Shown here: positions 1 through 64,000 of the stretch, piece by piece
Layout of the letters: each line of letters begins with the position of its first letter
How positions within the stretch are numbered: the first letter of the stretch is position 1
From: a virus
Direction: 5' to 3' (one strand)
IMG/VR virus record: IMGVR_UViG_3300035698_025127
Span: 55,933 to 119,932 of that record
Length of the DNA: 64,000 bases
The notes under the pieces: generated by a model
What the model was told of the DNA's origin: nothing
Seen by the model: the letters and a program-made list of their open reading frames with translations, nothing else
Databases searched by the model: none
Made by a program: the position numbers and the translations under genes

Positions 1-15
1 TAAAGGCAGACAAAC

Positions 16-246
16 ATGGGAGAAATTAAATTTAGGTTATTGACCAAAGCCGAAGCCGCTGTGTATGGCTTAAACGGTGGAAATCTTTATTTACAATGGA
101 CAAACGGTTTAGCCGATCCAGTTAACCTTATAGAAAGGGCAGAGAATTTTCTATGGGAACAGAAACACATAAGAGCAAAAGTAGACATTTTACCGATCAG
201 ACGGAACGCGGTTCTACTGAGGGCGCAGGAATTACCGATAATGTAA
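16..246 (+). CDS. hypothetical protein
   Basis: 76 aa ORF, AAAGG upstream, co-directional with the operon. Confidence 0.5.
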   Translation: MGEIKFRLLTKAEAAVYGLNGGNLYLQWTNGLADPVNLIERAENFLWEQKHIRAKVDILPIRRNAVLLRAQELPIM

Positions 247-608
247 CAAGTTTAATATCAAACGCATTATATGGTGATAAGGGCTCAAAACTAGCGCTAA
301 AAGCAGTTTTTATGGATTCGCTTTTAAAACTTCAGAAACATAAAAGTATAAATATTGTCGATTATGTTGAATTATTATTTGTATTAGTTTCATCTATCGA
401 CACATCTCGTACGTTATCTTTAGAGGAGGGCAAAGAAACTCCGCCTCAAGTACCAAAATCAGCTTTAATTATGCATAAAGGTGAGCCGTGCTTACAAGTA
501 TGGTCATTACCTGATGCTTCGGACAGTTATGTCCGTAAATTAACTGATCTTGAAAATGCAATTTTTATTAGACAACAAGGAAAAAATAATGAAGAAAGCG
601 CCGATTAA
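153..608 (+). CDS. hypothetical protein (start uncertain)
   Basis: 151 aa ORF in a packed operon. Confidence 0.55.
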   Translation: MGTETHKSKSRHFTDQTERGSTEGAGITDNVTSLISNALYGDKGSKLALKAVFMDSLLKLQKHKSINIVDYVELLFVLVSSIDTSRTLSLEEGKETPPQVPKSALIMHKGEPCLQVWSLPDASDSYVRKLTDLENAIFIRQQGKNNEESAD

Positions 609-1068
609 CGTATATAAAGAGTTATTTCCCGCAATGAAAAAGAAAATGCAGGAACATGAATTTTCTACCTCAAAATACTATATTCGTCTAGGAATTGAAG
701 ACGGGAAAAAGACTATTTATCCTATTCTAAAGGATAAAGAGAATGGTGAAGTAACTGATACTGATATCATGAATATTGACAGTGAAACAGCGGTATGCTT
801 AGTTATTGACTCTGCACAGATTAGATTATATGAAGGAACTGTCATTGGTCCGACTGACGCTTTTATGGAAATTTTTGAAAATTCACTAATTACTCGTAAA
901 AGTCGAGACAGTTTCAAAAAACAGTATGCGGAAAGTGCAAATGTGCCTATAACTACTGTTGATTTTTGTGCAGAACATAATATCGCACATCCTAAAAGTT
1001 TCGGGTGTCCTCAATGCAATGAAAATTCTCTAAAACAAGCCGAAAAGCTAAAGAATACAGTAAGTTAA
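589..1068 (+). CDS. hypothetical protein with C-terminal Zn-finger-like motif
   Basis: AAGG SD before ATG 589; CAEH...CPQC near the C-terminus. Confidence 0.6.
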   Translation: MKKAPINVYKELFPAMKKKMQEHEFSTSKYYIRLGIEDGKKTIYPILKDKENGEVTDTDIMNIDSETAVCLVIDSAQIRLYEGTVIGPTDAFMEIFENSLITRKSRDSFKKQYAESANVPITTVDFCAEHNIAHPKSFGCPQCNENSLKQAEKLKNTVS

Positions 1069-1544
1069 TGAATTTAACAGAATATATTGACAACCCGCAT
1101 AAAATATCAGAATTAAAAATACACGATCTAGTTGTTTTTAATAGTATTGATAATAGTGGCTATGAATGGGTACAAATATTTGCCACACCGTGGTATGATA
1201 TTCGTTATAATCACATAGTTATACCATTTTTGCGGAAACATATTCTGGATTATGTCTTTGTAAGTTCTAAAAATGTCAATTTACAAGAGTGTATTTCTGA
1301 TACAGATATTAGTGAAATATACAGAATTATTGGAAGTTGGCTGACAGTTGTAAAAAACGAGATCTATTTAAAGACAATATTCAACAAGTTGACGAGGACA
1401 CTTCGAGATATTAACATAAATGACGATGTTATATTAGAAATAGTTAGATTATTTGAGGCAGACCAATTTGCCAGACAAAAGCGTAAATTTGAAGAAAGGA
1501 TTCACCATGGCGCAAAAGCGAATAAAAAAAGTAGATTTCGATAG
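1068..1544 (+). CDS. hypothetical protein
   Basis: 158 aa, TAATG-coupled to the upstream gene. Confidence 0.6.
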   Translation: MNLTEYIDNPHKISELKIHDLVVFNSIDNSGYEWVQIFATPWYDIRYNHIVIPFLRKHILDYVFVSSKNVNLQECISDTDISEIYRIIGSWLTVVKNEIYLKTIFNKLTRTLRDININDDVILEIVRLFEADQFARQKRKFEERIHHGAKANKKSRFR

Positions 1545-2376
1545 AGATTATTTCAACTGGAGGGATGACAAAACAAATACTATTCGTCAGGAAGTTTATG
1601 CTAATAACTTGTATGAAATATCAGAACAAGTATTAATAGACATGCGCATATGGGATTTTAAAAAGGCAAAATTTTTACCTGAGCTTGTCTGCAAGGCAGT
1701 TTATGCCGGGGATAAATGTAGGCCTGAAGCTAATAATTCAAGTCCTTTTAGCTATATATATGCTGCACTATTTAAAACAGTTTTGTCACTAAATAAGGTG
1801 CATATCGAAGAATTAAAGCATAGTTCTATTACAAGTGTAGACGACGAATTGGAGCGATATTTAGAATCGAAAGCCAATAATGGCATTGATTTGTCAGAAT
1901 ATATTGAGGCAACTAAACTTAATTGCGCGATAGATTCTTATATTGCATTAAAAGAAAACTATCGTACTGACATGTTTGATAGTACGTTTATACAGTGTTG
2001 CAAAAATATGGCGGCTTGCGGTCTATCGCGCGAGGAAAGCGATTTAATTGTTAGCAATTTTAATGTATCTGATAGCCCGCTTTTTGAAAAAATGCCACAT
2101 TTAAGTAGCAATTTTATGTATAAGTTAGAAGTCTTGTCGGATTTAATAAATAAGTTAGAGGCAACTAATTTTACAACAATGACAACTACTGCCAATGTTT
2201 TAGCACGATATAATTCTCTTATACGTAAAGGATATATAAAAATTCGGAAAATTGAAACATTGCACAGAAACCTTTCCAAGTATGCCGAAAGTAGGGGATT
2301 TACACTTATACAGCGTAAATACAATGATAGTTATTTGTTATATTTAGAATTTAATATGGAGAATTTAAATGTTTAG
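1507..2376 (+). CDS. hypothetical protein
   Basis: AAAGGA SD before ATG 1507; ~290 aa. Confidence 0.65.
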   Translation: MAQKRIKKVDFDRDYFNWRDDKTNTIRQEVYANNLYEISEQVLIDMRIWDFKKAKFLPELVCKAVYAGDKCRPEANNSSPFSYIYAALFKTVLSLNKVHIEELKHSSITSVDDELERYLESKANNGIDLSEYIEATKLNCAIDSYIALKENYRTDMFDSTFIQCCKNMAACGLSREESDLIVSNFNVSDSPLFEKMPHLSSNFMYKLEVLSDLINKLEATNFTTMTTTANVLARYNSLIRKGYIKIRKIETLHRNLSKYAESRGFTLIQRKYNDSYLLYLEFNMENLNV

Positions 2377-2800
2377 TATATTAATTTCGTGGTCAATATT
2401 GGCTGCTGTAGTGTTTATTGTTTTGTCAGTTTATTTTGTAAAAGAAGTCAGGGCAAAATCTGTTATTAAAGTTCAATATGATCAAATTGTATTGAAAAAC
2501 ATGCTTAGTTATTTGACACAAGTAGCTTTGTTAAGCCAAACGAGAATACAAAATATCGTCATGGAATCAGAAAATGCACTTAAAGTATTTCTTGCAAATA
2601 ACTTAAATGCTGGATATCAAGCATTAACTGATGGTACCGGATTTGAAACTCACGAACCAACATTGTCAAATGAAGAAATAGTTACAACTCTGGAAAAAAT
2701 TCGGGAACATAGCGTACGTATAGCTTATACAAGACTCGGATTTGGACTGTGGTTTGTCCAGTTTGCCATTTTGCTAACTTTATTTGTAATAGGAACATAA
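2369..2800 (+). CDS. membrane protein (N- and C-terminal TM helices)
   Basis: hydrophobic stretches at both ends. Confidence 0.6.
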   Translation: MFSILISWSILAAVVFIVLSVYFVKEVRAKSVIKVQYDQIVLKNMLSYLTQVALLSQTRIQNIVMESENALKVFLANNLNAGYQALTDGTGFETHEPTLSNEEIVTTLEKIREHSVRIAYTRLGFGLWFVQFAILLTLFVIGT

Positions 2801-4174
2801 ATGTCACAAGAAGCTGCTCTACAACAGGCAATTAGTAATGCACCCAAGACAGTAGGATTAGGAAAACAACTAGAAAAACAAATTATTAGCAATTCACTTG
2901 AAAATAGAGAATTCTTTTTATATGCTTATGAACTTATTGAACCTTCACATTTTGACGATCAAAAAAATAGTGTCATATGGAGTTTCTTAAAGAAATATTA
3001 TTCTACATATAAGATAGTGCCTTCCAGGCTTGTTTTGGAAAATGCATTATCAAAGAAAAATATTGATTTTGAAATACCAGATGTTGATTATAGTTCTATT
3101 GATTATGTCAAAGAAGAGGTCTTTAGAATCATAAAATTGCAGAAGTACGAACGTTTTTTGTTAAGTGCTATTTTACAGGCAAGCGAAACAAACCCGGAAT
3201 ATGACAAGTTATTTGAAGAATTCAAAAAAGTAATTCACATTCAAAATGAAATGTCTGCCGGTATTCAGTATTTTGATGTAAGAACTCGAATGGAGCGTGC
3301 TTCTCAAATGTGGAATGATAGAATTTCTTCAGGATTTCCATCGCTTGATATGCATTTGCCGGGTGGTGGATTCGGCAGAAAAGAAGCTGCTGCAGTCATG
3401 GCCCCGCCGGGTGTTGGAAAATCGTTATGGCTAGTAAATTTCGGCGCGAAGTTTGTTCAACGTGGCATGAAAGTCTTACATTTTACACGAGAAGTTTCTG
3501 AAGAAATTCTAAGTTTGCGATATGACAGTTGTTATCTTGGTAAAAATTCTGATGATGTACTAAGCAATATTGATTTATCTGTTCAACAGATTGAAGGGTT
3601 GCACAGTATTATTTCAAAAGAAAAAGATAAAAATCTGTTATGGGTAAAAGAATTCCCAACTGGTGCATCATCTATTAATGAAGCACAGGCTTATTTGCAA
3701 ATGCTTAAAGATAGGTACAATTTTAAGCCTGATGTAATTATTGATGATTATTTAGACCTTGCGCGCTCTTCAACTTCTTACAAGTCTTCTTATGAAGAAC
3801 AGGCAAGTGTTTTCAAAGAGTTTCGAGGGTGGATGGTAAAAGAGAGTATGTGTGGTTTAACCGCACTACAAACAACGCGAGAAGCGGAAGGGCTAGTGGA
3901 GCCCATTAAAATGAAACATACGTCTGATAGCTATCAAAAACCACGTTTACTTGATTTACTTATGACAATAAACGAGTCTCCTAATGACAAAATAAATAGC
4001 AAACAGCGTCTGTATTTAGCCAAAAACAGAAATAAGGCTGCTGATACCTCCATTATTTTTGGAGTAAATAAACCCAAAATGAGGGTTTTAGATCAAGGCG
4101 AAACATATGCCAACAGTCGCGCGGATGCGCCTAGAAGCATTTCGGAAAGGATACATGATGACACTCCATTCTAA
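2801..4174 (+). CDS. replicative DNA helicase, DnaB/T4 gp41-like (SF4)
   Basis: Walker A APPGVGKS, IIDDYLDL Walker B, ALQTTR, AKNR arginine finger. Confidence 0.9.
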   Translation: MSQEAALQQAISNAPKTVGLGKQLEKQIISNSLENREFFLYAYELIEPSHFDDQKNSVIWSFLKKYYSTYKIVPSRLVLENALSKKNIDFEIPDVDYSSIDYVKEEVFRIIKLQKYERFLLSAILQASETNPEYDKLFEEFKKVIHIQNEMSAGIQYFDVRTRMERASQMWNDRISSGFPSLDMHLPGGGFGRKEAAAVMAPPGVGKSLWLVNFGAKFVQRGMKVLHFTREVSEEILSLRYDSCYLGKNSDDVLSNIDLSVQQIEGLHSIISKEKDKNLLWVKEFPTGASSINEAQAYLQMLKDRYNFKPDVIIDDYLDLARSSTSYKSSYEEQASVFKEFRGWMVKESMCGLTALQTTREAEGLVEPIKMKHTSDSYQKPRLLDLLMTINESPNDKINSKQRLYLAKNRNKAADTSIIFGVNKPKMRVLDQGETYANSRADAPRSISERIHDDTPF

Positions 4175-4784
4175 TATCGAAGAAGTTATTATTAATGTGC
4201 AAGTAGGTACTGACAGATTAAACCGTTCCTTGACAGACGATTTAAAGATTGACGAGGACCGTATTAATCGCTGGTTAATTGAAATTCCGTCAAAAACCGC
4301 TTATTGGGGTGCATGGTCAAAACGTGCAAAAATGGAACGACTAAGAGCGGAATACAATAAAGAATCTGCTCTTATTCAATCAAAAGCAATGGCTCGAAGT
4401 GCATTAAATGCTTCCAAAAGAGAAGACTTATTAGCATATGCCAGGGCTAATACGGAAGAAAAGAAAGCTCTTTTGAAACCAAAGGATGTTACTGAAACCG
4501 AAGTGACAGACTTGGCAAAGAATATGCCTGCTTATGTCGATTCTATAGCATTATATTTGAAAACTCGTGAAGCCGATGAGATGTTAGATGCAGCCATGGA
4601 AGCTTTTAAAATTTGTCATGGCGCTTTAATGACATTGGCAGCTAATATGCGTACCGAATACAAAACATATGGAAACCATATTAAGCGTGAAGATTCAGAT
4701 TTTTCTGGTAAAAATACTTTAGCGAAAGCATCTAAAAATGCCGTAGAATATGCTACAAAAACTATAAAGGGAATACATGAATAA
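4155..4784 (+). CDS. UvsY-like recombination mediator (putative)
   Basis: DLKIDE...P...AYWG start, helical/coiled-coil, context near UvsX/UvsW. Confidence 0.5.
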   Translation: MMTLHSNIEEVIINVQVGTDRLNRSLTDDLKIDEDRINRWLIEIPSKTAYWGAWSKRAKMERLRAEYNKESALIQSKAMARSALNASKREDLLAYARANTEEKKALLKPKDVTETEVTDLAKNMPAYVDSIALYLKTREADEMLDAAMEAFKICHGALMTLAANMRTEYKTYGNHIKREDSDFSGKNTLAKASKNAVEYATKTIKGIHE

Positions 4785-5004
4785 GTACACAAAGGAAGAG
4801 TTAGAGGTCATTAAAATGTGGGAATTTTTTCTTAATGACACTAGTGTTCCAGAAAAGTTATTGTATGAAAAGGCGATGGAATTGGAAAATATAATGAATG
4901 AAATGAGAAAAAATCCATGGTCGCTTTCTATTGAGCCTTTAAATGAAGTTTTTCATAAAATGCAATGTGATTTTCCAAAACAAAAAGAGGTAAATAATGA
5001 ATAA
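4777..5004 (+). CDS. hypothetical protein, paralogue of 4997..5398
   Basis: MNKYT start and shared W..L...E..LE pattern. Confidence 0.55.
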   Translation: MNKYTKEELEVIKMWEFFLNDTSVPEKLLYEKAMELENIMNEMRKNPWSLSIEPLNEVFHKMQCDFPKQKEVNNE

Positions 5005-5398
5005 GTACACGCACGAACAATTGATTAATTTTGTGACAAGGTGGTCTGAAATTCTTTCAAAGTTTGACATTTCGGAAGAGCAAATAACCGAGTATGCTGT
5101 TAGATTAGAAGAAGCCGATAAACTTCCACTTAATCCTCTTGGTGAAAGTGTTAATACAATTATGAAAAAAATGTACAAAGAGCTTCCACTTCGTAGTGAT
5201 AAAAAAGTTCAAGAAATTGAGACTTCAGAAACTGAAAACTATGATTCTTTAAAACTGTTATTTGATGAGTTAGAGCAAAAACTAGAAAGCGCATTAAATA
5301 GAATTGTAAAATTAGAAACAAATTCTAATAGGTACGTTCACCCGCAAATGCGTAGGGACGGATATTGTGATGGGTTGAGGCGTAGAGGTGGGGGGTAG
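4997..5398 (+). CDS. hypothetical protein
   Basis: GAGG SD; 133 aa. Confidence 0.6.
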   Translation: MNKYTHEQLINFVTRWSEILSKFDISEEQITEYAVRLEEADKLPLNPLGESVNTIMKKMYKELPLRSDKKVQEIETSETENYDSLKLLFDELEQKLESALNRIVKLETNSNRYVHPQMRRDGYCDGLRRRGGG

Positions 5399-5401
5399 AT
5401 A

Positions 5402-5623
5402 ATGTCAAAGAAAATTATTACAAGAAGTATTGTATTTGTTGGCAATCGCGGTATCCCCGAAGAACTTGAAAATAAAACTGATATTAAGTTATTTGAATAT
5501 TTGACTGACCATTGTGAAGGCACAATTGTTATGTTTGATAATATGAACCGATCTTGGCGTTGGGGCTGTAAAAAGCGGGAACGCATGAAAAAGTTACCAC
5601 ATGCAGTTACGCTAATAATTTAG
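5402..5623 (+). CDS. hypothetical protein
   Basis: 73 aa, packed in the operon. Confidence 0.5.
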   Translation: MSKKIITRSIVFVGNRGIPEELENKTDIKLFEYLTDHCEGTIVMFDNMNRSWRWGCKKRERMKKLPHAVTLII

Positions 5624-5632
5624 GAGAACATT

Positions 5633-5989
5633 ATGGGATTTTTAACAGGCTGGAATTTTGCAGCATTATTGATTACTGGCTCATTTATTTTTGGCATTAT
5701 GGCCAAGCTAAAAATGGTCTTTCCGGCCTTTTTTAAGAGACCTCTTGTAAATAGGTTCAAACCTACGTACGCTATTATAGCGGGAGTAGTTATTTGTCTA
5801 TTACCCGGAATATTGGAAGGCGAACTTCCGATACCGTTAAAAATATTCTTAGGTGCGAATGCCGGTTTATATTCGCACTTCTTTAACTCTGTTCTCAGAA
5901 AATTCATTCGTAATCAGGTCGCAACCAATTATATTAAGGCCAATGATTACAATGAAAATGAAGAAGATTTTATTTCTTCGCGAGAATAG
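5633..5989 (+). CDS. small membrane protein, possible holin
   Basis: AGGAG SD, ~3 TM segments, charged C-terminal tail. Confidence 0.45.
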   Translation: MGFLTGWNFAALLITGSFIFGIMAKLKMVFPAFFKRPLVNRFKPTYAIIAGVVICLLPGILEGELPIPLKIFLGANAGLYSHFFNSVLRKFIRNQVATNYIKANDYNENEEDFISSRE

Positions 5990-6122
5990 TACGTTAAGAT
6001 ATAGAAATCCACTGTATGGATGATACTTGGGAACCAAAAACTGTTTGCCGAATGGCTTAACTTGTAACAATGTCTTGATACTTTTCATCCGGGTATCATG
6101 TAAAGAAAGAAAGAGAAACGAA

Positions 6123-7190
6123 ATGACTCATGGCGTAGATATCAAAAAATTACTTGCAAACGCGGAAAACATGAAAAATGGCGGCGGGTTTAATAGTAAT
6201 TTTTGGAGCCCTAAAGAGGCCAAAACAACTATTAGAATTATCCCGCCTAATCCTGAAATTCAAGGTATGCTCCCGGGCGTGTTCTTTGTAAAACACAATG
6301 AACATAATATCAATGGCCAACGTATTGGTTGTGCTGCCGAAATTCTTCAGGAAGATTGTCCTATTTGCACGAAACGAATCGAAATTTACCGCGAACGTAA
6401 AGGCAATCCTGCAAGCTGTACCCCCGAGAGAGAGCAGTTTCTCGCTGCAACTCACAGTTCAAGACGTTTTCTTGCCTTAGTTATTGTTAAAGGCGAAGAA
6501 GACAAGGGTGTACAAATTTGGAGTTTCGGCAAGAAAATGTTAGACAAGTTGCTTTCATTTTATGTTGATTTCTGTGCTGATGGCGATGATGAATTGTCAG
6601 ACATGGACAATGGTCGTGATATTATTATCAACAAGACGATTATTCATACTGAAAACGGAAATTTCCCCAACTATGATAATTCCATTCCGTCTCCGAAATT
6701 AACGGCAGCCGGCACCCCCGAAATGATTGCAAAATGGTGGACAGAACAACCTAAATTGTTAGAAATTGCTTCTGCAAACATTAAGTCCTATTCTGAAGTT
6801 GCGCAGATTGCAGAACAACTCATGGAATCATTTGAGAGAAAGGCCCCACAAGCTCCACAAACGCCTCAGGCGTTACAGAGCTATGCTGCCCCTACCGCTA
6901 GTACTCCTGGCACCCCGCAATCAACTGTGGGCGGCCCCCCGGAACTTAGTATTGCTGGTGTACTGGGTGAGATTGATCTATCTAGCCCCGAAGCACTCAT
7001 TGCTTTTCAGGGATGGCAAAAAAATGGCAATAACGATTTACAGTTATTGTTAGAAGTTGCCAATTCTTATCCTAAACCTGGTACAACAGCCGCAGCAGCG
7101 CCTCAAAAGCCAGCGGAAAAAGTACAGACAGAAATTTATGATGATCCCGAAGCATTGTTAGCTAAAATTCAAAACGAATTAGATGAATAA
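6123..7190 (+). CDS. single-stranded DNA-binding protein, T4 gp32-like
   Basis: FW.PK...IRIIP, H...C...CPIC Zn site, QIWSFGK, GRDIII, acidic C-terminal tail. Confidence 0.85.
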   Translation: MTHGVDIKKLLANAENMKNGGGFNSNFWSPKEAKTTIRIIPPNPEIQGMLPGVFFVKHNEHNINGQRIGCAAEILQEDCPICTKRIEIYRERKGNPASCTPEREQFLAATHSSRRFLALVIVKGEEDKGVQIWSFGKKMLDKLLSFYVDFCADGDDELSDMDNGRDIIINKTIIHTENGNFPNYDNSIPSPKLTAAGTPEMIAKWWTEQPKLLEIASANIKSYSEVAQIAEQLMESFERKAPQAPQTPQALQSYAAPTASTPGTPQSTVGGPPELSIAGVLGEIDLSSPEALIAFQGWQKNGNNDLQLLLEVANSYPKPGTTAAAAPQKPAEKVQTEIYDDPEALLAKIQNELDE

Positions 7191-7203
7191 TAAGTAAGGG
7201 AGA

Positions 7204-7235
7204 AAAGGGAGGGGTAATTCCCTCCCTTTGTTTCT
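7204..7235 (+). terminator. intrinsic terminator
   Basis: AAAGGGAGGG-gtaatt-CCCTCCCTTT stem followed by T-rich tail. Confidence 0.75.
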
Positions 7236-7238
7236 ATT

Positions 7239-7631
7239 ATGCCAAAAAGATATTTTCAAAAATTTGCAAAGTATTATGGTAGTTTTAGAGGCGCTTACAA
7301 TATAAGAAGGTCAATTACAGCTGACTTTGCCAGTGCATTCAATTTAACGCACGGCAAAGCACAGGAAATGGTTGACTTTTTTGTTGATAAGTTGTTATCT
7401 AATCTCTATAATGGCGTTAGAATCAGGTTTGATGATGTTTTTGTTATTTATCTGGAACCATATCATAGTTATATACACAAATTCTATAATTTTCAGATCA
7501 AACAAAATGACGAGGCACATAAACCATCGCACTGGGGACTAAAGATTCACTTATCGAAACCCGGGTTCAAAAAAATTAACGATTCTATGGGCATACCAGA
7601 TGAACGTGATTTTAGAAGTCCGAACGAATAG
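7239..7631 (+). CDS. divergent HU/IHF-like DNA-binding protein
   Basis: two helices (..LTHGKAQEMVDFFVDKLLSNL), G.RIRF, beta-arm, LSK..KKIN end. Confidence 0.5.
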   Translation: MPKRYFQKFAKYYGSFRGAYNIRRSITADFASAFNLTHGKAQEMVDFFVDKLLSNLYNGVRIRFDDVFVIYLEPYHSYIHKFYNFQIKQNDEAHKPSHWGLKIHLSKPGFKKINDSMGIPDERDFRSPNE

Positions 7632-7639
7632 AGGCGCTT

Positions 7640-8920
7640 ATGGTAAAAAAAGTAACTAAAGCTGGAAAAAAAACAAAAACCCCGGTTAACAGAGTAACTG
7701 TAAATTCCAGTAATGTACTGGAAGAAGTAATGGGGCTAATAAGTAAGGACTATTCTTTTGCGTCTGTCAATGAAGAAGAAAAAACAAATTATTTGCCAAC
7801 GGGCAATTCAGCTATTGATTTTGTTTTAACAAATAAATTAACTGGCGGTGGCTGGCCTATTGGCAAGATTACTGAATTATCTGGCAATAATGCTACTGGC
7901 AAGTCTTTGCTGGGGTTATTAGCACTTATTTCTACTATGAATGGTGCTATTAAAGACGAAGACGGTAATCCGCAACCAGGCATTAGCGTTTTGATTGATA
8001 CTGAACGGGCATATAATGCAGAATTCTTTGAGTTATTAGGCGGAGACCATTCAAAATTAGTTTTGGCAACCCCCGAAACCGCTGAAGAAGTATATGATTT
8101 TGTTAAGAATTTCATTGAAATTACAAGAAAAAAAACAGATGTTCCCATTACATTTGTATTTGACTCTCTTGCTGGTACCCCAACTGCTAGCGAATTGGAA
8201 CGTGGCATATCAAGCGGTGAGCGAATGGGTATGCGTGGCATGATTCATGGCCGCGGTATTCGACTTATTAAGGATTTAATTGCAGATGAAAACATTACGT
8301 TTATTGTAATTAATCAGCTTAGAAAAACGTTTGCTATGTACGGCGATCCTGAAGATACAGTCGGCGGGGAAGCTATGAAATATCACGCTTCAATGCGATG
8401 TCGCCTGAAAAAGGGCTATAAAATTTCGACCAAGAAAGGCAAAGTTGAAGCCGGGGCAAAAGGTGTCAACCTGCGTGATATTGTTGGCATTCAGGGCAGG
8501 TTTGTAATACAAAAATCACGATTTACGCGACCATTTAGAGAAGTAACTTTTGACATTTTCTATCGTGGCGGTTTATCTCCGGTGTCAGGACTGTACGATG
8601 TACTTACAGACTTCTATAAAGATACAAACGGTACAATTGAACCATCAACTGAATGGACTGGCAATAAACCGGGACATTGGAAATATAATGTAGATGCCGA
8701 GACTGTTATACCGTTCAAAAAGAGCAATTTTGAAGCTATGCTTAGAGAAAATCTTCACCTTATTGCACCATATAACTTTGAAATTGTTGACCATGTATTA
8801 CCGATAGACGAAGTTGAAGTGGAAAACGGCATCGACGATCAAATTAAAAATGGTGATGATATTGACGATGATGATCTTGCCAATCTTATCGCACAGCCAT
8901 TAGAAGACGAAGAGGAATAA
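7640..8920 (+). CDS. recA: RecA/UvsX recombinase
   Basis: ELSGNNATGKS, LIDTE, VFDSLA, INQLR, GGEAMKYHAS, KSRF. Confidence 0.92.
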   Translation: MVKKVTKAGKKTKTPVNRVTVNSSNVLEEVMGLISKDYSFASVNEEEKTNYLPTGNSAIDFVLTNKLTGGGWPIGKITELSGNNATGKSLLGLLALISTMNGAIKDEDGNPQPGISVLIDTERAYNAEFFELLGGDHSKLVLATPETAEEVYDFVKNFIEITRKKTDVPITFVFDSLAGTPTASELERGISSGERMGMRGMIHGRGIRLIKDLIADENITFIVINQLRKTFAMYGDPEDTVGGEAMKYHASMRCRLKKGYKISTKKGKVEAGAKGVNLRDIVGIQGRFVIQKSRFTRPFREVTFDIFYRGGLSPVSGLYDVLTDFYKDTNGTIEPSTEWTGNKPGHWKYNVDAETVIPFKKSNFEAMLRENLHLIAPYNFEIVDHVLPIDEVEVENGIDDQIKNGDDIDDDDLANLIAQPLEDEEE

Positions 8921-10491
8921 TGTCAGTTTGTTATATTGTAATAACGAATGTATATAGTATGTTTGTAGGGCCGGGCTTTCGCCCGGCCCTACGCGGTCAA
9001 GACTTAGTTGTCAATGGCTATTTACCATCTAAAGTATATAGTGCATTTCGTATTAAAAATCCTAATGCAACGTTTGTAAATGCTGCCCTAGGCCACGGAA
9101 TGGGTACATATAAAGACTTTATCAGTCGGAAGACAGGAAGGTTTGGTACTGGTCTTTTTGATGACGTTTTGGCAGTTGCAACTCAGCTCGGTATTAAAGT
9201 CGAAGTCAAAGACATGCGTGATGACTTGCCAGTTGAAATGGAAATTAACGAGAATATGTTTGAAAACATAACATTGCGTGATTACCAAGTTGATGCCATT
9301 AAAAAATGCGCACAGTATCAGAACGGATTTATTCGCAAACCTACTGGTGGTGGTAAAACTGTCGATCTTGCTGCATTTGCACTAGCGTTTCAAAATAGAG
9401 TGGACGGCAAGCCTGCTAAAATACTGTATCTTATGGACCGTGTTGGTCTTGCAAGGCAGACGGTAAAACGTTTTATTGAATACGGCATTAAAAAAAGCGA
9501 TATAACACTGATTACAGGTAAGGGCAAGACAGAAAAGAATCCAAGTCCATATGAATGGAATGAGACAAGTCTTGCTAATAAGAGAATTGTAATTGCAATC
9601 TGGCAGAACCATGAGGCCTTATTGCCGCATATGTGGCAGTTTGATGCAGTCTTTGTTGACGAATCCCATCATAGTCGTGGTAAAGTTATGCAGAAAATGC
9701 TGAAAAAGGCTATTAACGCCCGCGTACGTATAGGTGTGAGCGGTACGCCATTTACTGGTGAACTTATTGACGATTTACAACGCAAGTCGATGTTTGGTTC
9801 AATTATTTACGAACTTGAAACAAAAGAACTTATTGATAGAGAATTTTTAGTAAAGCCAATTATTAGATTTTTCCAGATTGCAAGAAACGACAGATACATG
9901 AATATCGCAAATGGTTGGCCTGAAATTTATGATGCCGGTGTTATTTCGTTTGATTATAGGAATCATTTGATTGCAGAAATGGCAAAAGGTCTTGAAGGTA
10001 AGACTCTAATTTTGTTTAAGAATTATGACCACGGCAATTTAATCATGGATAAACTTGGCATTAAAGATTTAGAAATTAACAATAAGTTTAATTTATATAA
10101 GACATTTCATAAGTCAAGAAATGGTAAAACCCTCGTAAAAGACTTATTTTATGTTGATGGTAGGTTTGACCCATCAGTAAGAGAAAAGGCCTTGGACGCA
10201 TTTAGAAAAACTGATAATGCGATTATTGTTGCATCCGGAATTTTTGACGAAGGAATTGATTTTCCCGGAATTAACAGCTTAGTTATTGCAAGTGGAGGAA
10301 AGTCATTTGTTAAGACGATTCAAAAACTGGGTAGGGCATTGCGTCCTAATAATAGCGGTCTTGTGCATGTTTTTGATTTCATGGACATGTCGCATCGTAT
10401 TCTCCGTAAACATTCGGATTCTCGCCTTGGAATATGGCAAAAAGAAGGACATAAAATCGAAATTGTAAAAATTACAAATAAAGATGATTAA
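8920..10491 (+). CDS. uvsW: SF2 DNA helicase, UvsW-like
   Basis: LRDYQ, PTGGGKT, DESH, SGT, EGID, QKLGRALR. Confidence 0.85.
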   Translation: MSVCYIVITNVYSMFVGPGFRPALRGQDLVVNGYLPSKVYSAFRIKNPNATFVNAALGHGMGTYKDFISRKTGRFGTGLFDDVLAVATQLGIKVEVKDMRDDLPVEMEINENMFENITLRDYQVDAIKKCAQYQNGFIRKPTGGGKTVDLAAFALAFQNRVDGKPAKILYLMDRVGLARQTVKRFIEYGIKKSDITLITGKGKTEKNPSPYEWNETSLANKRIVIAIWQNHEALLPHMWQFDAVFVDESHHSRGKVMQKMLKKAINARVRIGVSGTPFTGELIDDLQRKSMFGSIIYELETKELIDREFLVKPIIRFFQIARNDRYMNIANGWPEIYDAGVISFDYRNHLIAEMAKGLEGKTLILFKNYDHGNLIMDKLGIKDLEINNKFNLYKTFHKSRNGKTLVKDLFYVDGRFDPSVREKALDAFRKTDNAIIVASGIFDEGIDFPGINSLVIASGGKSFVKTIQKLGRALRPNNSGLVHVFDFMDMSHRILRKHSDSRLGIWQKEGHKIEIVKITNKDD

Positions 10492-10530
10492 AATGAAAAC
10501 AAACAACAAACTTGATAACAAGGAATAATA

Positions 10531-11244
10531 TTGGCAACTTTGGTAGAAGTCGCAAAAGAATGGGATTTTGATGCAATGGATATTAGAATCTATGATGCAT
10601 CGTTGGCGTTATCTGCAATAGAATTCGAATATACAGAACGTTATTCTATGCATTTATCATATTCAACTGATCCAAGACACCATGCAAACTGGAAGTTTTT
10701 CAAGTCGGCATGTTTACTTGCTAATAACTTGGGTGTATCTGTTGATAGATATTTAAGGGTAATTTTCTATCGCGTTTCAGATGACGATTCAGACTGGACT
10801 ATCTTCCCGAGTATGATTGCCAGTTTGTGGGCTGTAAACCGCCTCACAGCCTTCAATGAGTATGTACCTTGGGTTGTATCGTCGGAACGCAAGTCGTTGC
10901 AGGACCTAGACCTTATTGTAGCTAGCAAGTATGCCATTGACAGAATGATGAAGCGTGAAAATAGTAGTTGGAATTATCCGGAGCACTTCGAGTTATTTCT
11001 TAAATCTAATAAAGACCCGGTCCACCCTATTTTTACACAAATAATGTTTAACGTTATATCGCAGAAATTTTTATCGGTTTCAAAGACATTTAACGAATGG
11101 TCGTTAAAACTTCCAGCGGATATCGTACGTGAATATATTGATACTACTAAACTAGAGAAATTACGACTCGAGTTATTGATAAATTCGAGTATTCGAACCG
11201 CCTTACAAGAGGCATTAACCACGGACCTATTAGGAGAATTTTAA
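10531..11244 (+). CDS. hypothetical protein
   Basis: 237 aa, AAGGA SD before TTG. Confidence 0.65.
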   Translation: MATLVEVAKEWDFDAMDIRIYDASLALSAIEFEYTERYSMHLSYSTDPRHHANWKFFKSACLLANNLGVSVDRYLRVIFYRVSDDDSDWTIFPSMIASLWAVNRLTAFNEYVPWVVSSERKSLQDLDLIVASKYAIDRMMKRENSSWNYPEHFELFLKSNKDPVHPIFTQIMFNVISQKFLSVSKTFNEWSLKLPADIVREYIDTTKLEKLRLELLINSSIRTALQEALTTDLLGEF

Positions 11245-11245
11245 C

Positions 11246-11656
11246 ATGAGTGATGAGAAACTGAACAAAGACGTTAACGAAGCAACCAAAGACCTGAACA
11301 CCGAATCAACTGAGAAAATGAAAAAAGCTGTTACCATTATTGAGGACGCACTTCATGGTACTCCGTATGTCTTGGTTACAATGAGTGGCGTTACTGCCCG
11401 TAGCGCCGGACATTCCATTTTGGATCAAGCATTTATGTGCAAAATGGCAAGCGAAATGATGGAATATCAAGCAAAGAATGGCTTTGCACAAATGGGATTT
11501 TTCGGTCCACCACCACAGCAACAAGGTGAAATGACTGCCGAAATTCAAGAAGCTCTTGAAAAGGCACAGCGCGAAGTTGCCGAAGAAGCTACTGAAACTG
11601 CACCTAAAGAAACAAAAGCAACTTTGAAACTGGTAGAAGCAAAAGACAGCGAATAA
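11246..11656 (+). CDS. hypothetical protein
   Basis: AGGAG SD; followed by a terminator. Confidence 0.65.
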   Translation: MSDEKLNKDVNEATKDLNTESTEKMKKAVTIIEDALHGTPYVLVTMSGVTARSAGHSILDQAFMCKMASEMMEYQAKNGFAQMGFFGPPPQQQGEMTAEIQEALEKAQREVAEEATETAPKETKATLKLVEAKDSE

Positions 11657-11663
11657 CTAATGT

Positions 11664-11693
11664 GGGGTATGCCTTTGGGCATATCCCCTTTTT
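11664..11693 (+). terminator. intrinsic terminator
   Basis: GGGGTATGCC-tttg-GGCATAtCCCC followed by T5. Confidence 0.75.
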
Positions 11694-11704
11694 AAGGACT
11701 TATT

Positions 11705-12025
11705 ATGGTAGAAGAACAAGATATTTACAGAAAATTAGGTATTCCGGCAAAAGCTGTAAGGCGCGCTATGCTTGATTCCGAGAAATTATCTATTGATAAT
11801 AGACAGTTTTTTGCAGAACATAGATTTTTTTCTACAAAAGAACTTTGTAAAATGTTTGATATTTCAAAAAAAGAAGTAAAACAGTCAAGGTTATTTTACA
11901 AAATTCCACCTGTCAAAATGGGCAAATCATTAAAAGCTATTTTCGTTTATATCGGGGATGATGGTGGTTATGTGCCAAAAGATGAGTTGGGTTACTCAAA
12001 TATTTTAGAGAAGGGCAAGAAATAA
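11705..12025 (+). CDS. hypothetical protein, possible HTH
   Basis: FSTKELCKMFDISKKEV is HTH-like. Confidence 0.5.
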   Translation: MVEEQDIYRKLGIPAKAVRRAMLDSEKLSIDNRQFFAEHRFFSTKELCKMFDISKKEVKQSRLFYKIPPVKMGKSLKAIFVYIGDDGGYVPKDELGYSNILEKGKK

Positions 12026-12843
12026 TGTCAAAATCAGAATTTATCCCGGGCGCGGGAATGCTATCGGGGCCAAAGGTGACGCCCCTTACTGACGTTACAA
12101 AACAAAAGGCAGCTGACGCCTATGAAGTTCGTGAATTTATGAAACGTGCCGATACTCTGGGAATTGACCCATTAAAACTTGTTGTCGACATGATTGAGGC
12201 AAAAAATACAACATATCCGAAAGCCTATGAGACATACCTGATTGAAAAGGGTATGCTCACAGAAAATCGGGAACTTACCGATCATGGTAGACGAACACTT
12301 GAATTCCATGGGACCGTTTTGCCTGCAACAGGTGAAGGCATTCCCATTACTAGAGAGCCGGAAAATCCAGAGCTTACAGCTGCATACAAAAAAATGTCTG
12401 AAGATTATTTTGATGATAGCACTGTACGCGTCAATGAAGATACGCCTTCGATTTTTAGTCACAATACAGAAAATATTTTCCTGTGGGAACAGTTTATTTC
12501 GTTTTATCTTGATATTCATAAAAACTTATTATCAGATAGAACATCAGAATCTTCTAAGATTAGACAGAATATTATTGGTAAGCTAGCAAGATTTAAACTA
12601 GATGTTGAAAAGTATGGCGAAAATTATTTGAAGGAATTGGTGCTTAGATATCAAACTCACAATATATTTTTGCACAACAGATATCTATTAGGCTATTCTG
12701 ACCATCAGATTAGTGAAAAGATGAAACAACTGAAAAGCGATATCGGTAGTATGACAGAATGGGTACAAACTAAAAAAGTTGAAGATACACCAATTAAAAA
12801 AGTCAAAAAGCCAAGCAGACCGAAAAAAGCAAAGGCTAAATAA
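12025..12843 (+). CDS. hypothetical protein
   Basis: 272 aa, coupled, Lys-rich C-terminus. Confidence 0.65.
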   Translation: MSKSEFIPGAGMLSGPKVTPLTDVTKQKAADAYEVREFMKRADTLGIDPLKLVVDMIEAKNTTYPKAYETYLIEKGMLTENRELTDHGRRTLEFHGTVLPATGEGIPITREPENPELTAAYKKMSEDYFDDSTVRVNEDTPSIFSHNTENIFLWEQFISFYLDIHKNLLSDRTSESSKIRQNIIGKLARFKLDVEKYGENYLKELVLRYQTHNIFLHNRYLLGYSDHQISEKMKQLKSDIGSMTEWVQTKKVEDTPIKKVKKPSRPKKAKAK

Positions 12844-13583
12844 TGGAATTTCCAAAGAAACGAGATCCATTCTTTTCAATGACAAAGTTTACAACCTTTG
12901 AAAGTTGTGGGTATAAATATGCCTTTCAGTACAGGAAGCGCATTCCCCAACCCGCAAACAAGTATTTAATCGCTGGTATTGCAGTCCATGAAGCCCTAGA
13001 ATGGGCCCTGAAGGAGTTTAACGACGGTGTTAAACATACGACTAAGGAAATTATGTTAAAAGCCCTTCAGCACGCTTCTCCGAGACTTCCAGAATTAATT
13101 GTGGAATCCCATAAACAGGACATTGTAGATATTATTTCAAAATCACTTCTACAATACGATGCATATAAGTTATTCAAACCCGATATGATACCTGAATCAA
13201 CATTGCGACTAGAATACAACGATATTCCACTTGTGATGAAAGCAGACATTATTTATCAACCTGAAGGTTCTAAAAATCTTCTTATTGGAGATTACAAAAC
13301 CAGTTCTGCCTTTCACAAGAAAGACGTCATTTTTCAAGCGTCTCTATATCATCATAGCGTTAAGCAATTGATGCCAAAATCTAACCCGACTTTTGCGGCA
13401 ATTATGTTAAAGTTAAACAAAATTTATACAGTAGATCCGTGGCCAGAAGATAAGTTCTGGGGATATGTAACGCGCTTGACGGAAGAAATTCGCAAAGAAG
13501 ACTGGAAGCCGAATACAAAAAGCTGTTTTGCCTTTAATTCGCCATGTCCATTTTCAAAAAGGTGTCCGTACTTTAGAAGCTAA
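12843..13583 (+). CDS. PD-(D/E)XK exonuclease (RecB/AddB/Cas4-like)
   Basis: C.YKY, G.AVH, ADII, GDYKT, Q..LY, C-terminal Cys cluster. Confidence 0.82.
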   Translation: MEFPKKRDPFFSMTKFTTFESCGYKYAFQYRKRIPQPANKYLIAGIAVHEALEWALKEFNDGVKHTTKEIMLKALQHASPRLPELIVESHKQDIVDIISKSLLQYDAYKLFKPDMIPESTLRLEYNDIPLVMKADIIYQPEGSKNLLIGDYKTSSAFHKKDVIFQASLYHHSVKQLMPKSNPTFAAIMLKLNKIYTVDPWPEDKFWGYVTRLTEEIRKEDWKPNTKSCFAFNSPCPFSKRCPYFRS

Positions 13584-13600
13584 TGATATAGACTATAATT

Positions 13601-14446
13601 ATGGGTAGTCGAGGAAACCCGGCTGCCCATTTTTCTTATAGTAAAGGTGAAAAAAATTTGCACTATCATAACGAGAAATATGGTATTACGTTATATTGTG
13701 GAAAATGCGAGGATATAGCCCCGCAATTTGACGCAAACAGTATTGATACAATAATAACGGACCCGCCTTATGGCACAACTGCATGTTCGTGGGATTCTAT
13801 TATTTCGTTTGAAGAAATGTGGAGTTTTATTAACAAGGTAAAAAAAGACAATTCCCCAATTATATTAACGGCAAGTCAACCATTTACGTCAAGTTTAATT
13901 GCTTCAAATTATAGTCAATTCAAATGTTGCTGGACTTGGGTTAAAACTAATTGCGGCAACTATATGATGGCTAAGTATGTACCATTAAAATACACTGAAG
14001 ATATAATTGTATTTAGTGATGGCGGTACAAATACTAATTGTACTATCCCTATGAAATACAATCCACAGGGGTTAAGGCGCATTGATAAGAATATCAAAAG
14101 TATTCCGGTCAAAGCCGAAGGTATTAATAGATATAACAGACTTGACCAGGCACGCGTACAGAAATTTACAAATTACCCTAAGAATATACTATATTTCGAT
14201 TCGGTTAAAACTCCTGTTCACCCAACCCAAAAACCAACTACATTAATGGATTATTTAGTAAATACTTATTCTGATCTTGGTGATACAATTTTGGATTTTA
14301 CAATGGGTTCTGGGACTACCGGTGTAGCTTGTATTAATACCGGTAGAAAATTTATAGGAATTGAAATGGACGAGAAATACTTTAAAATTGCAGTTAAAAG
14401 GATTGAAACTGCAATTGAAGAAGTTGAATTAGACATGTTTAGATAG
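13601..14446 (+). CDS. beta-class N6-adenine/N4-cytosine DNA methyltransferase
   Basis: TDPPY, HPTQKP, LDFTMGSGTT, FIGIE. Confidence 0.9.
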   Translation: MGSRGNPAAHFSYSKGEKNLHYHNEKYGITLYCGKCEDIAPQFDANSIDTIITDPPYGTTACSWDSIISFEEMWSFINKVKKDNSPIILTASQPFTSSLIASNYSQFKCCWTWVKTNCGNYMMAKYVPLKYTEDIIVFSDGGTNTNCTIPMKYNPQGLRRIDKNIKSIPVKAEGINRYNRLDQARVQKFTNYPKNILYFDSVKTPVHPTQKPTTLMDYLVNTYSDLGDTILDFTMGSGTTGVACINTGRKFIGIEMDEKYFKIAVKRIETAIEEVELDMFR

Positions 14447-14454
14447 GAGACATT

Positions 14455-15054
14455 ATGAAAACGTGGAAAGACGGCGAGAGAAAAGTAGCAAAGTTATTAG
14501 AAGAATGGTGGGGCATTAAGTTTTATAGGTCACCAGAATCAGGTGGCATGGCAACTACAAGAGCAAATTCTTTGCCAAAATCTATGGTACGAAATAGCAT
14601 CGGCGACATTATCTGTGACCAGTTAGATCCAACACTTGACCCTGTTTATGGGTTTCCGTTTGCAGTCGAGGTAAAATGTTACAAACAGATATCTCTATAT
14701 TCGCTTATGACGAAGCCAGACGTTACCTCTAAGCCACTTTTAGAGCAATTTTGGGACCAAGCTATAGACCAAGCTAACAAAGCGCAACGTCAGCCGATTT
14801 TGATTTTCAAAGAAGACAGAAAGCCATTTTTCTGTGGCATTTATGCCGACCTGCTTTACAAGATTATTGAAGTTATGCCAGAGCAAACTGAAGACGTTTT
14901 GAATCACGTCATTTTTCACAAAGACATAGCATTAATGCAGTGGGCAAAGTTTTTTGAATATTTTCCACGAGAATTCGTAGAAATTACAATCAAAAAATAT
15001 CAATTAGCAGTACCTAACATTAACATAGAACAAAACCACGAGACACTGGTATAG
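14455..15054 (+). CDS. Holliday junction resolvase (Hjc-like)
   Basis: GERKVAKLL, R.P.SGG, GDI, VEVK, WDQA...PILIFK. Confidence 0.8.
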   Translation: MKTWKDGERKVAKLLEEWWGIKFYRSPESGGMATTRANSLPKSMVRNSIGDIICDQLDPTLDPVYGFPFAVEVKCYKQISLYSLMTKPDVTSKPLLEQFWDQAIDQANKAQRQPILIFKEDRKPFFCGIYADLLYKIIEVMPEQTEDVLNHVIFHKDIALMQWAKFFEYFPREFVEITIKKYQLAVPNINIEQNHETLV

Positions 15055-15056
15055 AC

Positions 15057-15749
15057 ATGCAAAATAAAATTATTTGTGCTGACTGTTTAGACATTATTCC
15101 GGGAATTGAAGACAAAAGTATAGATATTTTAATTACAGACCCGCCATACAAAATTTCAACACACGGCAATGGTTTGGCAAAAGACCGCAAAGGGTGGGTA
15201 AATGATATTAGAAAAGACGGGATCGACGTATTTGATCCAATTCCATTTTTAGAGGCTATAAAGCCAAAACTAAAGCTATTTCACGCATATATATTTACTT
15301 CAAAGAGTTTGCTAAGTACATATATAAATTGGATTGAAGAGCAGGGATATGGCTGGGATATGATTATTATGGCAAAATCAAATCCTATTCCTGCAAAATC
15401 GAATAAGTATCTTAACGATAAAGAATATTGTTTGTTTATTCGTGAGCCAGGCGGGTGCTATTTCAACAATAAGGCTGATTATAGTCTATATTATACCGTT
15501 AAACAAACTATATCCAAAAAACCTGAATATGGACATCCCACAGAAAAGCCATTACACATTATTGCAGATTTTATCAAACTGTCTTCGCGCCCGGGCGATC
15601 TTGTGTTTGATCCGTATTTAGGCTCTGGTACAACTGCTGTTGCGTCTCTTTTACTACAAAGAAATTTTCTAGGCATAGAAAACAAATCTAAATATGTAAA
15701 AATTGCAAAAAAACGCATTGACGCGCATATAAACGATATGTTTATATAA
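15057..15749 (+). CDS. beta-class DNA methyltransferase
   Basis: TDPPY, HPTEKP, FDPYLGSGTT, FLGIE. Confidence 0.9.
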   Translation: MQNKIICADCLDIIPGIEDKSIDILITDPPYKISTHGNGLAKDRKGWVNDIRKDGIDVFDPIPFLEAIKPKLKLFHAYIFTSKSLLSTYINWIEEQGYGWDMIIMAKSNPIPAKSNKYLNDKEYCLFIREPGGCYFNNKADYSLYYTVKQTISKKPEYGHPTEKPLHIIADFIKLSSRPGDLVFDPYLGSGTTAVASLLLQRNFLGIENKSKYVKIAKKRIDAHINDMFI

Positions 15750-15787
15750 GTTTTGTCAATCGAAGATAACATTAAAGGAAGTTAATA

Positions 15788-16159
15788 ATGAAAAAAGAAT
15801 TATTTGTATTATTAGAGGGACCGAATAAATACATTGCGTCTTCTAGTATGTTTGCAAAACGCGATTTATATACAGCGTTTAAAAATGCTGGCATACTAAA
15901 AGAAAAATTTGTGAAAGTTGGGTTTTACGGACTTGGGTTTATTGGCCATGTTTCGTATAATGAATTTGCTCGCGCACACCCGAGGGCAGTAGCTGGAGAA
16001 ATTAAACGTGATTGGGATAAACTTATTAGTAACTTAGATGATAAGTATCGTATTGTTTCCAGTGACAGAGAGGTTTATTTTGCTCCCGAAGTGGTATCGT
16101 TGCCGCAAGCGCAATGGGAGAAATTTTTTACAGATAGTGATAATTACGTAATAGTATAG
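15788..16159 (+). CDS. hypothetical protein
   Basis: AAGG SD, 123 aa. Confidence 0.6.
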   Translation: MKKELFVLLEGPNKYIASSSMFAKRDLYTAFKNAGILKEKFVKVGFYGLGFIGHVSYNEFARAHPRAVAGEIKRDWDKLISNLDDKYRIVSSDREVYFAPEVVSLPQAQWEKFFTDSDNYVIV

Positions 16160-16166
16160 GTTAATT

Positions 16167-16517
16167 ATGAAAATAGTAGAAATTACAGCGACCGGGGATG
16201 TTGCACAATTTAGTCATAAATTACAGACAAGTCAGGATCCAGAGATTCGTCGCCGCATTAAAAAAGCGATTGCATTAATGGATGTAGATATTGATGACGA
16301 TGATGACGATGAATTACAAGAGAGCAAGAAACATAGTTTAGACGTTTTTCTTATTTCAAATATCGGCGAAAAAGTTTTAGACGATATTTCTGATGGCGAT
16401 ATCATATTATATAACAAAAAACCGGTTAAAATAAAGAAACTTCTACTTAATTACCTAACAAAGAAAGCGACATTCGATTTAGCAAACGGTAAATATGCCG
16501 TACTTGATATTAAATAA
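16167..16517 (+). CDS. hypothetical protein with acidic run
   Basis: 116 aa. Confidence 0.55.
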   Translation: MKIVEITATGDVAQFSHKLQTSQDPEIRRRIKKAIALMDVDIDDDDDDELQESKKHSLDVFLISNIGEKVLDDISDGDIILYNKKPVKIKKLLLNYLTKKATFDLANGKYAVLDIK

Positions 16518-16520
16518 TGT

Positions 16521-16931
16521 ATGGAAACAACAAAGGTTTATTATATTCACTATAGGGATTTCAAAGTTGACAAGTACCCCGTGATCTATACTTTGTTTTC
16601 AAATAACGAAGATACTATGGTACTTAACATTCATTATTTAGTAAAGATATTTAACCCTAACTTTTACAGACATAAAAACAAAACACTGGAACAAACCGTA
16701 GAACAACTGCGAAGATTGCGTAAGCATCCGGCATTGATGCGGTTTTTTCAGTTTATAGAATCAAGAAAATTCGATTCTATGAGTTATGAAACCCGCTATA
16801 GAATCATATCCAAACAGTGGCCCAAGATTACAAAAGCTACTATCCGTCATTATAAAACAAACAGAATAAGAGTTTTGTGGTCCGAAGATAAAGATAACTT
16901 GGATGTAAAACTCAACGAATATAAATTTTAA
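16521..16931 (+). CDS. DNA end-protector protein, T4 gp2-like (putative)
   Basis: DKYP...LNIHYL...IRHY resembles the gp2 core. Confidence 0.5.
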   Translation: METTKVYYIHYRDFKVDKYPVIYTLFSNNEDTMVLNIHYLVKIFNPNFYRHKNKTLEQTVEQLRRLRKHPALMRFFQFIESRKFDSMSYETRYRIISKQWPKITKATIRHYKTNRIRVLWSEDKDNLDVKLNEYKF

Positions 16932-16945
16932 GGTTTTGATATATA

Positions 16946-19900
16946 ATGGCCAATGAACTTAATATTAAATTAGCAATAGAGAACAAAAAGAAATTTACCA
17001 AAGAAATTTCAGATACTTATGAGTCTTTGTTTTCTAATGCAATGCAAAAATCAGTCAAAAAAATCAGAACTGATACAACATGGCTTAAAGGTAAACCGAC
17101 AAAAGTAGATATTTTTGAGCATGTTGAACTTAAACCATCTAAGAAAATGGCCGGTCAGCTTAATGAAATTTTAAAAGGGCAAGCAGTTACTGCATTTGAA
17201 GCTAATAAGAAACTATCTAAAGAATATGTGGAGTCTATAACTAAAGATTTAAATTTGGCAAATAAGTCTATTTTTAAAGACAATAAATCAATGCAGGGTA
17301 TGTTGCTTGCACAGGCACAAAAATCAAAAATATCAATTGAAAAACTACAAAATGAATATCTTACTAGCTTAAAAACTATGTATACAAAAGGCACACAAGA
17401 TGATATATTATATGCTGAAACTGCATGGCAAACATATAATTTGTTGCTTGAAAGGGCAGAACAAAAAATACAGGAATTTGAAGCTTCAGGGGAAACAAGG
17501 GAAACACAAGAAGAAATTATAGAGAAAAGTTTCTTTTCGAAGCGCAGAGCGGCTGTTATTGAGCAAAGTATGGATATATATAATTCCAAAATTGTGTCAT
17601 GGGGTAAGAATTTAGTGCAGGCCTATTTATCATGGGAAGCCATTAAAGGTTCTATTGTTGACGTTGCAAACATACAATCGAAATTAACAATTCAGGCTAT
17701 TGCTGCTAATAAGCCCATTAGTGAATTATATGACAATGTTGAGAGTATCGCCCAAGCTACATTGGATTATGATGCATCTGCAACTCTTGTGGGTGTTTTT
17801 GCAAATGAAGGCCCAAAAGCAAGTATGGCACTTGATTTAATTGGGACGCAATTAGGACAACTTTCATTTTTAGGGACGGAGATTAGAGATGACGTTGCCG
17901 GTGGAATCGGGGCGATTGTAAGCCTGTCAAAAGACGGCGGCGCATCCTTGGGTGATTTTGCCGATTCCATTTTGAGCATTGCAAACACAGAAACGCGCTC
18001 TCAGATATTCTCGAACCTTATAAATACTTCCAAAACAATGGGTAAACAGGGCGTTACATGGCTAAAGAGAGCTGGGCGTGGATTCTCACAGCTTGAAAAA
18101 GTAATGACTGGTGTTGGTATTTCGTCCGGTGCAATTCGATCTATCTTTTCGGATATTGAGAAAATCAAAATACTTGATCCGACTTCTCCAATGGGGCAAC
18201 TTATTATGCGTTTTGGAGGCCGGGAGTCTATCTTTGAGATCAAGAAAGGTAATATTAAACCGGCATTTGACGCAATGACAAAATTTGCGCAACAATATCG
18301 TTCAGCGTTTACGATGGATACACCAGCAGCCATTTTACAACGAGAGCAACTTGCCGAAATGTTTGATTTGACGCCAGACATTATGGAAGCAATTTCTCAG
18401 CTTGCAAATACCGGTAGTTCTGCTTTGACAAAACAGCTTAAACTAGCAGAAGCACAACGTAAAGGTGGTAAAGAACTAGAAAACATTTATATGGAATATG
18501 CTAAGACTGACCCAACTTATGGATTAAAGTTATTTGCCCTTAAATTAGATGACATGCTAAAGAGTTTTGGCAAAGAAATAGTCCCCTATATTCCTGGCAT
18601 TATGAAAGTTATGAATGAAACGTTTACTCAACAGAATATGAAAGATGTTGCAAAATCACTTGCAACGTTTGCAACTGTTGGTGTTCCTCTTATTGTTGGG
18701 GCTCTTAAAGGCGTCGGCGCTTTGTTTGGTGGCCTAGACTTTATAACTGGTGGTGGCGGGAATGCTATTATGGGCGGACTTAAAACACTTATCGGCATTA
18801 AAATTGCAGGGCTTTTCAAATGGATTTTCGGTAAAAAGTTATTAATGAAAGTTCTTAAAGGTGCAACAGCAAAGACAGCGGTCGCATTTTCTGGCTTATT
18901 TACCGGACTTTCGCGCGCATGGGATGCGACAATGAAAAGCGGAAGCATGTTACATTCTATAATGGCCTTTGGTGGTGGATTTATTGAGGGGATGTTTAAG
19001 TTCTTTTCGACTATCCCAACAATGTTATTTGACGCTTTATTTGATACTAATATTACTGGGTTTGTTGATAATATGTTTGACAATATGCACAAATCCATTG
19101 ACGTTATTTTCCGGGATGGCATATTCGGGTTCTTCCAAGACTTGTGGCGAATTGTACGCGGCAAAGTTACGGAAATGGCCGATACGGCATGGAGTATTGC
19201 CAAAGCCGGTGGCGACGTATTGGCAGTATTGGGTGCAGCAGGCGCTCCTATGGGCCATAAGGTTGCCGGGCGCGAAAGGAAACGCAAGAAGACGTCGAAA
19301 AGAGCCCAAGACCCTCTAATTGTCGGGATGGCAATTGGTGGAGCCCTTGCAGTGAAAGAATCTAAAGGTGCCAAAGGAATGCGGGGATATGAGCATTTAG
19401 GCATAAAAAACAAAAAAGGCATAAATGTCAACCTTACAAAATCTTTTGGTGACGATTTACAAAGCGCACTTGATGGAGTGCCGCTAAGCATTAAAGACCA
19501 ATTACAAATAAATTATGCTTCAAGAAGTGGCGCTACACAAATAAAATTGTTTAATGCAGCTCTTGAAAAGGAAGGCTATCCTGCATATGGCAAACCGGGT
19601 TCACCTAAACATGCAGTTGGTGGAGTAGCGTTCCCGGGCACAAGTCGCCATGAAAAAGGTTTGGCTGTTGATATAGGCGGTATAGGTAGTTTGAGCCCGG
19701 AAGATAGAAGGGTACTATTATTAGAACTAAAAAGATATGGTCTTGGCCGCGGGCAAGGCCTTGGTATTGAAAAGCATCATATCGAACGTATTAAGGGTGG
19801 AGCTGAAGCATCATATTTAAGATCAGCACAAAATTCATCTAGGATGACCACACCAGCATCTATGCCAGTTGCTAGCAATCAGTCAACTTCTAATGCTAGT

Positions 19901-20050
19901 ATGCAATCAACAAATGAATTGCGCGGACAACTAAATCGCGTTGTTAATTTATTAGCAAGTATTGATAATACTTCTACAGATGCAAACAAAGATAATAAAA
20001 TAGCTAATGCTTTAACATCGGCTAATATCGAATTAACAAAGTTAGTATAA
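16946..20050 (+). CDS. tape measure protein with C-terminal M15 (VanY-like) peptidase
   Basis: 1034 aa, helical Ala/Gly-rich with hydrophobic segments; SRS..Q, PGTSRHEKGLAVDI, EKHH Zn motifs. Confidence 0.78.
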   Translation: MANELNIKLAIENKKKFTKEISDTYESLFSNAMQKSVKKIRTDTTWLKGKPTKVDIFEHVELKPSKKMAGQLNEILKGQAVTAFEANKKLSKEYVESITKDLNLANKSIFKDNKSMQGMLLAQAQKSKISIEKLQNEYLTSLKTMYTKGTQDDILYAETAWQTYNLLLERAEQKIQEFEASGETRETQEEIIEKSFFSKRRAAVIEQSMDIYNSKIVSWGKNLVQAYLSWEAIKGSIVDVANIQSKLTIQAIAANKPISELYDNVESIAQATLDYDASATLVGVFANEGPKASMALDLIGTQLGQLSFLGTEIRDDVAGGIGAIVSLSKDGGASLGDFADSILSIANTETRSQIFSNLINTSKTMGKQGVTWLKRAGRGFSQLEKVMTGVGISSGAIRSIFSDIEKIKILDPTSPMGQLIMRFGGRESIFEIKKGNIKPAFDAMTKFAQQYRSAFTMDTPAAILQREQLAEMFDLTPDIMEAISQLANTGSSALTKQLKLAEAQRKGGKELENIYMEYAKTDPTYGLKLFALKLDDMLKSFGKEIVPYIPGIMKVMNETFTQQNMKDVAKSLATFATVGVPLIVGALKGVGALFGGLDFITGGGGNAIMGGLKTLIGIKIAGLFKWIFGKKLLMKVLKGATAKTAVAFSGLFTGLSRAWDATMKSGSMLHSIMAFGGGFIEGMFKFFSTIPTMLFDALFDTNITGFVDNMFDNMHKSIDVIFRDGIFGFFQDLWRIVRGKVTEMADTAWSIAKAGGDVLAVLGAAGAPMGHKVAGRERKRKKTSKRAQDPLIVGMAIGGALAVKESKGAKGMRGYEHLGIKNKKGINVNLTKSFGDDLQSALDGVPLSIKDQLQINYASRSGATQIKLFNAALEKEGYPAYGKPGSPKHAVGGVAFPGTSRHEKGLAVDIGGIGSLSPEDRRVLLLELKRYGLGRGQGLGIEKHHIERIKGGAEASYLRSAQNSSRMTTPASMPVASNQSTSNASMQSTNELRGQLNRVVNLLASIDNTSTDANKDNKIANALTSANIELTKLV

Positions 20051-20060
20051 GGTAAACATA

Positions 20061-20810
20061 ATGCCTAGTTATAGAAATTCAGTTAGAGGGTTTATACTAC
20101 CGATAAGAAACTTCTCGGAAATAGGAGTAAGTAAAATAGCACCTATCTTTTTCCAATCAAATCCACAAATAACAGATTCAAAATCTGCTAGTTATGGTGG
20201 TGACACCCCAATGGGTAGAGCAGAAGGATTCTTAAATTATTCTAGTAGTACAAATAGATCGTTTAGCCTTACATTACAATATACGGCAGTAAGTTCCGAA
20301 TATGATACATTATGGGTAGCTCAACAAGTTTCACGAATAAAAGCACTCGTATACCCTATATATAGTCGTAGCAATAGAACAGCAAAAGAAACTTTTGCGA
20401 CTCCGCCGATGATTCTTTTGAATTATGGTCTGCAATATGTAAATATTCCCTGCAAAGTTTTAGATTATAGTAGCAATATTGAAGATGGCACCCCTATTGA
20501 TTCCCGTACAATGTTACCATATGTTACTACAATAACTATCAATTTACAGACGTCGTATCCATATGGATACGTGCCTGGACATGATGACATTGCAACTAAA
20601 TTTTCAAGTGATGATCCTAATGGCGACCGTGGCGATTCAATATTGCCATCTATCGGAGTACCTAACATTGAAAATAGTAGATATGAAAAGGAAAGTCCAT
20701 TTCCTAGAGGTATTAGCGCGGATAGACAAAACATAGCTGCACGATATAATGGTACAAATGCAACCGTGGCAAAGACTCGCCCACTCGGGTCTTTAAAGTG
20801 GGGTAATTAA
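20061..20810 (+). CDS. baseplate/tail-tube initiator-like protein
   Basis: follows the TMP; MGRAE..NY..TNRSFSLTL, PPMILLNYG. Confidence 0.6.
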   Translation: MPSYRNSVRGFILPIRNFSEIGVSKIAPIFFQSNPQITDSKSASYGGDTPMGRAEGFLNYSSSTNRSFSLTLQYTAVSSEYDTLWVAQQVSRIKALVYPIYSRSNRTAKETFATPPMILLNYGLQYVNIPCKVLDYSSNIEDGTPIDSRTMLPYVTTITINLQTSYPYGYVPGHDDIATKFSSDDPNGDRGDSILPSIGVPNIENSRYEKESPFPRGISADRQNIAARYNGTNATVAKTRPLGSLKWGN

Positions 20811-20811
20811 T

Positions 20812-21111
20812 ATGCCTTTTTCACAAAACTCAAAGTATACCAGGAATAGTGTTAAGTATATTGATAATAACAATAAATTGCAAGTCTGGTACAATAGGCC
20901 AACTATTGAACAGCATAGTACTGATGAAGTTATTATGGTAGAAGCTGGTGAGCTTATGAGGCCGGACAAAATAGCTAATAGAATGTACGGAAAACCCAAC
21001 TTATCTTGGGTAATTATTCTGACAAACCAAATTTTCGATATTAGAGAATTTTATGTTGGACGTCAATTGCGTATTCCCAAACTGGAAAGGATTCAGGGAT
21101 TTATATTATAA
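20812..21111 (+). CDS. LysM-like baseplate wedge protein (gp53-like)
   Basis: RPDKIANRMYG..LSWVI..N...GRQLRIP. Confidence 0.75.
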   Translation: MPFSQNSKYTRNSVKYIDNNNKLQVWYNRPTIEQHSTDEVIMVEAGELMRPDKIANRMYGKPNLSWVIILTNQIFDIREFYVGRQLRIPKLERIQGFIL

Positions 21112-21146
21112 GCATCTAACCCTTCCAATACGAGATTAATTAAAAC

Positions 21147-21175
21147 TTGACATAAAAGCCAAAGTGTGGTATAGT
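21147..21175 (+). promoter_or_regulatory. sigma70-type promoter
   Basis: TTGACA-17-TATAGT with extended TG. Confidence 0.8.
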
Positions 21176-21213
21176 ATTCGTGAATGAACAAACCTTTTCA
21201 CGGAGTACAGTAT

Positions 21214-22119
21214 ATGAGAACAGTTATTTTCCACCATGGCGACCTTGACGGCTATGCTTCCGTCTGGGCATATTGTAAAATTACATGCACACCACGAACC
21301 GATATTATAGCAATTCCGGTAAATTATGGAGATACCGATTGGAAGAACTACGACATGGAATCACTTAAAAACAAAAAAGTTTTTATGTTTGATTTTTCGG
21401 TATCTAAAGAAGTAATTAGTGAAATTGAAAAGGTTGCGGAATCTTTTCTTCTTATTGACCACCATCAAAGTGCAGTAGAGCTACTTGGTGGCCTTCCCAA
21501 TTGTCATATTGATACAAATTTCTGTGGTGCTGTAAACGTATGGCGCTATTATTCCAAAACAGAAATCCCCCCATTCCTGCAATATGTCCAAAAATTAGAC
21601 CTTTGGCAATTTACCAATAGGCAAGAAGAATATATTTGTATGGGTTTATCCCAGATTGATCTTCGCTATGATGCTATTAATGAAATTGCGGAAAATTTTT
21701 ACAAGTTTTCATATCAACAAGATACTATTGCAAAATATCTTGCAAAAATAGGTGAAATGAAATACAGCAATGTACATAGGAGGGCCAAAAACACACTCAG
21801 GAATGGCCCGGCGTTCTATCTTGCTAGTACGGGTAGCATTTCCTTTAAAAAATACCACGAGGACGATATTCCGATGTTTAATATTCGTGATATTTTGTGG
21901 GCAAGTTCGGCGCTTTTCAAATATTCAGATTATAACCAAGTAGGATCTTTTATAATGAAAAATGACATTGTTTTGTTTTCCCTAAGAGGTATTGAAGGAC
22001 ACGAAGTGCTTCCGATTGCCAAAAAAATGAACGGTGGTGGACATCCAATGGCGTGTGGGTTTGAAATGTCTATTTCTGAATTTATTATTAGTGTGAACGA
22101 AGCTTGTCGTGAATACTAA
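21214..22119 (+). CDS. DHH/DHHA1 phosphoesterase
   Basis: H.DLDG, FDFS, IDHH, DLW, FSLR, GGGH..ACG. Confidence 0.85.
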   Translation: MRTVIFHHGDLDGYASVWAYCKITCTPRTDIIAIPVNYGDTDWKNYDMESLKNKKVFMFDFSVSKEVISEIEKVAESFLLIDHHQSAVELLGGLPNCHIDTNFCGAVNVWRYYSKTEIPPFLQYVQKLDLWQFTNRQEEYICMGLSQIDLRYDAINEIAENFYKFSYQQDTIAKYLAKIGEMKYSNVHRRAKNTLRNGPAFYLASTGSISFKKYHEDDIPMFNIRDILWASSALFKYSDYNQVGSFIMKNDIVLFSLRGIEGHEVLPIAKKMNGGGHPMACGFEMSISEFIISVNEACREY

Positions 22120-22360
22120 AAACTACGGAATTGACAATATTAAACATGTAGGCCATTATTACCATGATCATTATATTGTTATTCTAGATGATATAGGAGA
22201 GCAAGAGCAAAATCTTGAAATTGAACCCGGAATGCTTGCCGTTATTACGACGGATGGAGATAGGATTATGTCGGAAATTCTCGACATTGAAACATTTTGC
22301 GGAACGTTTCAGGACAAACATGATGACCAATTTAGAATCTACTTTTTCGGAAAGGCATAA
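22109..22360 (+). CDS. hypothetical protein
   Basis: 83 aa, packed. Confidence 0.5.
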   Translation: MNTKNYGIDNIKHVGHYYHDHYIVILDDIGEQEQNLEIEPGMLAVITTDGDRIMSEILDIETFCGTFQDKHDDQFRIYFFGKA

Positions 22361-22364
22361 TGAA

Positions 22365-22820
22365 ATGTATTCATGTGATAGTAACCATCAAAAGCGTATT
22401 ATGATTGTTAGGGCGATTAACCAGGCAATTGTCCCATTTAACGTTCATAATAGAAATCAAATAGCAATGCCTTTGCTATATGTTTATACACGATTTAATC
22501 GTGATTTTGAAGAAATTTATCCTGATTTTATATATAACAAGTGTAATGTTGTTAGTCAAAAAGCAACAGATGATATAAATAAGTCTGTACTGTCAACTAC
22601 TACAATGTATACAAAATATACAAAAGATATTATGAAAATAAAACATTTTTGTGCTGATACTGGCATAGGGATGACAACATTATCGCAAGTATTATTTCAA
22701 CTAGAAGCATCAAGAAAATCGCCTATTTTAGACAATATGTTACCAGAAGACAATGATAAAGTATTACTATTTTTATGGGACATGGAATATAAACGTCCTG
22801 CTACACAAACCATTAACTAA
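22365..22820 (+). CDS. hypothetical protein, possible HhH-GPD-like fold
   Basis: GIGMTTLSQVL...PILD...LW. Confidence 0.4.
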   Translation: MYSCDSNHQKRIMIVRAINQAIVPFNVHNRNQIAMPLLYVYTRFNRDFEEIYPDFIYNKCNVVSQKATDDINKSVLSTTTMYTKYTKDIMKIKHFCADTGIGMTTLSQVLFQLEASRKSPILDNMLPEDNDKVLLFLWDMEYKRPATQTIN

Positions 22821-22837
22821 CAAAGGAACAAAACGAA

Positions 22838-23377
22838 ATGATCTACAACATGGACAGATTATATGCCGGGCTACATTATTGTGGGGAAATTCGCGGCATT
22901 TTCAGGCTTTACAATACTTTTTATTTAGCAAAACACTTGACCGGTTATCCACTTGTTTATGAATGGATTCCAAGTAGCCGTGGTGCAAGTAATGGCCCGT
23001 CAAGCTATTATCTTGGAAACGATATTATTTTCTTGATTAGGCGCGGCTTTGTCAGTCAAGATATTTTGTCAGACCGTTCTGTGTCATTTAAAGCCATTAA
23101 TAACGAATATTTCAAAAAATCCAAAGACATTGAAAAGGAAACGGCATATTACAAGAAATTTTTTAAAATTATTAGTGGTATGGACTGGCAAGTTGTAGCA
23201 CTGGCAGCAGCTTATATTGCAGAACGTAATAAGCCGGACAACGATCTTGCACTGGTTAATAGTATTGTGGCCGAACGTAAACGTAGTATTTATACGACTG
23301 AAAGGATTGTCCAGGCAATTAACTTTATTAGTGAGATAGAAACAAAATCTATCTATGCAAAACCCGAAGATAAATAG
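22838..23377 (+). CDS. hypothetical protein, SocA/Panacea(DUF4065)/YwgA-like
   Basis: L...FYL...GY...YEW....GP.S..L pattern. Confidence 0.4.
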   Translation: MIYNMDRLYAGLHYCGEIRGIFRLYNTFYLAKHLTGYPLVYEWIPSSRGASNGPSSYYLGNDIIFLIRRGFVSQDILSDRSVSFKAINNEYFKKSKDIEKETAYYKKFFKIISGMDWQVVALAAAYIAERNKPDNDLALVNSIVAERKRSIYTTERIVQAINFISEIETKSIYAKPEDK

Positions 23378-23386
23378 AGGAACAAA

Positions 23387-23974
23387 ATGCAGGATTTTAG
23401 TCGCTATATAACACCAACAATGGCGGGGTATTACCATGAAAGAACAGCACGGCATATTAATCTTGTAAAGCAAAATGGATATAACGTTATCAAACATTTG
23501 CCAATGAATATGAAAATGAAAAACGAATTGGCGGCAAATTTGCAAAAACACGATATGTCAAAATTTGAAGATCCGGAAAAAACACCATACATCTTGATTA
23601 CATGGCGATACCATGTTTTAGAGGACGAATTTAGACGTTTGAATCTTACAAAAGAAATATTAGCAGATATGTCTGATATTACAGAATATCATGTTAAAAA
23701 TAACAAACATCACCCTGATTATTGGGATGACACTATAACAAGTAATTTTCTAAACCCTAAAGATAGAGATGCGCCGGGTGAAAAAGTTATCAATGCAACA
23801 AAAATGCCACTTGTAAGCATTATCGAAATGGTTTGTGATTGGTTTGCAGTTGGTCAGGAACGTGGAAATACCGCAAGAGAATGGGCTGGCCGTAGTATCG
23901 GAATACGCTGGGCATTTACAGAGCCACAAAAAATCTTTATTTACAATATAATTGACATTTTGGAAAATATCTAA
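23387..23974 (+). CDS. HD-superfamily protein (DUF5662-like)
   Basis: HDMSKF, H..NN.HHPDYW, MP...IIEMVCDW. Confidence 0.75.
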   Translation: MQDFSRYITPTMAGYYHERTARHINLVKQNGYNVIKHLPMNMKMKNELAANLQKHDMSKFEDPEKTPYILITWRYHVLEDEFRRLNLTKEILADMSDITEYHVKNNKHHPDYWDDTITSNFLNPKDRDAPGEKVINATKMPLVSIIEMVCDWFAVGQERGNTAREWAGRSIGIRWAFTEPQKIFIYNIIDILENI

Positions 23975-24306
23975 TGAAAAAGATACAATTATATGACAAA
24001 TTAGATATCCTTTTCTATAATGATGGCATTCAGATTTTTATGGCCACAGAATTTACAAATAGAAGGTTTCTTGGTGTTTTGATAGATTCTGGCGGCAAAG
24101 ATAATACTTATTTGATTATGGAACCTGACATTATTGCTTTTAATGAATTTTTAGCAAGTAAAAGAGACTTATTAAGTTTAATGATGGGTTCATCTATGCA
24201 TCAGGCAACTATAAATACCGATAAAAAACATTTTTGCTTACATACTACCTACAAGAAGATAAATAAGAAACTGTTGCCGGAGAAAGGGCAAACAAAATGG
24301 AACTAG
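23974..24306 (+). CDS. hypothetical protein
   Basis: 110 aa, coupled. Confidence 0.55.
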   Translation: MKKIQLYDKLDILFYNDGIQIFMATEFTNRRFLGVLIDSGGKDNTYLIMEPDIIAFNEFLASKRDLLSLMMGSSMHQATINTDKKHFCLHTTYKKINKKLLPEKGQTKWN

Positions 24307-24701
24307 AGAACTTAGTAACCGATATAACGGAAGCTAAGAAGTATGCAAAACCTGCAAACTTTATGCCACCGTTAAAAAAAACAGCAGCAACTTATTCGGA
24401 GATTTTAGCAAGTGCCTCCAAAGCCGCTGCACTGGAATATGCAAAAACAAAAATAAACCCTAAAGTATATTGTGCAGTCTTGCTAAACTATGGCATTGGC
24501 GCTAAAGTAACAATTGGGAAACTTGCAGACGATGTTAATTTTATTTCACACCTCCAATTGGAGGTATTAGGAAGAGAATATGACGTCCGTCCTGTTGATT
24601 CAATGACTATTTATGTTGGGTATCCATCTGCTTCTATTGGTAGAATCCCGGATATGATTCTCAAAGAAATTCTAAACGCCCCGATATGGCAACTTGTATA
24701 A
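24297..24701 (+). CDS. hypothetical protein
   Basis: 134 aa, packed. Confidence 0.55.
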   Translation: MELENLVTDITEAKKYAKPANFMPPLKKTAATYSEILASASKAAALEYAKTKINPKVYCAVLLNYGIGAKVTIGKLADDVNFISHLQLEVLGREYDVRPVDSMTIYVGYPSASIGRIPDMILKEILNAPIWQLV

Positions 24702-24710
24702 GGATTAAAT

Positions 24711-25346
24711 ATGTTTTTTACAAAGTTATTTTTCAAATTTAAGCATTGGTTTTTTCGCGCATGGACACTAGACTATCAAGCACGGGAAAGGGATTATTTC
24801 GGTACACCACACTGGCATTCATTAAGTCCGAGTTCTGCAAATATTATTATGTCAAAAATAAAATGGACAAAAGACGGATTTAAGGAATTGTGGGATGCAT
24901 CCCACCATCCATACTATTCCGATTATATTATTAATTCCATTTTGTTTACCCAAAATGTTGATATCGAAGCTGCAATCAAAATTGCAAAAAAAAGTTCATC
25001 TGAATTTTCGACTATGATGCAGCCAGTAAAAACCGGAGTCGGACAACCGGAAGGCTCATTTGATTGTGACGATTATGCTCTTTGGGCAGCAACGGCAATT
25101 CATTCACGCTATAAACCTATTGTCCTGTCCGTATTTTTCAAAACAGGCTGGTGGCCATGGCAAATTGGCGGACATGCTGTATGCATATATACATACAATA
25201 AGAAATTCTATCACATTGGAAATTGGGGGAAGTCTAAGGGCTATAAAACTGCAAAAGCACTAATTGACGATATTGTTAGCAAAACTGGCAATAAAAAATT
25301 AGTGGCGACGTATACCTATAAAATTAGCGACATTACAAACGATTAA
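24711..25346 (+). CDS. transglutaminase/papain-fold cysteine protease-like protein
   Basis: FDCDDYA, GHAVC, downstream N.G. Confidence 0.6.
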   Translation: MFFTKLFFKFKHWFFRAWTLDYQARERDYFGTPHWHSLSPSSANIIMSKIKWTKDGFKELWDASHHPYYSDYIINSILFTQNVDIEAAIKIAKKSSSEFSTMMQPVKTGVGQPEGSFDCDDYALWAATAIHSRYKPIVLSVFFKTGWWPWQIGGHAVCIYTYNKKFYHIGNWGKSKGYKTAKALIDDIVSKTGNKKLVATYTYKISDITND

Positions 25347-25354
25347 GAGGAATC

Positions 25355-25957
25355 ATGGAAAACAAAATTTTTGTAGAAGTTGAAGGCGTGGATTATTCTG
25401 GCAAAACCACTTTGATGGGGCACTTAGTAAATAGACTTGGTATTGTAGACCATTATTTCACAAGAGAACCATACAAAGGAGAATACCGCAATCTACTTTT
25501 AAATGCACCTTTGAAGCGCGATGAAGCTCTGGAAATTTTTGTAAAGGATCGCATAGAACACGTCAAAAGGATGAATACGTTGCCACATAAATATATCTGG
25601 TGCGACCGATATCTTCTCTCGACACTAGTTTATCAAACGGGGACTGAAAAAGAAATTGTGGAAATTATGGAAATGCATAAAGAGGAAAATCTTCCACTCC
25701 CAGATGTTCTGGTTTATTTATTCTGCTCAAAAGAAGTTGCCCGGCAAAGAGCATCAGAACGGCCAGAAACTAACCACTATGACGAACACCACCGAGAGAA
25801 TGCTAAAAGGTATAGGAAAGTTTTATCAAGCGATTCTACGCCATATTACAAGACAATTCCGGTACTGGAGTTCGATACAAGCGTACATGGGCCGGAAGCA
25901 ATTGCCAAACATGTTTGGGATTCGGTCAAGAAGAAAATAGTATTCGCAAATGAATAA
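25355..25957 (+). CDS. tmk: thymidylate kinase
   Basis: EGVDYSGKTT, TREP, CDRY..STLVYQ, PD..VYL. Confidence 0.9.
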   Translation: MENKIFVEVEGVDYSGKTTLMGHLVNRLGIVDHYFTREPYKGEYRNLLLNAPLKRDEALEIFVKDRIEHVKRMNTLPHKYIWCDRYLLSTLVYQTGTEKEIVEIMEMHKEENLPLPDVLVYLFCSKEVARQRASERPETNHYDEHHRENAKRYRKVLSSDSTPYYKTIPVLEFDTSVHGPEAIAKHVWDSVKKKIVFANE

Positions 25958-25989
25958 AGAAAAAGCCCCGATTAAGGGGCTTTTTCTTT
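25956..25989. terminator. bidirectional terminator between convergent units
   Basis: AAAGAAAAAGCCCC-gattaa-GGGGCTTTTTCTTT. Confidence 0.85.
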
Positions 25990-26132
25990 GCTCAATTATA
26001 CTTTTTTACATATACGTTTCAAGTTTGTCAATATGTTCCTGAAGTCGCCGGCATTCAAGCTGCTATTTTGCTAATTAGCATGCACACAAAGCCACAAACT
26101 CATTTTTTGTCAACTCAAAGACAATATTGTCT

Positions 26133-26612
26133 TTAGTCCAAGTGTTGATGCATGTTAAAATCCACATCGGCAATGCTATCACGGACAGCATTGTATGCAG
26201 CGGCTTTAAGATTCATTCCTTGTTCCATGGGCCCATTCACCAAGGGTCCAAGCCACAAAGTATATCCGGTTCTGTAGCTGTTTTTCCGAATGGCAATACC
26301 GCCATATTCGCAGACGAACTCAAAATAGCCGGAACGTTTTTCGTTCGCAACTTTTTTAAATTCGCTGATGAACTTGCGATTTTTGCCGGAGAACTCTAGC
26401 CAAACAAAGCCACACAGTTCGCGAAGCCGACCGACAACGCCACCAATTTCGCCGCCTAATTCGTGGATACTTTGGCTAGTAGTGTTTAGCCCGATATCCT
26501 CGACAACGGCATAAGCAGGGCCGGCTTTAAGAAGGACAACGATATGATTATGGGCTGCAATTTTAGCGGCTTTGGTGGCTTCAACGATCATATCTTTGAA
26601 TGTATTTTTCAT
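26133..26612 (-). CDS. hypothetical early protein
   Basis: ATG after the promoter-leader cassette; CGFVW motif. Confidence 0.65.
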   Translation of the reverse strand: MKNTFKDMIVEATKAAKIAAHNHIVVLLKAGPAYAVVEDIGLNTTSQSIHELGGEIGGVVGRLRELCGFVWLEFSGKNRKFISEFKKVANEKRSGYFEFVCEYGGIAIRKNSYRTGYTLWLGPLVNGPMEQGMNLKAAAYNAVRDSIADVDFNMHQHLD

Positions 26613-26630
26613 TGTCATTCTCTGTGTTAG

Positions 26631-26683
26631 TAGCTTGTCAATCAATCATAAGTAAACTATAGCATAGAAAATCATAATGTCAA
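26631..26683 (-). promoter_or_regulatory. promoter (16-bp spacer) plus GATTGATTGACAA leader
   Basis: TTGACA-16-TATAGT then gattgattgacaagcta. Confidence 0.8.
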
Positions 26684-26715
26684 GGAAAAAATGAAAAAAA
26701 CTATTATACATTACT

Positions 26716-26961
26716 TTATCTATCTCCTTGCATAAGGTCTTTAAATTCGGCCTGTGTAATAACATTTACGTCTGTAACACATTTTTCTTTACCGAAAAAT
26801 TCTCGAAAAGTTTTTCGGTTACGCTGGAGTTTTGCATATTTTTGTGCAACTTTTAAAGTATACGGACCTGCAAAATTATGAAAAAACTCTCCGCTATGTT
26901 TATTTGAACGTAATGCCATTTTAATGTGCACTATGTAATTTTTTTTAATATGTTGCGTCAT
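26716..26961 (-). CDS. hypothetical protein
   Basis: AAGG SD, 81 aa. Confidence 0.55.
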   Translation of the reverse strand: MTQHIKKNYIVHIKMALRSNKHSGEFFHNFAGPYTLKVAQKYAKLQRNRKTFREFFGKEKCVTDVNVITQAEFKDLMQGDR

Positions 26962-26996
26962 TTTTTTCCTTTGTTATACATTTTCATGTCAAATTC

Positions 26997-27302
26997 TTAA
27001 CAAGATACATTCATTATGTGGGGTAAATCCTGCTGCATCAAAACAGCACAAAGACTGTATTTTTCAACGCCCAGAATGGTATTTAACATTTCGTTAATAG
27101 CCTTTTGAGGGCTTTTTCTTTTGACACCGAAAAGCTGGCATGGTTCAAACACGCTTGGCGCATAAATGCCATAATAAAACCCATCGGTTTTTCTGCTGAT
27201 TCTGCCAAGTTCTCTTGACAATTCTTTTTTGTTACAAGGAACATATGTAATAACAATACTGTCCTTAATAACACCGCCCTGAATGAATATTGTGTTATTC
27301 AT
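26997..27302 (-). CDS. hypothetical protein
   Basis: GGAG SD before ATG 27302. Confidence 0.55.
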   Translation of the reverse strand: MNNTIFIQGGVIKDSIVITYVPCNKKELSRELGRISRKTDGFYYGIYAPSVFEPCQLFGVKRKSPQKAINEMLNTILGVEKYSLCAVLMQQDLPHIMNVSC

Positions 27303-27666
27303 TGTGTACTCCAAAATTCCTTTCACAGTGCGAAGCACTTGAAATACTATCATAATTGTAAATTGTGTGAAAGCACTTGTATTCGCCGAGATCATCTATA
27401 TGAACACAATTCAAAATAATTTTGGAATTATCCCATTTTGTAACCTTGCACACCCCATTGCCAGAAAAAATCTTTTCCGGTACTTCGAGGGAACTTACCT
27501 TGACAGGATTGGCTCGATCTTTTCCCGCTGCGATCAAAAGCGTTCCGAATACTCCAGTCACTGCCAATAGCACAAAAATAATCATGGAATATGCAAACCA
27601 TTTTGAAACTTTTTCTTTTTTGCTGCCATACAAATTCATTTTGTAAAGACTTTTAATTTTCGGCAT
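27295..27666 (-). CDS. membrane-anchored Cys-containing protein
   Basis: one TM helix, 4 Cys; AAGG SD. Confidence 0.55.
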   Translation of the reverse strand: MPKIKSLYKMNLYGSKKEKVSKWFAYSMIIFVLLAVTGVFGTLLIAAGKDRANPVKVSSLEVPEKIFSGNGVCKVTKWDNSKIILNCVHIDDLGEYKCFHTIYNYDSISSASHCERNFGVHNE

Positions 27667-27697
27667 GTTTTTTCCTTTTTCGTTTAAGTTAGGTTTT

Positions 27698-27726
27698 AAT
27701 ATATCACAAACCCCTAACTTTGTCAA
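27698..27726 (-). promoter_or_regulatory. sigma70-type promoter
   Basis: TTGACA-17-TATATT. Confidence 0.7.
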
Positions 27727-27772
27727 GTTTTAAATATAAAAAATAATCGTACGAATATATATATGGAGGTAC

Positions 27773-28048
27773 ATGATGAATGACAATTTAATTTATATTA
27801 TACTCGGTGGATTTGCTTTTGTTGGATTTAGCTCTTTGGGGCTAGGGAAATTATTATCAAAACTTTTTGGTAATAAAAGAAAACAAAAAAATACTCATAG
27901 CAATCCAAGATTACCAAAATACTCTAACCATAAAAAGGAATACGAAAAAGATGAAGACACTATTGATAAAACAGTGGGCAATCTTGCTATTGACAGTTTA
28001 CTTGACGTCATTGATGCCTCAATTAGTAATGGCAAGCGAAAAAAATAA
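27773..28048 (+). CDS. N-terminal TM protein, i-spanin-like (putative)
   Basis: GGAGG SD; N-terminal TM, charged helical tail; overlaps the next gene out of frame. Confidence 0.5.
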   Translation: MMNDNLIYIILGGFAFVGFSSLGLGKLLSKLFGNKRKQKNTHSNPRLPKYSNHKKEYEKDEDTIDKTVGNLAIDSLLDVIDASISNGKRKK

Positions 28049-28379
28049 GCACTCGGAAACTTTTAAAATTCCAGGTGTTTGCCACACTATGATATGCGGA
28101 GAGGAAAAATGCGAATGTATTATTCCCGAGAAATTTGAGTATGCTGTTACAGAAGACGTCATTAGGCAGTTTGTCAAAGAGAAAATGGGCAAAGAAGCGT
28201 GCAAAAATGAACTTGGGGACTGTACAAGCAATTTACAGGACTGTAAAACTCGGCCAGCAGAGACAAAAGTTATTGTAACGAATGAAATTCCGAATTGGGT
28301 ATGGTATGTTTTTGCGGCCGTGGCAGTTGTTACGCTCGTAGGTGGGGGATATGCTGGATACAAATTGGGTCAGTTATAA
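27951..28379 (+). CDS. signal-peptide protein with C-terminal TM, spanin-partner-like (putative)
   Basis: signal peptide, Cys-rich middle, C-terminal WVWYVFAAVAVVTLVGGGY helix. Confidence 0.5.
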   Translation: MKTLLIKQWAILLLTVYLTSLMPQLVMASEKNKHSETFKIPGVCHTMICGEEKCECIIPEKFEYAVTEDVIRQFVKEKMGKEACKNELGDCTSNLQDCKTRPAETKVIVTNEIPNWVWYVFAAVAVVTLVGGGYAGYKLGQL

Positions 28380-28530
28380 ATGTCAGTATTCTTTTATATT
28401 CACTGTCTTATTATCATTTTTATGATAATTGGTTTTCTGTGGTCATTAAAAAAAGATCACTTTTCGTACGTAATACTTTGGTTATATATTATTGGCTTTG
28501 TTTTCACTATATTTTGTGGAGTTTTCTGGC

Positions 28531-28713
28531 ATGGATAAAAAACATTTAATTATGTATACATTGGGCAATAACATTTTGCACGATCCAACAATTTCTTTAC
28601 TTCCGCCCGATATTCTAAAAGAATTCGCTATTAGAATTTTGCGGTCCCTTGACGTTAATATTGATGGTGACATTGATATCGACAAACTTTTCGAGGAACT
28701 GGAACTTAGTTAA
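28531..28713 (+). CDS. hypothetical protein
   Basis: 60 aa, TAATG-coupled to the dnaE fragment. Confidence 0.4.
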   Translation: MDKKHLIMYTLGNNILHDPTISLLPPDILKEFAIRILRSLDVNIDGDIDIDKLFEELELS

Positions 28714-30083
28714 TGACAATTAACTGGACTCATTTACATACACATTCGGTGTATTCCGTTCGCGATGGGTTATCGTCTATAAATGATATCGTCAATAAGG
28801 CTAAAGAACATGGATTTTCAAGCGTTGCTTTGACTGACCACGGCACGGTTGCTGGTAGTTTTCAGTTCATAAATAGTGCTAAAAGCGCCGGAATCAAACC
28901 TATAATCGGTTCAGAGCTCTATATCGAAGCTGTACCAAGGAAATTGATTAAAAACCGCTCTGAGATAGACCACAGTCGTTATAAGAACGAATACAAAAAG
29001 TCAATCAATAGGATGCTGCGGTCCAATTACCATTTAGTTGCTCTTGCACAAAACTATCAGGGATATAAAAACCTTCTTAAAATTACAAATAATTCTATAG
29101 AAGAGGGCTATTTTTACAGGCCCTTGACTACAAAAAAAGTTCTTTTTGAAAATAGCCAGGGAATTTGTGCTTCTTCGGCATGTTTTGGTGGTGAAATAGC
29201 CCGGATGCTTTATGCTGGCAATACAGCACAAGCTGAATATGCTTTATCGGAATATAAAGAGGCTTTTCGGGGCAGATTCGCCATAGAGCTAATGATAATT
29301 AACTTCCCAAGACAAAAACAGATAAATGAAGAACTAATAAGATTAGCACATAAAACTAATACCCCTACAATTATTACTTGTGATTCTCATTACACTAATC
29401 AGAGTGAATATGACTTGCACAGAATTCTGCTGAATATTGATAATGTACGGCAGGGCATCAAGTTAGAAGACATTAGTAATGGCTGGGAATTCGACGCCAC
29501 AGACTTGTTTTATAAGTCCTTAAAACAAATTATGGAAGACTGGGAAAAGCAACATAAAAGTGATATATTTACAAAAGAAGTATTGCTTAATTCCATTCGA
29601 AATACGTCAAATATTATAGATTCTGTTGAAGAATATACACTCCAACACGTTCCTAGGCTTCCGACGTACGATAATGGTTACGAGGTGTTAAAGAAACGCT
29701 GTGTTACCGGGCTATATAATATGATACAAAACGGTATTATTGAAAAAACAAGAGGTTTTGAATATCAAAAAAGGCTAATATATGAATTAAAAACCATCAA
29801 ACAGTTAAATGCAGTCAGCTATATGCTACTGTTCGCCGATGTTACAAATTTTTGTGATAATCCTTTTGACAAAACAATATGGAGCGGGCATGAAATACCC
29901 GAAGAAATACGAGATTTAATTCCGTCAAGCGGAACTATTCCGCGTGGCACAGGTCGTGGATCTGCCGGTGGTTCTTTAGTTGCTTACTTATTAGGCATAA
30001 CCAAAGGTGTTGACCCGCTTAAATTTGATTTACTATTTGAACGCTTTCTTGACATTAATCGTGTCCCGAAAATGAAGTTCTAA
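28713..30083 (+). CDS. dnaE: DNA polymerase III alpha, N-terminal part (PHP plus start of palm); split gene
   Basis: HLHTHS.YS..DG, ALTDHG, SACFGGE, DSHY, GRGSAGGSLVAYLLGIT..DPLKFDLLFERFL, then stop. Confidence 0.88.
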   Translation: MTINWTHLHTHSVYSVRDGLSSINDIVNKAKEHGFSSVALTDHGTVAGSFQFINSAKSAGIKPIIGSELYIEAVPRKLIKNRSEIDHSRYKNEYKKSINRMLRSNYHLVALAQNYQGYKNLLKITNNSIEEGYFYRPLTTKKVLFENSQGICASSACFGGEIARMLYAGNTAQAEYALSEYKEAFRGRFAIELMIINFPRQKQINEELIRLAHKTNTPTIITCDSHYTNQSEYDLHRILLNIDNVRQGIKLEDISNGWEFDATDLFYKSLKQIMEDWEKQHKSDIFTKEVLLNSIRNTSNIIDSVEEYTLQHVPRLPTYDNGYEVLKKRCVTGLYNMIQNGIIEKTRGFEYQKRLIYELKTIKQLNAVSYMLLFADVTNFCDNPFDKTIWSGHEIPEEIRDLIPSSGTIPRGTGRGSAGGSLVAYLLGITKGVDPLKFDLLFERFLDINRVPKMKF

Positions 30084-30097
30084 GGAGACAAAAAAAC

Positions 30098-30370
30098 ATG
30101 CAAAAAATTAATGTATTCTCAGTCGAAGAAACTAAAATTCCTAACGCGCCTAGACAAGGCAAAGAACTTTCCAAAATGCCTACAAAAGGGAACTATTACT
30201 TTTTAGTAAAACTCTATGATAGTACTGGCAACTTTATCATGGCTGCGCATGGCAATGATTTACTAACAGCCAAAAAAACATTGGTAAATGATTTTATTGC
30301 GTCCAGATATTCCACTAATGCATTAAAGGAATATATTGACGAACTTAAACAATATGCAGAAACAGCATAA
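30098..30370 (+). CDS. hypothetical protein
   Basis: AGGAG SD. Confidence 0.6.
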   Translation: MQKINVFSVEETKIPNAPRQGKELSKMPTKGNYYFLVKLYDSTGNFIMAAHGNDLLTAKKTLVNDFIASRYSTNALKEYIDELKQYAETA

Positions 30371-30530
30371 AGACATAAAAACAGTCATAGACTTTTTAAT
30401 GACGTTAGAATGTCATGATAAGCACCGAGACTTTTTAGACAGCCTCATAAATTACTATAATGTAAATGGGGGGTTTACTGACAAACAACTTGACGTATTA
30501 AAAAGCATAATGATTTCCGAATCAATATAA
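30354..30530 (+). CDS. small hypothetical protein
   Basis: FLDSL...GFTDKQL..L. Confidence 0.5.
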   Translation: MQKQHKDIKTVIDFLMTLECHDKHRDFLDSLINYYNVNGGFTDKQLDVLKSIMISESI

Positions 30531-30532
30531 AG

Positions 30533-30558
30533 AAGAGGCCTAGCGCCTCTTTTTTTTT
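30533..30558 (+). terminator. intrinsic terminator
   Basis: AAGAGGC-ctagc-GCCTCTT plus T run. Confidence 0.8.
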
Positions 30559-30568
30559 CAAAAAAAAC

Positions 30569-30597
30569 TTGACAAACGCAACAAGATATGTTATAAC
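30569..30597 (+). promoter_or_regulatory. sigma70-type promoter
   Basis: TTGACA-17-TATAAC. Confidence 0.8.
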
Positions 30598-30638
30598 ATA
30601 GACAATTGATACAAAAAATACTTAACGAAAGGACAGCA

Positions 30639-31022
30639 ATGAAAAACATTTTTGTTTACGGCACATTAAAAGGTGTTGGTAAACAGCTTGTCGGTAAAGA
30701 TATCAAAGCCACTTTAAAGGGATGGGACCTTTACATGATTATGGACTGGAATGGAAAACCGACTTATCCGACTGTTAAATTATCTTCCAACCCCAATGCT
30801 ATTGTACATGGCGAAGTTCTTACCGATCTTGGTCCATTTGAAGTTGCATTTTTTGACCGATATGAAGGTTTTGAATCGGCCGAAAGTGAAACCAACCTAT
30901 ATAACAAAAAAACAGTAATTGCAACACTTGAAGACAGTTCAGAAATTGAAGTAGATGTATACGAGTTTAATAGTGAACTGTACGATGCTGACTTGCGAAA
31001 AATCGAGGGAGGAAAATTTTGA
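30639..31022 (+). CDS. gamma-glutamylcyclotransferase (AIG2/GGCT-like)
   Basis: IFVYGTLK, YP, VHGEV, FDRYEG, Y.K..V. Confidence 0.88.
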   Translation: MKNIFVYGTLKGVGKQLVGKDIKATLKGWDLYMIMDWNGKPTYPTVKLSSNPNAIVHGEVLTDLGPFEVAFFDRYEGFESAESETNLYNKKTVIATLEDSSEIEVDVYEFNSELYDADLRKIEGGKF

Positions 31023-31345
31023 CAGATATTTTGGTACAATGTAAAAGTGTAAAAGGTGTTGATCCAACAGTTGTAACTTTCCGTGATGTGGAAACTGGTG
31101 AAGAACTTATTGAACGTATTTATACGGGTACTATTAAGCAAATTACCAAAAAATTGGGCGCGCCTGACAGGTGGAAGCGTAGTATTTTTCGCCTTAAGGT
31201 TTCCAATTACCAACATGTCAATGCCGCAACAAAACACTCTAGTCGTTTTGTTCAGTCTGTGAACCCCGCATCCTTTGGGGATGTAAAGCGTATTTGTGAC
31301 GAACTCAATAAAAAGAAAGAGGAGAAAAAATCCAATGCTGTTTAA
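31019..31345 (+). CDS. hypothetical protein
   Basis: GGAGG SD, TTG start. Confidence 0.6.
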   Translation: MTDILVQCKSVKGVDPTVVTFRDVETGEELIERIYTGTIKQITKKLGAPDRWKRSIFRLKVSNYQHVNAATKHSSRFVQSVNPASFGDVKRICDELNKKKEEKKSNAV

Positions 31346-31946
31346 AGCCGATTATGAAAATGGTTGTTTTGTTTCTACAAAAAAATTCGCAAAAAAATAT
31401 GCCGATTTTATACGCATGTTGAATACTTTTGTCATTTCGGATGGCAAAGTTTATGTGCCATTTACTGCACAAAAACTGGCAAACGAATTCTTTGAGAAAA
31501 TGAATGCAGACATTGAATTTGAAGACATTGATGAAAAGTATCATGTCCCCTATGTGCAGATTGATGGCGATAATATGTTGAAAGTATATGTCGCTACTTA
31601 TAACTTGGGATCTATTCTTAGTTCTCATTTTCTTCGTGAAGATTCCAAAAAAGGATTTTTCAAGATCAGAATTCACCCCAACTATAACGAACTTCTTGAA
31701 AGTCTGAAAAAAGAATTCGGCGGCTTTTCCGCAGATGAAAATTTTTCCGATACAATGACAGAGTTGGTCGCTAACCTTAAAGACTTGGGTGATGAAAACG
31801 ATTCCGAAGACGAACGGACCCGAAATATTATTCGGGCCATGATTGTAAGAATCGCAAATCAGGAAAATATTGAACTGAATGCGGCTGGAAAAGAATATGT
31901 GGAAGGCCTCAAAGAAATAACCCCTAGCCGTTACTGGGACTTTTAA
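31335..31946 (+). CDS. hypothetical protein
   Basis: AGGAG SD. Confidence 0.65.
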   Translation: MLFKADYENGCFVSTKKFAKKYADFIRMLNTFVISDGKVYVPFTAQKLANEFFEKMNADIEFEDIDEKYHVPYVQIDGDNMLKVYVATYNLGSILSSHFLREDSKKGFFKIRIHPNYNELLESLKKEFGGFSADENFSDTMTELVANLKDLGDENDSEDERTRNIIRAMIVRIANQENIELNAAGKEYVEGLKEITPSRYWDF

Positions 31947-31995
31947 TAACAAGCCGTTACCAAAACTTTTAATTAACTAACAAAAAGGACATACA

Positions 31996-32601
31996 ATGTG
32001 TATTATCGGACTAAAGACGATCGGGCAAGAAACCCCCTCACTTAACACACTTCGCGGCTGTTTTAATAGCAATCGCGATGGCGCAGGAATTGCCATTGTA
32101 CGAAATGATAAAGTGGAAGTTCACAAAGGATTTATGAACTGGGGAGACTTTGAAACGGCAGTAAATGTACTTCAGATTGACAAAAATGAACTTGCCATGT
32201 ATCACTTTCGTTTTGGTACTGCAGGCGAAAATAACCAGGCAAATACCCACCCTTTCCCTGTTTGGCCTGTGGACAAGACGCAATTGCGATGGACAAGTTA
32301 TACAGCAAAAGCTGCAATGTCGCATAACGGCATTATGAGCAAATACGGTGGCTATTGGAAACAAGGCAAAGTGGATGAATATTCCGACACTCAGCTTTTT
32401 GTATATGACCAGCTTCGCCACTATACCTTGGCTGACTTATATACCAATGAAACCGTCAAGGAACTCGGTACCCTTATTAATGGTGGTAACAAACTGGCAA
32501 TTATTACCGAGGATAACAAGTATATTCTCGTCAATGAACAGGCTGGAGTTTGGGACCAGGGAATGTGGTGGAGCAACCCCGGATACAAAATATACTGTTG
32601 A
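31996..32601 (+). CDS. class II (Ntn) glutamine amidotransferase
   Basis: N-terminal MC, NRDGAG, HFRFGTAG, NTHPF, HNG, SDT. Confidence 0.85.
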   Translation: MCIIGLKTIGQETPSLNTLRGCFNSNRDGAGIAIVRNDKVEVHKGFMNWGDFETAVNVLQIDKNELAMYHFRFGTAGENNQANTHPFPVWPVDKTQLRWTSYTAKAAMSHNGIMSKYGGYWKQGKVDEYSDTQLFVYDQLRHYTLADLYTNETVKELGTLINGGNKLAIITEDNKYILVNEQAGVWDQGMWWSNPGYKIYC

Positions 32602-32688
32602 ATATATCGCCTCAGATTTTGAAATAAAGTAATATTATAAAAACCCTTGACATTCGCTGTAAAGTGTGCTATAACAAAGTCATAACTT
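32585..32688 (+). repeat. 104-bp direct repeat copy 1 (contains promoter TTGACA 32647 / TATAAC 32670)
   Basis: identical by eye to 33152..33255. Confidence 0.92.
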
Positions 32689-32706
32689 AAAAAGAAAGGA
32701 AATTTC

Positions 32707-32952
32707 ATGGAACAATTTACTCTAAAATACTATCCCGCTATTATAGGTATTCTAGCCCTTTGTTTTACGGTTTATGGATATGCAGTCAGCACTACGATTG
32801 TTTACTATAGCCCGACTACTGGAAAGCCAATAGCATGTCTTTTTGAAAACGCAAAATATGAAGCTGATGCCTTTGTTTGTCAAGAGGCAATAAAAGGCAT
32901 ACATAGACGTAAATACGTTAACCCCGATTTTGCCATGGACCAAGGAGAATAA
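32707..32952 (+). CDS. small membrane protein, paralogue of 32954..33199
   Basis: TM then YYSPTTGKPIAC...CQEAIK. Confidence 0.65.
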   Translation: MEQFTLKYYPAIIGILALCFTVYGYAVSTTIVYYSPTTGKPIACLFENAKYEADAFVCQEAIKGIHRRKYVNPDFAMDQGE

Positions 32953-32953
32953 A

Positions 32954-33199
32954 ATGTTTGACAAAAATCATTTCGACGCCCGTTCAATTGTATTGTCTAT
33001 TGCAGCAATCGCGATGTTTGCTTTTCTTTTTCATATAATTCTGTCTATCCCTACTGTATATGTTAATTCCGCCACTGGAGAAAAAGTCGGTTGTAACATA
33101 AACGGCAAACAATATGCCGCTGCTTCATTTATCTGCCAGGAGGCCGTAAAAACAAAATATACTGTTGAATATATCGCCTCAGATTTTGAAATAAAGTAA
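32954..33199 (+). CDS. small membrane protein
   Basis: TM then YVNSATGEKVGC...CQEAVK. Confidence 0.65.
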   Translation: MFDKNHFDARSIVLSIAAIAMFAFLFHIILSIPTVYVNSATGEKVGCNINGKQYAAASFICQEAVKTKYTVEYIASDFEIK

Positions 33200-33255
33200 T
33201 ATTATAAAAACCCTTGACATTCGCTGTAAAGTGTGCTATAACAAAGTCATAACTT
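33152..33255 (+). repeat. 104-bp direct repeat copy 2 (promoter of the CCA gene)
   Basis: identical by eye to 32585..32688. Confidence 0.92.
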
Positions 33256-33276
33256 GAAACAAAGGAGAACAAACAA

Positions 33277-34596
33277 ATGAAAAATACAGCAGTCGAAATT
33301 GTTAAAACGCTTCAAGATAGCGGCTTTGTTGCTGTCTTTGTGGGCGGCTGCGTGCGCGATATGATTATGGGCAATACTGTAAATGACTATGATATCGCCA
33401 CTAATGCCCTCCCTGAAGAAGTCAAAGAAATTTTTCCTGATACATTTAATGTTGGAGAAGCCTTTGGTGTGGTTTGCGTGAAAAAATCGGGCCATGTTTT
33501 TGAAGTCGCAACGCTTCGGACTGAAACTGATTATACCGACGGTCGGCACCCCGAAACCGTGAAGTATTCCAAGTCACTACACGATGACATGAAACGGCGC
33601 GATTTCACCATTAATGCAATTGCGTTTGATCCGATTACTGGAGTTTTCTTCGATGCCTTTAATGGCATGGAGGATATTAAGCGTGGTATTATTCGATCTG
33701 TAAGTGGGCCCGGAAGTAGTGCTGTACAGCGTTTCAAAGAAGATTATCTTCGCATTTTGCGCGGTATCCGTTTTGCGACACGTTTCAGCTTCAAAATCGA
33801 ACCCGATACAAAAAGCGCAATGTCTGTATGTATTAAAGGCTTAAAGGAAATTTCCATGGAGCGTATTGCCATGGAATTCCGAAAAATGTTTTCCCATAAA
33901 AATCGTGCTGATGCTTTTTTTATGCTATACGATTGTTTTGTATTTGACAGTCTTTTCCCCGAAATTATTCGGCTTGAAGACACAGAACAGAAACCGGAAT
34001 ATCACCCCGAAGGAAACGTTTTTATTCACACGCATATTGCAGTTGCATCGCTGCCCAGGGATGCAAGTTTTGCCGTTACCATGGCAACTATTCTGCACGA
34101 TATCGGCAAGCCCGATACAGTTGATGAAAACCTTTCCTGTAAGGGACATGCAGAAGTCGGCGCAGTTTTGGCAGAAAAAATCTGCCATCGTTTGAAACTT
34201 CCCAGTACGGAAATTGACTTTATTGTAAAGGCCGTTGGTTCGCATATGCGGTTTTATTCTGTCAAGGAAATGTCTTTGGCAAAACTTCGCAAACTCATTG
34301 TCGATCCGGACTTTGAAGATATGCTGACTATTCATAAAGCCGACATTGCAGCCTCTACTAAGGATCCATCCTTTGCCGATCATATCGAAAAAATCCGAGT
34401 TCAATTTGAAAATGAGCCGGTACTTCCGGCGCCCTTGGTACAAGGTCGTGATCTTATTAAGCTGGGATATAAACCATCAAAAAAGTTTGGTCCAGTATTG
34501 AAAAGTTTGTTTGACTTGCAATTGGAGCACGGCACGGAACTTAACAAGTTGTTAGAAATTGCACATAACAAAATGAAGGAGATTACAATTACATGA
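33277..34596 (+). CDS. cca: class II tRNA nucleotidyltransferase (CCA-adding/PolyA-pol family) with HD domain
   Basis: VGGCVRD, DYDIAT, RRDFTINA, EDYLRILR, ERI..E, HPEG.V..H, LHDIGK. Confidence 0.88.
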   Translation: MKNTAVEIVKTLQDSGFVAVFVGGCVRDMIMGNTVNDYDIATNALPEEVKEIFPDTFNVGEAFGVVCVKKSGHVFEVATLRTETDYTDGRHPETVKYSKSLHDDMKRRDFTINAIAFDPITGVFFDAFNGMEDIKRGIIRSVSGPGSSAVQRFKEDYLRILRGIRFATRFSFKIEPDTKSAMSVCIKGLKEISMERIAMEFRKMFSHKNRADAFFMLYDCFVFDSLFPEIIRLEDTEQKPEYHPEGNVFIHTHIAVASLPRDASFAVTMATILHDIGKPDTVDENLSCKGHAEVGAVLAEKICHRLKLPSTEIDFIVKAVGSHMRFYSVKEMSLAKLRKLIVDPDFEDMLTIHKADIAASTKDPSFADHIEKIRVQFENEPVLPAPLVQGRDLIKLGYKPSKKFGPVLKSLFDLQLEHGTELNKLLEIAHNKMKEITIT

Positions 34597-35168
34597 AAAT
34601 GCTACACGACAGCGGCTCAAAACTTGCACAAAGTCTTAAAGACTTGAGGCCATGGCTCGATACTTATGAAGGGCGAGATTCTCTTTATCAGCCAGCAGAA
34701 ATTGATAATTTGCTGGAAGAAATTCCACTTCTATTTGAACTTTCCCATGGTAAAGAAACTGCCACTTCGTTTGCTTTGACGCATAACGAAATTGAATTCA
34801 TTGATGAAAGTTACGACGGGTTTGACGAACTGGAAATTCTGGAGCGCTGCAGCCAATATGATGCAGAATTTAAAAGAGCTACCGGGGTTGACATTGACCA
34901 GATGACTATTGCTGAATCAATTAATCGCATAGAACAGTTTCTTAATTCTTTGGGCGATACCATCATTAACATTAGAGATGAGTTTAATACTGTTTGTATT
35001 GGAATTTTGGACTGCCAAAGTGGCGCGCAGCACTTCCATTGTCTTGATGAAGGAGATGTTACAGTATGTCTTTCAGCACTTCTTATGCTGGACAAACTCG
35101 AATTAACACACTTTGAAAATGTTATACTTATTCTCGACGAATATAATACCTTGGCCAATTCAGAATAG
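34593..35168 (+). CDS. acidic hypothetical protein
   Basis: 191 aa, ATGA-coupled. Confidence 0.6.
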   Translation: MKMLHDSGSKLAQSLKDLRPWLDTYEGRDSLYQPAEIDNLLEEIPLLFELSHGKETATSFALTHNEIEFIDESYDGFDELEILERCSQYDAEFKRATGVDIDQMTIAESINRIEQFLNSLGDTIINIRDEFNTVCIGILDCQSGAQHFHCLDEGDVTVCLSALLMLDKLELTHFENVILILDEYNTLANSE

Positions 35169-35439
35169 TTGCCATGGCAACGGCAATCTGGCAACTATTT
35201 CAAATTGGCAGCGCCGCGATGTTGACCCGGAATATGACGAAAACGAAGTTGAATATCACCTTTATCCGAATGATGAGGGCGATTCCTTGTGGCTTTTGAA
35301 CAGAGAACAACCCATTGAATCGCTCTTGGAATTCGGTGGAGAGTTCGAATACCGGACTGAATACGACTGTCCCACCGCTTACGGATACGAAATTAGTGCC
35401 GATACCCATGAACTGGTAGAAGTAAACACTAGCTATTAA
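35113..35439 (+). CDS. acidic hypothetical protein (start uncertain)
   Basis: coding-like 3' half, no clear start. Confidence 0.4.
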   Translation: MKMLYLFSTNIIPWPIQNSCHGNGNLATISNWQRRDVDPEYDENEVEYHLYPNDEGDSLWLLNREQPIESLLEFGGEFEYRTEYDCPTAYGYEISADTHELVEVNTSY

Positions 35440-35468
35440 AAACTGCAATAAATAAAAAAGATTTTTTT

Positions 35469-35521
35469 CCTCCGAATATATGTACGTTATACAATGTAAC
35501 AACATATACCGGAGGTTTTTT
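35469..35521 (+). terminator. long hairpin plus T-tract that includes the SD of the next gene
   Basis: CCTCCG/CGGAGG, TATATGT/ACATATA, GTTATA/TGTAAC stems, then T6. Confidence 0.7.
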
Positions 35522-35523
35522 AT

Positions 35524-36354
35524 ATGATGAAGGATATTATTAACACACCAAAACAGGATTCCCCTGTGGAGGTCGTAGAACTTAACAGTAAGCGTGTAGC
35601 AGTACCGTTTTTGGTTCCATCTAAAGGTAAACTTAGTGGAAACAATTTTGATGGGAATATTCGCTTACTCCCTATGACAGCGTCACATTTATTGATGCTA
35701 TTAACGCCAGCCCTATATAACAATGACCTTGTTTTTGTAAACATCCTGAAAGATTGTGTACTTGACTTGCCTTTTGACGTCATTGAACTTTTGACCCAAG
35801 ACAAAGACGCCATTATTATGGCAATTAGGGCAATTTCCTATGGTAATGACCACAAAATTACAGTTGAATGTGATAGCTGTGGCCATGAATATATTACCAA
35901 CGTCAACCTTGAACGTGATATTAAAGTGGATTATCTGGAAAGTGATAAGTTGAAAATGCCTATCGAAATTCCCAAAACTCTGTTAAACGAATCGAAAAGC
36001 GTCAACCTAAGATACAAGACATGGAGGGATAATATTGCAGTATCGAAAACAAGTGAGGCGCAAACTAGCGATTCACTAGATTCCAGCATTTTAGACTTTT
36101 TAGAGCTTGTAATTACTGAAGTTGAAGGTATTGGCAAAAATAGTCTTGACATCAGAGAATGGCTAAATGGCATTAGCGCCCACGATATCGGTGTGTTACT
36201 CAGTGTTGCCAATTCTGAGAAGTTTGGTATTAATGCCGAATTTACCCCGGAACCGTGTCCAAAATGTGGTCATGTATTTAAGACAATTTTTAGAACAGAC
36301 CCGTCATTTTTTCGGGCAACCGCACCTGAAGCCTTCCTTGAGGGCCTATACTAA
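35524..36354 (+). CDS. baseplate hub / tail assembly chaperone, T4 gp26-like
   Basis: PMTA...L, DKDAIIMAIRAISYG, CDSCG, CPKCG, terminal FF. Confidence 0.7.
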   Translation: MMKDIINTPKQDSPVEVVELNSKRVAVPFLVPSKGKLSGNNFDGNIRLLPMTASHLLMLLTPALYNNDLVFVNILKDCVLDLPFDVIELLTQDKDAIIMAIRAISYGNDHKITVECDSCGHEYITNVNLERDIKVDYLESDKLKMPIEIPKTLLNESKSVNLRYKTWRDNIAVSKTSEAQTSDSLDSSILDFLELVITEVEGIGKNSLDIREWLNGISAHDIGVLLSVANSEKFGINAEFTPEPCPKCGHVFKTIFRTDPSFFRATAPEAFLEGLY

Positions 36355-36388
36355 TCTTCAAGATTATTATGACGCCACTTTTCAGTGG

Positions 36389-36565
36389 ATGCGGAAACTA
36401 GAAAGTCAAGAAAAGGACCTGTATAAACAAATTCATATTTTGACGCGACACTGCCGATATGAATCGGATTTTTTATACAAGATACCGTTAAAACACTTCA
36501 ATTACATTATGGATTTCTGGAATGAAGAACAAGAAGCAAAAAAACGCGAACAAGAAACTAAATAG
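36389..36565 (+). CDS. gp51-like small baseplate assembly protein (may be reached by frameshift)
   Basis: LYKQIH.L..H..Y....LY.IP.....Y; no clear SD. Confidence 0.5.
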   Translation: MRKLESQEKDLYKQIHILTRHCRYESDFLYKIPLKHFNYIMDFWNEEQEAKKREQETK

Positions 36566-36803
36566 CGTCGATACCGATGGAAATATTTATCGTTTGTATC
36601 ATGATATTAATATGATACACGAAACGCTCGATAAAAATGACGTCTTCGAAGAAGCCATGGTACTCCACCAAAAAGATGAACTCTCGAGAACAGTAATCTA
36701 TGAAATTTCTAAAGATTCTTATAGAATTATCTGGAAAAACGGGGTTCCAAAACCAAAAACGTCATGGACACCAAAATCTTTTGGCAAGAGGAGAACAAAG
36801 TGA
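36522..36803 (+). CDS. hypothetical protein (start uncertain)
   Basis: ORF track. Confidence 0.4.
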   Translation: MKNKKQKNANKKLNSVDTDGNIYRLYHDINMIHETLDKNDVFEEAMVLHQKDELSRTVIYEISKDSYRIIWKNGVPKPKTSWTPKSFGKRRTK

Positions 36804-37030
36804 AATCAAACTTTGGAGGTGACATTATTGACGTCGCAAATTGTTTTGCCGAATATTGGCATTTTAACAAGAAGAAGTCTATTATTATAAGATTTTACGA
36901 GGATGATGCTTTTATTGACGTCAGAAACTATAATGTTAGTCCGAGTTTGTCCCCCGTTCAAGTTAAATTGTTTGTTGAAAACAGGCTAAATGAAGTATTG
37001 CCATCACTATGTGCTAGCGATAGTCGATAA
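36800..37030 (+). CDS. hypothetical protein
   Basis: AGGAG SD before GTG. Confidence 0.55.
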   Translation: MKSNFGGDIIDVANCFAEYWHFNKKKSIIIRFYEDDAFIDVRNYNVSPSLSPVQVKLFVENRLNEVLPSLCASDSR

Positions 37031-37090
37031 TGGGCCGCAAATAGCCCTAGAATCAACTCTAATCAGTTTTTTACAACAGATAAGCATAAC

Positions 37091-37134
37091 AAAAAGAAAG
37101 GCCCTAGCGATTAAGCTAAGGCCTTTTTTCTTTT
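37091..37134. terminator. bidirectional terminator
   Basis: AAAGGCCcTAGC-gattaa-GCTAaGGCCTTT flanked by A and T runs. Confidence 0.8.
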
Positions 37135-37280
37135 GTCATGATTTCCTCTTAATCTTCGCCAGTTATGGCATTACGCGTGATTTTCTCCTAGGAATAGCAA
37201 AGGTCAGTAGGAAGAAGCTGCCGTTTTTTGGACAACGGGTTTCTATTTGTTTCGGATTTTTAAGTAATACAGTTTCATTT

Positions 37281-37505
37281 TTATTTTCCCTTGCAAAGAT
37301 GACAGTTGGGGTGAAGTTTGCCATGGCGAATTTCATCAGTAATATCTCTCATATTAAATGGGTCCACACAATTCCAATATGGCTCGAAAGTAGTTCCAAA
37401 ATTGACTGCCAAGCCACACCCTTCACACTTTTCCCGTTTTTTCCCCTGTATGATTTTCAACATTGTCACAAGGCCATCAGCGGGGTGTGATTCATGATTT
37501 GCCAT
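37281..37505 (-). CDS. small Cys-containing hypothetical protein
   Basis: CEGC...CHLC. Confidence 0.45.
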   Translation of the reverse strand: MANHESHPADGLVTMLKIIQGKKREKCEGCGLAVNFGTTFEPYWNCVDPFNMRDITDEIRHGKLHPNCHLCKGK

Positions 37506-37580
37506 TATTCGCTACAGGAAATGCATAAACAACCATAATTATGGCGAATATGCATGTTAATACTTTTTTAAAAATTGTCA

Positions 37581-37925
37581 TTACTCCTCTACGCTAATCT
37601 CAATGTCGTTAACATCGGCTTCGCACCGGTAGCCCTTCGAACCAGCCCAAACAACCGTCGGGTCTTCCGACGGCATGTAGTTATAGTCTCCGGGCTTAAA
37701 ATTGCCCTCAATACCAGGGTGGAATGACTTGACAGTAATAGTCGTTGCTCGTTTCGAAATGTAATCGCCGGAAGACCCACAACTTTTTATATAAACGCCT
37801 TCGGGAATCCGCACTTTCATACCCCGCCGAATACCGGGAATTGCAATTCTTCCGTCCTGCCAATAGGCACCTTTAAGTGTCGAGTAAACATCGGTATACT
37901 TTTTCCAAACTTTCATGATTTCCAT
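37581..37925 (-). CDS. hypothetical early protein
   Basis: GGAG SD, own promoter. Confidence 0.65.
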   Translation of the reverse strand: MEIMKVWKKYTDVYSTLKGAYWQDGRIAIPGIRRGMKVRIPEGVYIKSCGSSGDYISKRATTITVKSFHPGIEGNFKPGDYNYMPSEDPTVVWAGSKGYRCEADVNDIEISVEE

Positions 37926-37944
37926 AATTAGCTCCATTCATTTG

Positions 37945-37994
37945 TTTGTTTTTCAATCTTGAATAAACTATACCATACTTTTAAAGAATGTCAA
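37945..37994 (-). promoter_or_regulatory. promoter (16-bp spacer) plus GATTGA leader
   Basis: TTGACA-16-TATAGT then gattgaaaaacaaac. Confidence 0.8.
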
Positions 37995-38042
37995 GGAAAA
38001 AAACGTCTTTTTTTGCACTATTCGTGTTTTTTTTCTTGTTTC

Positions 38043-38339
38043 TTATAATTCAGCTTCGAATAAGCTACAAAGGGCGTTACGCTGTATACCGGTAAAAGTG
38101 TTTTCGCGTGTAATTTTGAACCCCGAAACTAATACTAACCTTACTTTATAGTTATCACTATTACGCGTGATTTTCGCATAATTATACTTTTTGCTTCCGG
38201 TAAATCTGAAACCCAAGGCAATTTCTTTTGTTCCGCAAGTAGATACAATTTTGGCATTAATTTTGCGCATTAAGCTATTTCCTAAATCGCTGCTAATGTC
38301 ATTTGTTGGTTGCAATCTCTGCCTTAAAATATAACTCAT
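38043..38339 (-). CDS. hypothetical early protein
   Basis: GAGG SD, own promoter. Confidence 0.65.
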   Translation of the reverse strand: MSYILRQRLQPTNDISSDLGNSLMRKINAKIVSTCGTKEIALGFRFTGSKKYNYAKITRNSDNYKVRLVLVSGFKITRENTFTGIQRNALCSLFEAEL

Positions 38340-38357
38340 GATTAGCCTCGTTCCAAA

Positions 38358-38410
38358 TAGTTTGTCAATCAACCATGAATAAACTATAGCATAGAAAACC
38401 AGAATGTCAA
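38358..38410 (-). promoter_or_regulatory. promoter (16-bp spacer) plus GGTTGATTGACAAACTA leader
   Basis: TTGACA-16-TATAGT. Confidence 0.8.
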
Positions 38411-38423
38411 GGGGGAATTGCTA

Positions 38424-39866
38424 TTACCATAAAAAATGTTTTATTTCGAATTTCATTAATGGTATTTCTGTCAAAAATGACAAAATCAAAATACCAAGAA
38501 AAATATACATATTCATTTTTGTTTTCTTATTCAGAACAACATTATAAATGGCACACAAAGTCAAAAAACTGGTAAACACTGTTAGCGAATTCCATCTACC
38601 CATATCCCAAGCCACAAAGTGCAAAAGTTGTGGTGAGAGCGAAGACACAATAGAAAACGGTATTTTCCAAATCATTTTATTTTGTTTTAACAAAGAAGTT
38701 GATAACCACATCATATAAAAAATGAGTGGCAATATCCCTGCCAGTTGAGGCAACAAATTATTTTTGTACTCTTGCCACATAATAATGTGCTTTACTCTAT
38801 TGTCAGACATATCACGAGTGATAACGTCAAATACATAATAGTTTATACGATAATCTGTTTTTTGTATTATATTTGCAATCATTAAATATTTGTCATGTTC
38901 TAATACTGTAACTCCAGAAACCCACAATGTTAGCCCCAATACTGCTATTGCTATTAAAACAATAGCCAGCATTCTTTTGTATGACATATCATATACTAGC
39001 AGAGACATAAAAGCAACGGGGGCAAAAATAACAATCATCCCTTCATGAACGAAAACCAAAGCAACAAATAATATTAACGTCAATACAAGTTTAATCATGA
39101 AATTTCTGTTGAGTAATATTATCAAAACACATAATAGACCAATGTGATCAAAATAACCAATTGTACTAGCAAAAAACATTACTGTTGAGCTTGCAAAAAC
39201 CACAAAAGATATTAGTGCCATATTTCGACATTGTTTAAAATACGATTTTATAAACATAAATAGTAACAAAATGCTTAACGCCGATATAATGTGAGCAACT
39301 ACACTAACATTCCAATCGTATCTATCAAAACACAAATTCAAAATATAACCAACCAAACCTCTTTTTGCAAAACCGACGTCATAATTGATTAACATTTGGG
39401 TTGCCGGCCAATCATGAAGGCCATCATAACCGGACCAAAAAGATATACAAAAAAAAGTAATAGTTGCAATAAATAGCCACTTCAAATTGGCACTGGAAAT
39501 AATGGCAAATACACGCACTCTGTTTGAAATAAGCATATATCCTGATAACACAGATAAAAATATTGATATTACTATCATGTTTTTGACAAGTTCCATATCA
39601 CCGCTATACAAAACTATTTTCATGCATAATATAGTATACGCAACTATACAAACAGTGATATATTTATTGTTGTAGTATTTGTCATATTTTAACAAATACA
39701 AGATTGATGATGCAAACATAAAAAAATAAATGGGCTGAACATTACAACAATCGCCCATTATAATTGATAGCAGCCACGATATGGCATTATTCAAAAGGAA
39801 TAAAGCTGCCGAAACTAGCAATATTTTCACTACTGCGATTTCTATTCCATTGTATTTGCAACTCAT
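38424..39866 (-). CDS. polytopic membrane protein, GT-C glycosyltransferase-like (putative)
   Basis: more than 10 TM segments; NYDVGFAKRGLVG, VHEG, DMGRW loop motifs. Confidence 0.55.
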   Translation of the reverse strand: MSCKYNGIEIAVVKILLVSAALFLLNNAISWLLSIIMGDCCNVQPIYFFMFASSILYLLKYDKYYNNKYITVCIVAYTILCMKIVLYSGDMELVKNMIVISIFLSVLSGYMLISNRVRVFAIISSANLKWLFIATITFFCISFWSGYDGLHDWPATQMLINYDVGFAKRGLVGYILNLCFDRYDWNVSVVAHIISALSILLLFMFIKSYFKQCRNMALISFVVFASSTVMFFASTIGYFDHIGLLCVLIILLNRNFMIKLVLTLILFVALVFVHEGMIVIFAPVAFMSLLVYDMSYKRMLAIVLIAIAVLGLTLWVSGVTVLEHDKYLMIANIIQKTDYRINYYVFDVITRDMSDNRVKHIIMWQEYKNNLLPQLAGILPLIFYMMWLSTSLLKQNKMIWKIPFSIVSSLSPQLLHFVAWDMGRWNSLTVFTSFLTLCAIYNVVLNKKTKMNMYIFLGILILSFLTEIPLMKFEIKHFLW

Positions 39867-39907
39867 AGTATTTACCTTTTGTTTGTCAATCTCACACTTA
39901 CAAACAA

Positions 39908-39936
39908 ACTATAATACGTAACGCCACAAATGTCAA
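39908..39936 (-). promoter_or_regulatory. sigma70-type promoter
   Basis: TTGACA-17-TATAGT; leader gattgacaaac. Confidence 0.75.
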
Positions 39937-40510
39937 GAAAAAAACCAAGTATTAAGATAAAAGATTAGGGCTTTAAAATTTCGACGGGCCACGGGTTTCA
40001 TATTATTTTCCAATCACAAAAGTCAAATTAATGCAGTCGATATCTTCTTGACTGTCAAGATTGTACATGTCAATTTGATGGCCTTTCTTTGACCGAATAT
40101 ACAATTTTCCGCCGATCATTTCTGCAATACGAGAACCTTTTCCGTTTGCAAAATACAATTTTACTTGTTTCTTGTTAGCCCCAAAAATTCGTTTCAATTT
40201 TTCAACAGTATTCAATGTCTTCTCCAATTTTACACCATATCTTTTTAGTAACCGTCTTACGTTCAATTTCCGTACAGACTGCACAGACTGCCCAGCCATC
40301 ATCTGAATTTTGATAATCAAACTGAATATCATTATCGCCCGAATCGCGGTAGAAAGTAACGCCATTAAAATATATTTTGTCCTTAAACATAAAAATCAAT
40401 CTGACTACGCCATAGTCAAAATTATGAAAAAATAGCATTCCGAAAAGTCTTATTTTTGAGCAGTGCCATCCACATTGAGCGGTTGCGCGATTCGGCAAAA
40501 AGCCGAAATT

Positions 40511-41287
40511 TCAGAGCTTTGGTAAGCCGGATACAATCTCCAAGACGCGGGCGGGCTTTACACCACGATACAGAATCATCTCGCGATTACATTCCGCGTA
40601 ATGTACAGCCCAAGTCATAGCCTCAATATACTTTTTCCCCATTTCGGAAGCCACAGGCAAATGGTCTAAATTGCCCGTATAAATTTTCTATTCTTTGCAA
40701 TAGTCAGCAGCCTCCTTAATAAACATTTTTGCAATTCTCAAGCCAATATTTCGGCTTCCACTGTGCAACATTACCGAAAGTTTCCCATTGCTGTCTTTTT
40801 GCAATTCGATAAAGTGGTTTCCGCCACCCAAAGTACCAAGTTGCGAACGAGCTTTCTCCGGCCATTCATTATAGTCTCTATGGCCAAAGAATCCACGGAA
40901 AACCTTTTCAAATTCGTCTTCAAGCGCTTCAGGCATTTTATCCGAATGGTCGTGGCCTGCGAACCCAACAGGAACATTCAAATAGACTTCTTCGATAATT
41001 TCCTGCACATCTACCGAATCAGCGTCGAGGTCCGTCAGGGCCCACGCCATCCCGCAACCTATGTCTACCCCTACTGCAGCCGGGACAACGTTCTCACGGC
41101 AGGCCAGGACTCCACCAATGGGCATTCCCATACCGGGGTGACCGTCGGGCATCAACGCAACGTGGTGAAATGCATCGGGCAGTCGAGAAAGGTTCCCCAT
41201 TTGTTTTGCAAGGTCGGGATGACCATAATATTCATTTTCGGGAACCCAGATTTTGATGGGCACGCCACCGGCAGTATATTCAAACAT
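40511..41287 (-). pseudogene. rtcB: RtcB RNA ligase, nonsense-interrupted and C-terminally truncated
   Basis: MPDGHPG.GMPIG, VGVDIGCG, LGTLGGGNHFIE, HSGSR; in-frame TAG at 40690-40688, then YIEAMTWAVHYAECNREM; C-terminal half absent. Confidence 0.85.
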
Positions 41288-41326
41288 TTTATTACCTTGT
41301 TTCGTTAAGATTTAATTTCTAAGTAA

Positions 41327-41355
41327 ACACTAGCACATTTTTTTCAATATGTCAA
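41327..41355 (-). promoter_or_regulatory. sigma70-type promoter
   Basis: TTGACA-17-TAGTGT with extended TG. Confidence 0.65.
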
Positions 41356-41363
41356 GGTTTATT

Positions 41364-41642
41364 TTAGTCTCCTGCCGAAATATTATCATGTGACAACCAT
41401 TCCGTTTTTTCACCGGAAATGATCGCGGGGTCGTAGGTCGATCCAATGGGATGTTGGTTGTTAAGTGGAGTTGCCCGCGGGGTATAAGCGCAACTACAAC
41501 TATCCGAATAAATACACCATATAACAATTACCCAAAAGATTATGCTACCAAGTGAAGTATTGTTTATCTTTGTTTCCCTTTTAACTCCCCTTTTAACTAA
41601 TTTAGCATAAATCCTTCTTTTATTTCTTCTTCTATTTGACAT
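41364..41642 (-). CDS. small membrane protein
   Basis: basic N-terminus plus TM. Confidence 0.5.
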   Translation of the reverse strand: MSNRRRNKRRIYAKLVKRGVKRETKINNTSLGSIIFWVIVIWCIYSDSCSCAYTPRATPLNNQHPIGSTYDPAIISGEKTEWLSHDNISAGD

Positions 41643-41922
41643 TTTTACTTCTAGTCATCATCAAAAACTTGTACAAAACGGCATTAAAATAAAGGTCAAA
41701 CGGAACTTTCGGGGTTTTGAAATTTACATGGAAGTAAAAATATGGTGCCACTAGCAATCTAATTATTGTCGTTATGCATAACGATACCATATAGGACCAG
41801 TAAATTACTGCAAAAGGTAGAACTAAGAATAGCCAGCTAATGCTGACTATCCCTGTAATATTCGCAATAATAATCGCAGCAATAAGCCCAAAACAGAACC
41901 GGATTAAATTGGCATATGTCAT
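41632..41922 (-). CDS. small membrane protein
   Basis: 2 TM, ATGA-coupled. Confidence 0.55.
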   Translation of the reverse strand: MTYANLIRFCFGLIAAIIIANITGIVSISWLFLVLPFAVIYWSYMVSLCITTIIRLLVAPYFYFHVNFKTPKVPFDLYFNAVLYKFLMMTRSKNVK

Positions 41923-42218
41923 AACATAATCTGCTGTGCCATGTCCATGGCGGCCGGGCTTGTATTATCGGCCAGATCCAAGAGCCGTTCTCTGTTTCCA
42001 ACAATGTCAAAACAAAGTTCAACATAACACCTTGCATCGAAAAAATCCATGATATCACTTGCGTGAAGGGTTTCTTTTCGCCATGCCGGGGACAGACTTT
42101 GACAATAAGCGAATTTTTTCAGATCATTGAGTTTTTCCCATTCATCGACGGAAAACTTACCACAAGTTCTTTCAGTAGCGCCGAGAAAAGTTTCAATTTT
42201 GCTAATCATGTCTTTCAT
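41919..42218 (-). CDS. hypothetical protein
   Basis: AAGGA SD, own promoter. Confidence 0.6.
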   Translation of the reverse strand: MKDMISKIETFLGATERTCGKFSVDEWEKLNDLKKFAYCQSLSPAWRKETLHASDIMDFFDARCYVELCFDIVGNRERLLDLADNTSPAAMDMAQQIML

Positions 42219-42263
42219 TTTATTTTATCCTTAGTTTCGCATTAGGTAACTCATTATTGTTGT

Positions 42264-42292
42264 ACTATACAGCATAGATCTTTTTTTGTCAA
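42264..42292 (-). promoter_or_regulatory. sigma70-type promoter
   Basis: TTGACA-17-TATAGT; leader ATAATGAGTT. Confidence 0.75.
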
Positions 42293-42343
42293 GTTTTATT
42301 TTACTCGTGGCGGTTTCCGCACATCGGACAACCTTCTTCATGT

Positions 42344-42616
42344 TTAATTGTTATAATGATATGCGCCTTTCTTAATGAGTTCGGGATAATCGAAGAAAAC
42401 CTGCGGCAAAACTTCTCGGCCTTCATATACTGCCCTACGGATTTGCCGTTTATGCATTGCGCACACATAAGCACGATCAAATTTGCTGTTAAGGTCGATG
42501 GGCTTTTTGCACAACTCTGAAATTTGTTCCGGGCTGCTCATCAAAGTCTCGTGAGACATCTGATAAAATTTTGTTGCCGGGGCGATAGCCTTTTTAATGC
42601 GTTTCAGAAAGTTCAT
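42344..42616 (-). CDS. hypothetical early protein
   Basis: AAAGGA SD, conserved leader. Confidence 0.65.
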   Translation of the reverse strand: MNFLKRIKKAIAPATKFYQMSHETLMSSPEQISELCKKPIDLNSKFDRAYVCAMHKRQIRRAVYEGREVLPQVFFDYPELIKKGAYHYNN

Positions 42617-42633
42617 TATCGGTTCCTTTCAAG

Positions 42634-42711
42634 TAGTTTATCAATCAATCTTGGGCTAACTATACCATAAAAAAATAAAAACTTGACATAGAATCAACTT
42701 TGTGTTATAGT
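42634..42711. promoter_or_regulatory. back-to-back divergent promoters
   Basis: minus: TG-TATAGT plus gattgattgataaacta with no clear -35; plus: TTGACA(42683)-17-TATAGT. Confidence 0.75.
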
Positions 42712-42729
42712 GTGTTTCAGGAGAATAGA

Positions 42730-43098
42730 ATGAAATTGATAAGATTTTACATTAGAAAACCAAACGGAACTTTGCTAAATGGATTTCGGGTAAAGGGGCC
42801 AGAGTGTCCGATACTAAATACCTTACTTTATATTGATTGTTTAATGGGGGTGGGAGGACTATCCTTTGACGAATCGGCTCGACATGCTATGACAAAGATT
42901 AGTCGTGCATATGTTTATATAGCATTATATAAATTACCCGGCAATTATAAATTGTTTCAAGATATATTTAAAGGGATTACAGATACAGAAATAAAGTTAA
43001 CGAAAAAATATAAGAAAAGATACGGACATATAATGCGTAACATAATACATAATACATGGTCTTGGTCCCTGAAAATGTCCTATTTAGCACGCCAATAG
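42730..43098 (+). CDS. paralogue-array protein
   Basis: ILNTLLYIDCLM...YVYIAL. Confidence 0.6.
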   Translation: MKLIRFYIRKPNGTLLNGFRVKGPECPILNTLLYIDCLMGVGGLSFDESARHAMTKISRAYVYIALYKLPGNYKLFQDIFKGITDTEIKLTKKYKKRYGHIMRNIIHNTWSWSLKMSYLARQ

Positions 43099-43122
43099 AC
43101 TACAAAACTAGAAAGAAGCTTC

Positions 43123-43608
43123 ATGAACTTTAGAAATAATTTCTATAAAATGCCGGATAGCTCGACTGTTACTACAGGCGTTATTGTGCCGGGGTTGACA
43201 TATCTAAATGCTTTTATTTTGATCGAAATGATAATGGCACGTGACCATTCTCTGGAATATTCAGTAAAATATGCTCGCAGATATTTTGCAAGAATCAATA
43301 TGTATAAAGCATTGTGTAAATTCGATGATCACCCGGATATACTAGACTATTTAACTAATAACATGGATCCTTTTGTACAGTACCGTTGCATAAAAGAACA
43401 CAAAGAATTATTTGACAATATGGTTTCTGAAATACAAACCCATGCGGATAAAATGGCGCTTAATCGTTTGCTCATGAAAATGAATAATCTTAGAGAATCA
43501 AGCTCATATTATTATACTGCAGGTACATGTGGAACAACAATGGCAACAATACCGACAACAACATCAATTACTTCAGATACAATAATAACTAATAATAGGT
43601 ATAGATAA
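43123..43608 (+). CDS. paralogue-array protein
   Basis: LNAFILIEMIM..HSLE...MYKAL. Confidence 0.6.
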   Translation: MNFRNNFYKMPDSSTVTTGVIVPGLTYLNAFILIEMIMARDHSLEYSVKYARRYFARINMYKALCKFDDHPDILDYLTNNMDPFVQYRCIKEHKELFDNMVSEIQTHADKMALNRLLMKMNNLRESSSYYYTAGTCGTTMATIPTTTSITSDTIITNNRYR

Positions 43609-43958
43609 TGTTAGATTTAAGTATTTATGACAAATACGAGACTATACCGTGGCGCATATTATGTTTATTGGCACAATATGACCAAAATATTGATAAACTA
43701 CTGTCAATTCCCGATCTTATAAACTATTTATATGCACAGAATATTCATTATTCCATGATTTTTATTTTTTTGGGCATTTTTCGTCAAGATATTAGAAATT
43801 ATATTATCGCAACAGAGGATTATGAATATTTATTTTCCAATGTAAATGGTACCTGGGCGCCAGTAGTCAGACAATACTGGAAGACATATGTGCGAATAAA
43901 TATTGAAGCTGATACTGGTTTGCCACTAGTTGATTTAGACTATTTAGGGGGGATTTAA
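43608..43958 (+). CDS. paralogue-array protein
   Basis: ILCLLAQYD...DLINYL. Confidence 0.6.
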   Translation: MLDLSIYDKYETIPWRILCLLAQYDQNIDKLLSIPDLINYLYAQNIHYSMIFIFLGIFRQDIRNYIIATEDYEYLFSNVNGTWAPVVRQYWKTYVRINIEADTGLPLVDLDYLGGI

Positions 43959-44314
43959 TGTCAATATCTGACATGAGAATGGAAATGATACGCAAAGTAA
44001 AGTGGATAGATATATATTTATCTGACGATGCGCCACCAAGAAGTTTTCAAAAACTTTATGATACCTTAGATATATGTTATTTGTTATTTGCGTTTGATGT
44101 TTTAGACAGAGAAGATTATCCTCGCTCTCTTATCGTTGACATTATAACTACTTATCTTTTAGTTCAGCCGATATTGGCTCATTTTATCTTTGCAGAATGC
44201 TTTGAGCTAATAAGTATTGATGAAATTAAGAATATTGATCCTTTTGATTCAAGTTGTGACGATCAAATTGATCTTTTTCGGAAATATTTATGTGAGGTAA
44301 ACGGTGTTACGTGA
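43958..44314 (+). CDS. paralogue-array protein
   Basis: ICYLLFAFDVL..DYPRSLIVDII. Confidence 0.6.
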   Translation: MSISDMRMEMIRKVKWIDIYLSDDAPPRSFQKLYDTLDICYLLFAFDVLDREDYPRSLIVDIITTYLLVQPILAHFIFAECFELISIDEIKNIDPFDSSCDDQIDLFRKYLCEVNGVT

Positions 44315-44657
44315 AATGTGTCCGATAATAGTTGAATCACGTCATTCCGTTGGCGAATATTTACAATATACGCATGCATTTGAAATACTCTATATAATGG
44401 ATCATTTAATTGATATATACGGGTATACAGAGAGTCTTGAAAAGTGTTTTTATTATACGGAAAATATTCATCCCAGAATCCTCTGCAAAGCCTTTATGGG
44501 ACTATTGCCAGACCTTGAATATACTTTGCTAGATAAGCCCTTTGCGAATACGCTAGAAAATGTTATTCAACTTAAATCAAGCAATCTTATCTGGAGTATC
44601 GGATATAAAATTATATCTAAATTAGACAAGGAACTAGATAATGCCAAACCTATTTAA
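44304..44657 (+). CDS. paralogue-array protein
   Basis: AFEILYIMDHLI. Confidence 0.55.
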   Translation: MLREMCPIIVESRHSVGEYLQYTHAFEILYIMDHLIDIYGYTESLEKCFYYTENIHPRILCKAFMGLLPDLEYTLLDKPFANTLENVIQLKSSNLIWSIGYKIISKLDKELDNAKPI

Positions 44658-45071
44658 TGTTCCCTTTTGTTATGCATATCCTCCTGATGAACGCAATATG
44701 TGTGCACAAATTAGCGAGTATTTAACACGCGAAATATTCCCAAACTGGGAAGTTTCAAGCCCTCTTAGAGATCAACACCATATTATATTAAGAATATTAA
44801 TAGCATATAATTACCTCAAAGAACAGAAATTTTCAGCAAACGACATAATATACTATATACTTCGTCAGGAAAATCACACAACTAACACAAAAGAATTGCT
44901 ATATTTTACTATAGGTACAATAGACCGCGAAATATGTTTAGACTTGAAAAAAACAATATAACACACTTTTCTTACAAAAATTTACTATTTAACGAAAGGC
45001 GATGTATTAGTATATTTCGTCAAATAAGTATGGATATAAGTCTACATGACCAATTGGAGAGATATGAATAA
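44641..45071 (+). pseudogene. paralogue-array protein, frameshifted at an A7 run (44947-44953)
   Basis: ILRILIAYNYL..FSANDIIYYI; one extra A extends the frame to TAA 45071, overlapping the CYTH start. Confidence 0.55.
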
Positions 45072-45555
45072 TATAGAAATAGAACGACGTTTTTTTGTCA
45101 AAAATGGTATTTTGCGCAAAGAAGATTGCCCATTTTATTTTGAAATAATACAAGGTTATATAGGTACTATACAAGATATAGACAAAATAGTCAGAATACG
45201 CAAAACTTTAATGTATTGTGGCGACAAAATACATGAAAATTCTTATTTAACAATAAAGGGTGACAAAATAAACGGCAAAGGGTACGAACTCGAAACGCGA
45301 ATACTTGACAATGTAGACGATTTTTTCAAATTATGCCCAAAAGGGACTATTTTGTCAAAAACTCGGCTAATTGTACCATATAAAAACAGACATTTTGAAG
45401 TGGATTTATTTCATGGCAAATACGAAAATTTAATAATAGCCGAAATAGAGCTAGATGATATTAATGAAGACGTCGAACTGCCGTCATGGATAGGCCAAGA
45501 AATAACAAATAATAAACGATTCTCTAACTATAATCTAGCAATGGCACAAAAATGA
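45064..45555 (+). CDS. CYTH-domain (triphosphate tunnel) protein
   Basis: EIERRF, QGY, VRIR, LTIKG, ELE, K.R, FEVD.F, AEIEL, EIT...SN. Confidence 0.88.
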   Translation: MNNIEIERRFFVKNGILRKEDCPFYFEIIQGYIGTIQDIDKIVRIRKTLMYCGDKIHENSYLTIKGDKINGKGYELETRILDNVDDFFKLCPKGTILSKTRLIVPYKNRHFEVDLFHGKYENLIIAEIELDDINEDVELPSWIGQEITNNKRFSNYNLAMAQK

Positions 45556-46049
45556 ATATAACTTTTCAACCATTATATGATATATGCCCAGCAGGTGAAG
45601 TTATAGGACTTGAACTTATATTGCCAGGCTCCTTTACGCGCGACATATCAGGGGAAAGATTATGGATATTTAACGAACTAAATGACATAACATTACAATA
45701 TAAAATCCATCCAAACGTACCAATAAGGACAGCATTCTCTATTTACGAAAAAATACCAAATACTTATAATGTGCTAGTAATGTTTGAAACACTAATAAGT
45801 TATGGGTATACAACACAAAACGCAATAAGATTTCTACAGAAATATATGCACCCAGTATCAATATATATAGCATTACATGCAATAGTAAATGAATACCTAC
45901 TATATAATGTCAAAAAGGATGTCCCATCTGCCTGCATGAACAAAAATTCGAGAGCAATCTATAGACGAGACCACCACTCAATTGTAAATAGATACGGAAT
46001 GCACAACGACCTGCGAAAAATTGCTAATAAAAGAGCGCTAAACAAATAA
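45552..46049 (+). CDS. paralogue-array protein
   Basis: YNVLVMFETLI..GYT..NAIRFL...IYIAL. Confidence 0.6.
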   Translation: MNITFQPLYDICPAGEVIGLELILPGSFTRDISGERLWIFNELNDITLQYKIHPNVPIRTAFSIYEKIPNTYNVLVMFETLISYGYTTQNAIRFLQKYMHPVSIYIALHAIVNEYLLYNVKKDVPSACMNKNSRAIYRRDHHSIVNRYGMHNDLRKIANKRALNK

Positions 46050-46051
46050 GG

Positions 46052-46447
46052 ATGCAAATAATGTCAAGCGACATATACCGCCTAAAACAAATAACTAAGA
46101 AATGCCTGCAAAATAATCAATTCATCAACTTTATGATCCCAGACATAAAATCTTACCACATGAAATTTATACTAAGAATATTACTGGCTTATGAATACTT
46201 AATGACTAAAAACTATCCGCCCGAAGTAATAGTAAACTATATAATTTATCAGGAAAAAAGTTCGAATAATATATACGAAATAATATACCACACTATAAGA
46301 CAAATAAATAATGAAGTAAAACAATATTTACTAGATAATTATACAATACGAAGCAAAAAATATCTTGAATATCATATACGTCAACCCATCATACAACTTA
46401 ACAGTATAATTGGATTAATCATACATAACACCATTCATCACAAATAA
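46052..46447 (+). CDS. paralogue-array protein
   Basis: ILRILLAYEYL..NYPPEVIVNYI; close to 44641. Confidence 0.65.
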   Translation: MQIMSSDIYRLKQITKKCLQNNQFINFMIPDIKSYHMKFILRILLAYEYLMTKNYPPEVIVNYIIYQEKSSNNIYEIIYHTIRQINNEVKQYLLDNYTIRSKKYLEYHIRQPIIQLNSIIGLIIHNTIHHK

Positions 46448-46518
46448 AAATTGACCCCCCCTCCGCAGTGTGGGAAAAATCGTTTGTTATTTGTAGGTAC
46501 CATGTATAGCATCATATA

Positions 46519-46566
46519 CCGACTTATGGTCCGACTTATGGTCCGACTTATGATCTGACTTGATTG
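46519..46566 (+). repeat. 12-bp tandem repeat CCGACTTATGGT (three near-perfect copies plus one degenerate)
   Basis: copies at 46519, 46531, 46543, 46555. Confidence 0.9.
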
Positions 46567-46635
46567 AAAACGAAACTCGGAAAAAGAGACAAAAAAAAGT
46601 CCTTTCAAAAAAAATTCTGGGAAATTTTTTTAGAC

Positions 46636-46664
46636 TTGACATTTTTCTTGTTTTGTGTTATACT
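46636..46664 (+). promoter_or_regulatory. sigma70-type promoter
   Basis: TTGACA-17-TATACT. Confidence 0.8.
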
Positions 46665-46688
46665 AGTTATAACTTGAAAGGAATATTT

Positions 46689-47156
46689 ATGGTAGAATTT
46701 TTTATGATGCTCGGCGCGGTTATGCTCCTATATGTCGGCATAATACTATTTTCAATTGTATTTTTAATAATCATAAACTTTATAGCGCGCCTTGAAGCGA
46801 ACAAAAAAAGATACATTTATTTGTGCAATAGCAAACTAATTATTACTGACCATTGGTTTAAGAGACCACTTTTTTATACTGGCAAGCGTATTCATTGGCC
46901 TAAATTACATGCTAACAGCCAAGAGCAATTAGTATTTACGTTTGTTCATTTAATGGAATTCGGCATAGATTATTTTATAGACCATTTAATGGGCAGAAAA
47001 ACAGCATATTTTATGATTGGCGGGATTAATATTAATATTGGCAACTATATAACAAGATATAGTCAATATCATTATGCTAGTTATCTAGTATGTTATTCCA
47101 AACTAAATAATATTTTAGCTAATCTGGAAAAGGAATCGGAATATGATATTATATAG
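46689..47156 (+). CDS. paralogue-array protein with N-terminal TM
   Basis: TM, then RYIYL...WPKL...QLVFTFVHLM. Confidence 0.55.
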   Translation: MVEFFMMLGAVMLLYVGIILFSIVFLIIINFIARLEANKKRYIYLCNSKLIITDHWFKRPLFYTGKRIHWPKLHANSQEQLVFTFVHLMEFGIDYFIDHLMGRKTAYFMIGGININIGNYITRYSQYHYASYLVCYSKLNNILANLEKESEYDII

Positions 47157-47727
47157 CATAAAAAAACCTTTTGGGGAGCCGGTCATACAACGATGTTACA
47201 AATATTTTAACTTTGTGAAATTCATGGCTTTTTTGGGTCTTGTAAGGTATGTAAATGTCTTATATCCGTTCCCTGACGGCACGAAACATGTAAAAAATAA
47301 CAAAGAAATTAGGGCATATATGGTCTATTATGCTTTATTATATGAAAAATTTGACAGACGTTCCATTATTGAATTTCTTATTGTTTGGAATAATTTCGTA
47401 TATTATGATCCTTATTTGATATCGAACTTATATTACAATATAGGCGCATTCGATGTGAAATTTAAGACTGCATTTGAAGAAGTCGTGGGTGGAGACACTT
47501 ATTTACGAACTATTTTACGTTCTTTTCATTTTTCAGAACATAGTTATTTGTGCGCACAATCCAAAATAGTGCGAGAAATTATGACTGAATGTGAAATGCC
47601 GTATCATATGTCACGCTTACAAATAAATTTGTATCTCTTCTGTTGCGAACAGGAAAAAAAGACTGGTTCGAGTGGAGTAGGCGACAGAATTCTGATAGAT
47701 TTCCTTATTATGGCAAAGAAAAAATGA
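47143..47727 (+). CDS. paralogue-array protein
   Basis: IRAYMVYYALL.EKFDRRSIIEFL. Confidence 0.6.
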   Translation: MILYSIKKPFGEPVIQRCYKYFNFVKFMAFLGLVRYVNVLYPFPDGTKHVKNNKEIRAYMVYYALLYEKFDRRSIIEFLIVWNNFVYYDPYLISNLYYNIGAFDVKFKTAFEEVVGGDTYLRTILRSFHFSEHSYLCAQSKIVREIMTECEMPYHMSRLQINLYLFCCEQEKKTGSSGVGDRILIDFLIMAKKK

Positions 47728-47734
47728 TTTTTTC

Positions 47735-47763
47735 TTGACAAATGAGTGACTATGTGCTATAGT
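47735..47763 (+). promoter_or_regulatory. sigma70-type promoter
   Basis: TTGACA-17-TATAGT. Confidence 0.8.
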
Positions 47764-47804
47764 ATTTATATTGAGAAGAATCTAAACTAACAAAGGACTA
47801 TTAA

Positions 47805-48275
47805 ATGTCAAGATACATAGAATTTACAAGATTGGGGCGCATTGAGGAAACTGACGAATGCATTTTAAATAAATACTCGTATGATCCCAATGTTGATCCG
47901 TGTAAACGATGCATGTTAGTTAATCCATTTACATATATTATTAGGCCTACTGCTCCAGACATGTTTTCTATGGAACATACAGTTGGTAAATCAGGTCATA
48001 AACTTGACTTACTTATTATGTTAGAAAAAATACTTACAAAATTGCCAGAGCACCAAGGTTTTGACAATTTAAGTGTGGTAAATTTTTTCTGCAATCGACT
48101 TGTACGAAGCGCCTCACTTACACGATACGTGGTATATGATTGGCTAGGCTTACTAATGGCAGATGTTAAACATTTTTGTTTTTATGGGGATGAACCAACT
48201 AAATATTATTCTGCTATCGCAAACGAAACAAAAAATTATTTGTCTTTGCTAGATCAGAGGAACATAAAAAAATGA
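47805..48275 (+). CDS. paralogue-array protein
   Basis: LDLLIMLEKIL...FDNLSVVNFF. Confidence 0.6.
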   Translation: MSRYIEFTRLGRIEETDECILNKYSYDPNVDPCKRCMLVNPFTYIIRPTAPDMFSMEHTVGKSGHKLDLLIMLEKILTKLPEHQGFDNLSVVNFFCNRLVRSASLTRYVVYDWLGLLMADVKHFCFYGDEPTKYYSAIANETKNYLSLLDQRNIKK

Positions 48276-48604
48276 ATAACAAAAAAATAATCACAATAAT
48301 GAATAATACCTTTTTAGTTCCCGATATTAAACTCGATTTAGACGGAATTAGGTCGATATTTGACAGACAAGGATTTAATCCAAACATCAAATTGCTTATG
48401 TTATTAGATGTTTTTTTGACCGCAACGAATGACGATGAAAAAAAGGTAACAACTTTAATTGCTTCGACTTGCGGAATTGCGAACTTGCAGATCGCAGATA
48501 TAATTAAAACACTAAAAGGGAAAAAAATGAATATGTACTATAACCGTGACTCGTGGCCCATATTTTTTGCTATTAGTGACTATATAAAGGAAATAGAATT
48601 ATGA
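48272..48604 (+). CDS. paralogue-array protein (divergent)
   Basis: IKLLMLLDVFL. Confidence 0.5.
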   Translation: MNNKKIITIMNNTFLVPDIKLDLDGIRSIFDRQGFNPNIKLLMLLDVFLTATNDDEKKVTTLIASTCGIANLQIADIIKTLKGKKMNMYYNRDSWPIFFAISDYIKEIEL

Positions 48605-48990
48605 TTGAAACACTTCAACACGCAAAAGAAAATCCAAGTAATCTTTATGTAGTTGTGACTGCAAGAAATAACATTATTAACTATGTAACTTCAGCAGGTT
48701 CTTCAATTAAACTTGAACTATCGAAAATGAATGTCGTATATCCAGTACTTACAGATAATATCAACTGTGCTAATTCGTATTTACTAGATGTATTATTTAT
48801 ACTTTTGTTTTTAGTAGAACGTCCAACGTTACGCAATCAAGCTATTGCAGAAAAAATATTATGTAACCCAAACAGTTTGAGTGTGCGAGGATATAGCTTT
48901 GCAATAACAAGATTTAACTTGTATGCAGAAAAGTTTTACGATATTGATGATTTTTGTTCCCATGTTTTGAAAGGAAAAAAACTTAGATAA
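48601..48990 (+). CDS. paralogue-array protein (divergent)
   Basis: LLDVLFILLFL. Confidence 0.5.
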   Translation: MIETLQHAKENPSNLYVVVTARNNIINYVTSAGSSIKLELSKMNVVYPVLTDNINCANSYLLDVLFILLFLVERPTLRNQAIAEKILCNPNSLSVRGYSFAITRFNLYAEKFYDIDDFCSHVLKGKKLR

Positions 48991-49166
48991 TGGACAAGAA
49001 ATGCTAGTTATTTTAAGCAACAAACATCGGGCTGTCACGGGCCCATGAAATACCTTATGTATTTTGAGGCTTTAGCGCACTTAGAGGTAAAGGTAGTGAA
49101 ATAGCCCTTTGGGGTTAGGCCCATTTCCGCCGTCAATTTGTAATTATTAGTAAATAAGGAGAATAC

Positions 49167-49601
49167 ATGAAACATTACTATATAAAAAGTATGCCTGACG
49201 GCAGTATAAGATCCGTATCTAACTATAAATACGACAAAAGTTCATATTATATTGTAAAAAAAATCTCCCGTCTTTATGGTGCATTTAAGGCAAAACATTA
49301 TGATCTTAATTATGTCCCTAATTTACTTGAAATATTAACATGGGTAGAACAAACCATAGAATTTTGTCCAATGGGCAAACAATTGAATTTTCTTAATTCG
49401 ATTGGATATGATATAGCTTATCTTGTGAATATTTTGAGTGTTTTGTTTCCCCGAGAAGCTCTTATGATTTCTCAATCGCATATGAATTATTTTAATGAGG
49501 CTATACTAATAAGGTGGGAATCTTCTCTTTTTGTATATCATAACAAGATATTATGCGATATAAAAGAGGATATAGAATGGCGTTTAGGAGAAAGTTCATG
49601 A
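49167..49601 (+). CDS. paralogue-array protein
   Basis: HYYIK..DGS; LLEILTWVEQT...QLNFL...NILSVLFP. Confidence 0.65.
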   Translation: MKHYYIKSMPDGSIRSVSNYKYDKSSYYIVKKISRLYGAFKAKHYDLNYVPNLLEILTWVEQTIEFCPMGKQLNFLNSIGYDIAYLVNILSVLFPREALMISQSHMNYFNEAILIRWESSLFVYHNKILCDIKEDIEWRLGESS

Positions 49602-50059
49602 ATTATTACTATATAGTGAGTGCTCGTGCATATGGTTTAGTAAAAATAACTCAGTATGAACCCGACTTTGGCAGTGATTATATTGTAACAAAGATAATTA
49701 ATCTTCGTGATGCATTCCGTTCAATAAAATCTGATATGTGAGTTCCAGCCGACTTAATAATTTTATTATCACTTATAGAACAGACGACGTCAATATTTTC
49801 ACCCAATCGGCAAATGCATTTTCTTAGTTCGATGGGATATGAAAAAACATATGTTATAAATATTTTGAGTATTTTATTCCCTATTGACGACCTTTATCTT
49901 ACTAGTGATGAAAAACATTCACTTGCGAAATACAAAGGCGAGGTGGAGCCTTTTAATCTTTTAGATATATACAATAAAATGCTACATAATATAAAGAATG
50001 ATATAAAATGGAATACAGCAATGTCAAACTGGAATAATTGGGTTAAAAATCGAAAATAA
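49598..50059 (+). pseudogene. paralogue-array protein interrupted by in-frame TGA (49739-49741)
   Basis: frame continues after TGA as DLIILLSLIEQT...QMHFL...NILSILFP, matching 49167. Confidence 0.75.
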
Positions 50060-50062
50060 TAC

Positions 50063-50110
50063 TTGACATATTGCGTTTTTTATGTTATTATGATCATAAT
50101 GAGTTGTTTA
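50063..50110 (+). promoter_or_regulatory. promoter plus CATAATGAGTTGTTTA leader
   Basis: TTGACA-17-TATTAT; near copy at 51735. Confidence 0.7.
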
Positions 50111-50274
50111 TGTTAAAAAAACGCAATAAAAGGTTAATTTATGAGGAAAGTGGTTTTATATCGAAACGAGAATGCGGAGAATATCGGAAAACGTCTAAAG
50201 TTTTTTCTGACCCCGGCAGAAGATGGGGGCATTGAAGGTTGGGGCCTTATTAAAAGCTCCCATATGGGTTTATT

Positions 50275-50796
50275 ATGTTAATTTATGCATATCGAAACAG
50301 CTTGACCAATAAAATACTCTTTTCTGGTTATTCGCCAGTTAATGGGTTTAAACGCGTGTCCCCGGGTTTACCACTCATTGGGGCAAAAAGATTTGGAAAT
50401 TCCCACCTTAATCATATATTAGACTTTCTAATTCGATATAACACATATTGTAATTATTTGACAGATAACGAACTAATAAATTATTTTGTAGAAAACCATA
50501 CTTATGTATGTGGCCCCGATGTTAGGTCATATAATAGAAATTCTTTGGAAATTATACTTATGGAAATAAAGGCCGGCCGTGTTCTGCCGCCTTCAGAGGG
50601 AGGAGATATGCAATTTCGAGATAGTTCGCCTCTTGTTAAATCATACCGAATTTTACATTATATTCGTATACTGTTACAACAAATAATGGGCTCGGATAGA
50701 CATGAATGCATTAAAGTACGCTATATAAACGACGATACCAAAGAAGGATGGGTAATTATTCGTAAAAATAAAAGTGGCAATGCATTTAATGAATAA
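50275..50796 (+). CDS. paralogue-array protein
   Basis: MLIYAYR; ILDFLIRYNTY...TDNELINYF. Confidence 0.6.
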   Translation: MLIYAYRNSLTNKILFSGYSPVNGFKRVSPGLPLIGAKRFGNSHLNHILDFLIRYNTYCNYLTDNELINYFVENHTYVCGPDVRSYNRNSLEIILMEIKAGRVLPPSEGGDMQFRDSSPLVKSYRILHYIRILLQQIMGSDRHECIKVRYINDDTKEGWVIIRKNKSGNAFNE

Positions 50797-51223
50797 TTTT
50801 TACTATATAAAAAGATTTGAAGACGGCAGCATGAGTAGGCCCGAACAACATCGCCCTGACAGTTTTAATCAACAAGTGGGTTTATATCTATTTACAATAG
50901 AAAAAATACCCATAATCCACTGTTTTTATGCTGATGCTGATTTTGATACTGGTGATGAAAGAGCCTCTTGTGCTTTTCTGGAATTGCTAACATGGATAGA
51001 ACTCACAATGTCATTCTCTAATCCTCGAGTGCAGATGACTTTTCTTGTCCATAAAATCGGTTTTGATAGGCATTGTATTGTTAGGATACTAGAGGCCTTA
51101 TTTCCCGGTCAAAATAGTATAGCCCTTGAATCACTTGAATATGCAAAAGATCGCAGCGGCATATCAAATGACCTCGCCAATGCATTAAATGATTTTAAAC
51201 AAATAATTGAAAAGCGAAGTTAA
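50789..51223 (+). CDS. paralogue-array protein
   Basis: FYYIK..DGS; FLELLTWIELT...QMTFL...RILEALFP. Confidence 0.65.
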   Translation: MNNFYYIKRFEDGSMSRPEQHRPDSFNQQVGLYLFTIEKIPIIHCFYADADFDTGDERASCAFLELLTWIELTMSFSNPRVQMTFLVHKIGFDRHCIVRILEALFPGQNSIALESLEYAKDRSGISNDLANALNDFKQIIEKRS

Positions 51224-51225
51224 AA

Positions 51226-51729
51226 ATGCTAATATATATATATAGAAGAACCAATAGCGAAATATTTGTTTCAAAAAGTCAGCCACACGTTCTTACATCG
51301 TCGTCAAAAACAAAATTTGTTTGTTCAATCCCATATATCTCAAAAATAACTCATAGTGGCATGTCACAAATATTAATCTTTTTGATATGGTACGAATTAT
51401 TAAGAAATACCTGTACTGATTATGAAATTATTAATATGTTTACCAGAATAATTGATACTATACCCGACCACGACAAAAATTTTACCCAATTCACCCTAGG
51501 ACAAATAATTTATAACATAAAAAACCCTCACCCCCCTCACAGAATTTATTCGAAACAAGAGACGCTCGAAAGTATAAAATTTAATAAATCATATTGCTAT
51601 TTAGACTTTACTAATATAACTTTAAGACAAGTATACGGGCTCGAAAGGAATGGGGTGCCGTTTATTCATAAAGGCGAAAATTATCTCTGGCAGGTAGGGT
51701 TTACGGAATATCCACACTATAGCGTATAA
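51226..51729 (+). CDS. paralogue-array protein
   Basis: MLIYIYR; ILIFLIWYELL...TDYEIINMF. Confidence 0.6.
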   Translation: MLIYIYRRTNSEIFVSKSQPHVLTSSSKTKFVCSIPYISKITHSGMSQILIFLIWYELLRNTCTDYEIINMFTRIIDTIPDHDKNFTQFTLGQIIYNIKNPHPPHRIYSKQETLESIKFNKSYCYLDFTNITLRQVYGLERNGVPFIHKGENYLWQVGFTEYPHYSV

Positions 51730-51734
51730 AATAC

Positions 51735-51784
51735 TTGACATATTGCAAGTTTTATGCTATTATAGTTTCATAATGAGTTGTTTA
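51735..51784 (+). promoter_or_regulatory. promoter plus CATAATGAGTTGTTTA leader
   Basis: TTGACA-17-TATTAT. Confidence 0.7.
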
Positions 51785-51811
51785 ATGTAATAATTGTGAA
51801 AAGGCACTTAA

Positions 51812-52153
51812 ATGCATTATGTTTGGTTAAAAAACGACAGAATTCAATTAAATCATAGTAATTCTATAAGGCCGCCTAATTCTGTTCTTCTTGTTAAATC
51901 AACAGAAAGCATTTCGAGAAATGATATTCTTTTTCAGGTTCTTACATATTTCGAGTGTCTTTTTGGTAATTTTTCACAAAAACAAATTACCCGTTTTTTT
52001 GATGAAACTTCGGGATATCACAAAACATTTATAACTAATGCATTATTGCCAAGTGTTCTGGGCCGTGTTCGCGAAGGGGTATTACTTACTTCAAAATATG
52101 ACAACAATATATTAGTAAAAGCAAGGCTTGAAATAGAAAGGTATCTGGGATAA
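51812..52153 (+). CDS. paralogue-array protein
   Basis: LFQVLTYFECL..NFSQKQITRFF. Confidence 0.6.
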   Translation: MHYVWLKNDRIQLNHSNSIRPPNSVLLVKSTESISRNDILFQVLTYFECLFGNFSQKQITRFFDETSGYHKTFITNALLPSVLGRVREGVLLTSKYDNNILVKARLEIERYLG

Positions 52154-52162
52154 TGTTGATAT

Positions 52163-52555
52163 TTGTTGATAAAAAAACCAATAACATTGGGTTTTCAAGT
52201 TATTCTGGGGTTTGGGCAAGACCCATCATATCCCAAGCTCGAATGGCCTGCAATTCAAGGTACTGATATAAAAGACCAAGATGATATAGCTATAAAAATA
52301 ATACTTGTATTAAGCTTTTATGAATTTATTAGTGAACATTTTCCCGAAGAAATGGCACTTCGTTCACTAAAATGTAATCATGATGAGCATTTTGTCTATA
52401 AAGTATTTTCACTTATAGATGACAGTTTGGCAGAACGTTTCATGTATAACAATGAAGTCGGATGTGAGTCTAATCGCGAAATAAGATTTTCAGCTTCTAA
52501 CCAAGTAAAGTTATTAAAAATAATAAGAAAAATAATGAGGAATTTATCATTATGA
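52163..52555 (+). CDS. paralogue-array protein
   Basis: WP; IILVLSFYEFISEHFPEE; IDDSLAERF. Confidence 0.6.
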   Translation: MLIKKPITLGFQVILGFGQDPSYPKLEWPAIQGTDIKDQDDIAIKIILVLSFYEFISEHFPEEMALRSLKCNHDEHFVYKVFSLIDDSLAERFMYNNEVGCESNREIRFSASNQVKLLKIIRKIMRNLSL

Positions 52556-52920
52556 GCAAAATATATTTATCGAAAAATAACAGGATTCATGTACGAATGA
52601 AGCCAACAAATATATGTGGCCCCGTATTCGATTGGCCCCATCTTCGCATTATTGGCTGTCTAGCAACAGAATGGACATTTCACATTTTAAGAGGCTATGA
52701 ATTTATTAGTAAAAAATTTTCTGAGGAATGTGCCTTTCATTTTTTAACACGCACGTATGGATTTTTCCAGTCGGCGAAAATCTTCACGATTGTTGATATG
52801 AATGTTGCTCATAGATTTAGTTTGTTTCACAACGCGCAATTACCCATACTTGTACTTGGAAACAAAGATTTAAAAATTCAAGCTATAATTAAAGACATTA
52901 GGATGAATTTAAATGCATAA
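52552..52920 (+). CDS. paralogue-array protein
   Basis: WP; FHILRGYEFISKKFSEE; VDMNVAHRF. Confidence 0.62.
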   Translation: MSKIYLSKNNRIHVRMKPTNICGPVFDWPHLRIIGCLATEWTFHILRGYEFISKKFSEECAFHFLTRTYGFFQSAKIFTIVDMNVAHRFSLFHNAQLPILVLGNKDLKIQAIIKDIRMNLNA

Positions 52921-53350
52921 ACGTATGAGAGCATATGCAAGACACAACCCCCATACCAACCGGGACGAAATTCATTTTGGGAGACACGATGACAAAGAAC
53001 CGAACCATCGGATCCCCGGCACTCCCATAGTTGATTGGGTTAAATTTCGCATTAGTACAAATTCGTGTACTTGCGAACATACATTAAAATTGCTTATGTT
53101 TTACGACATACTAATTAGTAATTTCCCTGAATACTTGGTATTTGAAAGTATATATCTTAATATTGGATTTAAATACGCATTTTCTATTTTAGGACCTCTT
53201 TCCCGTATTGATTCATCTATTGCCTGTAGATTCTTCGATACAACTCAAGGTAAACACATGTTAGAAAGTTATGACCCTTATGATATTTTGCCGGGCTATT
53301 CCCATTATATAAGAAATATTATACAAGATATAGAAAACAGAATATTATGA
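52913..53350 (+). CDS. paralogue-array protein
   Basis: LKLLMFYDILISNFPE; IDSSIACRF. Confidence 0.62.
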   Translation: MHKRMRAYARHNPHTNRDEIHFGRHDDKEPNHRIPGTPIVDWVKFRISTNSCTCEHTLKLLMFYDILISNFPEYLVFESIYLNIGFKYAFSILGPLSRIDSSIACRFFDTTQGKHMLESYDPYDILPGYSHYIRNIIQDIENRIL

Positions 53351-53766
53351 TGTATTATTATGTTTTGAATACAAATGGCAATCTTAAAGTGAGTGCAACA
53401 AAACCGCCGATATCAGAAAATTATGTGACATTGCCTGTAAGGCTAAACCGTGCCAATTTAATAAAAAATATCGAAACAAAGCAAGCACGGCGTATTGCCG
53501 GAAAATCTCCAGATAATGATAATACCTGGCAAATGGTTATATTATTACTTGCATGTTCCGACTTATTAGGTGATAATTTTTCGCTGGAAAACATTGCTAA
53601 TTATCTAAATAAAGAGTGTTGTTTAAGAAATAGTTTTGTCGAAATGATAATAAAAACAGCATTACAAGAGGAATATATAGTAAAAGCGGATATACAATGT
53701 GAATTTGACATAAAATGGCAGAATAAAATTATGGAACAAGTTGCTCGAATAGAGGAAAATATTTAA
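53347..53766 (+). CDS. paralogue-array protein
   Basis: YYYVL; VILLLACSDLL.DNFSLENIANYL. Confidence 0.6.
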   Translation: MMYYYVLNTNGNLKVSATKPPISENYVTLPVRLNRANLIKNIETKQARRIAGKSPDNDNTWQMVILLLACSDLLGDNFSLENIANYLNKECCLRNSFVEMIIKTALQEEYIVKADIQCEFDIKWQNKIMEQVARIEENI

Positions 53767-54055
53767 TGTATTATTGCTATATTCTAATTAGGAGCAAACA
53801 AAATATATCGAAGTCCCAACTGGTAATATCTGTATTGCCTTGTGGGAATTGTGATGATGGTGCTTGCCCATGCAGCAGTGTATAAAATGCTCAATAATGG
53901 GCCACAAATAGCCCTTGTGGCCACGAGTACTGTATTAGGCATACTATCACCATGTCGGCCCTGGCTGGCGCCCCGACCTGTTTTGTATTTGCCATTACTC
54001 AGTGCAAATTGATGGGACACGTTTTTGATAATACGGATACAGACGAATTTTTTTC

Positions 54056-54084
54056 TTGACAAATGACAAGAAATATAGTATACT
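54056..54084 (+). promoter_or_regulatory. sigma70-type promoter
   Basis: TTGACA-17-TATACT. Confidence 0.75.
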
Positions 54085-54129
54085 GTTTTTTAGACCTAAA
54101 CAATAACTAGAAAGAAGAAATATTTCATT

Positions 54130-54882
54130 ATGAAACAAAAAGTGGAAACTATTAAAAGCAGAATTGATTATCTTCGGAAACTCAATCTTCTGGCGGCGAA
54201 AAATGTCAAAACTATTAAATCCATCGGAATTAATATCCTGAAGACGGGCCGCGAACTGATTGCAGAATATCCCAAAGACAATGATGTTGTTGTTTCCGGT
54301 CGTAATATTATCGGCGAAGCAAATCGTCAATTTCTCCGAAAACGCAGTGCAGCCCCCGGGGGTCGCGCCATTGCTCTGGCTTATGCATTCACCCGCGGGA
54401 AACGATATAAAACAGTAGAGCCCAATACTGCCCAAATGGGCGTTGTTGCCCTGTCCGTTTCCATTGCCAGACTTGTTGGCGCCACTCCGGAATGTATCGT
54501 ATTCTGGTTTGAAAGTGATAAAAACATGTACGAAATTATTCCGTTTGAACATCAGCTTACACAATTCAAGCAACTTGCCGTCAAAATTGAAACTGCTCAG
54601 GTTAAATTTGAGGTCACAAAACGTACATGGAAAAAAGCAAAGAAAAAATCTGAAGAAGATGAGGGTAACGAAGAATTAAAATCGCAGAAAAAGAAAAGTT
54701 ACAAAAAATATCAAAACGCAAAATATAAGTTGGAACAACTTGTTGCAAATTATTTAAGAGCAGATATGGTTACCCCCGATTCTCTTTTCTCAGAATCTGA
54801 ACCGGTTGACAAAGTTGCTCAAAAAGCAAAGGCAAAAGTTATTGACAGCTTAGTAACAAGAAATACAAAGGTTGCAAAGTAA
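54130..54882 (+). CDS. phage hypothetical protein
   Basis: LAYAFTRGKRY..VE motif, Lys-rich coiled coil. Confidence 0.7.
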   Translation: MKQKVETIKSRIDYLRKLNLLAAKNVKTIKSIGINILKTGRELIAEYPKDNDVVVSGRNIIGEANRQFLRKRSAAPGGRAIALAYAFTRGKRYKTVEPNTAQMGVVALSVSIARLVGATPECIVFWFESDKNMYEIIPFEHQLTQFKQLAVKIETAQVKFEVTKRTWKKAKKKSEEDEGNEELKSQKKKSYKKYQNAKYKLEQLVANYLRADMVTPDSLFSESEPVDKVAQKAKAKVIDSLVTRNTKVAK

Positions 54883-55139
54883 TGTCACACTCGATCAAAC
54901 AAGTCAAAAAAGACAAATGGCAGATTTTTGGGCACAAACACGAATCTATTGTACAGTCTTATATTGTTATTGAAGACGATTACTGCCGAATTAGTATTAT
55001 CGGCGGCAATCCAAAGCAGAAAAAGGATGTGAGGTGCGAATTAGATAAAAGTTCTGTCATTAGAGGCTATCTATCATATATTATGTATGCAATTCGCAAG
55101 CTCAATGATATGGAAAAAAAACTTGACAAAACAGGATAA
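54882..55139 (+). CDS. hypothetical protein
   Basis: 85 aa, coupled. Confidence 0.55.
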   Translation: MSHSIKQVKKDKWQIFGHKHESIVQSYIVIEDDYCRISIIGGNPKQKKDVRCELDKSSVIRGYLSYIMYAIRKLNDMEKKLDKTG

Positions 55140-55146
55140 AACAAAA

Positions 55147-56139
55147 ATGATTGTGAGACTGTCCCCCAAAACTCTGCGGTCCTACTGTATGAGAGAAGAT
55201 TTTATTGCAAAATATATTGAAACTTTTGGCAATACACAATATATTTTCCCTTGGGATATTGCTTCTCAATGTTTTTTTCTATCTTCTTCTTTCCCGGATA
55301 TGATGGCAAAACTGCAATTACCTTTCCTGCCCATGGAGAAAACGAATTTAAGAGGGCTGCAAATTTACAATACTATCCTTAAAAAAATTAGAATTACAAA
55401 GTCAAGTTTGGAAAATTCGAGTTTTAGAGAATGTACTTTGCAAAAAGCTGTCTTTAAAAATTCCAACATGGAAAATGTAGACATGCAGAATGCCAACATA
55501 ACTAATGCAATTTTTGATAACACCAATCTTGAAATGTCAAATTTTGATGAAGTAGAAGCCGACAACTCCGAATTTGATTTTTCAAATATTCGGTATGCCA
55601 GTCTTCATGCAGGCGGGTTTAACAATGCATCGTTTAGAAATTGCGATATTTCTTTTTCTGACCTTGGAAACGCAGTAGCTAATCGGTCAACTTTTGTAAA
55701 GTCATATATTAATAATAGTTCGTTTATAGGGACAAAACTTAATAATTTATGTATGCTAAATACCGATGCTGCTCAAAGTAATTTTGAACGTGCTTTCATT
55801 CTGGATGGCAACATAAAACAATCGTATTTCAAAAATGCTGATTTTTCATTCTCAACGTGTAACAGAATTTATTTTCAAGGTTGTGTTCTTCGAGGCGCTT
55901 CTTTTGAATCAGCTACTCTTAATGGGGCGAAATTTGAAAATGTAAATTTTCGTGATGCCAATTTTAATAAAGCTATATTGCGGCGTGCTATTTTCAAAAA
56001 CGAGGATTTAAAGAATGCAGATTTTTCAGGTGCTGACTTACAATATGCAGATTTTAGCGGTGCAGACCTACGCAAGGTAATTTTTAACAGAACAAATCTC
56101 GCAGGTCTCCAATACAATAAATCCACTAAATGGTGGTAA
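55147..56139 (+). CDS. pentapeptide repeat protein (start uncertain)
   Basis: long A(D/N)(F/L)xx repeats (ADFSG ADLQY ADFSG ADLRK). Confidence 0.88.
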   Translation: MIVRLSPKTLRSYCMREDFIAKYIETFGNTQYIFPWDIASQCFFLSSSFPDMMAKLQLPFLPMEKTNLRGLQIYNTILKKIRITKSSLENSSFRECTLQKAVFKNSNMENVDMQNANITNAIFDNTNLEMSNFDEVEADNSEFDFSNIRYASLHAGGFNNASFRNCDISFSDLGNAVANRSTFVKSYINNSSFIGTKLNNLCMLNTDAAQSNFERAFILDGNIKQSYFKNADFSFSTCNRIYFQGCVLRGASFESATLNGAKFENVNFRDANFNKAILRRAIFKNEDLKNADFSGADLQYADFSGADLRKVIFNRTNLAGLQYNKSTKWW

Positions 56140-56251
56140 AGCCGACTTACTTTTAGCTTCTAAAATACAAATGTTACATTATAATATATGAAAAAGAACC
56201 AAAGGCAAAAAGGACACTGAATAAAAAAAATCTTTTTTTGATGTTTTTTTC

Positions 56252-56304
56252 TTGACATTTTTTTTTCTTGTGGTATAGTTAGTCCAAGATTGATTGACAA
56301 ACTA
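56252..56304 (+). promoter_or_regulatory. promoter (16-bp spacer) plus GATTGATTGACAAACTA leader
   Basis: TTGACA-16-TATAGT. Confidence 0.8.
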
Positions 56305-56322
56305 CCTGAAAGGAACTGACAA

Positions 56323-57321
56323 ATGAACGACATTGCAAAAAAAATTATCCCTTATACCTCCAACCTGATGGAAGATTTAACTTTCGGTGTTGAGCTTGAA
56401 ATTTGTCTCCCCCGCAGTGCTAACCTTCGCGACATGATGAAGGATGCCGGCATCCCAAGAAACAAATTTAATTCCACTGCAGATTATAGCAGCCAGGACT
56501 ATGATATATGGCAGGCCAAAAACGATTGCAGCCTGTCTTGTTCCTCCGGCTTTTTCAATATCGAAATTGTAAGCCCCGTCCTTTCCGGTACTGCTGACAT
56601 TGAACTTGTCAAAAAAGTTATCGTATCCATCAAAAAATTCGGCGGTGAAGTTAATGAAACTTGCGGCGTTCATATCCATATCGGTTTTGACGGTCTTGTC
56701 AAACCCGGCAAGTCATTTAACGCGCCGGAACGCACCGCCCTTGTAAACAACCTTGCAGACATTACAGCGGAATTTGATCAGTCTCTTATGCTCATGGTTG
56801 AGCGGGACCGCTGGAGTCAGGCTTGCTGCAGACGCTACAAAGACTATTCGGAACACGAGACTTACGATATGAATCATCAACGCAGTAAACTTGCCTCCAG
56901 AGATTGTGCAGTTGCTTTCGGTTCTCACTCTCAGATTATCAACGCGAAACGTTTCCTGTCTAACTTCGAAAACAAACGAACCATTGAATTTCGCCTCTTG
57001 GAAGGCTGCCTTGACGAAAACAAAGTTGCTGCTTGGATCTGGTTCTGCCAGCGGTTTCTCCATCGTGCATTTAGCACCAAAGTTCGCGCAATCGGCCGCA
57101 CTCGCAAATTTACTGACCTTCTGAGCTTCCTGCGCTGTGACCGTGCCGACGAAAAACGCGGTTTTGATCGCAACGAAACTACCAAGGGTTATGTGGACTG
57201 CCTTCGCAAACTTGCCAAAAAACACAACAGTAGCAAAACCCCTTATTATCGCGCACATTGCAACTTCCACAACTATGTGCGCCCGCCCAAAGCAATGATA
57301 ATCAAAAATCTTGCAGCATAA
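56323..57321 (+). CDS. amidoligase (COOH-NH2 ligase, glutamine synthetase fold)
   Basis: TFGVELE, W....DCSL, EIVSPVL, CGVHIH, TIEFR. Confidence 0.85.
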   Translation: MNDIAKKIIPYTSNLMEDLTFGVELEICLPRSANLRDMMKDAGIPRNKFNSTADYSSQDYDIWQAKNDCSLSCSSGFFNIEIVSPVLSGTADIELVKKVIVSIKKFGGEVNETCGVHIHIGFDGLVKPGKSFNAPERTALVNNLADITAEFDQSLMLMVERDRWSQACCRRYKDYSEHETYDMNHQRSKLASRDCAVAFGSHSQIINAKRFLSNFENKRTIEFRLLEGCLDENKVAAWIWFCQRFLHRAFSTKVRAIGRTRKFTDLLSFLRCDRADEKRGFDRNETTKGYVDCLRKLAKKHNSSKTPYYRAHCNFHNYVRPPKAMIIKNLAA

Positions 57322-57327
57322 AAAATA

Positions 57328-57339
57328 GGGCTTCGGCCC
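57328..57339 (+). other. cUUCGg tetraloop hairpin before an RBS
   Basis: GGGC-TTCG-GCCC, no U-tract. Confidence 0.55.
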
Positions 57340-57359
57340 CACCTTAACGGAGAAAAAAA

Positions 57360-57614
57360 ATGACAAACGCAACTACCAACCCTGAAATCATTTGCGCCGA
57401 AACAGTTAATGCGGACGTAACCGAATACAGTGTACGCCTTGACGGCAAGGATTATGGGTCTATGTACCAAAAAAATAATATGTGGTCATACGATCTTGAC
57501 GCATTAAATGGCAAAACCAGCATAGTCCGCGTATTTGACAATCCTCTGGACGCCGCAAATGACACTATCCGGATCACCAACAAATTAAACGATGTATTCC
57601 ATTTCATGGTCTAA
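57360..57614 (+). CDS. hypothetical protein
   Basis: GGAG SD. Confidence 0.6.
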   Translation: MTNATTNPEIICAETVNADVTEYSVRLDGKDYGSMYQKNNMWSYDLDALNGKTSIVRVFDNPLDAANDTIRITNKLNDVFHFMV

Positions 57615-57622
57615 CCCCCCAC

Positions 57623-57638
57623 AGGGGCTTCAGCCCCT
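57623..57638 (+). other. related hairpin before an RBS
   Basis: AGGGGC-TTCA-GCCCCT then aacaaggag. Confidence 0.55.
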
Positions 57639-57654
57639 AACAAGGAGAATGACT

Positions 57655-57819
57655 ATGGAATATAAGAAATTGGGTTCATGTTGCGAAGCGTCACGGAATC
57701 GAGGTGATCCCATGATCCCAATATTCTCAGATGAAAAAGCGGTAAAACAGTGGGCAAGACGGGTATTTGACCCTTTTTTCTTGACATGTCGAAAATTTTA
57801 TGTTATGGTATATCCATAA
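57655..57819 (+). CDS. small hypothetical protein
   Basis: AGGAG SD; 3' end overlaps the next promoter. Confidence 0.4.
   Translation: MEYKKLGSCCEASRNRGDPMIPIFSDEKAVKQWARRVFDPFFLTCRKFYVMVYP
57781..57809 (+). promoter_or_regulatory. sigma70-type promoter
   Basis: TTGACA-17-TATGGT with extended TG. Confidence 0.6.
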
Positions 57820-57853
57820 CTTATAAACCTGTGATAATTTAACGGAGAAAATT

Positions 57854-58831
57854 TTGACAACATACTGGCAAGACTATACGCCCAATTTTATGGAAGATGT
57901 TGGGTTTGGTATTGAAATTGAATGTTTTATTCCGGACACAACAACAAAACGGGCTGTTCTGGAAAACGCAGGCATTGCGCCTGAAGATATTCATGACCGC
58001 TATGGCAATTACAATAAGTGGCAACTCGAAACCGATTGTAGTTTGAATTCAAAAAGAGGTTTTCTTAACACCGAATTTGTAAGCCCCGTCTTGCACGGTC
58101 AAGAAGGTCTCGAACTTGTTCGTAAGGTAATCCGCTCCATTAAAGAATCTGGCGGAGTTGTAACTAAAAGGTGTGGAATTCATGTCCATTATGGGTTCAA
58201 AGATTTTTTAAACCCCGGCATCGACACACCAATTAAAACTTCAGAGCGGGTGAAAATTTCGAACAATGTTGCAAACATGTTTACCGAATTTGACCAGTCA
58301 TTTATGCTTATTGTTGCTAAGCATCGTAGCGAAGACTGTCATTATTGTACACGCAAAAAAGACTATTGCGAAGCGGATGGCAAAAGGGCCATTGATAACG
58401 CACAAAAACACTTTGAAAGTGACCGGTATGTTGCGGCCCATACTTCTCACGGCTGGGCCCTGAACCTCTATGCCCTTACTAATTGGTCTTGTACCCGTCC
58501 AACTGTTGAATTTCGTCTCCTGGAAAACTGTCTTGATGAAGACAAAATCGTCACATGGATCTGGCTTTGCCAAAGGTTTCTCCACCGGGCTCTTACCCAT
58601 TCCACAAAGAAGTGCACTCGTACCCGCAAATTTTCAGAACTGATCAAATTTTTGGATTGCACATACAGCAATAAAAATAGAAATGAACAGACCGCCGGAT
58701 TTGTAAATTATTTAAACAGAATGGCAAAAAAGCGTAGTTCAAGAGAACATCCATACAATGTTCCCCATTGCCATTTTGCAAACTATATCCGCCCCAAGAA
58801 ATTCCGAACCATTAGAAGCGAAAGTTGTTAA
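57854..58831 (+). CDS. amidoligase paralogue 2
   Basis: GFGIEIE, W..ETDCSL, EFVSPVL, CGIHVH, ALNL, TVEFR. Confidence 0.85.
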   Translation: MTTYWQDYTPNFMEDVGFGIEIECFIPDTTTKRAVLENAGIAPEDIHDRYGNYNKWQLETDCSLNSKRGFLNTEFVSPVLHGQEGLELVRKVIRSIKESGGVVTKRCGIHVHYGFKDFLNPGIDTPIKTSERVKISNNVANMFTEFDQSFMLIVAKHRSEDCHYCTRKKDYCEADGKRAIDNAQKHFESDRYVAAHTSHGWALNLYALTNWSCTRPTVEFRLLENCLDEDKIVTWIWLCQRFLHRALTHSTKKCTRTRKFSELIKFLDCTYSNKNRNEQTAGFVNYLNRMAKKRSSREHPYNVPHCHFANYIRPKKFRTIRSESC

Positions 58832-59205
58832 TTACCATAGAAAATGCAGGATTAATCGAAAAAATGGCCATTCATCTTGGCGCTACTGCTGACAAATTTT
58901 GGCCCGAGTGGGTCAAGTATGTTGCGGCCGAAGAAATTTCTATTGATATCGGTTTGATTGTATGTGGTCTTATGTTTTTGGCCGCGGGTATTTATATCGT
59001 GCGGGCAATTAAGAAAACCGGCGAATTCAGATGGAGTTCCAGACAATATGATATGTCCGAAGATATTGTTTTTTGGGTAATCATCTCCGGAATTTCTTTC
59101 TTGGTTTCTATGTTTCTGGTTTATCAAGCAGATATTGTACCTGCCATTGTGGCGCCGGGGGGATTTGCCTTAACAAAATTCTTGGCTCAATGTAAGCGAT
59201 TGTAA
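58825..59205 (+). CDS. membrane protein
   Basis: 2 TM helices. Confidence 0.55.
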   Translation: MLITIENAGLIEKMAIHLGATADKFWPEWVKYVAAEEISIDIGLIVCGLMFLAAGIYIVRAIKKTGEFRWSSRQYDMSEDIVFWVIISGISFLVSMFLVYQADIVPAIVAPGGFALTKFLAQCKRL

Positions 59206-60312
59206 TACCGTAACTGCCCGGTGTAATTTATATTCCTTTTGATACTGTCTAAAACTCAAAACAAAAGCCCTACTTGTATTCATATAAGTAGGGTTTTTTG
59301 CTACAATATCGCGCTGTAAGCGCTCCACCAACAAAAAAGCATACTCAGCGATGGGTTTCGGTATAAAGCTCGATAGAATGCGATGTCCCTCCAACATTTC
59401 GCGCCCTATTCTATGGTCATCCGGGAACCCTATTAATCGGGCAACTTCACGCAACGTCATAGGACGATTTTTAATGGGATGGATAAATTTTGGATCCGAA
59501 GAAATGGTTGGCGCAGGCATGTAGCGGTCAAGTCTTATTGGCATTTGAGTTTTCAATATTTTGCCGTCACGCTCATGCCATATTGCCGGGCGTTTTTCAA
59601 CATTGTAGAGTTTTTCGCCTTCTTTTAAAAGGGGTACTGATTCCCACAGTAATCTATATTTAAGTTGTTTCGCGGGTAATTCTGGTACAGCATGTCCATC
59701 CAAAAATATGCGGCCGACCTGTACGGCGCCGGTTTCTGATGGCAAGACGTCAACTAAATTTCTTATGAACGGATAAACTACCGGAATATCCTTTATCTGT
59801 TCAATTTCAAACGAATTTAATCGTGGTGATAATCCATTTTTGTTACCTATGATAATTAAATATTCAGCATTGATCGGACTGCCAACAGCCATAGCATTGA
59901 CTTGTGCAATTGTCCATTTATATGAACTATTTAGACTATCAAACCAATCTGTCCAATATTTCGGATTATGTTTTGATGATATTCTGGCGGGAACTACAAA
60001 TAAAATGTTTTCAGTTTTGAGCATGTTTGAGGCGACGTCAACTGCAAATTTCAGTTCATAGTTTTCCTGACGCCCGGTAGTATTCGGTTGTCCATAAACA
60101 ACGTCATACTGTTCCCTGTGCGTTTCCAGGAATTCTGCCAAGTCAAAAAAATAAGGCACCCGGGTATATTTCATGTTTCGTTTAGCTGCTGCAATAATTC
60201 TTGAAAATTTTAATTTCTTCGTATTTTCATATACTGCATCTGTAGCGACGTCAAACCTCTCTGCTGTTATTCTGAGAGATTGCGAATAACAAAATATCCC
60301 GAGTGCCTTCAT
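59170..60312 (-). CDS. C5-cytosine methyltransferase homologue with degenerate catalytic motifs
   Basis: DVVYGQP, NA..VG.P....LIIIG, RL....PAPTI, IHP..NRPMTLREVARLIGFPDD; lacks FxGxG, PC, ENV, RxR. Confidence 0.75.
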   Translation of the reverse strand: MKALGIFCYSQSLRITAERFDVATDAVYENTKKLKFSRIIAAAKRNMKYTRVPYFFDLAEFLETHREQYDVVYGQPNTTGRQENYELKFAVDVASNMLKTENILFVVPARISSKHNPKYWTDWFDSLNSSYKWTIAQVNAMAVGSPINAEYLIIIGNKNGLSPRLNSFEIEQIKDIPVVYPFIRNLVDVLPSETGAVQVGRIFLDGHAVPELPAKQLKYRLLWESVPLLKEGEKLYNVEKRPAIWHERDGKILKTQMPIRLDRYMPAPTISSDPKFIHPIKNRPMTLREVARLIGFPDDHRIGREMLEGHRILSSFIPKPIAEYAFLLVERLQRDIVAKNPTYMNTSRAFVLSFRQYQKEYKLHRAVTVLQSLTLSQEFC

Positions 60313-60313
60313 A

Positions 60314-60811
60314 TTACTCGCTTAATACTTTTAGCAAAATTTCATCCATGTCTTCTTCTGGCTGCTTTATAATGGTTGAAATAAATTCCGGAGTACATGA
60401 ATATAATGGCTGTCCGCATACTGTAAATGAACTTGCCTGTGTTAGCGACACCCACTGGCCGACTTTCAGATCAGCGCCAACCAGATTGCCCTCTCTATCT
60501 TTTGTTTTGGCTACGTTGGGTCCAATAGATACAATTTCCATAATTTGTTGCATAAAATTTTTCAATCTTGTTTCGGCAATCGAACCGGGCAACAAAATAC
60601 TGCCAGCTTTCCCAAGGGATTCTTTGGGCGGAGCATAGTTCAATTTTTTGGTAATAACATAACGATATCTTGCAGCAGGAATAAGTTTTTCCGGTAAACC
60701 GTCTTCCTCTAAAGATTTAATCATATCTTCTCGTGACTTGTCTTTTTCCTCTAATGCTTCAATTTGAGCAGAAGCTGAATCGTAACTCGGGCTAGTAATA
60801 ATTTTTGACAT
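60314..60811 (-). CDS. GroES/Cpn10-like co-chaperonin
   Basis: LIP...Y.I, GSILLP mobile loop, EIVSIGP, LKVGQWV. Confidence 0.65.
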   Translation of the reverse strand: MSKIITSPSYDSASAQIEALEEKDKSREDMIKSLEEDGLPEKLIPAARYRYVITKKLNYAPPKESLGKAGSILLPGSIAETRLKNFMQQIMEIVSIGPNVAKTKDREGNLVGADLKVGQWVSLTQASSFTVCGQPLYSCTPEFISTIIKQPEEDMDEILLKVLSE

Positions 60812-60838
60812 TATCTGTCTCCTATGTTAATTATATTG

Positions 60839-63592
60839 TTAACCACACGCACTAAAGCCACAACTTGGGCATTTCATGCATTTCTCTTCATAAACTAAAC
60901 GGCCATTACATCCCTGATTGGGGCAAAGCGGTCTAATTATATCGTATACTTCTTTAGGAACATCTTCTTTTTCAGCACCAGAATACCTTTCTGATAATAA
61001 CTGTTTAAGAATTCTGGAAATTTGATACGAAAAATCCATTCCGGACGACGTCTTATCAAACTGCTTAATCAGTTTATCAAGTGGATAGCCATGTCTCAAC
61101 AAAATACTTGCAAGTCTCATTGACAGGTTGCGCAATTTAAATGATGATGCATGCCCGCTAATCTCTGTTCCGAACTTAACAAATAATTCAATAGGATAAT
61201 TGTCAAGTAAAGTGGTAATTAGATATACCTCATCACGTTCATTTTCAGGTAATTCTGGGTCTCTAAAACGAAATACCTTTGCTTCATCTTGAGTTGTCAA
61301 TGAAACTCGTGGTGGTTCTTTTGGTACTACTCGCGATGGTTCATTAGTCTTTGTAAGATTAATTATTTGTGTATATTTTGAACCGTCACGATAAATGGTC
61401 AAGCCTTTGCATCCCGAATTATATGCGTCTAAATATGCCTTTATAATGTTCTCTACAGTAGCATCATGAGGCATATTGATAGTTTTGGAAATGCCATTAT
61501 GAATAAATTTTTGGAGTTCTGACTGCATTAAAACGTGTCCCTCAACTCCAATATCCTGACTTGCCTGAAAAAACTCCGGCAAATTGCTTTTCTCAATTTT
61601 TATAGTACCATCGTGAATTTTTTCAATATCTAATCCCAAAACAGTTTGTGCATATTCTTCAACTACTCTCGGCATATACATTTTAGAAACATATTCCGAC
61701 TCGCCTTTGTCAGTAGTTTCTACGTGTTTGCGCTCAAAAGGCTCCAGACTAGTAAGCGGTTCGCAACCAGAAGAATTAATAGAATCACAAATATAAGACG
61801 TTGTGCCTGTAGGCATCAAGAAAGTAGTATGAGCATTTCTAATACCGAATTCTTTAATTCTATTAATAAGTGATAACCACTGTTCTAATGGCAGATTTCC
61901 GTAAAGACACATATCGGCCAAAAAGTCATTATATCCTCTAAATAACTTTTCATAATGCGCCCGCGTTTGCTGAGTATTCGGGCCGCCGTCAAATTCTTCT
62001 CCAAAATCAAGAGTAGTAAGATCCCATTTTGAACCCTTAAATGCAGGAAATGCTCCACTATATTGTAAGTCGTTAAATTTGTCTGACCACGGAACTAATT
62101 TTCCGACTGCTGGAAGTGATGGGAAATTAGCATCGCGCGTACCCGAAGATTCCTTTTGAATTTCGATTGATTCCAACTTATTGTTATAAAGGAATGGATC
62201 ACTACTTGTAGCATCATAAAACAACTTATTTGTATTATATTTTTTCATTGCACCAAAAACGGCAAGATCATTTTCTTGATTATCTTTGGCAATTGATACG
62301 GATTCATCCATAGACCAATATGTAACACGTTCTGTTAATTCACTTGCAAACTTTCTGCCAGCGTAGCTTTCATACTGAAGTTTTAAGTAAATAAGTACAT
62401 TTGCAAGGCCGAAATAACCTAACCCGAGAGGACGTGAAGCCAATGTAACAACTTTTGATTGTTCGTTGGGCAACTTATTAATGCTTACAACACGATCAAG
62501 CGCGCTAGTCATCAGCCTAGTCGTATTTTCGAGTTTTTCCCAATCAACAGAATAATTCCAATCACCTTCACGCTTTTTGATATGGTTATTTAGATTAATT
62601 GAACCTAGATTGCAAGTGGCATAAGCCATACCAAAATGCTCGCCACAGGGATTTGGATTTCTAATGACGCCCATGTTGCTTACATAATTATATTGGTTTA
62701 CTCTATCTACAAAAACAATACCCGGATCACCGACCTCCCAAGCTGCCTTGGCAATTGCAGCAAAAACATCTCTTGCCTTGTAAATTTCATAAATTTTTTT
62801 ATCCCAATGGGTACACCAAAGCCCTTCTTTCACTTGTCTAACAACTTTGCCCCCGTGGAGTCCACGCAGCCTAAGAGCTTCTCTCTCACTAATAAAAATC
62901 CAATTGTTTGGTGTAATGTCGGAACCATCGGTATAATCACTTAAACAAGTTACCCACTGATCATCATCCGTACTACCCTCTAAATTCAAAATATCGAAAA
63001 AGACGTCGGGTGCAGATACGCTAAAATTCAAATTTGAGAATTTTTCATAGTCGCCTTTTTTCTGGGCATTAGTTTTACTCCAGATAAAACTCATAATGTC
63101 CGGATGATCTAGCCTTAAAAGGCCCATCTGTGCCGCTTTACGGATTCCGCCGCCCTGAACCGACATACCAGCAGCATTAAAATTTTCCATAAAACTGAGG
63201 GGACCTGTGCTTATCCCTTGAGTACTTTTAATTGGATCTCCGGCCGGCCTTAATGTTGAATAATCAATTCCAACACCGCCACCCTTTTTAAACGTCATAG
63301 CAGACATTTTCACAGAATCAAAAATACAATCCATGGAGTCTGCTATTGGGTATTCAAAACAGGAGGACAACATGCCTAATCTAGCCCCAGCATTAATAAG
63401 TGATGGAGTTGCCAAAATAGCGTCTCTATTGAGAAACATTTCCAAAACAGCTCGTCTAATAGCAGTATCGCTCTTTAGCGGGAAAAGAGCATTTACTACT
63501 CGCCTATTTAGCTTTTCCCAGTTTTCATCTTTTAGATAATAACGTTCGTTAAGAATATTTTCAACATGTGGCTCCAGAATAATTTTAGCCAT
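60839..63592 (-). CDS. nrdJ: class II (adenosylcobalamin) ribonucleotide reductase
   Basis: TPSLINAG, LSSCF, GGGVG, HPDI, NPCGE, CNLGSINL, PTGT, ISKTIN, KGLTIYRDGS, C-terminal CPSCGFSAC. Confidence 0.92.
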   Translation of the reverse strand: MAKIILEPHVENILNERYYLKDENWEKLNRRVVNALFPLKSDTAIRRAVLEMFLNRDAILATPSLINAGARLGMLSSCFEYPIADSMDCIFDSVKMSAMTFKKGGGVGIDYSTLRPAGDPIKSTQGISTGPLSFMENFNAAGMSVQGGGIRKAAQMGLLRLDHPDIMSFIWSKTNAQKKGDYEKFSNLNFSVSAPDVFFDILNLEGSTDDDQWVTCLSDYTDGSDITPNNWIFISEREALRLRGLHGGKVVRQVKEGLWCTHWDKKIYEIYKARDVFAAIAKAAWEVGDPGIVFVDRVNQYNYVSNMGVIRNPNPCGEHFGMAYATCNLGSINLNNHIKKREGDWNYSVDWEKLENTTRLMTSALDRVVSINKLPNEQSKVVTLASRPLGLGYFGLANVLIYLKLQYESYAGRKFASELTERVTYWSMDESVSIAKDNQENDLAVFGAMKKYNTNKLFYDATSSDPFLYNNKLESIEIQKESSGTRDANFPSLPAVGKLVPWSDKFNDLQYSGAFPAFKGSKWDLTTLDFGEEFDGGPNTQQTRAHYEKLFRGYNDFLADMCLYGNLPLEQWLSLINRIKEFGIRNAHTTFLMPTGTTSYICDSINSSGCEPLTSLEPFERKHVETTDKGESEYVSKMYMPRVVEEYAQTVLGLDIEKIHDGTIKIEKSNLPEFFQASQDIGVEGHVLMQSELQKFIHNGISKTINMPHDATVENIIKAYLDAYNSGCKGLTIYRDGSKYTQIINLTKTNEPSRVVPKEPPRVSLTTQDEAKVFRFRDPELPENERDEVYLITTLLDNYPIELFVKFGTEISGHASSFKLRNLSMRLASILLRHGYPLDKLIKQFDKTSSGMDFSYQISRILKQLLSERYSGAEKEDVPKEVYDIIRPLCPNQGCNGRLVYEEKCMKCPSCGFSACG

Positions 63593-63953
63593 GACGTCCT
63601 CCCCATCGTACGCTCGTACTAAATCGCGATTTTCTAGGGGTGCTATATCTCACAATGTGTACGTCATTGCCATATTCTGTATACAAAAATTTTCTTAGAT
63701 CATTTAAAAGTTGAAAACTTTCCTGATGATTAAGGGCGTCAAGACGATTCGAAATGGGATCATATAACTTAAATTCAACTACAGTTTTGTTGTCCTTAAT
63801 GTCATAACTTGATTCCCCTTCTATAATACGTGGGCCTAATATTTTTTCAAATGTGCCAACTTCATAAATGCCGGAGCGCTCACCGCGTTTAATAATCGCA
63901 GCCCATCTAGTTGCCTGTATCATGTCTTTATTGTAACCAAAATGCGAGGCCAA
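63585..63953 (-). CDS. hypothetical protein (may start outside the window)
   Basis: ORF overlapping the nrdJ start. Confidence 0.5.
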   Translation of the reverse strand: MASHFGYNKDMIQATRWAAIIKRGERSGIYEVGTFEKILGPRIIEGESSYDIKDNKTVVEFKLYDPISNRLDALNHQESFQLLNDLRKFLYTEYGNDVHIVRYSTPRKSRFSTSVRWGGRHG

Positions 63954-64000
63954 TAATGCAGCCTGTCGTGGTGACGGAGCATTTTTAGCTATAGTAACCA

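Follow-up and report, generated by a model that had tools for sequence, protein, structure and literature searches.

The host-takeover module of the Bacillus phage SPO1 (genes 37-60) comprises 26 small early genes distributed over several operons in 12.4 kb (PMC6873191). The hyperplastic regions of T4-type phages contain ORFan cassettes that carry PeSL (promoter-early stem-loop) elements, and their repeated promoter sequences are proposed as possible recombination sites (Arbiol et al. 2010, PMC2839356). The locus analysed here belongs to the 119,932-bp genome of an otherwise orphan, virulent-type phage from salt-lake metagenomes; positions are those of the window, a stretch of 64,000 nucleotides of this genome. 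Between 42730 and 53766, 24 contiguous small genes, all on the + strand, encode products of 106-194 aa and make the interval about 92% coding, a one-strand row of small genes as in the original prediction, which had spoken of about 22 paralogues. The interval contains 25 ORFs for 24 genes because those at 49598-49741 and 49814-50059 form a single gene interrupted by an in-frame TGA. Within operons, neighbouring start and stop codons overlap or stand 2-24 nt apart, and most genes have a ribosome-binding site. The neighbourhood includes an RtcB fragment, a CCA-adding enzyme, a pentapeptide-repeat protein and two amidoligases.

Like the SPO1 module, this array has about two dozen small genes in several operons over 11-12 kb, strong host-sigma promoters (predicted here), good ribosome-binding sites and mostly family-less genes (PMC6873191). 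No sequence relation between the two was found: a DNA search of phage records returned no match, and Pfam, PHROGs and NCBIfam matched the CYTH gene described below and otherwise gave one weak phrog_9725 match (E 0.0022) to one array member, in keeping with the claim that no named family would be recognized. The SPO1 module sits in the terminal redundancy, whereas the contig carrying the array shows no terminal repeat, so that an SPO1-like position is not seen. Furthermore, SPO1 products have measured host effects, whereas the array is known from its genes alone. To our knowledge, no description of SPO1 treats its genes as a single expanded family of paralogues; the array, as against that module, is dominated by paralogues. 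Further comparable systems are multigene families in large DNA viruses of eukaryotes, namely the ASFV MGF families and the poxvirus Bcl-2-like proteins, and the WY-domain RXLR effectors of oomycetes.

At least five sigma70-type promoters had been proposed to divide the array, and five are indeed recognized, each with TTGACA, a 17-nt spacer and a TG extension:

42683-42711, + strand: predicted promoter P1, TATAGT, heading operon 1
46514-46558, no strand: 12-nt direct repeats in three tandem copies, in an inter-operon gap
46636-46664, + strand: predicted promoter P2, TATACT
47735-47763, + strand: predicted promoter P3, TATAGT
50063-50091, + strand: predicted promoter P4, TATTAT, a duplicate of P5
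51735-51763, + strand: predicted promoter P5, TATTAT

These predicted extended -10 promoters match 11/12 consensus positions and all lie in intergenic gaps of the array, which hold five of the nine TG-extended + strand sites with an 11/12 match in all 119,932 bp of the genome. The five have cTTGACA in common and are each preceded by an A/T-rich tract. This recalls the PeSL cassettes, in which a consensus sigma70-like promoter and an A/T-rich tract directly precede small uncharacterized genes in a plastic region; the counterpart here to the repeated PeSL promoters would be the P4 and P5 regions, which are 83-85% identical over 41 and 26 nt (PMC2839356). Unlike PeSL elements, the array promoters form no stable stem-loop, the six promoter regions folded giving z -1.11 to +0.55 against shuffles. 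Judged from these predicted promoters, early expression of the array, driven by the host RNA polymerase, is plausible.

The genes themselves, named by their first position, are best understood from a family, S, of seven firm members, which unites subgroup B (44641/46052), subgroup D (52163/52552/52913), 51812 and 53347:

44641-44961, + strand: gene of subgroup B, 106 aa, leave-one-group-out p 0.006
46052-46447, + strand: gene of subgroup B, 131 aa, leave-one-group-out p 0.001
51812-52153, + strand: gene of family S, 113 aa, leave-one-out 18.6 bits (null maximum, 10.0)
52163-52555, + strand: gene of subgroup D, 130 aa, TTG start, BLASTP and profile, AlphaFold-modelled
52552-52920, + strand: gene of subgroup D, 122 aa, BLASTP and profile
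52913-53350, + strand: gene of subgroup D, 145 aa, BLASTP and profile
53347-53766, + strand: gene of family S, 139 aa, leave-one-out 9.4 bits (null maximum, 6.9)

BLASTP joins 44641 to 46052 (E 1e-8), and 52163 to both 52552 (E 3e-6) and 52913 (E 1e-3), while a profile iteration started from subgroup D reaches all seven members, each above all 1,333 controls; with each subgroup omitted in turn, 7/7 are still recovered (p 0.001-0.032). That at least seven array genes are diverged copies of what would be one small helical protein is, as far as sequence comparison can tell, solid. These paralogues are about 20-30% identical and keep their hydrophobic core positions.

The original prediction went further and had nearly every ORF share one pattern; on this point it fails as stated, so that the observation as a whole is confirmed in part. 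Its strict motif is matched by a single ORF, 46052, a moderately strict version by 5/25 array ORFs against 0/140 other phage genes (shuffles, mean 0.10), and a loose one by 10/25 against 10/140 (shuffles, mean 1.6, maximum 7), the 140-gene set holding about ten times more residues than the array ORFs. With a core HMM derived from the seven firm members, none of the 18 other ORFs exceeds the best of 170 controls, and the statement about nearly every ORF is therefore not demonstrated. A Tyr-rich N-terminal strand and a C-terminal I..DI...L-type helix, proposed as common features, are each present in under half of the genes (11/24 against 16/140 others, and 10/24 against 20/140, respectively).

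The five subfamilies named beforehand are all real, four by BLASTP and the fifth, 42730/43123/45552, missed by BLASTP, by Smith-Waterman comparison with shuffles. They are interleaved as claimed, in the orders B-CYTH-E-B and C-A-C, and three of them stand beside family S as groups A, C and E:

42730-43098, + strand: gene of group E, 122 aa, pI 10.0, probable superfamily member, linked by Smith-Waterman, core in register, to 43123 (z 4.7-5.4) and 51812 (z 5.1)
43123-43608, + strand: gene of group E, 161 aa, Smith-Waterman z 7.3-7.7 to 45552
45552-46049, + strand: gene of group E, 165 aa, probable member, HMM p 0.006, leave-one-out p 0.01
49167-49601, + strand: gene of group A, 144 aa, BLASTP E 2e-10 to 50789, AlphaFold-modelled
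49598-50059, + strand: gene of group A, 153 codons, in-frame TGA at 49739-49741, Smith-Waterman z 27 to 49167
50275-50796, + strand: gene of group C, 173 aa, probable member, BLASTP E 1e-6 to 51226
50789-51223, + strand: gene of group A, 144 aa, BLASTP and Smith-Waterman
51226-51729, + strand: gene of group C, 167 aa, probable member, HMM p 0.012, leave-one-out p 0.008

In the interrupted gene, the core helix is encoded directly 3′ of the TGA, which is present in zero-mismatch contigs of runs X1, X2 and X3; one 815-bp contig encodes the 153-aa form, with Trp at the TGA codon.

How far family S extends into these groups bears on the foremost alternative, namely a mosaic, in which recombination gathered several unrelated orphan families (S, A, C, E) and singletons in an early accessory region, the likeness beyond the seven being merely that of amphipathic helices in Ile/Leu/Tyr/Asn-rich proteins. 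We consider this possible, if on the unlikely side. Profile comparison by hhalign cuts both ways: family S scores 21.2 with group C against a null of 10.7±1.9 (z 5.5) and 17.3 with group E against 8.3±1.7 (z 5.4), above all 80 and 60 column shuffles and contrary to a mosaic, while A-S (z 1.4), C-A, C-E and A-E are not significant, as a mosaic would have it. Group A joins family S through one member alone, 49598-50059, with Smith-Waterman z 6.1 to 52913, a value to be set against 0/2,688 control pairs above 5.7, and z 3.8 to 51812. Among the 112 pairs of S with non-S genes, eight are at z>3 (binomial p 1.5e-4) and four at z>4 (p 1.5e-3), where the rates for 1,632 control pairs are 1.35% and 0.43%, and their mean z is 0.49 against 0.01 for the array compared with the reversed array; in the best links the core motifs are aligned in one shared register. 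A mosaic is nonetheless favoured by the 113 pairs of non-S genes from different groups, which show no enrichment (mean z 0.11; p 0.17), by an HMM of the N-termini that does no better than shuffles, and by the core HMM, whose top rank goes to a shuffled sequence and for which the 18 other ORFs rank higher as a group at Mann-Whitney p 0.0013 against all controls, but only at 0.07 against reversed ones. Added candidates did not sharpen the profile, 2/6 losing their signal on leave-one-out.

The remaining genes comprise five singletons linked weakly, in the same register, three unlinked genes and one CYTH enzyme:

43608-43958, + strand: weak candidate, 116 aa, seven-member HMM p 0.032, leave-one-out p 0.14 (signal gone)
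43958-44314, + strand: weak candidate, 118 aa, pI 4.3, HMM p 0.010, leave-one-out p 0.04, Smith-Waterman z 3.8 to 46052 in register, mid-strictness motif matched
44304-44657, + strand: weak candidate, 117 aa, GTG start, Smith-Waterman z 4.2 to 46052
45046-45555, + strand: CYTH-domain gene, 169 aa, non-member, Pfam PF01928 E 5.6e-6
46689-47156, + strand: gene without family link, 155 aa, N-terminal membrane helix, ribosome-binding site and ATG at 46689
47143-47727, + strand: weak candidate, 194 aa, HMM p 0.012, gone on leave-one-out, Smith-Waterman alignment to 44641 in register across some 50 residues (z 3.5)
47805-48275, + strand: very weak candidate, 156 aa, no HMM signal, Smith-Waterman z 3.0 to 52913 in register
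48272-48604, + strand: gene not linked to the family, 110 aa, no signal by HMM, leave-one-out or Smith-Waterman
48601-48990, + strand: gene not linked to the family, 129 aa, no signal by the same three methods

The CYTH gene served as an internal negative control (Smith-Waterman against the array, mean z -0.01, maximum 1.1). The 46689 product has a maximum Kyte-Doolittle value of 3.15 in a 19-residue window and a best cross-group z of 1.8; its ORF opens at 46560, and P2 falls inside that extension. These two unrelated genes inside the block are what a mosaic would contain, whereas the register that the weak links share on the core motif speaks against it. The single superfamily of about 22 that had been envisaged is not demonstrated: seven members are firm, about 15 probable or suggested, and 20 conceivable.

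Turning to structure, two AlphaFold models of medium confidence (mean pLDDT 62 and 63) were obtained, that of 52163 with a core of four helices at residues 40-98 (pLDDT 75-81) and that of 49167, from group A, with equivalent helices in the same order. A fold search with the four-helix core matched no known fold, and the lists returned for the two models have no family in common, a divergence that again suits a mosaic. Small nucleic-acid-binding regulators (HTH-like, or resembling the tyrosine-recombinase core-binding domain) that reprogram host or phage transcription, in place of protein-binding inhibitors, seem to us improbable. The proposal of a constant docking module joined to a diversified recognition part finds no support: the alignment of the seven has 17 class-conserved columns, 15 of them hydrophobic or aromatic, one acidic and one polar, and the common part therefore resembles a folding scaffold, not a conserved interface. 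Sequence diversification extends over the whole protein, and product pI spans 4.3 to 10.0.

The proposed interpretation is thus supported in part, its firmer half being that of a lineage-specific expansion, for which the paralogue groups, the duplicated promoter, the repeated two-gene orders and the lack of outside relatives argue together. A complete HMMER search through 1.84 billion proteins returned no relative from beyond this phage population, and neither did three word-indexed searches. Within the population the array is near-invariant: in contigs of four runs (2017-2019), the listed pieces match the window letter for letter, with no array substitution listed, unlike the PeSL hyperplastic regions, and one X3 contig has a 1-nt deletion at 44453 (a frameshift allele in 44304-44657). 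Codon use had been described as rich in ATA and TTA; this holds for ATA, whose share is 56% among the array's 371 Ile codons and 21% among the 753 of 32 flanking genes, but hardly for TTA (35% against 30%). Decay or loss of function, with the high ATA share as a sign of lost selection, is a very improbable account of the genes, for although ATA usage lies far from that of core genes and one copy has a premature stop and one contig the frameshift allele, reading frames 106-194 codons long are open at about 32% G+C, with tight packing, coupled starts and ribosome-binding sites, the hydrophobic core survives such divergence, and no array substitution is listed for the contigs.

We therefore lean, with modest confidence, towards an early accessory block of the host-takeover type, built largely by duplication and extreme divergence. 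Its 24 small genes would be transcribed early, in five or six operons, from near-consensus promoters of the host primary sigma factor. The number of genes that go back to one ancestral small protein would be seven at the least, probably about 15 and conceivably 20. This protein would have a variable N-terminal part, a four-helix core about 60 residues long and an amphipathic helix at its C terminus; its first core helix would bear h-L-x-h-L-x-x-Y-E-x-L and its second start at F-[SP]-x-x-E. Most of the block would have arisen from successive tandem and segmental duplications whose products then diverged extremely, and in the gene orders A-C/A-C and E...B/E-B, pairs of genes seem to have been duplicated as units. 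Hydrophobic core and helix caps would have been retained while surface and charge diverged. From this context we infer an anti-defence or host-takeover role, in which the proteins would be made early, bind their targets and in this way may act on the host.

The array (window 42730-53766, + strand) spans 11.0 kb, in which 25 ORFs resolve, after one split gene has been merged, into 24 genes of 106-194 aa that leave little room between them, some 92% of the sequence being coding. Neighbouring genes of an operon either overlap at their start and stop codons or leave 2-24 nt between them, and the ORFs of the - strand are all of 60 aa or less and nested in + strand genes. Genes are named here by their start coordinate. 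The split gene unites ORFs 49598-49741 and 49814-50059 in a single frame of 153 codons with one in-frame TGA (49739-49741): the 72-nt "gap" that follows the TGA, when read through with X, encodes exactly the helix present at that place in the other genes of its paralogue group (group A below), and the remaining 105 codons are open and conserved. The TGA is found inside identical contigs of three sequencing runs (X1, X2 and X3), and a form of the 153-aa protein with Trp at the 49739 codon is carried by one 815-bp contig; either this allele truly reads TGG, or a code in which TGA means Trp was applied to the same DNA. Programmed read-through of the TGA may also be considered. The ORF that opens at 46560 has a promoter inside it, and the true start codon is an ATG at 46689, with a ribosome-binding site upstream. 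A single gene of the array is an unrelated enzyme, presumably the member that phrog_6660 matches at E 2e-18:

45046-45555, + strand, CYTH-domain (triphosphate tunnel metalloenzyme) gene, Pfam E 5.6e-6

The inter-operon gap 46448-46635 holds a C7 run, and three tandem copies of a 12-nt repeat lie at 46514-46558, with a fourth, looser copy at 53553. Two further gaps, 48991-49166 and 53767-54129 (363 nt for the latter), are long, relatively G+C-rich and devoid of + strand ORFs; the predicted fold of the former (-39.2 kcal/mol) is no better than that of shuffled sequences (z -0.78).

The five subfamilies named in the original prediction are real, four being recovered by BLASTP and the fifth by Smith-Waterman comparison with shuffles:

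Group A, + strand: 49167, 49598-50059 and 50789 (BLASTP)
Group B, + strand: 44641 and 46052 (BLASTP)
Group C, + strand: 50275 and 51226 (BLASTP)
Group D, + strand: 52163, 52552 and 52913 (BLASTP)
Group E, + strand: 43123 and 45552 (Smith-Waterman with shuffles, z 7.3-7.7), with 42730 (z 4.7-5.4)

They are interleaved as had been proposed, in the orders B-CYTH-E-B and C-A-C, and a duplication of two-gene units is suggested by the successions A-C/A-C and E...B/E-B. Group D then served as the seed of a profile, which was run against the array and 1,333 controls (1,000 shuffles and 25 reversed sequences, together with 308 other ORFs of at least 60 aa taken genome-wide). This profile gained 46052, 51812 and 53347 above all controls, next 44641, and then no more. 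The resulting family S thus counts seven genes (44641, 46052, 51812, 52163, 52552, 52913 and 53347), and when each of its subgroups was scored by the profile of the remainder, all seven members stood out from 1,000 shuffles each (p 0.001-0.032). Since none of the 308 other genome ORFs outscored the best shuffle with the S profile, the family is confined to the array. Motif counts are consistent with this membership, with the proviso that the patterns were drawn up after the data had been seen: a pattern of middle strictness matches 5 of the 25 ORFs and 0 of 140 other genes (shuffle mean 0.10), and a loose one matches ten, the seven S members together with 43958, 45552 and 51226.

Beyond these seven genes, the proposal that about 22 paralogues share one helical module is supported in part. 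Family S is firm, groups C and E are probable members (five genes), group A is suggested (three genes), and five singletons are weak candidates, with z 3-4.2 or p 0.01-0.04. No family link was found for three genes, namely 48272, 48601 and the membrane protein 46689, and the CYTH gene behaves as a true negative (mean z -0.01, maximum 1.1). The probable class rests on profile-to-profile alignment by hhalign (z 5.4-5.5), where S against C scores 21.2 vs 10.7+-1.9, higher than 80 of 80 column shuffles, and S against E scores 17.3 vs 8.3+-1.7, higher than 60 of 60. Group A reaches z 6.1 against S by Smith-Waterman but z 1.4 by hhalign (12.9 vs 10.4+-1.8, not significant), and none of the comparisons C-A, C-E and A-E is significant by the latter method. 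Among the 112 pairs of S with non-S genes, eight exceed z 3 and four exceed z 4, to be set against 1.35% and 0.43% of 1,632 pairs of array genes with other genes, and against 3 and 0 of 276 pairs with the reversed array; the 113 cross-group pairs among non-S genes show no enrichment. The pair 52913 with 49598-50059 has z 6.1, and the maximum among the 2,688 control pairs is at most 5.7. The core motif falls in the same register in the best weak alignments (51812/49598-50059, 42730/51812, 43958/46052, 44304/46052, 47143/44641 and 47805/52913).

The expectation that a core HMM would recover further members above controls failed, for a shuffle ranked first of 188 targets (4.2 bits), ahead of the best real ORF (4.1). 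Taken as a set, the 18 non-S ORFs do outscore the controls (Mann-Whitney p 0.0013; Fisher p 1.2e-4), with six of them at p <=0.032; the remaining 12 give a combined Fisher p of 0.52. Greedy extension of the profile with six candidates brought no sharpening and lost the signal in two; it was rejected because leave-one-out scores did not improve. An HMM of the N-terminal hairpin, tried as a second shared module, was rejected as well, being no better than shuffles. Three small genes outside the array, at window 23387-23974 (+), genome C1:435-749 and window 153-608, reach z 4.7-5.7 by Smith-Waterman, their array partners being 49598-50059, 43608 and 44641. These matches are either due to chance or further remote relatives, and if the latter holds the control is conservative.

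The AlphaFold2 model of 52163, made from an alignment of the seven S rows, has a mean pLDDT of 62, with 35 poorly defined N-terminal residues, a core of four helices at residues 40-98 (pLDDT 75-81) and a C-terminal helix of low confidence beyond it (H40-59, H62-72, H75-85, H87-98 and H111-128). That of 49167, from four rows of group A, has a mean pLDDT of 63 and a weak N-terminal hairpin; its helices 53-63, 69-78 and 83-93 correspond to the aligned core, and it has extra helices and a long C-terminal one (H120-141). The order of helices is compatible between these two models of medium confidence. Foldseek gave no match above noise for the S model in the PDB and BFVD or for the A model in the PDB (best E 0.49-1.3), and sequence-profile searches of the PDB ended at E 0.22 and 1.1. 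In the ESM Atlas, 46052 has a model of pLDDT 0.46 and a best feature score of 0.81, which is within chance, and 49167 yielded no usable match and no model. In the fold search with the A model, core-binding domains of tyrosine recombinases and protelomerases make up 16 of the best 50 rows, so that a resemblance of group A to this SAM-like domain may be kept as a lead only. Kinship with helix-turn-helix or winged-helix DNA-binding families is likewise no more than a candidate reading.

What is conserved bears on the kind of module that the genes may share. Residue class is conserved at 17 columns of the S alignment: hydrophobic or aromatic at 15 of them, polar at one, and acidic at one, the residue following Tyr. 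The idea of a constant docking module is therefore not borne out: the shared part has the character of a scaffold, with no evident docking face. The calculated pI ranges from 4.3 to 10.0 across the array, and takes the values 5.9, 9.8 and 7.1 within group D.

The expected subdivision of the array by at least five sigma70-type promoters agrees with what is found. Five predicted sites (42683, 46636, 47735, 50063 and 51735), all in intergenic gaps, agree with TTGACA-17-TATAAT in 11 of 12 positions, carry a TG extension, and share an A/T-rich upstream tract followed by cTTGACA when aligned. A scan of the + strand of the whole genome returned nine such sites, so that five of nine fall in an array that makes up 9% of the genome. 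The sites at 50063 and 51735 are 83-85% identical over 41 and 26 nt, and are therefore duplicates. Array-type promoters recur downstream, at 54056 and 56252 (window 54056-58831, +), where the genes behind them encode a Lys-rich protein of 250 aa, a pentapeptide-repeat protein and a pair of paralogous amidoligases. Six promoter regions were folded and no stem-loop beat shuffles (z -1.11 to +0.55, 200 shuffles each); a scan for terminators found seven sites vs 6.8 expected, and the candidate late-promoter motif of the genome has no + strand copy within the array.

Codon use sets the array apart in one respect. ATA makes up 56% of 371 Ile codons in the array vs 21% of 753 in 32 flanking genes, an effect that reaches every array gene (range 25-85%); in the CYTH gene, too, ATA accounts for 18 of 22 Ile codons. 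The original prediction of a codon use rich in ATA and TTA, distinct from the flanks, stands for ATA but not for TTA, which differs little. At four-fold degenerate sites A:T is 0.38:0.31 in the array vs 0.32:0.34 in the flanks, and both Tyr (6.6% vs 3.9%) and Ile (10.9% vs 7.8%) are enriched. The simplest reading is that the core genes avoid ATA and the array does not, which suggests weak codon optimization in young or fast-evolving genes. The signature is not wholly confined to the array, because 40-55% of Ile codons are also ATA in genes at window 1068-2376, 20061-20810, 22215-22820 and 28713-30083.

The genome that carries these genes is itself an orphan. The virus genome consists of one contig of 119,932 bp, and the window, which forms its final 64 kb, has a G+C content of about 35%; no tRNA genes were found, and no terminal repeat of 50-1000 nt was found in the contig, whose ends may be arbitrary. 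Within the window, the genes include the following:

DnaB-like helicase
RecA-like protein
split DnaE
CCA-adding enzyme
RtcB fragment
class II-like ribonucleotide reductase
pentapeptide-repeat protein
two amidoligases

A 199-aa ORF at window 40688-41287 (-) matches the N-terminal half of RtcB only (profile positions 1-207 of 426), and metagenome contigs accumulate at 40805-40839, which probably reflects a conserved motif in the RtcB of other organisms. In 50,697 phage records, megablast and blastn found no match to the array, and tblastn none to a neighbouring 1034-aa protein; the large subunit of the ribonucleotide reductase has matches only below 60% identity (27% among the matches listed). 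Pattern scans of IMG/VR with the 49167 protein, the 54130 protein and the N-terminal half of DnaE found no relative. When HMMER was run with the S profile against the full set of 1.84 billion representative proteins, it returned seven matches, all the phage's own. Word-indexed searches covered 5.8 billion clusters and gave, for groups A, C and E respectively, 5 matches from 172 candidates, 1 from 115 and 3 from 193, every one of them likewise a protein of the phage itself. The nine singleton genes were compared with Pfam, PHROGs and NCBIfam only, 47143 also by exact sequence. As anticipated, no named family fits: the 25 ORFs matched Pfam-A for the CYTH domain only, PHROGs v4 twice (the second being phrog_9725 with one further ORF, E 0.0022) and NCBIfam r20 not at all.

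The stretch occurs in 24 public runs, each with the label salt lake metagenome (2017-2019) and none of them listed as RNA, and clusters at 90% identity have one to five members, nearly identical and from other assemblies. For four runs of those years (X1, X2, X3 and X6), the contig pieces listed have zero differing letters, and no substitution is listed in the array. One contig of X3 has a 1-nt deletion at 44453 that shifts the frame of gene 44304-44657, and X1, X3 and X6 share a compensated 1-nt deletion and insertion at 47798-47801, just upstream of where gene 47805 begins. After 44458, contigs of X1 and X2 continue with sequence unlike that of the window. One contig joint, from 44812 to 49236 (side 24), and the contig ends left loose at 44458, 47763, 50898 and 52357 were placed at 80% likeness; they could derive from repeats or from other organisms and are left out of the interpretation. 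The population contigs reveal no clear difference in gene content.

Large phages reserve considerable early regions for small proteins whose function is unknown, and among those studied, in SPO1 and T4, are proteins that inhibit transcription, division, proteolysis and defence in the host. The array looks like such an early accessory or host-takeover region of a large virulent phage. The SPO1 module comprises 26 small early genes, grouped into several operons within 12.4 kb, and several of these genes are toxic to the host (PMC6873191); here we have 24 genes in 11.0 kb behind five predicted near-consensus promoters. The SPO1 module lies in a terminal redundancy, of which no sign is seen here in a contig with possibly arbitrary ends, and no homology to gp37-60 appeared, either by DNA among the phage records or in PHROGs, where two of 25 ORFs matched, one of them CYTH. 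In T4-type phages, clusters of ORFans stand behind consensus early promoters in hyperplastic regions (PMC2839356). Like the PeSL cassettes described there, the array has predicted consensus sigma70 promoters with an A/T-rich tract directly before ORFans; unlike them, its promoter regions lack the stem-loop half. A small literature search retrieved papers on SPO1 but none on paralogue arrays in phage early regions, though such papers may exist.

The analysis establishes the gene structure, the paralogy, the predicted promoters and the scaffold-type conservation; timing, binding and effect are inferred. In the mechanism favoured here, the host RNA polymerase would transcribe the array operons at once, the products would be small soluble helical binders with diversified surfaces, and every one of them would engage a different host or defence protein. 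On balance we lean slightly towards this combination of immediate transcription and diversified binders. A bolder account is tentative, and we think it rather improbable as a whole. There, a single four-helix ancestor would have radiated within one phage lineage to about 20 tandem copies, each directed against a different target, keeping its hydrophobic core while charge (pI 4.3-10), N-terminal extensions and surfaces were remade; each copy would neutralize a different defence or housekeeping target of the host within the first minutes after infection, the ATA-rich signature of the whole block would mark fast, weakly optimized evolution, and phages would thereby have an equivalent of the effector multigene families found in large eukaryotic viruses and in oomycetes.

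These protein families are new and the kind of array is already known, so that we have here a solid but ordinary example, which establishes no new principle. It adds at least four protein families without relatives among billions of database proteins, and it is a clear case of expansion in situ, with a core family of seven members, duplicated promoters, apparent duplications of two-gene units and a premature stop in one copy. If it is true that one scaffold carries diversified surfaces, the array would be a compact natural library of binders directed against the cell of an uncultured salt-lake host.
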